From Spironucleus salmonicida (Eukaryota), in the NCBI RefSeq assembly GCF_000497125.1, contig NC_090600.1:951197-1015196 (forward strand): 64,000 nucleotides of DNA, read 5' to 3'. Under the pieces are notes generated by a model that had not been told where the DNA came from, searched no databases, and was given only the letters and a program-made list of their open reading frames with translations. Of this stretch, positions 1 through 64,000 are shown piece by piece. Position 1 is the stretch's first letter. Every line of letters begins with the position of its first letter. The position numbers were made by a program, and so were the translations under genes.

Positions 1-3000
1 ATAATCTCCGGAACTGTCTTTCCGCATGCGGTAGATGACGCCTACAGGCAGTACCCACCCAGCAGCGAGAAGATGTCCTCGCACCGGAAGCAGTTGTGGG
101 AGAGTGCGTGCCCTAGTGAGCAGGAACCACACTAAATAGAGTCGCCCGAGTAGAAGCAGCTCCCCTGGGTGCAGTCGGCGCACGGTATCAGGCACCGGTT
201 GACGCCGATGACGACCAGCTCGTCAGCGGGCAGTATGTTGGAGCTGGTGTAACCGGGCTGGCAGTCGTTGCACTCGCCAGAAACATCGATTTGGTACCCA
301 AGCGAGCATGTGGTGCACAGCGGCATGGCGTAGTTGTACTGGCACTCCTGGCAAAAGCTGTCTAGCGAGTCGACCGCGTTCGTGAAGCAGACCCCAGTGG
401 CCACGTCGTTCCGGTAGTAGCAGCTTCCCTCCCTTTCCAGTTCTGAGCACTCATCGCATGAGGGACCCGCGTACCCCTTGTAGCAGCTGCACATTACTTA
501 TCCCTGGAGGGTGAAACAGTCGCCGTTGGGGTTAGGGATCGGCGGGTAGCACTTGTTCTCGTGGAGAATGAAGCCGAGGTAACAGCTGCTGCAGAAGTAC
601 GAGGGTCCCTGGTCGTAACACTCTCCAGCGCACTCCGGAAGTACGCACCTCGCCAGACACTGCTGACCCACGAGGACCTTCCCCGGGAGGCAGGAGGCGC
701 AAACCAGTGTTCCAGCCCCGTTGCGGTAACACCCGTCGTCGGTCACCTGCACCTAGCACGCACCACCTGCGAAGATAAATCCGTCGATGCAGGCATCGCA
801 CTGTTAGCCTGTAAACGAGCCGACGCAGCTGGAGCACCGGATGCCGCCAGGAGTGTAGAAGCAGGTCCCCGCTGCACACGTAATGCACGGCTTTAGGCAC
901 CCGCCTAGGGCCGCCACAAACCCGTTAGCAGCATCGCAGACCAAGCACCCATCCCCCGTGTATCCTGGAAGGCAGAACCCCGCACATATCAGGCGCCCGG
1001 ACGCATCAACGTAGCACCGGTCTCCCTGGCATTTTTCGCAAAGCTCCAAGCACTCGGCCCCAATGTTTATGAAGCCGGCCCAGCACCCCTGACAAGACGG
1101 ACCCTGGAAATTATCTTTGCACGACGAGCAGACGATGCTACCGTTCTCGTAAAAGCAGTCTCCATTGCAGCCGTCGCATCTCACCAGGCACTGACCCAAG
1201 AAGCTACCGGTCCCCGCTTAGCACGAGTCGCACTGCTTTCCAACCGCATATTGGTTGCAGCGGCAGGTCTAGTCGTGCTGGCAAATCCCGTTAATGCAAT
1301 TAGTTGGGAGGCACTGAAAAATACACTGAGCCCCAACAAGGAGATAATCCTGCGCGCACGAAAAGCAAATGGTCTCCAGAGCTATTTTGATGCATTTGCC
1401 ATGTTCTATTTTCTCATCTTCAAGATTATGGCAAACCTCTCCATATAACCATTTATCCGCTGGACACTCATCGCACCTATTTCCAGCAATGCCTGCATTG
1501 CATGAAAAGCACTTAATGTCACATTTATCTGGAGGTAGCATGCATTCCTAGAGATAATAGCAGTCGCCAGTTAGGCATTCTGCACATTTTTTCAAGCAGA
1601 GCTCGCCATCTGCCTTAAAACCTGAATCACATTCCTGGCATTTGGGCGCTTTCCAGCCGATCTTACATGCAGAACATTCCCATTCACCACCATTACCGCT
1701 TAAATACACGCACCCAGCACCTTACGCGCATGCTCCGGCCAGGCAGACATTTTTACAGCCTTTATCGCTGCTTTTCGTACAGAACTGACAGCTTATTCCA
1801 CCGAAGTGATCTCCACAGTGGCAATCCCCGTCCTCGCATCGATTGCCATTACATTCCTGAGAATTTTTACATACAAAACCATCGCAAATACCGTCAATAC
1901 TGAAATAGCCATCAGAACAAACACAAAAGTTGTCAAGGACTTATCCATGGAAGCACTGAGATTTTTAATCTCCAATACAGGTTGCAAATCCTGTGCTCGC
2001 ATCGCAACTAGTAGCCCCACCAATGCAGAAGGTGCAAAGGTCAATCTCACATTTATCACCGGAATAACCTGGTCTGCAAACACACCCAAAAATAGCACTA
2101 CATGTACTACCTTTATTGCAAAAATCTGGAGGACATGTGTGGGTTTCGCAGTTCTTCCCACTGTAGTCTTAGTTACAAGTTAAAATTTTGCCATCGAAGA
2201 TGCCGTGGCATTCACTATAACAAAGATTTTCTTGATTTTTAATATTTATTTGGACGCGTAGTAGTTCTTGTTGGATGAATGGTGGGATCTCAGGACTGGC
2301 GAGCTCCGCGAGGGAGGCTATTGAAACAGCAAAAAAATCTTATAGGCGCACCATACCATCATTGCGGAAATCGACTATCCACTTTCCAGTTTTTAATAGT
2401 TTGGTGACACCGGGACCTGATTACATTTCTGCTTTGCTGATTTATTGAGGGCTACTGATTTTCCGTTAACTATCAGAATATAAACGTTTATCATATTGCT
2501 GTTTCGCTCGGTGGATATGATAGGTACATCGCTTTAACAGAATATCTCTGACGACTACTCAACAAAATTGATTATTTCATTATCTTGCGCTTCCTTTATC
2601 AGTAACACACATTTTTTGTTATTAGGGCTTATTAGTTTGAAATTGACAAGCATGTTAATAAAAAATGATTTTTGCGCAGTTTGTGAAATTCCATTTATTA
2701 TCCCTTATTATTTAAGCTAATTTAACCACAAATAACCGCGAAGTTGAAGCTTATTTATTATATAAGGTCGGATATTCCGCTAAATTTATCAATTGAGACT
2801 TAACTAATTTCAATATTATTCTAAATAATAATATGGTCAATGTTTGCCTTTATCATATCTTATGCCAAGCCGAATATAACACTTTTTTCTACATTTACCC
2901 CATCTGATATAGTAATAAAATTGCAAAATGACATATTTAACATAAACATAGCTTCAATTTTTAGACTTAATGGATAATAATTTACAGCAGAGGCTGCATA

Positions 3001-4218
3001 ACTTAAATGTGTATTGCAATTGAACGAAATGTTTGTAAATTTGCAGTTTGTTATTAATTTGCCCATCCCATAATTGCTGAAACTTCCATTTGTAGATCCA
3101 CTAATAGATAAGTTTAGAGATACCATTGAAATTGTTACTTCATCTAAACTATTGAAAAAATAAGCTATCTATTGAGACTTGCATTTTTCCATCTCTAACG
3201 TAGAATTTATTGAAACAAAACTTACCTAAATATTTTTAACATTACTTTCTGCTAAAAGGATTGCTATAAATGGTGTATCAGTCATAGTTAGGGATGACTA
3301 TATTGCAATATTTGAAATATCTGCATTTTCTTCCACTATTTAGGATAACTATGTTATTTTAGTGGCTGTTTTAGAGTTTGACTGTAAGTCTATTGTTATT
3401 TTCAAGTTCTTAAGATTTCCAATTAGCTGCTGGCAAATACTAAAAATAGTAGTATGGGTTAAAGCAGAACTAGTGCTAATGAAAATCATTATTTCAGATT
3501 TACTTATAGTTTTTGTGATTTAAGAAAATCCATAGATTAGTGAAATTTCTCGCCCAAAAATTTTAACATTAATATTTAATAAATCAACAAATGTTTACAT
3601 TGATACTCCATAAATTTATGTCGTTTCCATGGCAGTAATTATTACAGAAACTGGAAAAGCACCCATAAGGTCTTAGCAGATTCCAAAAATTGTAGATGCC
3701 ATAATAATACGTATATTAACTGATAATGATGTAGATTTTAGACTTTAAATACTATTTGATATACCATATACGTTATATTGTGTTTTCAATAAAGGAGTAC
3801 ATATAATAGAGAAATCGCAGCTTCTGAATTAAGATTCTATAACTTAAGTAAAAAATGTGATCTCGGCTAGATTAGTAATTTTATCACTTTGAATTTTGAA
3901 AGAAGTGTCTTAAAATGAAGCTGTACTGAGTTGTTCCATAACACGGAAAGAATCTAAGATATCAATTTCTACAGAGATTCTTATATTACTAAGAATCCCA
4001 GTAAACTTTTAAATTAACATGCCACCTCCTGGTATACTTAAAATTGTAAGTGTATTTCTAGCTCCTGAAAGAGTTCCGTTAAAAAAATTAACTATGGGTG
4101 AGCTGAAAATTGTTAGACTGATATCTTTTTCTATAACAAAATTATCATTTTACATAGTATTAAGTTGATAAAAACCATCGCCGTCAGAAAGTATAATCAA
4201 ACTAAAAATAACTAGCAT
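1..4218 (-). pseudogene. Copy 1 of the giant cysteine-rich membrane protein gene; 3' part outside the window, frameshifted relative to copy 2
   Basis: ATG at 4218 (MLVIFSLIILSDGDGF...). Single-base deletions relative to copy 2 near 22, 2465 and 2718 break the frame. They could be assembly errors. Confidence 0.7.
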
Positions 4219-6465
4219 TTTCTATTTCAGTTTAATTATGTTGATAATATCCATTTATTGATTATTGCAAATTAATTAAACTATAAAGAAAATTTAAGAT
4301 ACTATTATTATTGCATATTAGAAAATTTTATAACTTATAGATTTATTATAGAGTTGAATAATAATTAATATGTATTTAAGACTCTTTTTATTATTGATAA
4401 TATAATTAAATATAAATTATTTATAGGCTAGCATATACAATTATTTTTGAATTATAGAATAATACTTATATAATAGCTTAAGTTTATTTTTATTTTTATA
4501 ATTATACACATATATTCAATTATTTCATACTTACATAAAATCAAGTATAAAATTATTATTAACTAATAAATAATTATAGATTCTAGATATTTATATTTAT
4601 TAAGAAAAGTATACTTACCATACCAAATATAATTTAATTCTAAGAGCTCTATATAAGTAAATAAGATATAATAATATTTATTTAGAAGTAATATCTTAAT
4701 AGTTTATATAAATTTATATCAACTAAACATTATAATACAGTAATATATATTATTGTTAATTATCAAATATTATAATAAGACAAACAATGATTATTTTATT
4801 AATTATTCGTCATGTTAAAATTTCAAGATTATACATCAAGCTATATAATTTCACATGCGATACAACAAATTTAGTCGCCTTCTGCATAGTTGTAGATTCT
4901 AATAGCCAAGACAATAATTTATTAATTTGATATGCAAATTCATTTATGTAGTTTTAATTAAAAATAGCTAATTCTATTGAAATAATACTTTAAATCACCA
5001 AATATCGAGTACGACATAATCTAGCAAATTTTAACATTCACCTCTTGATCCGCTACAATATTTAGGAATATGCCACTTATCAAAAGTCTGCATACGAGTC
5101 TTCAAGCAGATCACAACAGATATTCGTTCTTATATGTAATGAATCATCTCTATTTTAAGATCTGACTTCAAAAATTCTTGATTTGTGCACCATTGGATTT
5201 ATAGGCGATAACATAACTTCAATATATGAATTTGTCTAGCGCAGTGCATGTTTTGACTGATGAATGCTTCAGAAATAACTATCTTGTTGCTAGCTTCTTA
5301 ATTTTTCATGTTGCCGATAAAGTAATGCTACCAAATATATTGTGTAAGCATATTTTGTGCAAAATCCACAGAATTCTCCAGTCTTCCACACGCAGCTTAA
5401 ATTCGCTCTACGATCTCTTATTGACAGTAATTTCTATGCCTAAACATAGATCTATCAATAATCTAAGCCACGAATACCAACCAATGCCATATTGCGCTAT
5501 CTTGCAATGAATAAAATTGACTCTATCACCAACTACTCGTATTGCTCCAATATCAACCAAATGCCCTAATAACGCACACAACTCTTCACAGCAAGAAATC
5601 CGCAATAATTCCTATAACTTTCCTAATTACCACTCCAGAAACTAAAACTGAATTCTGTACAATTGATTATATTACTTAAAATTAGCTAATTTTCCACTCC
5701 TAAACTGTATTTTTCAGTATTTTTTTCGCGCTGGCCCCCGAAACGAAGCTGGAAAGTCCAAATTCAGTGAATTTCAGACCGTCTGAAACCAATTTTCCTG
5801 ATTGTAAAACGCGAAATTAAGTGCCCAAATCCAAACATGTTCAAAACGCAATGTGACGTTTATTTCGACATTCGAATGCGAGTTATGGACATAATGGGAT
5901 ATGATGTTCGTTTTGCAGAAATTTTGACGATTTACCTTACAAAATTGATTAGAAATGTCCCAGAATTGGTCCATAAACTTGAATATCCTCGCTAAAATCA
6001 ACTTTCAGCGCTGGAAGTTTTGCGGAAATTAGGCGGTCGGGAGAGCTGTTTTCGGAGTGAAGACAACCTCTATAGTAGTTTTTAGAGTCTTTCAAGACAT
6101 AGCTGGTGAAAAATGCAGAATTTCGGCACAAAATAACCTTTGAAACAGCTGCGCAAGTTAGTTTTCGCAGTGAGCAGAGGCTCATAGCGTCTTGCAATTT
6201 GCGTCCCTTGCAATTCGCATTCTAAGCCAATACGTGCGGGTTAAATTGGTATTGGGAGCATTTGCGGCCTAAAACGTCTATCGCTGTACCGCACCATTTG
6301 CGAGCCTTTATGAGTAAAAGTCGCAACAAAATGATGCGTTCTGAATATGCTAAACGAGTAAATGGTGAGTCCGGTCAGTGCTCAAAACCAGAGACTTTGG
6401 GGCTAAAAACCAGCAACTGGGAGTCCCCAAGAATGCAAAATTTTCGTTTAGGTTCATATGGTGAT

Positions 6466-6985
6466 TTAAATCGTTTAAAATTTAATTTTTAAATCGTTAA
6501 AACCTCTAATTTAATCCCTTAAAGGATGTAATTTGAATTTTTAAAACAATTAAAGACGTAAATTTCAATCGTTAAAGATTCTATTTATATATCTTACGGG
6601 TTCTAATTTAAATCACTTAAATTGCTCTAATTTTAATTTCTTAAATACTTTAACCCATACCTTTAAATACTTTAATCCATACCATTAAAGGCTCTAATTT
6701 GTATTGCTTAAATGCTGTAATTCCAATCAATTAAAAGCTGCAACTTAAACCCTTAAATACTTCAATTTGAATGAATAAACGGCGATAATTCAAATAACTT
6801 AAATCGCTCTAAGTTGAATTGCTTAAATATTCTAATTTAACTGTTTAAAGGTTCTAATTTGAATGACGTAAAGTCTTTAATTTAATCTTTAAAGGCGTAA
6901 ATTGTAATTAATTAAAGACGTAAAATCAAACCCTTGAATACTCTAATTCCAGTCAACGTAAATGTCTCTAATTTTTAAATTTCTC
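6466..6985. repeat. Degenerate AT-rich minisatellite, ~22-24 bp unit (roughly TTAAAggcTCTAATTTGAATcgc), about 20 units
   Basis: Recurring ttaaa...taattt phasing. Copy 2 (~30180-30675) lacks one whole unit at its start. Confidence 0.75.
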
Positions 6986-8701
6986 AAATAGGTCTAATTC
7001 ACACCCCAAACGCTATTTTTTCAACCCGCTAAACCATCAAATCCGTCCATTCCACGCCCTTTAAACCCCAATTCTACCTCAAACTCCCCCAAACCATCAA
7101 AAAGTCTGCTACCAAACGATTTCTGGAACCCCGCAAATGCAATTTTCCAAACCTCTCAAAGTGCTTAAACTGCTAAAATGCACGCCAGGAGCGCGAAATT
7201 AGCCTCTAAATTTAGTGCGTTCTGAGTGGAAAATTACGCGTTTTGGAGATTTTCCAGTCAAAAAATTATGGCGAAATGCGATTTTTCTTTACTGAAAATA
7301 ACGGAAAGACCGGACGGGTAATAGCAAAATTATGAATTTTTAGCACTATTTAGAAGGTTCGAAAATGGAGAATAATTGCTGAAATCGGTGCGCGGGGGCT
7401 TCCCGTTTCGGTTTTTAGGGGTAGCGCAGGTCTGGAAGGAAATACTGATTATTATATGTTGAAATGTTAGTGTGAGATTTGGGATGGCAAATTTGGGGGA
7501 TGTAGAGAAGGTAGAATTAGGGAAGTCGTGGAATGTGGGAATGGGGTGGAAATGTAAGTTTTGTGCTTTTAAGGGTGGGAAATGGAGGTGGGGCGCGATT
7601 CTGTAGTGGGTGGTGTAATTGGGGGTGGTGAAAGATTGCGTTAATTTTAAAGTTTAGGGTGGAATTTTATGGGGGAACGAGAAGGGATTGAATAGGGGAA
7701 GTTTGTTATGAATAATAAGGAGGTTGGGGTTAATTTTGGGTTAACATTTATTGGTAGTGAATGTCTAGTAATGTGTAAAGATAATATAAATGTGCTTAAG
7801 AGTAATAATAGAAATTTATGAATTTTGGTATTTTTATATCAAGCTAATAATTGATTTTGTCATTTTTTGATGTGGGTGTTTAATTAAATACTACTCAACA
7901 GGCTAGTAGTAATAATTATGTTACAATTATATATGCTCCATTATTATTAAAACTAACTGATAAAAAGGAAAAACTCTAAGTTGAAGTGGTGATTTTGAAA
8001 ATAAAAGATTATATGGAATAAATAAGAATATTAATTTTTTCTGAGTAAACCCGTAATACTAAAATTAAAACTATTTAAAAGTGTTAAAAATATCCTTTTT
8101 AGTAAAAGGTTAATATTAATAAAATATAACACACTATTACTGACTGGATCTCTAAAATTATTAAATTTTAAAATCTATTACTTTATGTTAACCTAAATCT
8201 TTATTTATTTTGGTTAGGTAAAAACATAATTTCGTATTTTTATAGATTTTCAGATTTATATATCAGTTTAGTGCATATTATTAACATTTAAATTGTTGTG
8301 TTTTTGTTACATAAACCAAAACTAAAGTTTATATATATAAATATATTATATATAATCGTTCGAATAAGTATAATTAGAAATAATTATGATGATTATTTAA
8401 AAATTAGTTATATTTTGAGAACTGTTTAAAGTCAGTTACTCTGTCTAAAAATAATAACATGTTTTATTATACGCAATAAGATTTTATATTTAATAACTAT
8501 CTGTTTTAATAATATATACTTACCTCTGTAAGTTAGTAATATTATCATTTTATTATTTTATAAGTATATATAATATAATGTTTCTCTTCCCATTATGTTA
8601 TTATATTAATTACTTATAAATCTAATAATTGAAACTATTTAAAAACCAAAAAATTGTAATATCTATTTATATTGTTATCACAATGTACATAACAATTAAA
8701 A

Positions 8702-9629
8702 ATGATCGTTGTTGTAAAATGTACGGAATCTAAAAATACGTGCCCTGTAGACAATTTTGCCCAGCACCGCCGAAGAGGAAATGGAATGTCTAGACTGCAC
8801 TGATGATAAAATTGAATCAACTCAAGGGTGTAATTGTGTGGAGAAAGTTGCAATTAAAAGGTGCAAGGAATGCAATGAAGGATAATGCACAAAGTGCTTC
8901 GATAAGTCATTTATGAAAGCAGATGGCTCCTGCGAAGACTGTAGTTTTAACTGTGCTACCTGTGAGACTACCTAGGATAACTGTACCTCATGTAAGGCAG
9001 GATTTATATTGGATATGTAAACAAAAATGTGTGAAAGGACCTGCAAGTCCCACAAAGAATGCACAAGCAAGAATAGTGGTTACTGTGACTTCTCAGTGGG
9101 ATAATGTAAAGCTTGCTCAGATGGTTGCCGCTCCTGTGCTTCCAAGACATTTTGTGCCTAATGTAATGACTCAGAGGGAAAACCAGTACTTACTATAGAT
9201 GGTACATGCACAGCTGCTTGTGCTGGTATTTAAGATGGAAATTACTGCAAGAACGGAACTGCCACAAAATGTGAAGGTAGCATTACTTCAGAGTGTAAAT
9301 GTGGTGAGAAAAAGAGCTGCGCTACTTGCAATACTGACAGTTCAGCTTGTGAGACATGCCTACCGAATATTACTAAAACTGCAGATGGTGACTGTAGTGA
9401 TTGTGCAGAAGGATACGAATCTGTTGGGCTCTTGTGCATATCAACATCTACATTGGAAAGTAATGGTACAAACCTTGGCGGGGGTGCAGTAGCAGGAATA
9501 GTAGTTGGAGTTCTGGTAGTTCTAGGAGCTGTTGGAGGAGGTTTGACCTACTATTTCATCAAAAAGTCAAAAACATAGAAGTTCTAAGCAGGTATGGAGG
9601 AAAGCACATCGAAATAAGCTCCAGAGTGA
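8702..9629 (+). pseudogene. CRMP1/VSP-like cysteine-rich membrane protein, copy 1 with two 1-bp deletions near the 5' end
   Basis: CxxC repeats, C-terminal TM GAVAGIVVGVLVVLGAVGGGLTYYFIKKSK, ends in AGTGA. It has gacaatttt and gcaccgcc where copy 2 has gacaaatttt and gcacccgcc. Confidence 0.75.
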
Positions 9630-10121
9630 ACATAATTTTATGGTAAACATTGAATCTCAGAATAAGAAGAATTTTGCATAAATTTAAATATAATGTATGA
9701 TTTTTACCTTACATATCTAGATAAACTTCATTATTTTATGAAATAATGGAGAATAAGTGCTAATTAAATTATCTTAAATAAAACTTTAATATAACATAAT
9801 TATAAATATAATTAATTAAACTTGCGATAAAATTTAATAAAAGGACTAAATTACGGTGTATGAATAAGTAAATACACTAAATATTATCAAATTTATCTAA
9901 TAATTATGATACATCTGATATGATAATTCAATTCACCTATGTTAAGGTAAATTAGATACTTTTTTGCATAAAACGACATTGATCCATGTGATTAATATTA
10001 TATGTTCTACATGAAATTCGATGAATCAAGGCGAGTACGAGACACTAAAAATGTTATGGGAGTTATATGGAATTTAGTTAGAAATAAGCAGAATTAGTGA
10101 TATTTCGTCGTTCCACAAGAA

Positions 10122-10388
10122 ATGAAAAACATCAGTCCAAGGCACCTCTTTATGAAGAAGTTGTCTCTTAAAGTATTACCATATATAAGGTAATAAAAAG
10201 TTAATAATGCCTCATTATCACCTGTTAGTCCTACACGATAGCATCATACACATAATATTTATAAAAATAAAAAAAGATATGACTCTCTAGATATTAGTCA
10301 AAGTAATATAACAGAATCATTAAATGATCCTTATTCAGAGAGTAGTGAAATTTCTATTTGGGTTATAGACTTTATTTTTAAATAATGA
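10122..10388 (+). CDS. Short hypothetical protein of a local small-ORF family (MKNISPRHLFMKKLSLKVLPYI...)
   Basis: Open in code 6. Homologous at protein level to the ORF starting at 36702 (SLKVLP, P(V/I)SPxR, DSLDIS). Confidence 0.45.
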
Positions 10389-12637
10389 TATTTTTGTGTG
10401 TAGTAATATTGAATATTGCTCTGAAGTGATTAAAATAGTGATAAAATACGTTACTTAATATAATTTTATTAAATAAGGCAATTCTACACTACTATCAAGT
10501 TAAATATACCTCTTTTAACTACATAGTAACATATAAATAATTATTTACCTGTTAATTGTAGTATTCATCCTGATACAACCTCAGTTTTCATTATAAAATA
10601 AATTACGTTACTACTAGGTAAACTTTACATATTAGAGTAAATAATTTTCCTTAAAGGCAAATAACACATTCCAATTTTCATAAAATGCTACTTATATTAT
10701 GCGACAGCTCAATACGGAAAAATACAAAATATCTAACAGTTAGCTAGTCTCACTTTTTAAATCCCAGACGCGGTTCATTATTATTTTAACTAATCATTAT
10801 CCTAAATTATTAACTGTATATATGTTTATTTTATATTTTATTTCTAAAAACAATACACACTAAATTAAAATTGATGCGTATACCCTTAATTTTTCATTTC
10901 TATGAAGTTAAAACGTAAATTTTAGCTAATATATAATATGAAAGCCCGATATAAATTAGCATAAACTTATAGAATAAAAAATACGTACTTTTGAATGTTA
11001 TGTTCTGCCATACTGGATTTCAACCAAACCAGAAATTTACATTGCATTATTATATATTATTATAAATATATTTTCTGAAAATCTGTTTTTAAACATTTCA
11101 CTTCGAAACATCCCAACCACAACATAAAAAACTATTTCTATTCCTTATTTTTACTATTTAGCTTGCAATCTGCTTCAAATTTACTAAAACCAATTTTTAT
11201 TATATTATATTACATTATTATACCCTAATAATTATTAAATTCCGCTCCTAATTAAATATTTTTATCACATCATCAAAAATCCCGTAGAATTCTAATCAAT
11301 TTTCATTATTATTATATCATAATATCATAGTTTCTAAAAATTTAAAACCGAATTGCACCATCAAGTTTACCATCTAAAGTTTACATTCCCCGCAATATCC
11401 AAAACTTTCCATTTCGCAATTCCTCAATTTGCAGACCATCGCCATTTTCGATTTCTACCAAATTTTCGATCTCAAATTGAGAAACAATTAGACTTTTCGC
11501 TTCCAAAACGCAAATTGCGGCCGTAACGTTAAAATGCGAATTTTAGAAAACTGAAATTGCGAAAATTCGAGCCGCCGAATGCGTTTCTCTTGTCAGCTCG
11601 AAGCTGCGCTAAAGAATTTTTCTGGGGTTCAAATTTTACTTAATTTGAATTTTGACGTCGAAATCGGAAGAATGGCGCAATTTGGCGATTTGGGGGCTTA
11701 ATGGTTTAGTTTTTGCACTATGTAATAATAATCATTATTATATCAAATTAGAGGTACTTGCTAGTTTCAAAATTTTGAGAATGGGCGAAAATTTGGTAGT
11801 TTGGGTTGAATGTGTTAAATAATGAAAAATAATGCTAGTTCACATTTTTAGAGTCATAAGGTGTTAAGGGCGCAGAAAGTAATTACTCGTATCGGATTAA
11901 TCGATTGCTTATTGAGGAAATACGTAACTTAGGGGTTGATTGCGTGAATATTTACTGTAAATGGGTTTTTGCAGCTGTTTAGCAAACTAGCTATCTTTTA
12001 AATTATTATTTCATAATATAAGTATATTATGCTCAAGAATGAGAATGAATGTTAATATTTAGTAGTGTAGTGTTTCAGTAGATATTAGCCCGTCGCTAAT
12101 CCGCAGTTTAGCAAAATGGCCTTCAAAAATTTTTCAAAACATAAATCGCAAAGCGGTTATTATTTATGAACAATTTAAAGACGAATTGCTAACGGAATCG
12201 AACGGACGAATATAGAAATTCTCTATTTCTAATCAGTAGTTGGTACGGGGAGAGCATTGCACTCTTTCACATACATCAAATTTTTTAGTATAATAAAGTA
12301 TATAAATTATATACTTTAGTAGTTAGTCAACCCGCCTAAACCCCCGAAACGGCAGTCGGCCATTTCAAAATAATTGCCATGCATTATTATATACATTCCA
12401 CAAATATTAATCGATTTAACGATATATGAACACATAGTTCAAACACATCTAAAGAGGACAAACAAGACAAAGAACCTATAGAAAGACAAGAAAGGCATTT
12501 CGAGCATTTAGAAAGGGCAAAACAAAATAGGGAAAACATAGCGAGCAGTATAAAAAAGGGAAGAAACTCGAAGATATAAATATATATCAAAAGTATTATA
12601 TATAAAAATTAAGCATCTATTTTTTAAACTATAACAA

Positions 12638-15600
12638 ATGAGCCTTAACCACAACTTGATTCTCAAGAAAACAACACAATCGGTATAAAATAAGCTTAAC
12701 GCTGATCTGTAGCCATAAAAGGATAAATATAAAAAGATTATTAAAAACTTTTAAATATTATAAACAAAACTAAACGAAGTAGCTATGGATAGCTTATCCG
12801 AAGATCAAACTAAAGAGCTAAAGAAATAAAACAACGAATATATAGAACCAATTTCAAAAAGATGGATTATAACTAATTTGAAAGACCTTACAATTACATA
12901 AATATACTAGACAATAAAATAAAAGCTAATATACAAAACCTTAAAAACGAAGCATTTAGATTCGACAACCAATTCATTACGTAAAGATGGTACACTGAAA
13001 AGGTTAGTTAACTAAGAGCTTAAAATATTAAATATGAACAAATGAAAACATAACTTAAAACAAGAATCCAAAAAGGATTAGAACTAAGAATGTTAAATTA
13101 GCTTAATCACGAAATAGATAAGATATCAAAGTTACAAGGTGTAGCACAAATACAAGAATTCGAAATTAGTTATGATAAATATATTAACGAAAACGATAAC
13201 ATACTTGAGACCATAGGGAAGGATTTCAAATTGGATCAGATGGATTTAAAATACATTAACTCCTTGGAATACTTTAAAAATAATTTTAACAGTAGCATAC
13301 CCTTTGAAATCATAACGGATACACCTTACCTGGGTCTATATTACAGTAAGTCTAATTATTACGACACCTATGTGGTTGCAAATATTAGTTATATTAAATA
13401 AAACGGTAACATAATTCCTATAGGATTCATAATTTAAAATTAGATGTCAAGTCTATTAGAATCAATATTTGAAGAAGTGATAAGCGACGGAGAGAAGTAT
13501 TTTAATAGAGATGTTAGCAGTACAGATGTAATGCTTTTTCAAAATATTGGTGTCATAAACATATAGGTCCTTTTTCCTGAATAAATAGTATAAAACGTAT
13601 TTAAAGATAAGGATGAGTTTTATGTATCAGAAGTAGATCCTTAATATGGCGAAGGTTATTAAATAGGATTGATATGTAGAAATGTAGGCCATGGATATTA
13701 AGGAAACGCAACACTAGAGTAAAAGTTTAAAGGGTCTATATTCTTTGTCAAAAATAATCACAACACCTGTCTATGCACGGCCATCATTGCAGTATTCACC
13801 AAGAAATCAAAAATAGTTGATAAGAAACATATCTTTTAGTTAGAAGGGACACCATATGCAATAGCCACAATAGCATTTGATGCAGGTAAGGCTTTACAAA
13901 TGTATTTAGATAAGCCCTCAGACAAAACTAAAACTAGAAACTAAAACTTATACTACTTTACGCATATGCTTATAAATGAAATCCGCAAAGATGCAGAGGG
14001 GTTAGCAGATACAGAGATACTAATAAGAGCAGAAAGGTATTTGAATATAAAAAAAGTAGCAGAAGTTAATAAAGTAAATGATTTGTATCCAAATTCAGAA
14101 ATGGAGCTTTTATTAGTTTTATGCAATGGACATTACAATGTCATAATGGATTTTAAACAATGAATAAATACAATGAACCCAATGCACAAGGCATATATTT
14201 ATTGCTATCAACACCAAAACCTATCCCATAAGAAGAACCAATGTTATGAATGCACACAAGCAGACGAAGTGGCTACTAAGTATTATTGTACGTTTTGCAA
14301 CTACAGTCATGTAAGATCAAAAAACAACAAAAGTTATTAATGTTAAAACTGTAAAATATAGCTCCATAACACACCCAATAGCAAATGCTTAGAACGACAT
14401 TAAAAGAAATGCGAGAAGTTTTCACCATGCAGTCATTGTAATACGACACACAACTCATCACGCAAATGTAAAACGTAAATTGAATATGAAGGATAGTACT
14501 TCAAATAAGGAAACCTTTATGATGAATAGAAATCATTTCTAACTCGGGATATAGAAAGCCTATTCGAGAATCTAAATGAAGATGATGATAACTATTCAAA
14601 GTATTCAATGAAGCACATCCCCTTTTTAGTAACATGGATTATAAACATATACGATAAGGAAATAAAACCATACGAAGAGATGGATCACTTTTATGATAAC
14701 GCACTTAGATTAAAAGAACCAGGCAACTACATCACTTCAACAGACGATTTGCTAATCAAATTTATAAGGCACATGGAACCAATAGCTAAGAAATATAAGA
14801 TAAAAGACTTCTATGCACACAATGCAGCAGCATATGACAAATACTTATTATTAGCAGCTATAATGAAAGTGAAAGAGCAATTCGAATTCGAAACATTGAT
14901 TTCAAACAACTACCTATTGAATTTGAAAATAAATGGAATGTCGTTTAAGGATTCATTTAGACTCATAACTTCACCATTAGCAAAACTAAATAAGGAATTG
15001 GCCCTTGGCCTTGAAGTTGGAAAACAACTATAGTCATACACGTTCTTAACAAAAGATATATTTGATTTGTATATTTAAAACGGAGGGAGTCTTAAATCAA
15101 TAAGTGAATTAGTAAAAGAAGGCATTCTATAACAGAAACACTTTGATAAGCTAAGCTTGGATGAGTTCAATTAATATGCTAGCTACTATGATCACTTAGA
15201 CTTCATTGATTAGTATATTAATTATTGTATTCAAGATAGCTCATTTTAAGCAAAGCTCTTGTGAAATGGGTAGAAGTATCACTAAAGGAATAGGGTGTCA
15301 ACAGGCTCAACTATTTAACAGCATCAGCAATGCCAATGAACCTATTCACACACCACTGCAATACAAAGATATAAATAGGTTATCACGATCTAAAACATAA
15401 CAAATCGAAATGCGAGTATCGCTTAGCACATCTAACTTTGAATGATAGTGGAATGATAAATAAACTTTTAGGAACCAAGTTTACCAAGATAACAAATGTA
15501 CTCTACAATCAACGATTCTTAGATACAAGATACAATATTGATATAGTATTCCATGGTGACACGGATGGCGCAACTAAGAAGTATGGATTAGAATTGGATG

Positions 15601-17457
15601 GAGTGTTCTATCATGGGTTAAAGGAATTAAAGCAAACATATAAGTATTATAAAGTAATGCAAGAAAGGAAGAGGCAGCATCAAACGAAGGGATTACGCTT
15701 AAAAGATAGAATGAATGAAGGAGTATTTGAAGACATCTTTCATGTAGCAGACGTTGAGTTTATTAAATTTGAATAGGACAACGATATCAAGATAGAGATA
15801 CCTCCGTAATACAACATAAGCAATAGATCGATATTACAAAGAGGAAGAACTGAATGCTACACTCATTATAGAGAAATCGATAGACCAAACGAAAAGCTGT
15901 ACGGAATTGGCTTCACATCGCTTTACCCTTCAGGCATGGTATTTGGAAACTTACCTTTAAGAGATTTGATTGTTGGAACACAAGCAGGAAGCTTAACGTA
16001 TACCAAAAGTATTGATTCAAAAGATATAGCAAAGTATACGTTTAAACTTGATTAAGCCTATATTGATAACTTAATTGAATACGTTAATAACATACCAAGA
16101 TAGATTACAGCAGAAGAAAGGCTTCAATACTACTTAGCTGGATGTGATAAGATGAAACGAGTAATATAAATCAAATGTTAGATGCTACCACCAAGGGATT
16201 TAAAGTTCCCAGTGTTAGGATGCCATATTTGTAACAAGTTGCTATTTCCCTTATGTAGAACATGCGCAGAATAGTAATGTTTGTATGTTAACAATCACAA
16301 ATCATGCAAAGACAATAATGAATAAAGATATCTAACAGGGTTTTGGCATGAAACTGAATTGATAAATACATTATACGAAGGTTATAAGTTCAGGGAGATA
16401 TACGAGACACATACTTACTAAGTATCTACTTTTAATGATAACGAATATTAAGGAGGAAACTTCATTAATTCAGAGATGTTCAACAAGACCCTGAACCCAG
16501 ATCAAGATGTTTATAAGGATGAAGATGATCTAAAGCAATTAGCAAATGATTGTGACTTTGATTATATTTATAACGATGGCATGCATCAATCAAATAAAAG
16601 AGTGAAGGTGAATATAGGTAACTTAAACTAAACCAAGGAGTAAAAACATTCTATAAACTATTGCTAAATGCAACGTATGGTAAGACAGGCTAGAATGTTG
16701 TAATACCAACGGAGTCGTTTGATAAGGGTGAATTACTTTTTGACATGCATGACGAAGAGCTGCATAAGAATTATAAAATTGAATTAATTGAATAAGTATG
16801 ATTAAGAATACTTATGCATACGAAGAAGAGTTGTAATAAACATAAAGAACCTAATCAAATGCATCCTTGGCAGGAACGATAACAGCAGTAGCAAGAACTA
16901 TGCTTAATACATTAATAAGATATGTAAATGATGAATTAAAAGAAACTGTCTTATACGCTGATACAGATTCAGTTTACTGTGTTTTAGATAGAGTAAAGTT
17001 CCCAAACCTAACTTCAGTAACCTTCAAGAATACATACTCTTGCAAATGCGAATAGAAGCTTGATCCAAATGAATGGGTTTGTATAGGTCCTAAGTCATAT
17101 ACATACACAGATGGAATCAAATACGCTCAAAAATCCAAGGGTATCACCTTAGATAAAACATATATTATTGAAGTAGAGGAAGGGAAGCTTGTTCATGTAT
17201 TCGATATTTATAAATCAATATTATTTGATTAAGTATAATTTAATGAGGATGATAGTATTTAAATGAAAGACTCAAACGCTGAGACAAAAGTAAAACAGGA
17301 GTTAAACTATATAAGAGATAATAAAACATATAACATATATACGCATACAAGATATAAAGTAATTAGATAATAGTAATAAAAGAGGCTTATTGATTTTACT
17401 TCAAGAGCTGATTAGATATCAACATTGCCTTTTGGATATGATAAAGTATATGCGTGA
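12638..17457 (+). pseudogene. Protein-primed family B DNA polymerase (Polinton type), disrupted
   Basis: Code 6 translation gives ExoI TRDIES (D at 14548), ExoII AHNAAAYD (~14815), KDSFRL, ExoIII YCIQD (15223), RGRTE (15840), motif A YGIGFTSLYPSGM (15900), LLFPLCRTCAE (~16240), motif B KLLLNATYGKTGQ (~16655), motif C YADTDS (16954), GPKSY and C-terminal TLPFGY. In-frame TGA at 14161. Frameshifts near 12870, 15240, 16640 and 16800. Confidence 0.93.
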
Positions 17458-17673
17458 TTCATGTAATCCATTTTGGATTCCGATTCACTTTAGCGAATCA
17501 CTTTAGTCGTTCATTTTTTGTATTAATAAAACAGCATTGAAAGCAAAGCTTCCCGGACGCCTTCAGTACACATGGAGTACAATATCCAATCAGACGAAAT
17601 TCAGTTTTTGATATGAAAAACAAAAAAATACTCGGACGCAACCGTCCGACCTCAGGGGGTCTAAATTGAAATA

Positions 17674-18653
17674 ATGAGTTACGGTTATTTTGGACTTATG
17701 GGTTCAGCAGGAACATGCAAGACGTCTTCGATTAATAAAATAAATTAAGTATGTTAAGATTAAAGTAAACTATCAAAGTATAATTTAGATGACTTTCATT
17801 TAAATAACTGAACTATAACTCATACGTTCTTCTTAAGTCCAACTATCGATTATGATTAAATTTATTAAAACTCAAAAAGCAAAGACAATAGAATTAATAT
17901 ACCATTTGTTGATTCGAACGGAATGACATCAAAATAAAAGTTATTAATGTTATGTTAAGAATTATAGAAAATGAAAATCATTATAAATCTATCATTGATA
18001 ATATACGATTAGATACGAACTACTTTAAAAGATAAAGGAATTAAAAAGAAATTAAAAATAGAGATCAAAAACTATTATTTCAAATTTTCAAAAACATACT
18101 TTCACAATTCGAATGGGTAAAGTAATAGTATTAATAATGTTTAGTTTTATAGAAAGACTGTTTAGGTGATGATGTTGATTAGTATATGTAATTGCTGTAT
18201 GAATAAATTGGATTGCGCTATAATAAATATTAGATACGAAGATAAAAAATAGTTTTATTATTAGATGACATGCGCGGGAGTTCAGTATTTCAAACTACTA
18301 TTGAATCTTATTTCTATAAGCTAATTATTTAAAGAAGACATCTTGGAATTTGGGCAACCATTTCATGTTTACATTCTATTAAGATACTGTATGGATCTTT
18401 TAGATAGTTGTTTACAGCTTTCTTGTTAATAAACGGTCTCAAGGAAGAACATATAAAAGATATCTTTGAGGATATCGGAAGGACAAGAAGTTAAGAATTC
18501 GAATCGAAATAGTTTATTGAATTGTATGATAGATCCATTGGTTATTTTGAAAACGACTATTCGAAGAGAGGTTAATTCAAATATAGTTTTGAATATATAA
18601 TTATTTAACCAGACCCAATGATCTTTATAAACTTTGATAAATAAGTTAAGTGA
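17674..18653 (+). pseudogene. A32/FtsK-HerA-like DNA packaging ATPase, disrupted (true start may lie ~140 bp upstream)
   Basis: Walker A-like GLMGSAGTCKTS, TFFLSPT, Walker B IVLLLDDM (~18250-18273), arginine-finger motif QRRHLGI (~18330). In-frame TGA at 17809 and at least one frameshift. Ends AAGTGA. Confidence 0.82.
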
Positions 18654-18715
18654 GTATCTGTTAATTTATCGTATATTTAAAAGCTAATGTACTCAATTTT
18701 TTTTAAGTTCAAGAA

Positions 18716-19123
18716 ATGGTAAAGTTCATAAATGTAAAACTACTGATTGAAGAAAACAAAAGAAACGATTTCGCTTTCAGCTAAGTAATAGTAAACAATG
18801 AACCCATAAAAATAACTAAGGAAACTAGTACTAAGCAGAAATTTGAAAGTAATAAAGTATATAACAAAGTTGAATAAATAAGATTGCTTAATAAAGATAA
18901 ATAAGTAATAGCTATGCTACCTGAAGAACTTGCACAATAGAACTATTATCATACTCCTGATGTACTTAGCACTAAGCCAGCCTATAGCAAGTATATAATA
19001 ATTAACAAGATTGAAACATGTCAGTTTGGTACATAGTATAAACAAATCTAATATTTATTAGATGAAAAACAAGTGAAAGCTATTTAAGCTATTGAGCCAG
19101 CTTCAAGAGAACTATATTTCTGA
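18716..19123 (+). CDS. Hypothetical protein of the viral element (MVKFINVKLLIEENKRNDF...)
   Basis: 135 codons open in code 6, preceded by a T-tract-TAA-N9-ATG motif shared with other element ORFs. The TGA may be premature. Confidence 0.55.
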
Positions 19124-19236
19124 TCCAAAAGGATTTAAGCAAAAAATAAAAACCAAATAACTATGGTCGCCTTTGGGCTTCCACTTCTTAAAGATCATAA
19201 CGTATATTTTAAAGAAACTTTTTTTAATAAACAAAA

Positions 19237-19799
19237 ATGGATCGATAAGCAATAGTTAAAGATCAAGAAACAAAACCAACTTACAAAGAAGCGATATAGG
19301 TTATGTAAAAGTAAGATAGCTTAGAAGCCTACTCAAAAGAAGTTATCAAGAGTATTGAAATACTTCCAAAAGCTCTGATGTTGAACCTCCATCTAAAGTA
19401 AACTTCAGCCAAACCAATTATAATAACATGCAATCGTCAATATTAAAGTTTGAGGATGATCGTAACAATACTAAGTTTGAACATTATAGTAAAATACTAA
19501 TAGTAATATATATTTCCTTAGAACTAACAGACAGACGGTTGTATGACATGGCTGAATAAGTTGTAGCGTTATCAGAGTAGTGTTTCAAAGGCAATAAATA
19601 GGGTGACGTTAGACTGTACATCCCGATGATTATGTTAGATACGATTCTGTAAGAGAACTAATCAACTTCATCTAAAGGATGTAAGACTTATTTATAGGAA
19701 TTAATTAATAGAGTTTTGAAAAACAATAAACGGAAGGACCTTATTAAATTAGTTGAGAATCTAGTTTACATAGTAACTAAAACGTTTACATGGTGTTGA
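19237..19799 (+). pseudogene. Hypothetical protein of the viral element (MDRQAIVKDQETKPTY...), frameshift near 19370
   Basis: Coding-like in two consecutive frames, with the same upstream T-tract motif. Confidence 0.45.
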
Positions 19800-21672
19800 A
19801 TGTGAAAGCGTTATATTTTTTAAATGTTAATTAACTATAATGAACCATATCTGAACAATTCGATTTTGCATAATGCAATCCAGCCGTCCAGCAATCTCTA
19901 GGGTGATCGCTTTCCGGCCGGATCACTTATATTAATATTCTATATTTTTAATCTTATTGTACCTTTAATCTTCCTCAACTAATCCTATTAGTAAGTAATA
20001 CATAGATAAAGTATGATATTGTATTCTAGAATTTCAAAAACGGAAAGCTATGGTTTATGGTCGCAAGACTGGCATAAAAAATGATCTGACGAGGTTGAAA
20101 TAGGAGATTGCCAGATCATACTTTTAGCATGGGTTGTTTACTACTTATGAATTGCATGTATAATCATAATATACTTTTTTAAAATTCAAAATAGAAATTT
20201 ATCTTGTAAGAATAGTTAAGAAAACATTAGAATATTAGGCTTATGTAAGGAATGTATATACTGAATAAGCAATATATTTACAATATACTTATTGCGTATG
20301 AATGTACATTAAATTATATAAAAATATTTCAAATAAAGTTTAGTAAAAATATATAGCCTCGAATTTACTTTTAACTATTACTCCTAATAAGTAATTGACA
20401 TACTTATAATTTCATTATAATCTTCCTATAAAATGTCTATTAAGTATACTTTAACAGCTTTTAATTCAGAATCGATATAGTATTAGTATACAATTAGAAA
20501 ATATTAAAGAAATTTTAAATTAAGAAATATACCGAGATACTTTTACATTAGAACATGTAAAAAACTTTAAATTATCTCTTATTCCTTTTACGTTTCCATT
20601 AGTGTAACTCTAATTTAAAGGATAAAATAACGACATTTAATAAAACATACAGAAAGAGTAATTTAATATTAGTTTCATTATTTCATAGAAATAGAATGAC
20701 TAGTATCGTATAACCCTTATAAATATTATAACTGAAATATTATCATACGAACCATATATTAGTATACAACATCGTTTACTAACTGCCTTATCTTTTATTT
20801 AGTTATTTATATAATCATATTAGTCTTTAGCTGTCTGATTTTCTCGTTAGTAAAATTAATATAACTTTTAAATAGTCTTAATTAAATGTAGTATCAAGAG
20901 TATATCACATAGTAGTTACGATAATTTTAAAATTACAATTAAATAATTATTGAAAAGGAATAAAGTAAAAATAATATGTTAGATTATATTTTTATAAGAT
21001 ATTATAGTCTATAGTTATGAAGAAGAATTAAACAACAGTAATGGTAATTTTCAACTGCAACTGTTTTGTTTGGCAAGATAATACAGATAATTTAACAAAT
21101 ATTGATTATTTCTAAATAAAAATTAATATTATTAGGGTTTTCAATATAGTTTACACTTATAATAATTCAATCTATATATTTCTTTTACTAGGAAATATCA
21201 ATATGATTTATGAGGATTGTTGTTAGCTTTTAAGCTATTGTTGATCCGATCAATGTTATTTCAGTAATAAGTAATTATCTTTTTATAATATAATATACTA
21301 TTATAATTTTTAATCCGTATAATGAGAGTACTTTACGGAAACCAATTTATTTTTATACATGTCTGCTAATAGTTATAATAATGAAAATAATTTATCTAGA
21401 TTATTTGATATTGTAGATTTTAACTTAAATACCTATTAGTCTGATGAAAATAAATATAGTATATTGAAATGTAGAAAAGTCAACTTTCGTCTCTAATCAT
21501 TAAAATATCAGGGGTATTTTTATTTAATTGTTTAAAATTTAATGTATTAGAATTATAAATCTTAAAGCATCCTCTTTTAGATAATAAAGATTATTATAAT
21601 GAATTATTACTCCATCTTCTACTATATTGCAATAAATAAAGCCTACTATACGTACAAAAATTAACATTATTT

Positions 21673-24600
21673 TCACTTAAATTGTAAAGAACTCATATTT
21701 CGTCTTATATTTGGGTCGGTGGTAATTTTATTCTAATTAATCTATTCTGATTATAGCTGAAGTTACGGTATTTCCTTATTATTTTATTTTGCAGGCAACT
21801 TAGTAATTAAAGTGTCATAATTTTTAAGGTAAAATACTTACTTATTAGAGGTAGGCGTAACAACCTACTCAGAAATTTAAACAGCAGTAGTAGGCATTAG
21901 TGATGCTGCACTTAATTATTTTTACGTGATACTTCTAGAATAGATATTAAGCTACATATCTTTTAAAAGTTAATTATGGGTCGTAGGTGCACTTTTTTAC
22001 TAATTATAATTTGTCTTGGCTGGTTTAAAAAATTCCTTGTATTGTTTTCTGGATTTAAAAAATGCTTTTACTCCAGTAATAATTTTAGATGTATCGGAAA
22101 TTTGTCTATTTCTTCTATGATCCCAATACGAACTTTATATATTGAAATGTAATAAACTTATAAAAACAATAACTAATGAGATTGCTTATAATATTATTAC
22201 AAGCAATGAAATTGTATAATTATTATCTCTTGCTGTTTTAAAATCTCCAACCGCGGTAATAAATTATGCCCATATTGCTGAGGAGATGAGGTTTATCCCG
22301 AACTCTACTGCAGAAATGTGCATCATAACGACAATATTAACAATATTGAAGAATATTTACGTAAATAAGCTGGACAGAAAAATGTCATATTCTAGAATCG
22401 ATTTTATTATCTCGCTTGGGTATGTTAGACCGACCATGCTATTTACCATAAAGGATGCCAGGGAAAGTCTCCCGATGGCACCGACCTCGCCGTATCTCCC
22501 GAGTATCAGGTCGAACAGATAGAACTGGGCACCATTTAGCAGTATTGCAATGCTGACCATGATCTGCCCTGATATGATATTCCAGCTGGAGGATTTCGAG
22601 AAATACCCTAACTGCTCTGTACCTTAAATCGCAAATAGGATCTATGCGAATATCGGCAGCATGATTGCGATGAACACCGCCAGCTTCTGCTAAGATTTGA
22701 AGCGGAAGCCAGCCAGAAATACACACATGAAGAGCGTCACGAGCGGACCGGCCAGCTTGTAGATTTGCTCGCCGAAGTCATGCACCACGTCTGACACCAC
22801 CTGGTACTGCACGAAGTGAAACGAAAGCTCTAGGAGTGCCGCCAGGATGAACAGGAAGAAATGGGATGGGAGGTTGTAGAAGAACTGCGTGTACGTCGGA
22901 ACCGCCAACAGGAAGAGCACGAGCACGAAGGGGACCATCGAGAAAATATTGACTGCGATCTACATGAAGAAGTCGTTGATGTAGACGTCCTGGATAGCGA
23001 TGATAATGGCAAGGGCCTGGGAGAGCATGACGAATATCAGGTGCGGCCCGATCCGCTTGATTTGGCGCTTGGCATAGACAACTATCTTCCGCTTCCCGGC
23101 CTTCGATAACCTGAGAATTACGATTAGGAGCACCAGCAGGAGCAAGAATGAGAGCACCGGGACGGCAATCACAAAGGTCATGTATCCGGGGGAGATCCGC
23201 TCCACCACGCACTGATCGACCACTAAGATGAACCTTGGCCCGCAGTAGTCGCACTCCGCCACGCCCATCTGGTTTCGGAAGCACACCCCAGTCGGGCTTT
23301 GCAGCAGGGGGCAACAGCAGCGCGAGAAGGCCTCGGTATGACAGTCGCAGCTTATGTACCCCTGTGTGCACTCTGAACAGACCGCTCCGCCCCAGCCTTC
23401 CTAGCACTCCCCGCAGAACAGCTAGTTGGCCGTAGCTATGCAAGTGCCGCGCAGCTAGTCATTCTCCGGTGCAGTAGCCGTGCCGCAGTTGCCTTTGATA
23501 TGCCCCAGCCCGGGCCTGCATACGAGGCACTGCTGTATGTTCATGTCGAAACTAAGACAGGGCGAATCGGCGCAAGTGACGAGGGTGGCGGTCTGGAAGC
23601 ACTCGCCTGGGAAGTTCACGGCGTGTTGCTTGCACTCTGGGCCGAAGGTGGCTTCGACCGAGCACATCGTGCAGTTGAACGACTGACGGTGCGGACCGCA
23701 CGTTGGACAGTAATAATCTCCGGAACTGTCTTTCCCGCATGCGGTAGATGACGCCTACAGGCAGTACCCACCCAGCAGCGAGAAGATGTCCTCGCACCGG
23801 AAGCAGTTGTGGGAGAGTGCGTGCCCTAGTGAGCAGGAACCACACTAAATAGAGTCGCCCGAGTAGAAGCAGCTCCCCTGGGTGCAGTCGGCGCACGGTA
23901 TCAGGCACCGGTTGACGCCGATGACGACCAGCTCGTCAGCGGGCAGTATGTTGGAGCTGGTGTAACCGGGCTGGCAGTCGTTGCACTCGCCAGAAACATC
24001 GATTTGGTACCCAAGCGAGCATGTGGTGCACAGCGGCATGGCGTAGTTGTACTGGCACTCCTGGCAAAAGCTGTCTAGCGAGTCGACCGCGTTCGTGAAG
24101 CAGACCCCAGTGGCCACGTCGTTCCGGTAGTAGCAGCTTCCCTCCCTTTCCAGTTCTGAGCACTCATCGCATGAGGGACCCGCGTACCCCTTGTAGCAGC
24201 TGCACATTACTTATCCCTGGAGGGTGAAACAGTCGCCGTTGGGGTTAGGGATCGGCGGGTAGCACTTGTTCTCGTGGAGAATGAAGCCGAGGTAACAGCT
24301 GCTGCAGAAGTACGAGGGTCCCTGGTCGTAACACTCTCCAGCGCACTCCGGAAGTACGCACCTCGCCAGACACTGCTGACCCACGAGGACCTTCCCCGGG
24401 AGGCAGGAGGCGCAAACCAGTGTTCCAGCCCCGTTGCGGTAACACCCGTCGTCGGTCACCTGCACCTAGCACGCACCACCTGCGAAGATAAATCCGTCGA
24501 TGCAGGCATCGCACTGTTAGCCTGTAAACGAGCCGACGCAGCTGGAGCACCGGACGCCGCCAGGAGTGTAGAAGCAGGTCCCCTCTGCACACGTAATGCA

Positions 24601-27600
24601 CGGCTTTAGGCACCCGCCTAGGGCCGCCACAAACCCGTTAGCAGCATCGCAGACCAAGCACCCATCCCCCGTGTATCCTGGAAGGCAGAACCCCGCACAT
24701 ATCAGGCGCCCGGACGCATCAACGTAGCACCGGTCTCCCTGGCATTTTTCGCAAAGCTCCAAGCACTCGGCCCCAATGTTTATGAAGCCGGCCCAGCACC
24801 CCTGACAAGACGGACCCTGGAAATTATCTTTGCACGACGAGCAGACGATGCTACCGTTCTCGTAAAAGCAGTCTCCATTGCAGCCGTCGCATCTCACCAG
24901 GCACTGACCCAAGAAGCTACCGGTCCCCGCTTAGCACGAGTCGCACTGCTTTCCAACCGCATATTGGTTGCAGCGGCAGGTCTAGTCGTGCTGGCAAACC
25001 CCGTTAATGCAATTAGTTGGGAGGCACTGAAAAATACACTGAGCCCCAACAAGGAGATAATCCTGCGCGCACGAAAAGCAAATGGTCTCCAGAGCTATTT
25101 TGATGCATTTGCCATGTTCTATTTTCTCATCTTCAAGATTATGGCAAACCTCTCCATATAACCATTTATCCGCTGGACACTCATCGCACCTATTTCCAGC
25201 AATGCCTGCATTGCATGAAAAGCACTTAATGTCACATTTATCTGGAGGTAGCATGCATTCCTAGAGATAATAGCAGTCGCCAGTTAGGCATTCTGCACAT
25301 TTTTTCAAGCAGAGCTCGCCATCTGCCTTAAAACCTGAATCACATTCCTGGCATTTGGGCGCTTTCCAGCCGATCTTACATGCAGAACATTCCCATTCAC
25401 CACCATTACCGCTTAAATACACGCACCCAGCACCTTACGCGCATGCTCCGGCCAGGCAGACATTTTTACAGCCTTTATCGCTGCTTTTCGTACAGAACTG
25501 ACAGCTTATTCCACCGAAGTGATCTCCACAGTGGCAATCCCCGTCCTCGCATCGATTGCCATTACATTCCTGAGAATTTTTACATACAAAACCATCACAA
25601 ATACCGTCAATACTGAAATAGCCATCAGAACAAACGCAAAAGTTGTCAAGGACTTATCCATGGAAGCACTGAGATTTTTAATCTCCAATACAGGTTGCAA
25701 ATCCTGTGCTCGCATCGCAACTAGTAGCCCCACCAATGCAGAAGGTGCAAAGGTCAATCTCACATTTATCACCGGAATAACCTGGTCTGCAAACACACCC
25801 AAAAATAGCACTACATGTACTACCTTTATTGCAAAAATCTGGAGGACATGTGTGGGTTTCGCAGTTCTTCCCACTGTAGTCTTAGTTACAAGTTAAAATT
25901 TTGCCATCGAAGATGCCGTGGCATTCACTATAACAAAGATTTTCTTGATTTTTAATATTTATTTGGACGCGTAGTAGTTCTTGTTGGATGAATGGTGGGA
26001 TCTCAGGACTGGCGAGCTCCGCGAGGGAGGCTATTGAAACAGCAAAAAAATCTTATAGGCGCACCATACCATCATTGCGGAAATCGACTATCCACTTTCC
26101 AGTTTTTAATAGTTTGGTGACACCGGGACCTGATTACATTTCTGCTTTGCTGATTTATTGAGGGCTACTGATTTTCCCGGTACCTATCAGAATATAAACG
26201 TTTATCATATTGCTGTTTCGCTCGGTGGATATGATAGGTACATCGCTTTAACAGAATATCTCTGACGACTACTCAACAAAATTGATTATTTCATTATCTT
26301 GCGCTTCCTTTATCAGTAACACACATTTTTTGTTATTAGGGCTTATTAGTTTGAAATTGGCAAGCATGTTAATAAAAAATGATTTTTGCGCAGTTTGTGA
26401 AATTCCATTTATTATCCCTTATTATTTAAGCTTAATTTAACCACAAATAACCGCGAAGTTGAAGCTTGTTTATTATATAAGGTCGGATATTCCGCTAAAT
26501 TTATTAATTGAGACTTAACTAATTTCAATATTATTCTAAATAATAATATGGTCAATGTTTGCCTTTATCATATCTTATGCCAAGCCGAATATAACACTTT
26601 TTTCTACATTTACCCCATCTGATATAGTAATAAAATTGCAAAATGACATATTTAACATAAACATAGCTTCAATTTTTAGACTTAATGGATAATAATTTAC
26701 AGCAGAGGCTGCATAACTTAAATGTGTATTGCAATTGAACGAAATGTTTGTAAATTTGCAGTTTGTTATTAATTTGCCCATCCCATAATTGCTGAAACTT
26801 CCATTCGTAGATCCACTAATAGATAAGTTTAGAGATACCATTGAAATTGTTACTTCATCTAAACTATTGAAAAAATAAGCTATCTATTGAGACTTGCATT
26901 TTTCCATCTCTAACGTAGAATTTATTGAAACAAAACTTACCTAAATATTTTTAACATTACTTTCTGCTAAAAGGATTGCTATAAATGGTGTATCAGTCAT
27001 AGTTAGGGATGACTATATTGCAATATTTGAAATATCTGCATTTTCTTCCACTATTTAGGATAACTATGTTATTTTAGTGGCTGTTTTAGAGTTTGACTGT
27101 AAGTCTATTGTTATTTTCAAGTTCTTAAGATTTCCAATTAGCTGCTGGCAAATACTAAAAATAGTAGTATGGGTTAAAGCAGAACTAGTGCTAATGAAAA
27201 TCATTATTTCAGATTTACTTATAGTTTTTGTGATTTAAGAAAATCCATAGATTAGTGAAATTTCTCGCCCAAAAATTTTAACATTAATATTTAATAAATC
27301 AACAAATGTTTACATTGATACTCCATAAATTTATGTCGTTTCCATGGCATTAATTATTACAGAAACTGGAAAAGCACCCATAAGGTCTTAGCAGATTCCA
27401 AAAATTGTAGATGCCATAATAATACGTATATTAACTGATAATGATGTAGATTTTAGACTTTAAATACTATTTGATATACCATATACGTTATATTGTGTTT
27501 TCAATAAAGGAGTACATATAATAGAGAAATCGCAGCTTCTGAATTAAGATTCTATAACTTAAGTAAAAAATGTGATCTCGGCTAGATTAGTAATTTTATC

Positions 27601-27933
27601 ACTTTGAATTTTGAAAGAAGTGTCTTAAAATGAAGCTGTACTGAGTTGTTCCATAACACGGAAAGAATCTAAGATATCAATTTCTACAGAGATTCTTATA
27701 TTACTAAGAATCCCAGTAAACTTTTAAATTAACATGCCACCTCCTGGTATACTTAAAATTGTAAGTGTATTTCTAGCTCCTGAAAGAGTTCCGTTAAAAA
27801 AATTAACTATGGGTGAGCTGAAAATTGTTAGACTGATATCTTTTTCTATAACAAAATTATCATTTTACATAGTATTAAGTTGATAAAAACCATCGCCGTC
27901 AGAAAGTATAATCAAACTAAAAATAACTAGCAT
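21673..27933 (-). CDS. Giant (~2086 aa) membrane protein: signal peptide, beta-rich ectodomain, EGF/furin-like Cys-rich repeats, TM helix, DMT/SLC35F-like multi-pass domain, cytoplasmic tail
   Basis: The minus-strand ORF-track fragments starting at 26841, 25254, 24912, 24465, 24207, 23667, 23286, 22938 and 22560 share one frame and join through TAA/TAG. ATG at 27933, first TGA found at 21675-21673 in AAGTGA context. Not every codon was checked for internal TGA. Confidence 0.88.
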
Positions 27934-30179
27934 TTTCTATTTCAGTTTAATTATGTTGATAATATCCATTTATTGATTATTGCAAATTAATTAAACTATA
28001 AAGAAAATTTAAGATACTATTATTATTGCATATTAGAAAATTTTATAACTTATAGATTTATTATAGAGTTGAATAATAATTAATATGTATTTAAGACTCT
28101 TTTTATTATTGATAATATAATTAAATATAAATTATTTATAGGCTAGCATATACAATTATTTTATAATTATAGAATAATACTTATATAATAGCTTAAGTTT
28201 ATTTTTATTTTTATAATTATACACATATATTCAATTATTTCATACTTACATAAAATCAAGTATAAAATTATTATTAACTAATAAATAATTATAGATTCTA
28301 GATATTTATATTTATTAAGAAAAGTATACTACCATACCAAATATAATTTAATTCTAAGAGCTCTATATAAGTAAATAAGATATAATAATATTTATTTAGA
28401 AGTAATATCTTAATAGTTTATATAAATTTATATCAACTAAACATTATAATACAGTAATATATATTATTGTTAATTATCAAATATTATAATAAGACAAACA
28501 ATGATTATTTTATTAATTATTCGTCATGTTAAAATTTCAAGATTATACATCAAGCTATATAATTTCACATGCGATACAACAAATTTAGTCGCCTTCTGCA
28601 TAGTTGTAGATTCTAATAGCCAAGACAATAATTTATTAATTTGATATGCAAATTCATTTATGTAGTTTTAATTAAAAATAGCTAATTCTATTGAAATAAT
28701 ACTTTAAATCACCAAATATCGAGTACGACATAATCTAGCAAATTTTAACATTCACCTCTTGATCCGCTACAATATTTAGGAATATGCCACTTATCAAAAG
28801 TCTGCATACGAGTCTTCAAGCAGATCACAACAGATATTCGTTCTTATATGTAATGAATCATCTCTATTTTAAGATCTGACTTCAAAAATTCTTGATTTGT
28901 GCACCATTGGATTTATAGGCGATAACATAACTTCAATATATGAATTTGTCTAGCGCAGTGCATGTTTTGACTGATGAATGCTTCAGAAATAACTATCTTG
29001 TTGCTAGCTTCTTAATTTTCATGTTGCCGATAAAGTAATGCTACCAAATATATTGTGTAAGCATATTTTGTGCAAAATCCACAGAATTCTCCAGTCTTCC
29101 ACACGCAGCTTAAATTCGCTCTACGATCTCTTATTGACAGTAATTTCTATGCCTAAACATAGATCTATCAATAATCTAAGCCACGAATACCAACCAATGC
29201 CATATTGCGCTATCTTGCAATGAATAAAATTGACTCTATCACCAACTACTCGTATTGCTCCAATATCAACCAAATGCCCTAATAACGCACACAACTCTTC
29301 ACAGCAAGAAATCCGCAATAATTCCGTATAACTTTCCTAATTACCACTCCAGAAACTAAAACTGAATTCTGTACAATTGATTATATTACTTAAAATTAGC
29401 TAATTTTCCACTCCTAAACTGTATTTTTCAGTATTTTTTTCGCGCTGGCCCCCGAAACGAAGCTGGAAAGTCCAAATTCAGTGAATTTCAGACCGTCTGA
29501 AACCAATTTTCCTGATTGTAAAACGCGAAATTAAGTGCCCAAATCCAAACATGTTCAAAACGCAATGTGACGTTTATTTCGACATTCGAATGCGAGTTAT
29601 GGACATAATGGGATATGATGTTCGTTTTGCAGAAATTTTGACGATTTACCTTACAAAATTGATTAGAAATGTCCCAGAATTGGTCCATAAACTTGAATAT
29701 CCTCGCTAAAATCAACTTTCAGCGCTGGAAGTTTTGCGGAAATTAGGCGGTCGGGAGAGCTGTTTTCGGAGTGAAGACAACCTCTATAGTAGTTTTTAGA
29801 GTCTTTCAAGACATAGCTGGTGAAAAATGCAGAATTTCGGCACAAAATAACCTTTGAAAACAGCTGCGCAAGTTCGTTTTCGCAGTGAGCAGAGGCTCAT
29901 AGCGTCTTGCAATTTGCGTCCCTTGCAATTCGCATTCTAAGCCAATACGTGCGGGTTAAATTGGTATTGGGAGCATTTGCGGCCTAAAACGTCTATCGCT
30001 GTACCGCACCATTTGCGAGCCTTTATGAGTAAAAGTCGCAACAAAATGATGCGTTCTGAATATGCTAAACGAGTAAATGGTGAGTCCGGTCAGTGCTCAA
30101 AACCAGAGACTTTGGGGCTAAAAACCAGCAACTGGGAGTCCCCAAGAATGCAAAATTTTCGTTTAGGTTCATATGGTGA

Positions 30180-30675
30180 TTTAAATCGTTAAAACCTCTA
30201 ATTTAATCCCTTAAAGGATGTAATTTGAATTTTTAAAACAATTAAAGACGTAAATTTCAATCGTTAAAGATTCTATTTATATATCTTACGGGTTCTAATT
30301 TAAATCACTTAAATTGCTCTAATTTTAATTTCTTAAATACTTTAACCCATACCTTTAAATACTTAATCCATACCATTAAAGGCTCTAATTTGTATTGCTT
30401 AAATGCTGTAATTCCAATCAATTAAAAGCTGCAACTTAAACCCTTAAATACTTCAATTTGAATGAATAAACGGCGATAATTCAAATAACTTAAATCGCTC
30501 TAAGTTGAATTGCTTAAATATTCTAATTTAACTGTTTAAAGGTTCTAATTTGAATGACGTAAAGTCTTTAATTTAATCTTTAAAGGCGTAAATTGTAATT
30601 AATTAAAGACGTAAATTTAAACCCTTAAATACTCTAATTCCAGTCAACTTAAATGACTCTAATTTTTAAATTTCT
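30180..30675. repeat. Degenerate ~23-bp minisatellite, copy 2
   Basis: Same array as 6466-6985, one unit shorter. Confidence 0.75.
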
Positions 30676-32388
30676 CAAATAGGTCTAATTCACACCCCAA
30701 ACGCTATTTTTTTCAACCCGCTAAACCATCAAATCCGTCCATTCCACGCCCTTTAAACCCCAATTCTACCTCAAACTCCCCCAAACCATCAAAAAGTCTG
30801 CTACCAAACGATTTCTGGAACCCCGCAAATGCAATTTTCCAAACCTCTCAAAGTGCTTAAACTGCTAAAATGCACGCCAGGAGCGCGAAATTAGCCTCTA
30901 AATTTAGTGCGTTCTGAGTGGAAAATTACGCGTTTTGGAGATTTTCCAGTCAAAAAATTATGGCGAAATGCGATTTTTCTTTACTGAAAATAACGGAAAG
31001 TACCGGACGGGTAATAGAAAAATTATGGACTTTTTAGCACTATTTAGAAGGTTCGAAAATGGAGAATAATTGCTGAAATCGGTGCGCGGGGGCTTCCCGT
31101 TTCGGTTTTTAGGGGTAGCGCAGGTCTGGAAGGAAATACTGATTATTATATGTTGAAATGTTAGTGTGAGATTTGGGATGGCAAATTTGGGGGATGTAGA
31201 GAAGGTAGAATGTGGGAAGTCATGGAATGTGGGAATGGGGTGGAAATGTAAGTTTTGGTCTTTTAAGGGTGGGAAATGGAAATGGGGCGCGATTCTGTAG
31301 TGGGTGGTGTAATTGGGGGTGGTGAAAGATTGCGTTAATTTTAAAGTTTAGGGTGGAATTTTATGGGGGAACGAGAAGGGATTGAATAGGGGAAGTTTGT
31401 TATGAATAATAAGGAGGTTGGGGTTAATTTTGGGTTAACATTTATTGGTAGTGAATATCTAGTAATGTGTAAAGATATATAAATGTGCTTAAGAGTAATA
31501 ATAGAAATTTATGTTTTGGTGTTTTTATATCAAGCTAATAATTGATTTTGTCATTTTTTGATGTGGGTGTTTAATTAAATACTACTCAACAGGCTAGTAT
31601 AATAATTATGTACAATTATATATGCTCCATTATTATTAAAACTAACTGATAAAAAGGAAAAACTCTAAGTTGAAGTGGTGATTTTGAAAATAAAAGATTA
31701 TATGGAATAAATAAGAATATTAATTTTTTCTGAGTAAACCCGTAATACTAAAATTAAAACTATTTAAAAGTGTTAAAAATATCCTTTTTAGTAAAAGGTT
31801 AATATTAATAAAATATAACACACTATTACTGACTGGATCTGTAAAATTATTAGATTTTAAAATCTATTACTTTAAGTTAACCTAGATCTTTATTTATTTT
31901 GGTTAGGTAAAAACATAATTTGTATTTTTATAGATTTTCAGATTTATATATCAGTTTAGTGCATATTATTAACATTTAAATTGTTGTGTTTTTGTTACAT
32001 AAACCAAAACTAAAGTTTATATATATAAATATATTATATATAATCGTTCGAATAAGTATAATAGAAATAATTATGATGATTATTTAAAAATTAGTTATAT
32101 TTTGAGAACTGTTTAAAGTCAGTTACTCTGTCTAAAAATAATAACATGTTTTATTATACGCAATAAGATTTTATATTTAATAACTATCTGTTTTAATAAT
32201 ATATACTTACCTCTGTAAGTTAGTAATATTATCATTTTATTATTTTATAAGTATATATAATATAATGTTTCTCTTCCCATTATGTTATTATATTAATTAC
32301 TTATAAATCTAATAATTGAAACTATTTAAAAACCAAAAAATTGTAATATCTATTTATATTGTTATCACAATGTACATAACAATTAAAA

Positions 32389-33318
32389 ATGATCGTTGTT
32401 GTAAAATGTACGGAATCTAAAAATACGTGCCCTGTAGACAAATTTTGCCCAGCACCCGCCGAAGAGGAAATGGAATGTCTAGACTGCACTGATGATAAAA
32501 TTGAATCAACTCAAGGGTGTAATTGTGTGGAGAAAGTTGCAATTAAAAGGTGCAAGGAATGCAATGAAGGATAATGCACAAAGTGCTTCGATAAGTCATT
32601 TATGAAAGCAGATGGCTCCTGCGAAGACTGTAGTTTTAACTGTGCTACCTGTGAGACTACCTAGGATAACTGTACCTCATGTAAGGCAGGATTTATATTG
32701 GATATGTAAACAAAAATGTGTGAAAGGACCTGCAAGTCCCACAAAGAATGCACAAGCAAGAATAGTGGTTACTGTGACTTCTCAGTGGGATAATGTAAAG
32801 CTTGCTCAGATGGTTGCCGCTCCTGTGCTTCCAAGACATTTTGTGCCTAATGTAATGACTCAGAGGGAAAACCAGTACTTACTATAGATGGTACATGCAC
32901 AGCTGCTTGTGCTGGTATTTAAGATGGAAATTACTGCAAGAACGGAACTGCCACAAAATGTGAAGGTAGCATTACTTCAGAGTGTAAATGTGGTGAGAAA
33001 AAGAGCTGCGCTACTTGCAATACTGACAGTTCAGCTTGTGAGACATGCCTACCGAATATCCTAAAGAATACAGATGGTGACTGTAGTGATTGTGCATAAG
33101 GATACGAATCTGTTGGGCTCTTGTGCATATCAACATCTACATTGGAAAGTAATGGTACAAACCTTGGTGGGGGTGCAGTAGCAGGAATAGTAGTTGGAGT
33201 TCTGGTAGTTCTAGGAACTGTTGGAGGAGGTTTGGCCTACTATTTCATCAAAAAGTCAAAAACATAGAAGTTCTAAGCAGGTATGGAGGAAAGCACATAG
33301 AAATAAGCTCCAGAGTGA
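32389..33318 (+). CDS. CRMP1/VSP-like cysteine-rich membrane protein (309 aa), intact copy
   Basis: Single frame in code 6, many CxxC motifs, TM GAVAGIVVGVLVVLGTVGGGLAYYF followed by KKSK, stop in AGTGA. Confidence 0.9.
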
Positions 33319-33789
33319 ACATAATTTTATGGTAAACATTGAATCTCAGAATAAGAAGAATTTTGCATAAATTTAAATATAATGTATGCTTTTTACGTTA
33401 CACATCTAGTTAAACTTCATTATTTTATGAAATAATGGAGAATAAGTGCTAATTAAATTATTTTACATATAATTTAAATATAATATAATTAGAGATATAA
33501 TTTAATAAAAGTACTAATTGCTGTATATGATTAAGTAAATATATTTAATATTATCAAATTTAGCTAATAATTATGATAAAATCTGATATGATAATTTAAT
33601 TCACCTATGTTAAGGTAACGTAGACACTTTTTTCCATAAAGCGACATTGATTCATCTGACTAATTATATATATTCTACATGAAATTCGATGAATCAAGGC
33701 GAGTACGAGACACTAAAAATGTTATGGGAGTTATATGGAATTTAGTTAGAAATACGATTAATTAGTGATATTTCGTCGTTCCACAAGAA

Positions 33790-34080
33790 ATGAAAAACAT
33801 CAGTCCAAGGCACCTCTTTATGAAGAAGTTGTCTCTTAAAGTATTACCATATATAAGGTAATAAAAAGTTAATAATGCCTCATTATCACCTGTTAGTCCT
33901 ACACGATAGCATCATACACATAATATTTATAAAAATAAAAACAGATCTGACTCTCTAGATATTAGTCAAAGTAATATAACAGAATCATTAAATGATCCTT
34001 ATTCAGAGAGTAGTGAAATTTCTATTTGGGTTATAGACTTTATTTTTAAATAATAATATTTTTGTGTGTAGTAATATTGA
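33790..34080 (+). CDS. Short hypothetical protein, duplicate of 10122-10388
   Basis: Same ORF. A TGA/TAA difference extends it by 8 codons. Confidence 0.45.
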
Positions 34081-36701
34081 ATATTGCTCTGAAGTGATTA
34101 AAATAGTGATAAAATACGTTACTTAATATAATTTTATTAAATAAGGCAATTCTACACTACTATCAAGTTAAATATACCTCTTTTAACTACATAGTAACAT
34201 ATAAATAATTATTTACCTGTTAATTGTAGTATTCATCCTGATACAACCTCAGTTTTCATTATAAAATAAATTACGTTACTACTAGGTAAACTTTACATAT
34301 TAGAGTAAATAATTTTCCTTAAAGGCAAATAACACATTCCAATTTTCATAAAATGCTACTTATATTATGCGACAGCTCAATACGGAAAAATACAAAATAT
34401 CTAACAGTTAGCTAGTCTCACTTTTTAAATCCCAGACGCGGTTCATTATTATTTTAACTAATCATTATCCTAAATTATTAACTGTATATATGTTTATTTT
34501 ATATTTTATTTCTAAAAACAATACACACTAAATTAAAATTGATGCGTATACCCTTAATTTTTCATTTCTATGAAGTTAAAACGTAAATTTTAGTTAATAT
34601 ATCATATGAAAGCCCGATATAAATTAGAATAAACTTATAGAATAAAAAATACGTATTTTTGAATGTTATGTTCTGCCATACTGGATTTCAACCAAACCAG
34701 AAATTTACATTGCATTATTATATATTATTATAAATATATTTTCTGAAAATCTGTTTTTAAACATTTCACTTCGAAACATCCCAACCACAACATAAAAAAC
34801 TATTTCTATTCCTTATTTTTACTATTTAGCTTGCAATCTGCTTCAAATTTACTAAAACCAATTTTTATTATATTATATTACATTATTATACCATAATAAT
34901 TATTAAATTCCGCTCCCAAGTTAAATATTTTTATCACATCATCAAAAATCCCGTAGAATTCTAATCAATTTTCATTATTATTATATCATAATATCACAGT
35001 TTCTAAAAATTTAAAACCGAATTGCACCATCAAGTTTACCATCTAAAGTTTACATTCCCCGCAATATCCAAAACTTTCCATTTCGCAATTCCTCAATTTG
35101 CAGACCATCGCCATTTTCGATTTCTACCAAAATTTCGATCTCAAATTGAGAAACAATTAGACTTTTCGCTTCCAAAACGCAAATTGCGGCCGTAACGTTA
35201 AAATGCGAATTTTAGAAAACTGAAATTGCGAAAATTCGAGCCGCCGAATGCGTTTCTCTTGTCAGCTCGAAGCTGCGCTAAAGAATTTTTCTGGGGTTCA
35301 AATTTTACTTAATTTGAATTTTGACGTCGAAATCGGAAGAATGGCGCAATTTGGCGATTTGGGGGCTTAATGGTTTAGTTTTTGCACTATGTAATAATAA
35401 TCATTATTATATCAAATTAGAGGTACTTGCTAGTTTCAAAATTTTGAGAATGGGCGAAAATTTGGTAGTTTGGGTTGAATGTGTTCAATAATGAAAAATA
35501 ATGCTAGTTCACATTTTTAGAGTCATAAGGTGTTAAGGGCGCAGAAAGTAATTACTCGTATCGGATTAATCGATTGCTTATTGAGGAAATACGTAATTTA
35601 GGGGTTGATTGCGTGAATATTTACTGTAAATGGGTTTTTGCAGCTGTTTAGCAAACTAGTTATCTTTTAAATTATTATTTCATAATATAAGTATATTATG
35701 CTCAAGAATGAGAATGAATGTTAATATTTAGTAATTTATATTGATGTAGTAGAAGAAGAATTAGTAAATATCGTTTGAATTTATCTAGTTAAAGACTGAA
35801 TATGATGCTAATGGAAATGAGTTATTTTGCACACTCCATAATACTACCCATCTACTATACACATTGTGTTCAAATAGATTGGACTGTGTTAAACTTTAGA
35901 ATTTAATTATTTAAAGCATAGTTAAAAGTGTGAATTATAGTAGGCCTAAAATATATTAGTTTATTATTGTAACACTTTATCATATATATTTTTAGTATTT
36001 ATTGAATTTACTGAATAAAACATCTACATTGCATAAATAAGCAGAAGATAAATCTGATTCTAGTATTATATGTCTTTCTTGCCCACGTCTGTATAATACA
36101 TATTATGAAAAATAATCCTAAAAACTTGCAATGATAATAATTTTATGACTAAATCAATATATTATACTAGGTTAATAACAAATATTAGAGTTAGTTTAAT
36201 GTAAAATTTAATTATTTAGAGATTTTGTTTAGATTTAGTAAAATTAGAATAAGATTACTTAATTACACTAAAATATAAGAGGTAATATTATATACTTTAT
36301 TAATAAATATTATTACCATAAGTATATATGGAATACTATAAGTATCTAATTAAGTTATGACTTTAAGATTTTTACTCATGTAAATTATTTTGAAAGCTAC
36401 TTCATATTAAATAGCTCGAATATTTTTAAAAGTAAAACACAAATTAATTAAAAGATAATAATTCGTATCATTTGATCGTTATGCCGAATTTATATTTGAG
36501 TGAATAAGATTTCATATATTTTATCTCAGATTTAATTAATAAAAATAGAGTACTCCACACGTATTTATAATTTTTCATATAATTATATACATATATTATT
36601 TTAACAGATCGATTGGAGTGTGAATATTTATGAATTCTACACAAACTGTATTTAATATACAGTAATACTTCCTTAATGGTATATTTTGACATTCTAACAA
36701 A

Positions 36702-36911
36702 ATGAAAAAGGTTAACCATAGAACTACGTATTTAAAAAAATCATCTCTTAAAGTTCTTCCATCCATAGATTAATAAATATAAAGTAATATTTCTTTACCA
36801 CCAATCAGTCCTTTAAGGTATAAGCCACCATCTATCCAAACTAGAAAATTTGCAAGATGTGATTCCCTTGATATTAGTGTAAGTTTGCGCGTTGAACCAC
36901 TAAGCGAATGA
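36702..36911 (+). CDS. Short hypothetical protein or pseudogene, diverged paralogue of 10122-10388
   Basis: MKKVNHRTTYLKKSSLKVLPSI...LPPISPLR...DSLDIS. Similarity continues past the TGA at 36909, which may be premature. Confidence 0.4.
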
Positions 36912-39614
36912 ATTTCGGATGATAATGAAGTAGCTAATTGTACCATAGAGTCTTTATAGTGGTAATTATATTATATATAAAAGGTACAAGGCAATTGAAT
37001 GGATTTACTACTAGTGTTGAAACTATTTAGTATTATCTTAATTTCTAGCTTGGTTGGAGTTAATATTATTAGTCATAACATTTAATTATTTTTGATGAAC
37101 TGTATTGGAGTATAAGTTTATGATTAAATGTAGTTTGCATCTTGGTTAACAGTATATAGTTTTTAAAAATTAAGTTTATATGCCGGTAGATTATACTTAA
37201 TAGGATTTAATATGACTTATAAATGTCTAGCTCTAAAATTTATTTCGATACATTAGTACTTTCATACATTCAGATAATAAACTTTTATTAATTACATTAT
37301 ATCAAATAGTTCATTACAAGAATGAATTATTTTATTAAATTTATATTTATATATAATTTGATAATAGCTGACCTAAATATTAATTCTAAATATATTTCTC
37401 TCGTAACATATATTGTACCCTCATAAACGTTATAAATAGTATAAAATGAAATAATAATATAATAAATACTACTATAAAATAAGAGAATGGATTGCAGAAT
37501 AAGTTTATATGTTTAACTATGCACTATATAAAATACATATTAATAATTATTTCCAGTCATAATACAATATAAATGTTTATATAATTAATTTAATAATATC
37601 TTAAATCCTAATATTTATAATATTTATAGTAAATGTATAAATATATGTGTGGTTATAAATTTTAATCATGTTTTATAATAGTAAATCTATTACTATTATT
37701 TTTTTCATTTGAGTTTTTACTCTTTTATTTATCTAATTTTATAAACTTTACCTATGTTAATGCATATAAGCATATTACTGTCAACTGGAAACATGCTAAA
37801 TAAAATTGTATTTTTAGATTTTATCTGAATTATTTATTAAATCATTTGCGTTAACGTTGATAAATTGTTTATAAGCCGTAATATTAATATAAGTATAGGC
37901 ATTATTAATGACAAATAAGATAATATGCTTATAATTTATAGTTTGAGAATAATGTTTTCCCGGAGTATTTCAAGTAATTAAATATTAAGTAGTAAGTTAC
38001 CAATATTCAGAAGTAAATGATCATATTTGATTCATAAATACAAATCATCTATTTTTCAAGAATCTGGAGTAGTAACAGGAGTTAAAGAACTCTTGATAAA
38101 TCATAGGTAGTTAAAAATATTTTTAAAGTTGCTTAAAATATACACTTTATTATAATAGTATACCCATAACTAATAATAAAACTTTAAAAGATATGCATCT
38201 TTACATAAAATCTTGATATACATTACCACAATCAGTTATTGTAGCATCTGTAATAACTAATACTATTCTTTAATATATTGATGGTATTTTTATTTTGACA
38301 TAGACAACAAAAATATTATATATAAGAAGTACTGAAACAAATTATTACAAAACTTCCTTAAAAACAAACTACTAACCATATACCTTAGCTTTATCTAGTA
38401 TAGGATGAAATAAGTTAATAAAATGCCTTATAGGCCAACTTATAACAATATATTCTTGAGAAAATATTAACGTAATTTTATAGTATTTTATTTTTTAAAA
38501 TATGCAGTTATAATCAAATAACGTAATATATTCGAATTTTCATAAACTTATAGGTAATTGTAGATAAAATTCATTATATTCTGTTATTAAGATTTACAGT
38601 TTATTTAAATTAAGGAACCTAAAGTAACATAGATACTATGTGAGTTTAATTTGTTTATGCAAAGGTATTTTTTAACAAAATAATCCAATAAGCACAAATA
38701 TTTACTATGAACAATTATAATTATAATATTCTCATTTATACTATTAATTATATATTAATTATTAAAATAGTTACTTTTTCACTAAAAATAACAATAAATT
38801 AGTATCATTCATCATTACAATCTATAGGTAAAAGTAGAAATCTCTGCTATTTTCTATTAGTAAATACTTATTTTCAATGATTTATTCTGCTTCACTTGCT
38901 ATGAAACATAATTAAAGTTAAAATTAGAATAAGATTATACAAATAGCAGAATATCTAGAAAGAAAACTATTGCGATATAATAACTAAATTCATTAACCAA
39001 CACTAAATATATAATTATTTATAGTAACTTAGTAAATAATTTCTCCAGATTTTAAGATTAGCCAATTGTCTATAATATTATACTAACCATTATGTATATA
39101 ATAATATATTATATTATAGTTGTAAGCATAAACTATACAAGTAGCAAGTTAATTCAAATATTCCCAAAGCATATAAATAATGACAATTACAAATAGAATA
39201 ACTACAATAACATTTTGAGGAAGCTAGATGGAATTATGATATTTCAGTATTCAAAAAGTTGACTAGATTTAGTGGAAAAGCTGTCGTCTCGCTCAAAAAA
39301 TAGAATGAATAAATAATACTTTTATATTATTTCTTATCATTTAACATTTAAATATAAATAATTTAAATTGCATTTATAGGAAAGTGTATATATAAAATTT
39401 CTCCAAAAAATTTTATTTTGACTATACACATAACCTTAGGCTAGTATATATTGATTACTAGTTTTAATGATATACTTCCTAATATTTGTTACATATATGT
39501 GTATTTAATTAGGAAAACGCACATATTCCAATAAATATATGACTTTTTGAAAGGGTTCAATTAGCAATGATTTGCTCGTTAGGTATAAATAATATATAGT
39601 AATAAACATGCAAT

Positions 39615-41312
39615 TCAGATAATTTTAATGCAGATATCAATGTCCCCCAAAACATTACACATTGCACGAACTACATCTTCGTATTTCTCGTATTGTATTT
39701 CAATGTTATCAATAAACGCAGTTGGAGACGGCCCAGAATTTAAAATGTCATACGCATATCTACTATCAGCCTCGATATAAGGATTTTCGCTCGCGCATGT
39801 TATAATTTCAGTCCAGTCAGATGCAAAGCACTGGGAAAGACTGGGTTTTTACGCATAGCATAATGAGCTCTCAACGAAGTCCCTTTGGTACATAATTCTT
39901 TCAGCACAGGTCATAACAGAGTCACCATACGCCTCCCACTGTCCGTGCATTGCGTACGTTTGGAACACAAACCCTTCAACTGGAACAGAAAGTGGAAGGA
40001 ACACGAATTGAAACTTGCTTAAAATCTGGGGATATTTCAAGCTAATAGGACTTAAAATATCTTCAAGAAACTCCGTGTAATCAGGACAGTTAGCCATTCC
40101 GGTCACAGTCAAATTGTGCTCAAATATTTATTATTGAATAATTTTAAAACCAGAAGTTTGAACAAATTCTGGGAGAATGTCACTGGGCTTGACTTCACTG
40201 CCGAAATTTGCATCTGATGCACTTATTGTAAAGTTGTTGAATAAAACTGCAATTTCAGTAAGCTATTTGTCAGAAATACAGTGAACTTTATGTTTGATAG
40301 CTTCGCAGTCAATTTAGACGTTTTCATAACTCGCTGTTAAACCTATAAAAGAGTAGTTTTGTGAGTTTTTTATTTGAATATTAAGCTCGAAATTAACAGA
40401 ATTTCCTTATTAGGTAAGATTTAAAATTTATACCAGGAAGCAGTCTGTTGTAGCACTACGCTCATGCCCGCAGAAGAAAGAAGTATTTGTGAAATCCATA
40501 AAAATATCTGGAGATAGGAGGCTTATATCGTTAAGAGAATAAGGAAATTTGTATTAAATTGTTCCTACAGCGGCAATAATACGAATTGCAGATGAAAACT
40601 GTTCGGGATGGGGAACTTCATTTCTGGTATAGGAAATATCAAAAACTTGTAGATTTTAAGGACTATTTCCTGTAACAATTAACTCAGTACTAGCAATACT
40701 TAGTTATTTTAGGCCTAACTCTGCTTTAATGTTGATATTTCCACCTACACCAGTTCCTGTTACATCGAGAATAAGCAGCTACCCGTTGAAAATGAAGGTA
40801 AATTTGCTAAGATCATTGTGCGATATTTTTAAAACTGTTGATTTGATCTATATAGTCTCAATTTACTATGCAACAAGACCTAACATTGCGAGGTCTAAAT
40901 CATCAATATTCAAATAGCAAGATAGGAAATCACCCTTTACTTTAGAAAGTGAAGCTCTTAGTGACTTAATTTCAGACTTACATATATTAGTAGGCAATGA
41001 AGTAATGTTTGTGTTCCGAATATGGAAGTATTCTATGGCTACAGGTACAGAAGGACAAGGGCCGAAAATATTATTATGGGAGAGATAAATTTCCTTAAAA
41101 CTAGTATTAATAAAGCAATCAGGCAAGGTGCCCTGTAGATTATTACGCGTAAGGTCAAGTACTACGGGAATTCCATCCTCACACTCAACTCCAAAGCGCT
41201 CACAAATATTATCAGACTGTTGCCAATTAGCACTGCTTTTCCACTATGGTCCTCCGGCAGACGTAAATAGCAAGTCCAGACAAGATATTGTGTCTAAAAG
41301 AGTGAATAACAT
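39615..41312 (-). CDS. Secreted LRR protein (plant-type N-cap) fused to a C-terminal GILT-like thioredoxin-fold domain, 565 aa
   Basis: N-terminus LDLLFTSAGGPQWKSSANW...CERFGVEC...LDLTRNNLQGTLPDC. C-terminus VTGMANCPDYTEF...AMHGQWEAYGD...C. One frame in code 6. Confidence 0.8.
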
Positions 41313-44221
41313 TAAATAGTACTATTGTAATAAACATTATTTAATATATATTTACTATACTATTTATATTTTGATTTATTTCCAGATTTAGGGCAAATAT
41401 ATTTTTATATAGAATAAATACTATTTTTAGCTTAAAAAATTTAAATGCAGTTATGTTCTCATTTTTTGAAACCTAACAATAACTTATAGGGCAAAGAAGT
41501 TATTACTCTGTTACTATTTATAACATTACTATTATTTCAAGTTTATTTAGAATCTAATAGTAATTATAGTTAGCATTCATTATTTAGCTTAGCCTCTTTT
41601 ACTATTAATGTTTCTTTTAAAAATTACACAATTATTATAAACTAAATTACTAGTTTAATACATTTCCTATAAATGCAGATAAAAAGTCCCTGATTTTTAT
41701 ATTGAATTAGCTTATCGAACCCAAAGATGTCTCACTTGCTTATTACAATGTCTAGTAAAAATCTATTAATATTCTTGCTCAAAATTCACATTAAGTTTAT
41801 CAAAAATATTTTAAGTTATGAACTGTTCAGATTCAATCATCTTTTTCACAGTCACCTACAACTTTTACTAGCATTATTAATCTTACTAACAACCTCTATC
41901 AGCCACGATCAAACATTATTTGCCTTTCTGCCTATTTTCTACCTCACCACAAAACCCAACATTGAGCACAGGCCCAAAAATAATAAAGCATTATTATATG
42001 CCTTTACGCCTTTTAAACACAAAAACCAGTTCTACATTCTAGCCCTAAATTCTTCGACTAGCCTCATTTTGCTCTCTATTATGCAAAAATCAACTTGCAA
42101 ATGGCAGTCTTATTTTACAATAAACGTGCCCCATAGATCATTATTACTCACATTTTACCTTCACCAAAAGCTGTCATTCTGCTTCATCTAAGCACTTAAA
42201 TCTTAAAATTTAGCTAACAATTTTGCAAAAACCTTTCATTTTCCCAGCCCTATTTGGTTCCATTCAAACACATTTTTGCAGGCCAAATTGCTAATTTTGA
42301 GCCATTTTCGAATTTTTCCTTCAATTTAAGCACTGAAATTAAGACGATTTTCAGGCCAAAGTTCGCAGGCGAGCCGGTTCATTTGAGTGTGAAATTTGTG
42401 TTTTTAGCTATTAAAGGAGCCGTTATGCAGTTAAAATCGTTAGTTATAGATCGATTTTAACTAGTAGTTCCTTCATTTTTAGGTAGAAAAGCGATTGGAA
42501 AAATGCTAAATCAGTTCATTTCGACGCAAAATAATCGCTTTTTAACCTCCAAATGACCCCCAAATTTAAATATTCTTGGAAATAATAAACCAGTTCCTTC
42601 TGGACTAGGAATTTGCGAATTCGTCTCCGTTTGGGGCGCAGAACGGCTTCGTAATGCTGAGATTTTGGATAAAGATAATTTGGATCATTTTGAGGGATTT
42701 TGCGTGTTTTGATTGTTTCCATTTATGATATAATAATAGAGGTGGAAGGAAAATATTATATCAGTTTATCAGAAGATATTGACGATGATAGATTAAGTTA
42801 AATGGTATAAAAGGTAATGTTTCTGTAAATCTGAGCGGAATATTTTATGAAAGTTTTAAATTTTAGGAGCTGACGGAAGATATGTGTAGAAACTGAGTTG
42901 GGTTGTTTCTAGCTTATTTACTAAGGTTGTGGTGGAGTTAAAATGTATGATTTGCAATAATAGGATACGACTATTATTATGTTCGTCTAGAACATTTAGT
43001 TTAGATTTGGTGTGTCTATGTTTATAAATTAATTTTTATTCAGAAAAATTCAGTATATTCTAGCAAAACTAATATATACATCCAGAAAATCTCGGTGATC
43101 TTAGAATACTATGTATAATAATGAAATATATAGTAGTTTAAAGATTCAGAATATTAATTTTTAGTTTATTTGGTTGTAAGTCCTGTTTGTGTTACAAAAG
43201 TTAATGGAGTATTCGTTATAGCGACGGTACTAGATGAGATTTCAGATATAATTTGAATGACTAATCAAATTATATCCAATTAATGTTGGTGCTATATAGT
43301 TTATTCAAAGATAGATGAAATCGGATGGAGTACATATGAATTAAAGGCTGGGCAATAATTTTTATAAAAATCATGTATGGAGAACCTTTGTTCAGGTGGG
43401 AGTGGGTACAAGTATTTACGAATTATAGTGGAGTGTTCTAATATTAGAAGGCAATAAAAAGGCAATGATGTTCATGAGTAATATACACGTTTACTTGCTT
43501 CGTTGATAAGTTTTGTAAATATACTTTTATTGTGTACTAAAAACAATGAGTTAATGCTTTTAATATTATATCAGAACTATATAAAAATATTTTTTTTCAT
43601 ATTACACAACAATATCTTAAATTTTAAAATTAACAATAATACTTATAAAATATATTATTGACATATTTATATAAGTTATTATAAATAATATTAGATTAAA
43701 TATATTACTAATATTATATAATAATTTATCGATTTGAATATTAAAATAGTATACGATTTCAGTATCTTAAATTATTAGATATGTGCTACTTAATCTAAGT
43801 ATACGAATTGAACTAATACTATTTTCAGTAACTAATTAATACAACTGCAGAAATGTCAGAATAAGCTAAAACGTTTTCTTTATATTAAGATATAATACTG
43901 TATTACCTAAAATAATAATTATTATTTGTTTCTATATATCCTATTATTTGATTATATAAATAATGTATTTTATCATAAACTGTTTTTGTTTATCCAACAA
44001 TAAATAGTGATTATTATCATAAATTTTTATGTAACCCTGAATTCCTGCAAACTGGACTTGTAATTAAAACAAAAATTAAGTAAAGATCTTAATATTTATT
44101 TTTAAAAGTATACATAATAGTTAAAAATAGCAAATTAATTTTTTACACGTTTTTTCGTTTTATAGTATATCAATTATTATATTAAATTAAACATTTTATT
44201 ATTCGTCTTGTAGTTTCAATA

Positions 44222-47200
44222 ATGCTGCCATTAGTGGACTATTTTCTACGCCAGGCAAAGCGTAACGTCGCCCTCATGATTCTAACAGTCACCCTACCTA
44301 TATTAATGCCATACATCATGTTCTTTATTTTTACCGTTTTTGGCGCTTCAGCACCTCCGGCAAAAGCAGTGCCAGTGCAGGTCCAGAACCTTCCGTAGCA
44401 GACGGCTTTCCCTTCCAATTCAGCAAATTTTGTATATTTTTCGTACTCTCCGGCCTCCGAAAACGCGAAATTGGTGGTCGACAATTTGATTCAAATGAAC
44501 GGCCTGGGTGCTGTCAAAACCAAGTCATTCGCCTCTTTAGACAACGCGAACAGTTACTTTGCAACAAAAAACATCAAAGACAACGAGGGAACTCTCGACA
44601 AGGTTCTGATGAAGAAAATTTTCTGTGCTGACTCCATGGAGCTGCTGCAGGTAAGCACGTGTGATGAAGCGTTTATAGATAAAATATCTGATACGCTAAT
44701 GGCTAAATACACTTTTGGAGCCGGTGGTGATGATGAAATTTTTATGCATATTAACTTGGTCGAAGACGGAACCATTGGTGCCATGCCCAAGAATCTCTCA
44801 GTCAACCTTATTACGAACACAACCATGCTGAACGCCTTGATCAAGGCGAATCCGGACAAAATTTCTTCGAAATAGAACACCTTCGAGCCGTTCTGGACCA
44901 GCTACGGGACGACTCTACAGTCTCAAATAGACTCCATTTTGGTCAAAAAGTTCACCGGAAAAACTATAAACTATTCTTTCAGTCAGCTAGACCCGATCCC
45001 GTTTACGGGTCAGGTGATCCCCTCCCAGGTGTTCTTCATCATGTCCGTCCAGCTCGGCTACGCCGTTTCTCTTGTACTGGCGACTATCCTGGCGACAGTC
45101 AACAGGGAGCAGTCACACGTCGTTTTGCGGCGTTTGGGCGTCTCGGAAGGCATGTTTTGGGCGTACAATTTCGTCTTCACGGGCGCTCCGGTCTTTTTAG
45201 GCGGAATTTTGGGAGTGATAATTTGGAGGTACACGGGTGTCCCGCCATTTAGCGGTATCGACGTTGGGTTCGGGCTTATTTCTGCAATTTTGATGTCGGT
45301 TATCATTATATCATTTTCGTGTCTCATTTCGGTCGTTTTCGGGGCGCACAAATCGCCGCCGACAATCATTGCCTGCGTATTCGCATTCGGCGTCCTGCTT
45401 ATACCGAACGTTTTTGGAATCCTCATTCCGTCACTTTTCGATCAAAGCTTGGTCAAGAATTACGCGATTTGGCTCAGCATGTTCTTCATTCCGCTGTTCT
45501 CGCTTGCTGTTATTATGGATGCGATAAAATCGGCAGGTCCGAGTGGCTTCGTCTCAATAGCCCAGTTCAAATGGTTCCAGTTCGATAATTCGACTCCGGC
45601 TAGCTATATTTTCACGGATTATAAAGGATATCATTCCTAGCTACGAATTTGCAGCACCAGCACGATTTCGGACATTTGCACTTATCAGATTCCAATGTTG
45701 TGGATAATCATGTTAGTGGCTTTAATCCAGAGCTTGATTTTAGTACCGCTGCTCATTTTGCTGATTGCACACTGGATGCCCGAAAAAGGGCACCGGGGGC
45801 TACCATTTTTATTCTTTGCGAAGAAAAATTTTTATTAGAAAATCGAGTAGGCCAGTGGCGGATTCAAAACAAGAGATTTGAAGGCGGGTTATAAGAAAAA
45901 AATGGTATTAAAGGGATTAAATATGGACTTAAACCAGAATTAAGTATGCGCTTTAGTTGCTGAGAGCGGAAGTGGGAAATCTACTATTTTGTCAATTATT
46001 GCTGGAGAAAAGCGGATTAAATCAGGGGAATTGATGGTGTTAGGATAGGACCTCACTGACGATATTAACGCTTACAAAATTAAGCCCTATATTGGTTTGT
46101 GCCCTTAAGATCTTAGTAATGTCTGGATGAATATTTCAGTTGTTGAAAATGTCACTCTAAGTCTTAAAATAAGGTCATAAATGACTCAAAAAGAGATAAC
46201 AGACATTAGCGGCATAGTTCAGAACCTACTAGTAGCAACTGGTCTTGGGTCTGCTCCTGTATAAATTCGTAAGGCTAAATCACTGTCTGGAGGAATGCTA
46301 AGAAGGTTAGCCTTTTGTAATGCTCTTGTAGGCTCAAATTTCTTGCTATTAGATGAAATTTCCGCAGGTGTGGATCCCGTTTTAAAACGTTCGATTTGGA
46401 GAGTTTTAGAGCAGTTTGAAGGCACGATCATCTTGACCAGTCATGACATGTCAGAAGTGCAAGAGATGGCGCAAACAATTACTGTTTTAAGCGATGGAAT
46501 TTCTGTTGCGAACAACATAAACCAATTTGACTTGCGTGGGGACGTCAAAAACTACGACATAAGCCTCTACAAGTCCAAGAATGTAACGAGCCAAGATTTC
46601 ATAAATCTTTAAGAGACACTTGACGTGAAAATTAATTTGGTGAGGGCCCAATAGCACGTTATGCAAGTTACCATCACAGAAGGAGTAACTACCGATCAAC
46701 TGCTCTCCGCCTACGACCAACTGTCGAATTTCATCCAAAACAACGATTTTGACGACTACCAAGTGAATAAATCGTCAATCCAGGAGATTTACGTGAAACT
46801 GATCAACTACCAGCCTGACAACACTGCCTCCGACGACTTTCAGCATCGAACTCCCAAAGGCTCAATTTTCAACGCGCTGATGAAGAAATCGGCCTACAAC
46901 GACTACAAGAACCAGAAACTTCCAATCCTCGCCGTAATGCTCGCAATATGCGTCCTCATTTCTATCCTCGTGCGCGTCCTGCAGTCCGTGCTGGACAAGC
47001 AGCTCGCGGGTTTTGCGTAGAGCTCAGATGACCGAAAACGGTTCGTTCAGCTCGCGGCACCGTGCTTTGCAGGATGTATGCTAAATACCGGGGCGATGCC
47101 ATACGATAAGCTCAACAATTGCTTCAAGAACAGGACGCCGGCTATTCTATTCGCCAAAACTTCAGCCTCGAGTAAGCCGTTTTGCGCGAATTATCTCGCC

Positions 47201-49870
47201 TTTCTGGGCCTTGATGGTGCGCAGAAAACGACGCTGGGCGACCGAAGCGGTAGCCTCGCAACCTTCGCATACCAGTTCGCGGTGCGATCGAATAGCGCAT
47301 TTGCGGGCCTCCCATCCTTTGAGGTCCCCACTGCTGGCCCGGACTACGCCAAATTATATCAGAACAAATATGACCCGCTCACGTAAACCGCCGGCGACGG
47401 CGTGCTACCGTACATTTTGAGCCAGACGCTCAAAATGCCGAATTAGGCCTGCGCACAGATGCAGTTTTGCGCGAACCAGTGCCTCGAATTTGAGAAATAA
47501 TTCACTGCGTGCAGCGAAGTATTCGATAAAGCTGCATGCCTCACCAGTTGCGGGACCAGCTGCGGTGCTGGCAGCTAAATAACAATCCAGGGGGCCGATT
47601 TCTTCGCCGTTGAGAGCCAGAATGAAGCTATTGCGTAGTACCGGCAGATCAGCGATTTAGCATTTGCCTCGTTCCCGGAGAATCGGACCGTTTTCAACGT
47701 CAACAAGGTCTTCCAGGAGAATAACAGGAAACTGATTTCGGGCATTTTCGACGTCAAAAAGGACACAGAAAGCGAAATGGACGTGCAGATTTCGACCATT
47801 TTCCCGTTCGTGGGCGCTGCTGGCGATTTTTACGATCAGAATGCCGCGCGAGTGTTCTTCAACGCGTCAGTGAAGTACACGTGCAACGGGACGTTCACAC
47901 CAGACTTTTCTGGCTCGCTGGATAATTTTCAGCTACAGACAGTTTCTGGGACCAGAACAGCTAACTAACTCTACAAAAACACCACCTAGACTCTTCCGGA
48001 TCGCTCAAACGTACAGTTGATGAACATGGGATCACAGCCGATAATCCAGTTCACGGGCGGCATTTTCCGTAAATTCCTATTCAAAACCGTTAGCGACTAC
48101 AGCCCCTGGACATTCAGCTACTCGTACGTCCTAGAGGAGATGCCCGTGTTTGCGAATCCGAACATTCTAGTTGATCCCTCCATGAAAAAATCCAGATTAA
48201 GCTCATTTTCGTCTATCGAATTCGTGGTAACTGGAATGCTACCACTGGTGCTCACAGCGATTCAGGTCGGCAAAGAGTACGACATCGAGGCAAATCGCTT
48301 GTATCAGTTGCACGGCGTCTCCTAAACGAAGTGGGCGGGCGTCACCTTGCTCTATTATCTCACCCAGGGCCTCTGTATCGGCCTCGGCAACCTCCTAATC
48401 GTGCTGATAATCGCATCATTCATCATTTTGGGTGGAAGTCAGGGCCTCACGGTCATGTTCTACCTACTGCAGTGCGTTTTTGCGGTCCCCACAGGTCTGC
48501 TGCTCGCCGTTCTCTCCAAGCGCTCGAAACCGGCATCGATGACGTCGTTTTTCATCGTAATCTTCACGCTCGTTTTCCAGATTATGGGATTGACAGGAAA
48601 AACACTCGCAATCGTTATCGCCGTGTTCATTCCGGCCTACGGCTTTGTTTACTAGCAGGGGCTGGTGGTGGCACTCCTGGAGCCCGACTACGCCGTTTTG
48701 GGCATTTCAATCGCAGCGCTCGCACTGCAAATTGCGCTCATTTTCCTGCTCGTGAACTGGGACCTCTTGGCCGCGAAGCTCAAAAATTAGGCCCGAAAAC
48801 CGCAGAATTGCGACGTCGAGGCCGCGCAAAACCGGCCCGAACTGGCGCTGCAGGTCCAGAACGTTTCCCACTCCTACGACAGAAAAAACTACGCTCTCAA
48901 AAACGTCTCCCTGGACGTCTAAAAGGGCGAGGTTTTCGGCCTTTTGGGCGCGAACGGCTCCGGGAAGTCGACGCTCGTGCACTGCCTGGCGGGGATCTAC
49001 CGTCCGACTTCGGGCGCCGCAATCTGCGACGACCAGAACATTTTCAACTCCGCGACCGTTTCGAGTCTATTTTCGATCGTTCCGCAGCGCGATATCCTGT
49101 TTGAGAGCCTTACGGTGTTGGATCACTTGGTGATTTTCACGCAAATGAACACAGCGCACCAGGCGACGATAAACGACATAATCTCGCAGATGCAGCTTGG
49201 AAAAATCGCGAAAACAAAGATTTCGGACCTCTCAGAGGGCACAAAACGCAAGGTCTCGTTCAGCCTCGCCCTAGCCGCGAATCCGCAGATTATCGCGCTG
49301 GACGAACCATCGTGCGGCCTCGGCGCTACGACCAAATTGATCGTTTAGGACGCCGTTTTCAAGCTTATTCAGACTGGCAGAACGGTCGTTTTGACAAGTC
49401 ACGATATGGAGGAGGTCGAAGCGCTCTGCGACAAATGCGTCATAATGAAAGATGGCATTATTATATAGTAAGGTGATATATATAAAATTAGGAAGGGAAA
49501 TAAATTAGAATTCAATTTGTTATTAAAAATAGAACTAGAATAGATATAATAATTAGAAAGTAATTTTTAGTAGAATGGAATTGGGTACAATAGAATATAT
49601 AATAATATATGTAAATTCTACGTTTTTGAAATGCCGAAAGGAACCGAAGCGAAGCAGATCATCAAGAGTCTATAAGAGTGCTCATTAGACAAAGAAAATT
49701 GGGTGATTGAAGGAATTCGTCTTGAGGACGTATTTTTGGACGTTGTTGGAGCTGGTAAGGACGAAAGTGCGGGCTGCGAAGATGTAATTAAGGTAGCAAA
49801 GGGAAGTGAGTGCATGAGCAGCCAACGTGTTGAGGAGAAATTGGAAAGTTTGGTGGGACAGGTTTTCTGA
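44222..49870 (+). CDS. Full-length ABCA-family ABC transporter (TMD-NBD-TMD-NBD), 1882 aa
   Basis: One frame through TAA/TAG. NBD1 has [19 protein letters not shown] and TSHDM. NBD2 has [20 protein letters not shown] and [12 protein letters not shown]. Large ectodomains follow the first helix of each TMD. Confidence 0.95.
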
Positions 49871-51399
49871 GGGAATTTAAAGAGGAAAGGTTGATATGAT
49901 ATAGCTATAATTATATAATAATTATTTACATGAAAATTTGTATACTCGAGCAAATGAAATTATATATTATTATATGGATTACATGTAGAATTAAGTTCAG
50001 TAATTTAATAATTATATTGAAAGTTGAAGCATTTTTATCAGGCTGCATTAGCAGCTTCGCATATAGAGATAGTCTAGGGTTAATAGCAATACTTTAATTA
50101 GTATAAATGAATATTTAGAGTGGTTATTGGTGATGTGACTTAAAATTAATTGGTATATAAAAATTAATCACTTATATGTTGCATGAAGAATATAATAATT
50201 TTAGATACAGTTCTTTTTGTGAATTTAAAATATTTATATCGGTAAATAAGCTTATTTATTAAAGTCTCTATTCGTAAATTTAAATTGATTCCAATCAGGA
50301 AGTATATTTACTTTAGAAGTAAATATCAAATTTTTAAATAGTCGTAATAAGTAGGTACATTATAACTTTCAATATACTTTTATTGCGTAAACAATGGTTT
50401 AGATGAGTTTTACTTAATATTGTGATCTGAAATTTGTCCATATTATTTTACTATCTAACATCTATAATTAAAAATAATAATTTTATAACTTACTTATTTC
50501 GAATTATTACTATTACAATGTGTTCAAATGCTAACTTTCAGCAGTTATTGTACTTGAATATTATTTATGGAGAGGCTGTAATTACCAATGATGGGTGATT
50601 ATAACTAATCATTACATAAGGCTCTTTCGAAAATGTATTAACGAAGTGGAATATGTATTATTAACATTATAGAATATTATTAAAATTGGTTGAATCAGCT
50701 AGGAAATTTGTAAGTTAATTGAGAATATTATCTTATTAGTGCATATTTATCATCAGCAACATTAAATACTTGAAATATGATGTTATTCAAGACATAAATA
50801 TACACCATATCAGGTAAAGTATTATCTGCAGCTATGAACTATTTTCTTAAAAAATCAATCTGTGAAAATCTTATTTTTAGTAAGTATTATTACATTAATA
50901 CTATATATAAGTGATTTACTTAATAGTATTTGAAATTCGACATGTGCATCAAAATTATTAAAAAAAAATAAATCCATGCTGGATTCATATCATATTATTA
51001 TTGATTTTAACTATAATTAGTATTATAGATTGCAATATATAGGTGAAGAAAATAATAAATTGTTGGCTTTAAAAATAATTGCTACACTGAATTAAAGTTT
51101 TTATTTTTAATCTATTTTTATATAATATTCGAGTTTTATCAGAATTAAGTTTTGGTGATGATCATAATAGATTATTTAACATACTGTACAAATTCTAGTG
51201 TTAATATTCGTGAAGAAATGAGTACGTAGCTTAATATATAACATAATTTATATAGATATTAATATCTATTGATCTGATACGATTTTGACAAAAAAAAATA
51301 AATGTAATTAAGTAATTATAGTAATATATTAGTAACAAAGTTGTACTCATCTATCCCAACAAATTTAAAAAAAATTACTTTACTAATTACTTTGTTATA

Positions 51400-51990
51400 A
51401 CGTCCATCGTAAAAGATTCTCACATCGATAAGACCCCCTTAATAATATTGTAGGTAATTGCCACCACTTTGTCCGACACACCCCTATCAAACAGTGCATG
51501 ATGCAAGTCTTCAATACAGGTAAGATTCATTAGATATAACTATGAGTGTTCACCCGGAATCACTGAACGATGTTCATTCTGATACTAGTGAAGTACCTAA
51601 CTGAAATATAAACTCATTATTTTGAGACTATCTGTAGTTATCTGCCAAATAACCAGGCTATCTACATACCATCTACTATACGAATACAAACAATAAATGT
51701 AGAATCGAACTATTCAATTTAGATACTTCGCATCAGCTTAAATATTCAAAGTTTCTGAGGCTGATAATCGGCAAAAACATCATCATCTGTAAATGCAGTT
51801 ACATCATCCAGCCAATTAGTATCTTCTGCGGATGAGCTAAGATTTAGTGAATAACTACAAATATCAGGTAACCGCTTTGATATCTTTATGGGCTAAATTT
51901 ATAGCTTAATTTAAGGGCATCCATGCGGCGGTAGAATGTCATTAGTTGTCTAACTAGTTCTGATATTGCATAATTATGGTAAAATAGAGT
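51400..51990 (+). pseudogene. Possible heavily degraded LRR gene remnant
   Basis: Patch atctacataccatctactatacga (IYIPSTIR) resembles repeats of the 61091-63931 gene (IYISSTIR). No intact frame. Confidence 0.25.
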
Positions 51991-53974
51991 ATGATTTACG
52001 TTTTACAACTTTCTTCATTAATTTAATAACTGATTTTGAATTCATAATAGAATTATATATAATTTACATATAAATTATCTAAATTTATATTTTAGAAACT
52101 TTTAAATTAATGTTAGGTTTTTACGAGTTTCTTAGTTTTTATGATATATATTTTCAAAATATTTATAAATTTGAGTACATTTTAATCGTAAACTATACAA
52201 ATAAAGCTTTTATAAAAGTTGGCCAGCTTAATGCTTAAATACTGCAATAATACCATATACCAATCATAAATATATAATTTCTATATATTATTAAATGGAA
52301 TTATCTAAATATTTTAATAATTATCACCTGCTACTTATTCATAATGGAATTATATACAACAATTAAAGTTATTTAAATAATATATTTATATTTTCATATA
52401 TTATTTTTAAATGTTATTTTCTTAGTTTACATAATTATCTATATTCATGTATTAATTCCAGTTTATTTTAATTTTACCAACCTATTTTCCAATTCAAGTA
52501 AACTTTTTTTTCCATGTTTTAACTATAAAATTGCAATTATCCTTCTTTTTCAGGTTATTTTCATCTTAAAGAATGAAGTATAAATAACTTCATTTAAAAG
52601 TCGCATTTTACGATAGAAATTTTGTATGTCAAGTTTCTAAAAAGTTATTATTATTATACATTTTCAATATACTTTTATTGCTCAGAAAACTTCATTTAAT
52701 AAGATGAACTAACATACAGATTGATCATATTTGATCTTAAAAAAATCAAAATATGACTTGCTTATTGAGGTTGCCCTGTAATTTTCCCTAAAAGTCGCCT
52801 TGTTCAGGAACATCCTAAAATTTTATTGAGTGAGAACTCTGGAAACGCCGGATAATACTGTGGAGCTAGTAGTTTTTGATGCAAAGTTTTGTATCCTTTC
52901 ATCAGTTAAATCGGGATTTATTGAAGAGAGTAATTTTTTGAGTAAAAAGCAGGCTGCGCTCCAGTCATTTGGCCAAGAACTGCTCAACAAGATACTACAC
53001 AGCACCAGCCAGCTATTATACAGTTCGGCTAGATTTGTTGTAAAAAACAACAATTCAAAATAATAAAATTTAAGAATAGGAGTGAAAAATCAAAATCAAA
53101 TTGAAATTTTTAGATTCTTAATACTTCACTGATACGTCAATTTTGCCGCTCTCTATCGCAAAGAATCGCGAACTTGAAAGTTGGTAAAATGCAATCGCGC
53201 GCAGTTTCCACAATTCCTCCGGAAAAATTCCGGATAATGCTTCGGAAACGCTGAATTTCGAGCCACAATTCGTGCAGTTGCAGCAGCTGTTCCTGGGAAC
53301 AAGCGCTACAGATTTCATATTTGGAGGGAACCAGTTTTGGCGAAATTGGCAGTTTGATTGGGAGATTCCGCGCATGCGGGGCGCCAGGGTCGATTTGGAG
53401 CATTTTGGAGCATTTTGGGGCGGAATTTAAGCGAAATTGTGCCTAGTTGACGCTCTGGCGCACATACTTTTGGGGCTAGGCGAACTCCGGAATTCTGTTT
53501 TTTCGGTAGCCGTTTCTGAAGTGCAGGGAAAGCAACATGTTGTGCAAAGTAAAAATGAGACGCCTACGCCCAGAAAGCGTTTTCTCGCCAATGAGTTTTT
53601 GGTGGATGGAGTGCGCCTTGCAAAGAGGCAGATAGGGGAAATGGGGCGGAAGATTTCAGCCAAATCGGGTACTTCCAGTTGGCATAGTGGGAGAGACTCT
53701 GCGTCAGGGGCGGTTAGGGTGTAGTGTGGGTGCATACCTGTGCAGTATGGCGTACTGGGCATATGGGGTAGCGGCTGCTATGAATTTCCTGGATATCAAA
53801 ATGACCAACAAATTACGTGATCGCAAGAAATTGATGCGAACAACCAGTTCGGACGAGATATCACTGGTGCATTCACGCTGATAATATTTGCGATAGCTTG
53901 TATGAACGTTCTTATGGCGGAAAATATCGCCGGACGGGAATGTGTATGTCATTACGGGCGTCGGACGTAGGATA

Positions 53975-54380
53975 TTGTTGTGCTCCCCTGCTGGTGTACG
54001 GTACTCCAGCTCCTCGGGATCGCTGATAGGTCAACATGGAAATGTCTGCATCGACGGATTTATCTTCGCAGATGGTGCGTGGAAGGTGCAGGCACTGACG
54101 ACGGGTGCTACTGCAACGGGTGGGAAGGGTGGTTTGCGCCTCCTGCCTCCCGGGGAAGGTCCTCGTGGGTCAGCAGTGCCTGGCGAAGTGCGTGCTTTCG
54201 GAATGCGCGGGAAATTGTTACGGCCAGGTGCCCTCGTACTTCTGTAACAACTGTTACCTCGGCTTCATCCTCCACGAGAACAAGTGCTACCCGCATATCC
54301 CGGACCCCAACGGTGACTGCTTCACCATACAAAGCCAAGTCCCGTGTAGTTACGTCAAGGGGTAGGCGTGCCCCTCCTGT
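53975..54380 (+). pseudogene. Inverted, degraded fragment of the giant cysteine-rich gene
   Basis: VCASCLPGKVLVGQQCLAKCVLSECAGNCYGQVPSYFCNNCYLGFILHENKCYPHIPDPNGDCFT matches the reverse complement of ~460-860 and ~24175-24575, with frameshifts. Confidence 0.9.
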
Positions 54381-54887
54381 TATTAATGCTAAGAGCTGGA
54401 CCATGAGACAGCACAACCTGCTACTTAACTCTCCGGTCGATATTGTCAGTGGTTCAGTGTTACTTATAGCTGAAAAGCAGTTAGCCATAGCGTTATTCGG
54501 ATCAATAGTGGTTACCATAGCAATTAGAGTGTACGCTGGTCCAACGTTGAGCTCTAAATAACAGGCTGTGTCTACCAGAGAGAAGACAATTGCAATAAAT
54601 CTCGATGGGGCAGAGTATACCCTTTAGCGTAAAATGCGCGGTTAATAAATTTAAACAAAAACGCAAACGTGCGTGCGGAGCCCATAATAGGCCCAAAACC
54701 GTTAGGATCGAAATATATTGATAATTAATACACAAGCTCGAGCACCAATTAATCTCTGGCTTTCCACTACACGATTTAACATGTCAGCGTCCCTAACTAT
54801 TTCCCTCTGCGCACTGACCTCCAAGTCTAGACTGCTGCAGAAAACTCTAAGTAAAATTCGCACCTAACACATGCCGCGAAAATCCAC

Positions 54888-56333
54888 TCACTTCCGCTAA
54901 AAGCCCAGCGCCTTCACGCGTCGCTTTGCCTCGTTAATTTGCTTCGCGATTTTGGCAGCAGCTGTGTCTGGTCCCGGCATAGCTAGAACCTATGGGACCT
55001 GCATTTGTGAGTTGGCTCGTTTCGGGAAGGTCTGCAGCTTGGTAGCCGTCGTCCGGTCCTAAAATGAGGACTTCAGTGCAGTTGCTTTACCGGGTGTGCT
55101 GTTGTGAACGTGCCGTGGCGTAGCTTCAGGTTTTTGAGCCTTAGGGGCCTCTATCATTGGTGTTTGTATTTCAGATGAATCCTCCGAAAATCCCTCCGTC
55201 CAGTCGGCCTACGCTTGCACAAGCCTATTTTAACTACATACCAGGACTTCTGCATGCGTCTGGGTCTACTACTGGAATGTGATGCGTTTCCGAACCACCT
55301 GCTGGTATATACAAGGAGACCCAGCAGGAGCCGCGTACGATCCTTCGACAAACACTTCCAAAGTCTGGAAGCCCATACCGATCGAGGTCTTGCCGTCGTT
55401 TAGGCGGAGGAGATCTCGGAAGAGCTGGATGTCCACTGGTGCCTCATCTGAAAAGTCGATTGCATGCACAAAGAAATCGGTCTACGGGACCGTGGCGCCA
55501 TAGGACGCGCCGAGCAGCGAGAAAGTCTGCGGGGATACTCGATAAGAGGATGCATTGACCTTTACCGGGCGAAGCTAGTCCACCGTTAACCGCTCCTCGG
55601 ATAGCAGAAATAGGGAAGTTGATGGAGTCCGGAGCTCCCCAGGACTACCACAAAATACACGTAGTAAGACGGCTGAAAGGCTTAGAGGTGGTCCCTTCGA
55701 GATTTTGGCCAGCTTCTAAAACTGCTTATCCGTGCCTAGAGTATCCATCCGAAATAGCGGCAGGAGCGCCGCAGCAAGTTTTGTCTGTTTGGGGCTAAGT
55801 TTTTGTTGCAGTAGTATCAAAAATAGTTACTGACTGGCTGATAACTCTGGAACTCCGTGCTCAATCTGGAAATAGCTGAAAGGGCCTCCACCCACGTGCA
55901 GTCTGGCCGTCTCAATTTGTCCTACGGGCGTCTACATAATCCAAGTTACCGAAAAGTCACCTTGTGGGACAACCACATGCCTACCAGCATCTGCTGAGTA
56001 CTACGAGAAGTGGACGACCGCGCGCTCAGGAAATACTCGCTGAAGGGTGGAAACCTCGAAAGCAGCGTAGCGAAGCTTCTACGTGGAGTCGACGGTGTAG
56101 CGCAGGGAGACCCCCTGAATCTAGATCTGCCCCGATCTGGAGTCTAAGACGTGCACCTGGATCGGGCGGCCCGGGGCCTGGCAGAGAAGCTGGAACGTGG
56201 GTGTGTGCGGAAGCAGCTCCGAAGATTATGATGACTCCCTGCGAAGTGGCGTCTTGTATAGTACGCCATCGACCGTGGTCTGCAGGAGGTACTGAAAGGC
56301 ACCTCCGCCCTGGAACGAGAGTGAGATCTGCAT
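54888..56333 (-). CDS. Hypothetical protein, 481 aa (MQISLSFQGGGAFQYLLQTTVDG...KALGFQRK)
   Basis: Continuous code 6 frame checked by hand, aaaATG start with an in-frame stop just upstream, stop in AAGTGA. Confidence 0.8.
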
Positions 56334-56559
56334 TTTGGAGTGGAATGTTCATATATGGATAGACTAGGGTGGGCGAATTTTCATCACAGTCATACAGCTC
56401 GATGTGAAGCAAAATGCTCGCAAGGTGGTCTGCCCACAGCATGCAAATGAACACCCGCAGTGCGCTACAGTGTGCTAATGTGTATTTGGTACCAGGGCTG
56501 AGAAAGGTTGGGTTCTGATCTGCGTGCTGTGAATGAATTTCATACGCTCACCCCGACTT

Positions 56560-58005
56560 TCATGCTTTCACCTCGCGTAGAAGCACCCACAGCAGCCCAC
56601 CCGTCATTGTCATGACTAGTAACACTGCGAAGACGCACCAGCCTAACCAGAGGCTCGAGCTCTCAATCAGTGCGAAAACATGTCCGAAAGGGTAGATCTA
56701 GGTTCCTATCTGAACCACACCAACACTATTGCCGCCCTGGATGCTAGAGCTGATGTGGGAGTCGCTCTCGAAGCAGTATGCCACATCGACGAAGTTTACG
56801 GCGAAACTGCCCTGGAAACTGAGACCGTCGAAATCGATTCGCACGATCTGGACCCCAAAATCAAACTCACAACCAGCATACAGCTCAATCACAGCACAGA
56901 TCTGCGTCTTGTATAACTTGATGGCAGATGCAGATATGCACGTGAAGAGCGCGGTCGCAGGTATGAGGATCTTCTGTTATGTGCCAGTCTGCTGTGCTAG
57001 GGCGAAAGAAATACTGTCGGTAGCCATGGTAGCATGGATAGCGGCGAGGGTTTTATCGCAGGTACCAACGCAGTTAATGATGAATGCGGAGGTGGACTGG
57101 GGTGGTGAGGTCAGGGAGAAGAAGTCAGTGGAGTTGGTGATAATGAAGGTCAGGCCACTTATGTCCTAGGCCAGGTTCGGAAAATTTGTCACGACGAAAT
57201 ACTCCTTCTATACGTGGAAGATAGCGACTTGCGTGACGTCTGTGAACGACTTCATGTACTCGACCTGCGCCAAATTCCGCATATAGAATGTGAGCTCCAG
57301 CTCCACCTCCGCGTCAATACCGGAGTTATTGTATGCACGAACCTTCTTGGTCATCTTCTATTCCGTCTTGAAAAGGAAGTACCCAAACACTGCGTCGAGC
57401 TAACTGAGCTGGGACAAATTATCACGGCACCCCTGGTCGGCACAGGTCGCCTTAACGTCCATGACGGCTATCTGGTCGAAGTCAACAACGCCAGCACTCT
57501 AATTCATTACGGTTATTACATCTCCTTAGTTAAAAAATTGCACAATTACTTGCGTTAGACTAGCGTCGAATGCACAGGTCTCGTTCTTGAAAAGCAGCTG
57601 CATCTTGGTATCGTCGCAGATAAAAATTCCAGAATTGATGCACGAGGTCCTGCTGAACCTTCTGATCGCGAAAGAGTCAATCTATCCTGCCTAGTCCACG
57701 AGCTGCTTCGTGAGGACGAGAGTGAACTTTGCAACGGTATACAGGTCGATATCATCATGGTTTGCGTCTTCGGACGCTAAAATCACCCGAGATAGTGATG
57801 AGTACAAAATAGCATCGGCTTTGAAGGTATACGGTCCGATCAAAATGACTAAGTTGACGGTTTCGCCCATGAACTGGTCGCATAGAATTTTCTCCTTTGG
57901 GAGGAGGTACGGGTTGAGGCCAGACTGGAAGTGCATAGTATTGGTTTGCATTAAGTAGGTTGCCTTTGAATTCAAAAGGCATGATATTTATAGTGACAGC
58001 AACAT
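56560..58005 (-). CDS. Hypothetical type I membrane protein, 481 aa
   Basis: MLLSLQISC signal-like start, ORF-track fragments starting at 57975 and 56892 in the same frame, C-terminal TM LWLGWCVFAVLLVMTMTGGLLWVLL then REVKA-stop. Confidence 0.8.
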
Positions 58006-61000
58006 TTTTATAGACAACATATTATAGTATATATTCTGACTAAACTAAGATAATTCCCAAAGAATGTATTGCGGAAACCACAGGTTGAGCTACCATTGGT
58101 AAATGGTGCTTTGATTTTATATAGAAATAACCATACTAATTTTGTGGTAGATTATACAACTATTTGCATTTTCATTATGCTATCGCGAGTATCAAACACT
58201 GAGTAAAAGAAATTATAACTTTTTCTAACCTTATACTAGTATTTGAGGTATATATATTCAAGTGTGTATTAGGTAAATGATAATTGAACTATGTTCGCGC
58301 TGGCCAATTAATCTCCAGTAGTATATTCAATTCAATTTATTTAATGTAATCGTTGGATATTACGGCATTTAATAAAACCACTCATCGACCTATTCTTAAG
58401 TTCTATGCTTTCTTAGGAGTGCTGCTTAGGGCTATTTAGTTTTAGTAATTCTTGTTCCGTCTATTGTTTATATTGTGTGAATATATTTACGCCATAATAT
58501 AATAATTACAAATTTTACTAGTTACACTAATATTAGCAAAAGTAAGAAGTAAGCATATACTATCCCAAACCTTAAAACAGTACAGTTTCTATAATGTGTA
58601 TTCGTTGGCTTGGCTGTTCATACCAGACTTGAAATAGGGTGAATATGTACAATTCCACCATGGTTACTTCATATTAGCGACCCAATTAGTATAATAGTGT
58701 CAAGTTAATGTAGCCTTATATGCGGTTAGTAGAAATTAGGAATATACATTTATGATAATTATGTAATGAGTAGTATTAATGACTATAAAAACTATTTGTA
58801 AAATACTACAATAGCTAACTCTAGTCAAGTTTGTATGCAAGGCTTTCTATAAAAATAAATTGGAAACTTAGTGATTATCATTCGGATAAGTTATTAATCC
58901 AAGAATACGAGTTCACAGTCATTATGGTGTTACCATTATAATACACGCGCTCTCAATCTCAAAAGTTATATTTAAAATAAATGAGTCTGATGTTAATTAC
59001 TTGTATATAAAATATCACAATAGAGCATAATTTCCTCAATGTGTCATACCTGTAGTTGTGCAAATAATATTGAGTATGCCTCTTTCATGCTGTTTTGTTC
59101 AGAGTAGATATATACTATTTTGAAAATTGCGAATTTCAGATTTGGAAATATTTGGTAGAAGAGCTATAACACAAAAAGTGACTCAATGCCTAAGCCCGTA
59201 TTAGAAAGTAAGTAATATAGAATCTATGCTATCTCTCACAAATATCCACAATGAATAAATTGTCATTCACATAGCTCATGCGATATTTTTTATAACGTTA
59301 CCGCCATATTTGATGCACAAGATGGTAAATATGTATTAGCTACTGCGGCACAGGGGAAGTATGACAGACATCCCGTAAAATTGCCAGAGCATCTGCATCA
59401 GGTCATGCGATAAATCAGTATTGGTGAAGTGGGGGATCTTTAAATGCTCTAGAGGTAGACATCGCTAAAACTACCACACTGCACTGAACTTTGGGGATGT
59501 GCTTCCTGCGGGGCAGCATTGAGATCCACTATGCGAACACGGATGGAGAGTCTTTCTGCTACTCGTGCATGAGGGGCAGCAGCTGGTGCATGGCCGGTGG
59601 CGACCATAGTAGCTAGCGCGGCACCCTTTGCAGCCTAACCTGCCGGGAGCTCGATGCCTACTAGTTCTGTCTAGAATGCTTTCGTGCGGTGTAGTGGTGT
59701 GGTGTGAGCTGGACGACAAAGAGCGTGGAAGGATCAGCCTGGACCGGGACTGCGCGCTACTGGTCGCGGTGCCGGGCATCCTAATCTAACTGGACCTCCG
59801 GAACTGCAGGCGGGATAGTGCCATATTCCAGAGACGAGTTTAACATCAATGCGTGTATTTGCTGCGTGGTGAGGGAGAGTGAAGCAACACAAAGAAGCCG
59901 CCGAGATCGCCTGCGGGGTCACAGGCAGTCTGCGATTCCTTAGCCAGGGTGCCTTTCGCGTGCCTACCACTGCTTAGCACGCAGGCATACACCTATCGTG
60001 CTATCTTCGCTCCGCTTCAGAACTATATTACTGAATATACGCCAACGGCCTAAACCGTGTATCCTCAACTTCCGGGAGCAACCAAGGCCTAGTGCCACCG
60101 CCCCTGCTCGGAATATCTGGCATCCACGTGGAGCGGTTCCCCAACATGGTAGGCTCGTGTCCAGCGGTACCAGCGCAGCAATCATCACGCAAGACGACTT
60201 CCTCTGGACCGCCTGGAACTATCTCGTGCTCGCTGTGAGCTGGGTTGGCGTCGGGTCCGAACCACTGAATGTGCCGTGCCCTGCCCTGAGGGCGTGCCGG
60301 TATTGCTAGCTGGTGGCCCACGTCCGACCCAGGGCCGCTTCTCGACGTTCGCTATGGCATAGCACATTACGTGGCCAGAGTGGTCGCCCGGCTGTCCTGC
60401 CCGGGGACGAACGGGGCTGCGAAGTTAGTAATGGACGAGTCGCTAGCAAAGTACCGACCCCGCCGCAACGACTCTACCGAGGCAGCGCTAGGAGTAATTT
60501 GCATCCACCGTTTTAAAGTGTGCATGCTGCCTACACTAAGCTGTGCAGATACATGTATATCCCCGTTGTGGTATTGAGGTGAGGAACGACCCGGCGCAAA
60601 TACTTTTCCACGCCGATATTGCCATCGCGGTTGGCATTCACTCCCAGGGCCCCTTTTGAGAGCTGCCGGGGTACCCTTCTCCCGACCAGCATGGATGGGG
60701 TAGCATATTGTTGGGATTCTCTATCGCAACCCCTCCAAAGTCTGCAGATAAACCCGCTCTTCCATATCGATATAGCATTGCGTACCTGCCCAGACCTGTC
60801 TCTGCGCCCGTGCCCGAACGTCGCTCAGACCGTGGCATCGGTCGCAGCGCCTTCAAGAACCCGCCCAGCGGCGTCTGGGAGCCGGGGTAGACTGCGGGCT
60901 CCTATTCGCATGGTGGCATACTAGATGGGCGGGAGGTAATCAGCAGGACGAGCGCTGGCCAGGGCCGCAAAGAACATCACGGAGGCAAGCTGGCACCTCG

Positions 61001-61090
61001 TGGAGGGTGCGGCTGGCTTCTGCTGCCCAGGGACGCGCACCGCAAGACACCGGAATTTTGGTACTCGCCACTCTGCTACTCCCTATCAAA

Positions 61091-63931
61091 ATGACATAAA
61101 GTGCGTGCTCGGCAGACCGCGGCGGGGATGGTCCCCAGAGTACCCAGGGGGGCTCAGGCACCTCCACCTCCCCAGATACACACCTCTCGCTCGACGGCGG
61201 GTGGGACTCCGCGCTGAGCCTGGCCGGGGTGGCCCGACTGGATCTTGCGAACATGGATGGCACGGAGCCACTGAAGCATGCGTAGAACGTGAGAGAGCTG
61301 CGCCTGGAGCGGGTGAGCGGCAGTATGGAGGTCAGCCGCGCCCTCGCCAGGCTCACCATCGTCGACTCTCCCATTGCGTGCACCAACCCCCAGGGGCGAG
61401 ACCTCCCGAACCTCGCAGAGGTGGCAGTGTCCTCCACATTTTAAGGGGGTTATTACTCATGCTTAGGGAGTCACGGCTGGTTGCATCTGGTCCATGTATT
61501 ATAAAGGGCGAACCAGCTGCGATGCCTGACGCTAGATTGTGATGGTAGTGACTACGAGTATCCGCCATATATGACCTAACTGAAGTAACTGGAGATGTTA
61601 GTGCTCACTAGAATAAGGGGAAGCGTTTACTTATCCCATAGCATACGGAGTATCACTCTCACTAACTGTAAGATTACTAACTTCTAGTGTGATGTTGATT
61701 CGCTACCGGACCTGCGAGAGCTTACCATAGTAGATATTAATAAAGAGCAAACTTTCCTGAGTAAGATACTGGAGAGGGCCCACGGGCTGCGTAATCTGAC
61801 GCTGTAATATGTTGGTATATATTATAGCAAATATTAAGTTTAGATACTAGATATCTCAATGTTGAAGTTTCTGGAAACATTAGTTGTTACTGAAATAAAT
61901 GTTGATCTATATCTACCATAAACTATACGAAGTATCACACTCAAAGATTGTAATATTACGAACTTCCAGTGTGATGCTAAATTGCTTCCCGACCTGCAGG
62001 AATTTATCTGGGATGAGGTCAGTAATGGATATAATTATGTGAGCAGTATACTGCAGAAGACGAAATAGTTGCGGAAGCTGACACTAAAATCTAACGGTGG
62101 GTATTCAAAATATTTACCAGACATCTCAGAGATTAAGCAACTAGAGATATTAGTGCTCACTCATATCAGTGGTAATATATATTTATCTCCCTGCATACGG
62201 ATCGTTATACTCAAGAATTGTAGGATTGACAAATTATATTACAGTTCTAACTACCTTCCGGACCTACTAGAACTTACCATAATAAATATAGCTCATGATT
62301 AGACTTTCCTTGGTAATTTACTAGAGAAAGCAAAATAACTGCGAAACCTAACACTAATGGGTAACTCTATATACTACTCACATACACCATGTATGTCATA
62401 CTTGAAATAGCTGGAGGTATTAGTGCTTGATAGAATGAGTGGTGATATCTACTTGTCTCCTAACATACGCAGCATTACCATCACGGATTGCGCGATTCAC
62501 AGTATTTAATTTAGTGCTGAATCTTTGTCGTAACTGTAGGAGCTTACCTTGTGTAGTGTTAAATATGATAAAACTATCCTAAGTTAGATACTTTAAAATG
62601 CGCATAGGTTGCAGAAGTTTAAACTTAAAGATAATGGTATCTTATAGTACGGTCCGCCAGACATCTCCTCGCTAACGTAGTTAAAGATGGTAAAGTTTTC
62701 CAACATTTATGGTGATATATACTTGCCCTCCTGCATAGAAAGCTTTACTCTTAACAATTGTAAGATTAAAAAAGTCCAGATCGATGCTGAATCGTTGCCT
62801 CATCTGCAGGAATTTACCATAATTGAAGTATCCTATTATTAGAATTTCGTTAATAAAATACTGTAGAAGTCACATGGGTTGCGTAATCTAACAATGAAAA
62901 GTAAAGATAATAATTAAAAATATCCACTAGATATGTCAATGTTGCAGCAGCTGGAGATAATCATGCTAGATAGAATACGTGACAATATCAACTTTCCTCC
63001 AAGTATACGAACAGTTACTCTCAAGGATTGCACGATTACTGACTTTCAGTGCAATGCTGAGTCACTATCAGCTCTGTGGGAATTCACCTTGCTGGATGTA
63101 AGCTGTGATTAAAGTTAACTGAATAATTTATTGCAAAAGATGCATAGCTTACGACACCTTACACTGGAACGCGGTGGCCGATCAAGCTCTAATTATAAAT
63201 TTTATCTATTAAAAATATTCTCAGGGAAGTATCTGGAAACATTATGTCTTGAATAAATGATATGCACTATTTACATCTCTTCTACCATACGGAGCATCTT
63301 CCTCACATAGTGCACGATTCACGGAGTGTAGTGTAGTAGTGACTAAATCTTAAACCTACGAAAACTTTCAATGATTAATGTGAATGCTCCAAAAACTGCA
63401 TTGCGTAATGTTCTACAGAAGGCAAACAGGCTTCAGAGCCTAGTAGTGCACGGATACTACAGAAAATCTTATACTATCGCGTAGCTATACCTGCAGCCAT
63501 CAGTGTTGGTGTTGGATCTAGAAAATGTGAATGTCAATCAGCTAGTCTTGACCGCTGCTCCTCGCATAGAAAAACTACGGCTCCATCATATTATCGTTAA
63601 GAAAAATTATATGCCTGAAATATCCAGGCTGATTAAGGCTAAGACAGCCACCCTTCTTGACGTTAGTGACATTAATGTGGATGTTGGGACGCTGGCTGAT
63701 CCCAATCTCGCATAATTTGCTCTTTCTACATTTATCCAGAGAGCTGGGATGGATGTTAAGCTGAATCTTACTGTGGGGTGTCACTACTACCAGCGTGGTA
63801 ATATGATGTACCAGAATGATGATAACACACCGGCGGCGCTGCCCACGAGTCTTACTATCTTCCTGTTACAACTAAAGATCAGATAATTGTCCAGTGAACT
63901 GGTCGTACTGGGTATGGCGCTGGCGGAGTGA
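61091..63931 (+). CDS. Leucine-rich repeat protein (~946 aa) with ~90-aa super-repeats; start uncertain
   Basis: LRxLTL motif recurs at 61517, 61787, 62069, 62339, 62609, 62879, 63149 and 63431 in one frame. Ends in GAGTGA. Confidence 0.85.
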
Positions 63932-64000
63932 ATCCCTTTCATATATCTCTATTCTAATATTATCCTTCTAATGACCACTTGCAACATATGTTTATTGGCT

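Follow-up and report, generated by a model that had tools for sequence, protein, structure and literature searches.

Within the 64,000-nucleotide window of Spironucleus salmonicida DNA analysed here (contig NC_090600.1), the forward-strand stretch from 12.8 to 18.65 kb is very probably a decayed, partial element of Polinton/Maverick type (polintovirus-like) in the nuclear genome of this hexamitid diplomonad. The coding signal of this stretch lies on the forward strand; it comprises a gene for a protein-primed family-B DNA polymerase (pPolB) and, behind it, what is left of a packaging ATPase, and the two are legible only when TAA and TAG (TAR) are read as glutamine. The central observation of the preliminary description, a recoded pPolB with a packaging ATPase remnant, is thereby confirmed as real. 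The genes are also co-oriented, as it had stated; however, the "unknown ORF" that it placed upstream appears to be the N-terminal part of the polymerase itself, the ORFs downstream (18.65–19.93 kb) are without support as genes, and the frames are broken (Table 1). The copy is dead and without function, a fossil marked by one in-frame TGA in pPolB, at least four frameshifts, the loss of the catalytic Asp of motif A and a split ATPase.

Table 1. Features of the element and of its left flank, with positions counted from the first letter of the window
Feature	Position	Strand	Remarks
Host segmental duplication, copy 1	1–12064		Genes for cysteine-rich membrane proteins, AT-rich spacer; sharp right end
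Upstream sequence without supported gene	12065–12784	+	Homology to paralog P0156 starts at 12723
Predicted N-terminal part of pPolB (the former "unknown ORF")	12785–14163	+	Ends at in-frame TGA 14161–14163
pPolB, Zn-finger, 3'-5' exonuclease and polymerase part	14164–17457	+	Same frame as the 12785–14163 part; stop TGA 17455
ExoI	14542	+	pPolB gene
ExoII	14815	+	pPolB gene
ExoIII	15223	+	pPolB gene
Motif A	15903–15932	+	GGC (Gly) replaces the catalytic metal-binding Asp (DxxSLYPS)
Cys cluster	16242	+	pPolB gene
Motif B	16664–16693	+	Gln encoded by TAR
Motif C, YADTDS	16954	+	pPolB gene
Possible packaging ATPase, N-terminal piece	17617–17811	+	Walker-A-like motif; ends at TGA 17809; without statistical support
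Putative A32/FtsK-type packaging ATPase, C-terminal half	17913–18653	+	Different frame from 17617–17811; stop AAG TGA at 18651
A-rich tail	18654–19930	+	Table-6 frames open; no homolog, no family match

An exhaustive HMMER search with the middle piece of pPolB (15210–16928) returned 1119 matches at E ≤ 1e-3. The best of these were fragmentary S. salmonicida proteins with 82–88% identity, and the named distant matches were all animal Maverick-type polymerases; identity to animal proteins was 20–24% over the aligned middle piece. The profile check proposed in the preliminary description was borne out in part: the pieces from the window fall below Pfam DNA_pol_B_2 and do not match Pox_A32, but DNA_pol_B_2 was present in all seven scanned long distant matches (938–1370 aa) and, at 57 bits, in an intact relative on the metagenome contig L014. 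Among PHROG families, DNA polymerases alone matched, and only with the C-terminal polymerase piece (8e-9). Based on the homologs that pass Pfam and on the conserved alignment blocks GGRTE, xFTSLYPS and FPLCRTCAE, the gene can be assigned to the DNA_pol_B_2-type pPolBs. Motif A carries Gly in the window and in the family sequences P0001, P0002, P0152 and P0153, with Asp found only in P0003, so that five of the six covering family sequences have Gly. Having neither the motif A Asp nor an uninterrupted frame, the window copy is predicted to be catalytically incompetent.

The polymerase and the upstream ORF seem to have been one gene. The L014 polymerase is colinear with window positions 13669–17433 (summed E 1e-177); a single HSP (13669–15237) spans the TGA at 14161, and the alignment continues in three more frames. 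L014 likewise matched P0157, a paralog of the upstream ORF (ORF A), with an E-value of 2e-16; the Cys and His motifs, located in the window at 13753–13785 and 14122–14145, line up in this alignment. When the ORF A family was compared with 24 long pPolBs by hhalign, the E-value was 6.9e-6, and 7.4e-5 for the vOTU part alone, against 0.3 for a reversed control. The Pfam OTU model had no match in the window pieces, and the first 300 residues, which may form a terminal-protein domain, had none outside the family. The motifs and alignments argue that a vOTU-like cysteine protease domain precedes the polymerase on its N-terminal side.

The reading frame of the start Met is left at a frameshift near 12810, and the Exo-Pol part changes frame three times, near 15237–15243, 16550–16589 and 16792–16798. 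Since these sites are A/T-rich with short homopolymers, an assembly error may account for individual frameshifts. P0157 also has the TGA at 14161, which is followed by a Met codon in the window, so the N-terminal part may be a separately translated protein in the window's lineage instead of the product of a nonsense mutation. Paralog P0156 carries Cys at this position.

For the second gene, a profile was built from six ATPases of IMG/VR Polinton-like loci, three of which pass Pfam Pox_A32. The piece 17913–18650 ranked first of 1134 six-frame pieces against this profile, with an E-value of 0.0012, compared with 0.73 for the true ABC ATPase of the host. By hhalign the C-terminal half reached 3.3e-4 (reversed control, 0.75), with a match colinear from Walker B over RH and the Arg position to the C-terminal block, and pairwise phmmer related it to the ATPase of IMG/VR locus L010 (E 6.9e-5). 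Walker B (VLLLDDM) lies at 18252 and RRH at 18330. The upstream piece scored an E-value of 7, which is not significant, and its Walker-A-like GSAGTCKT (17701–17724) has Cys where Gly is expected, a degenerate P-loop; the distance between Walker A and Walker B is 183 codons, versus 64–112 in the six reference ATPases. The ATPase piece had no match in Pfam (including Pox_A32), in PDB or in the word-index protein search. Altogether these comparisons give modest support for reading 17.6–18.65 kb as the split remains of an A32/FtsK-type packaging ATPase. Its final codons produce AGTGA, the ending seen in four of seven distinct host genes, in agreement with the host-type terminus noted before.

Under table 11, just two ORFs of at least 80 aa overlap positions 10000–22000, whereas long frames are open under table 6; standard-code ORF calling does shred the element, as the preliminary description had said. 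Its statement that TAA and TAG are frequent in frame and that genes end in TGA was equally accurate, with 60 TAR codons and no internal TGA in 1552 homology-defined codons, versus 96 TGA in 3104 off-frame positions. TAR aligned to Gln of the paralogs as often as CAR did (15 of 18 versus 10 of 12, and 10 of 12 versus 9 of 11). The motif B Gln, present in 45 of the 61 homologs carrying this motif, is written as TAR in the window as well as in L014. The TAR/Gln ratio of the element matches that of AT-rich host genes, and a host ABC transporter gene (44222–49870; Pfam ABC_tran, 1e-49) is open only when 33 TAR codons are read through. With TAR at Gln positions and TGA as the sole stop, the element has the codon pattern of genes at home in a genome that reads TAR as Gln. 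This codon usage supports the earlier view that the element evolved under the TAR=Gln code instead of having been imported recently from a standard-code organism. Both genes appear to have been shaped with TAA/TAG as Gln and TGA as the only stop, from which we infer that the lineage lived long in TAR=Gln hosts. A recent arrival from standard-code hosts would be impossible, because the genes of an incoming element would be shredded.

Other components of a Polinton were sought in the window. Pfam detected no rve integrase in any frame of 11.9–21 kb, with a library that recognises rve in two control loci, L001 and L004, and neither Pfam nor PHROGs matched a double jelly-roll capsid, penton or adenain-type protease in any frame; as a positive control, Pfam DJR-like_dom picked up the L004 capsid. 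A phmmer comparison with 177 ORFs from 11 IMG/VR loci likewise revealed no capsid, penton or adenain. In ten table-6 frames of the element, Pfam matched none of DNA_pol_B_2, Pox_A32, OTU, rve and DJR, and PDB sequence searches with the element pieces returned nothing relevant. AlphaFold2 yielded unusable models, with a pLDDT of 37 for the ATPase piece and 30 for the ORF A alignment. At the element ends, inverted matches were AT-rich and at chance level (at most 34 nt at 70–85%), giving no terminal inverted repeats (TIRs), and direct repeats were likewise at chance level. The A-rich tail, in which Gln makes up 10.6–13% in two of the three frames, a composition that points to non-coding sequence, is possibly decayed element sequence. 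None of 203 HSPs from 157 proteins fell outside 12.7–17.5 kb, and the window thus holds no further pPolB or element fragments by this search.

The element sits between TAR=Gln host genes, inside a duplicated host segment. A host orphan gene is 100% identical to a record on a contig of 1.73 Mb. To the left of the element, one copy of a 12-kb host duplication occupies 1–12064; the other copy lies at 23713–35733, with 98.6% identity. Position 12065, taken in the preliminary description as the start of the element, is the breakpoint of this segmental duplication and is not an insertion site or an element end. An argument for tandem duplication based on the equality of the duplication period and the unit length was dropped, this equality being trivially true. 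Eight sequencing runs of two studies hold 56–86% of the sampled words of the element, and RNA runs are not among the listed runs that hold them.

Paralogs in S. salmonicida, several of them on another, chromosome-size contig of 1.88 Mb, are publicly deposited under the names "hypothetical protein / DNA-directed DNA polymerase". More distant and likewise recoded relatives were identified in Hexamita inflata (CAL6011515.1; P0006) and on the metagenome contigs L012, L013 and L014. L012 and L013 hold fragments. L014 (Ga0316608_1000392) shares both the pPolB family and the TAR=Gln code with the window and encodes pPolB as one intact ORF of 1,480 codons, with 77 TAR codons and one terminal TGA; it keeps the motif A Asp, whereas the window copy is broken and has Gly. 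Identity between L014 and the window is 32–40% along the whole gene, and between L014 and the Hexamita fragment 65% over 104 aa. Four neighbouring ORFs of L014, taken from 13,995 analysed bases of the 21,641 of the contig, include no recognisable capsid, penton, adenain or integrase and have no detectable relatives in Pfam or PDB; single-sequence hhalign of these neighbours against an IMG/VR capsid and two integrases gave a best E-value of 0.0039 over 30 columns, which is unconvincing. The ATPase profile had no match in L012–L014, and a scan of IMG/VR with the diplomonad polymerase alignment produced 212 pattern matches, none of which was confirmed.

Polintons/Mavericks and adintoviruses with OTU-pPolB ("Alpha" PolB, pfam03175 type), as described in PMC8502044 and PMC11071308, have a polymerase of the same family as the window. 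They show the same domain order, namely an N-terminal region, vOTU, zinc fingers, exonuclease and palm, and they too have an A32-type packaging ATPase nearby, for which support in the window is modest. Unlike them, the window copy is without integrase, capsid, penton, adenain and TIRs, uses TAR as Gln and has lost the catalytic Asp. A Polinton-like virus (PLV) in the sense of Yutin 2015 has MCP, mCP and ATPase and usually lacks pPolB and integrase; here neither MCP nor mCP was found and the pPolB is of Polinton type. Because this pPolB appears to carry a vOTU domain, we would class the element as Polinton/Maverick-type rather than as a PLV in the narrow sense. The earlier label of an endogenous Polinton-like virus is therefore apt as to the Polinton/Maverick kind but not as a narrow PLV, and its word "virus" derives from the family, because the copy is a dead fragment in which no capsid, integrase, protease or TIRs were found.

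The suggestion that the element is undescribed and that diplomonads have no DNA virus was too strong, given the following reports and the public paralogs. Endogenous Polinton-like viruses written in the TAA/TAG=Gln code of the host are described from the oxymonad Streblomastix strix (Metamonada) and read there as a long association (PMC10120064). Like the window, these are integrated Polinton-type elements in a metamonad host with the same variant code; they were found via capsid genes, whereas no capsid gene was detected in the window, and the likeness is one of description, not of sequence. According to the legend of Fig. 6 in PMC4642659, a pPolB of Giardia intestinalis stands in the Polinton pPolB tree, which makes it, again by description and not by sequence, a Polinton-type pPolB in a diplomonad genome like that of the window, Giardia using the standard code and the window TAR=Gln. 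A 2024 paper mentions PolB BLAST matches in Hexamita (PMC11296320).

It is improbable, though the most serious of the alternatives, that the lineage was never viral, and that a capsid-less, transposon-only or plasmid-like pPolB element or a host-captured polymerase lies next to a chance match to an ATPase. The undetected capsid, penton, adenain and integrase of the window, the lack of recognisable ones among the L014 neighbours, and the ATPase E-value of only about 1e-3 with atypical spacing of the Walker motifs would all fit. Against a chance match, however, the ATPase piece leads all 1134 pieces, far from the host ABC ATPase, its match remains colinear from Walker B to the C-terminal block, and pairwise phmmer matches it to the L010 ATPase; moreover, the L014 neighbours come from the 13,995 analysed bases of that contig.

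We consider it very unlikely that the window holds an intact or recently active provirus whose apparent frameshifts are indels of a long-read assembly. The location of the frameshifts in A/T-rich runs and the existence of an intact recoded relative in L014 speak for such a provirus, but the motif A change from Asp to Gly, being a substitution, cannot come from an indel, and most of the covering family sequences have it. The in-frame TGA at 14161 recurs in P0157, a second TGA stands at 17809, every Spironucleus paralog is annotated as a fragment (141–709 aa), and capsid, integrase and TIRs were not found in the window. The published S. salmonicida assembly is also described as having had its indels corrected with Illumina reads (PMC9509377), which bears on the window if it comes from that assembly. 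That foreign viral DNA was joined to host genes by contamination or chimeric assembly has a negligible probability and no positive evidence in its favour; it conflicts with the use of the host code at the TAR/Gln ratio of AT-rich host genes, the place of the element among host genes in duplicated host sequence, the multiple paralogs on the 1.88-Mb contig and the recovery of the element's words from runs of two studies.

The decayed Polinton/Maverick-type element thus remains the preferred reading. Its replication gene would have encoded an N-terminal region first, then a vOTU-like cysteine protease domain followed by zinc fingers, a 3'-5' exonuclease and, last, a protein-primed family-B polymerase. 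Judging from the family, a live member would start DNA synthesis from the polymerase's own N-terminal domain, to be freed by the vOTU domain, and would use the ATPase to drive the linear genome into a capsid. The window copy would now spread only passively, via segmental duplications of the host.

These findings extend Polinton/Maverick-type elements to stop-codon-reassigned diplomonads, a new host group for a known kind of element, in a family that has probably been TAR=Gln-coded long enough for TAR to occupy conserved Gln positions. A practical lesson is that screens based on the standard code and on Pfam thresholds miss such copies. The lead of interest is the intact recoded relative on L014. 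We tentatively raise the possibility that a living polintovirus-like lineage infects TAR=Gln hexamitids, from the fish pathogen Spironucleus to free-living Hexamita-like cells, the window holding one of its fossils and L014 being an intact member whose neighbouring ORFs would encode a very divergent capsid and integration module. Diplomonads and Streblomastix belong to different host orders and to independent TAR=Gln lineages. If true, Hexamitinae would have their first DNA virus lineage, and Polinton-type viruses would have followed the stop-codon reassignment of their hosts in a second, independent case.

The window holds a real, dead and partial copy of an element of the Polinton/Maverick type. 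When TAA and TAG (TAR) were read as Gln with TGA as the only stop (table 6), a co-oriented series of plus-strand ORFs was recovered from 12.7 to 18.65 kb, where the AT skew is positive (0.10–0.21). Under standard stops (table 11), just two ORFs of at least 80 aa overlap 10–22 kb, in agreement with the preliminary description that standard-code calling shreds the element. An exhaustive HMMER search with the middle piece of the polymerase (15210–16928) returned 1119 proteins at E ≤ 1e-3, headed by four S. salmonicida proteins (52–88% identity), with proteins of Hexamita inflata and a spider coming next; S. salmonicida proteins are the nearest relatives of the element proteins. Pfam DNA_pol_B_2 was present in all seven distant matches scanned (938–1370 aa), and those bearing names were all animal Maverick-type polymerases. 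The window's own pieces did not reach the DNA_pol_B_2 threshold in Pfam; in PHROG, polymerase families alone matched, on the C-terminal polymerase piece (8e-9). The proposed pPolB identity thus failed the pre-set profile test and was recovered with the deeper searches.

Coordinates of the polymerase gene parts, host genes and the neighbors of the L014 polymerase
Feature	Coordinates	Strand	Remarks
ORF A	12785-14163	+	Same frame as polymerase; single TGA at 14161 between
Polymerase part	14164-17457	+	Same frame as ORF A
Cysteine-rich membrane protein gene	21673-28149	minus	2,158 codons
ABC transporter	44222-49870		33 in-frame TAR codons; Pfam ABC_tran match 1e-49
Four long table-6 ORFs beside L014 polymerase	6754-13994	minus	388, 632, 654, 498 codons; coordinates on contig L014

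ORF A, previously listed as an unknown ORF, is the N-terminus of the polymerase. The decisive evidence came from L014, a recoded contig from the metagenome scan, which aligned to the window in one HSP (13669–15237) spanning the TGA and, beyond it, in three different frames as far as 17433 (summed E 1e-177), and which also matched P0157, a paralog of the window copy (E 2e-16). In the ORF A family a Cys motif precedes a His motif, as is usual for OTU proteases; the Cys motif is NDHNCLYAAI in paralogs and mutated in the window. Compared by hhalign with 24 long Polinton pPolBs, the family gave E 6.9e-6 overall and 7.4e-5 for the OTU-like protease (vOTU) part alone (reversed control, 0.3), with the Cys/His motifs and the next Zn-finger region aligned to the N-terminal region of the polymerases. 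The layout is exactly the architecture published for Polinton/adintovirus PolB, as given in the available text of two reports, one describing an OTU domain N-terminal to PolB (PMC8502044) and the other pPolBs with a terminal-protein domain plus vOTU (PMC11071308). At position 14161, paralog P0156 has Cys and its frame continues, while P0157 stops there like the window. In the window, an ATG lies three codons after the TGA (14161–14175); the paralog with Cys has Ile for this Met. The two sequences that bear on this question hint at a possible functional split by stop-plus-restart, with the N-terminal protein made separately, rather than a nonsense mutation.

Adaptation to a host in which TAR encodes Gln was borne out. 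Along 1552 homology-defined codons, the coding path contained 60 TAR and 0 TGA inside pieces, compared with 96 TGA per 3104 positions in the other two frames. The paralogs had Gln opposite the window's TAR codons no less often than opposite its CAR codons, both in ORF A (15/18 vs 10/12) and in the polymerase middle piece (10/12 vs 9/11). The Gln of motif B (GKxGQ), retained in 45 of the 61 stored homologs bearing the motif, is a TAR codon in the window and in L014. Gln content (5.2–6.8%) and the TAR/Gln ratio (0.54–0.87) of the element match those of AT-rich host genes. The L014 polymerase has 77 TAR, 38 CAR and TGA at its terminus only, and the metagenome contigs L012 and L013 are recoded too. 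Therefore, the counts, the Gln alignments and the recoded contigs together indicate that the lineage evolved under this code.

The assembled sequence has apparent frame changes near 12810, 15237–15243, 16550–16589 and 16792–16798, with A/T-rich sequence at these sites, and in-frame TGA at 14161 and, within the ATPase, at 17809. Judged by sequence, ExoI–III look intact, as do motifs B and C; motif A reads GIGFTSLYPS, the expected Asp being Gly (GGC). Since this Gly is common to the window and paralogs P0001, P0002, P0152 and P0153, with Asp found only in P0003 (52% identical), the copies multiplied after polymerase inactivation. No frame between 11.9 and 21 kb showed an integrase, capsid, penton or adenain, and no TIRs were found. 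Downstream frames (18.65–19.93 kb) have no homologs, two of them with 10.6–13% Gln.

For the A32-like ATPase, results were mixed. The candidate piece had no Pfam, PHROG, PDB or word-search match, and structure prediction gave an unusable fold. A profile of six ATPases adjoining pPolB genes in IMG/VR loci, three of which pass Pfam Pox_A32, was run over the window translated in six frames and cut at TGA, 1134 pieces in all. Its best match was 17913–18650 (E 0.0012; runner-up, 0.17; host ABC ATPase, 0.73), aligned over Walker B, RRH, the Arg position and the C-terminal block. The piece gave E 3.3e-4 by hhalign (reversed control, 0.75) and 6.9e-5 by phmmer (134 queries × 177 targets) against the ATPase of L010, an IMG/VR Polinton-like locus. 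A Walker-A-like GSAGTCKT upstream in a different frame was not significant (E 7) and lies 183 codons from Walker B, compared with 64–112 in reference ATPases. Overall, 17913–18650 quite probably encodes part of a packaging ATPase. Two plus-strand frames (17812–18621 and 17913–18653) are open across the same 700–800 bases; table-6 ORF length alone is weak coding evidence, because a TGA-only stop in AT-rich DNA leaves long chance frames. The AGTGA noted at the ATPase end was confirmed and also ends 4 of 7 distinct host genes; the polymerase is without it. AG precedes just 62 of 1047 plus-strand TGA triplets, and the AGTGA excess fits a stop-overlapping 3'-end signal.

The window consists of GC-rich (about 50%) genes interleaved with AT-rich spacer, and its host genes can be read only with TAA/TAG as sense codons. 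The published S. salmonicida assembly is described as nine chromosomes with 33.5% GC and 19.2% duplicated sequence (PMC9509377). A direct segmental duplication relates 1–12064 to 23713–35733 (98.6% identity; start-to-start spacing 23,667–23,715 bp), and position 12065, proposed as the left edge of the element, is instead its abrupt end. The large cysteine-rich gene is unbroken only in copy 2; copy 1 has it in two parts (2599–4434 and 3–2426). Within this duplicated gene, 436–860 and 24149–24573 form inverted repeats with 53978–54400 (76–82% complementary, 30–53 kb apart), which are probably paralogous gene fragments of one family. A GC-rich host gene at 54891–56333 (minus strand, 481 codons) matches itself only among 5.8 billion protein clusters and is a lineage-specific orphan.

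The suggestion that the element may be undescribed goes too far. The literature covered on diplomonad Polintons/viruses and on Spironucleus/Hexamita genomes contains no account of such elements in Hexamitinae, although supplementary tables may contain diplomonad matches; the one Hexamitinae trace is mention of a BLAST hit (PMC11296320). The idea behind the element is not new, given recoded endogenous Polinton-like viruses in Streblomastix strix (PMC10120064) and a Giardia pPolB in a 2015 Polinton tree (PMC4642659).

L014 encodes an unbroken 1,480-codon ORF in table 6, which passes Pfam DNA_pol_B_2 and shares 65% identity with a Hexamita inflata fragment; table 11 gives no ORF of at least 150 aa. 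Its four neighbor ORFs lack relatives in Pfam and PDB. The one of 498 codons is coiled-coil, rich in repeats and fibre-like, and the one of 388 codons combines a DxxxxE-like stretch with a weak IMG/VR integrase match (E 0.0039, 30 columns). All four are candidate genes of a divergent module for morphogenesis and integration. The most interesting by-product of the analysis is L014 itself, as an intact, recoded relative with unrecognizable neighbors.
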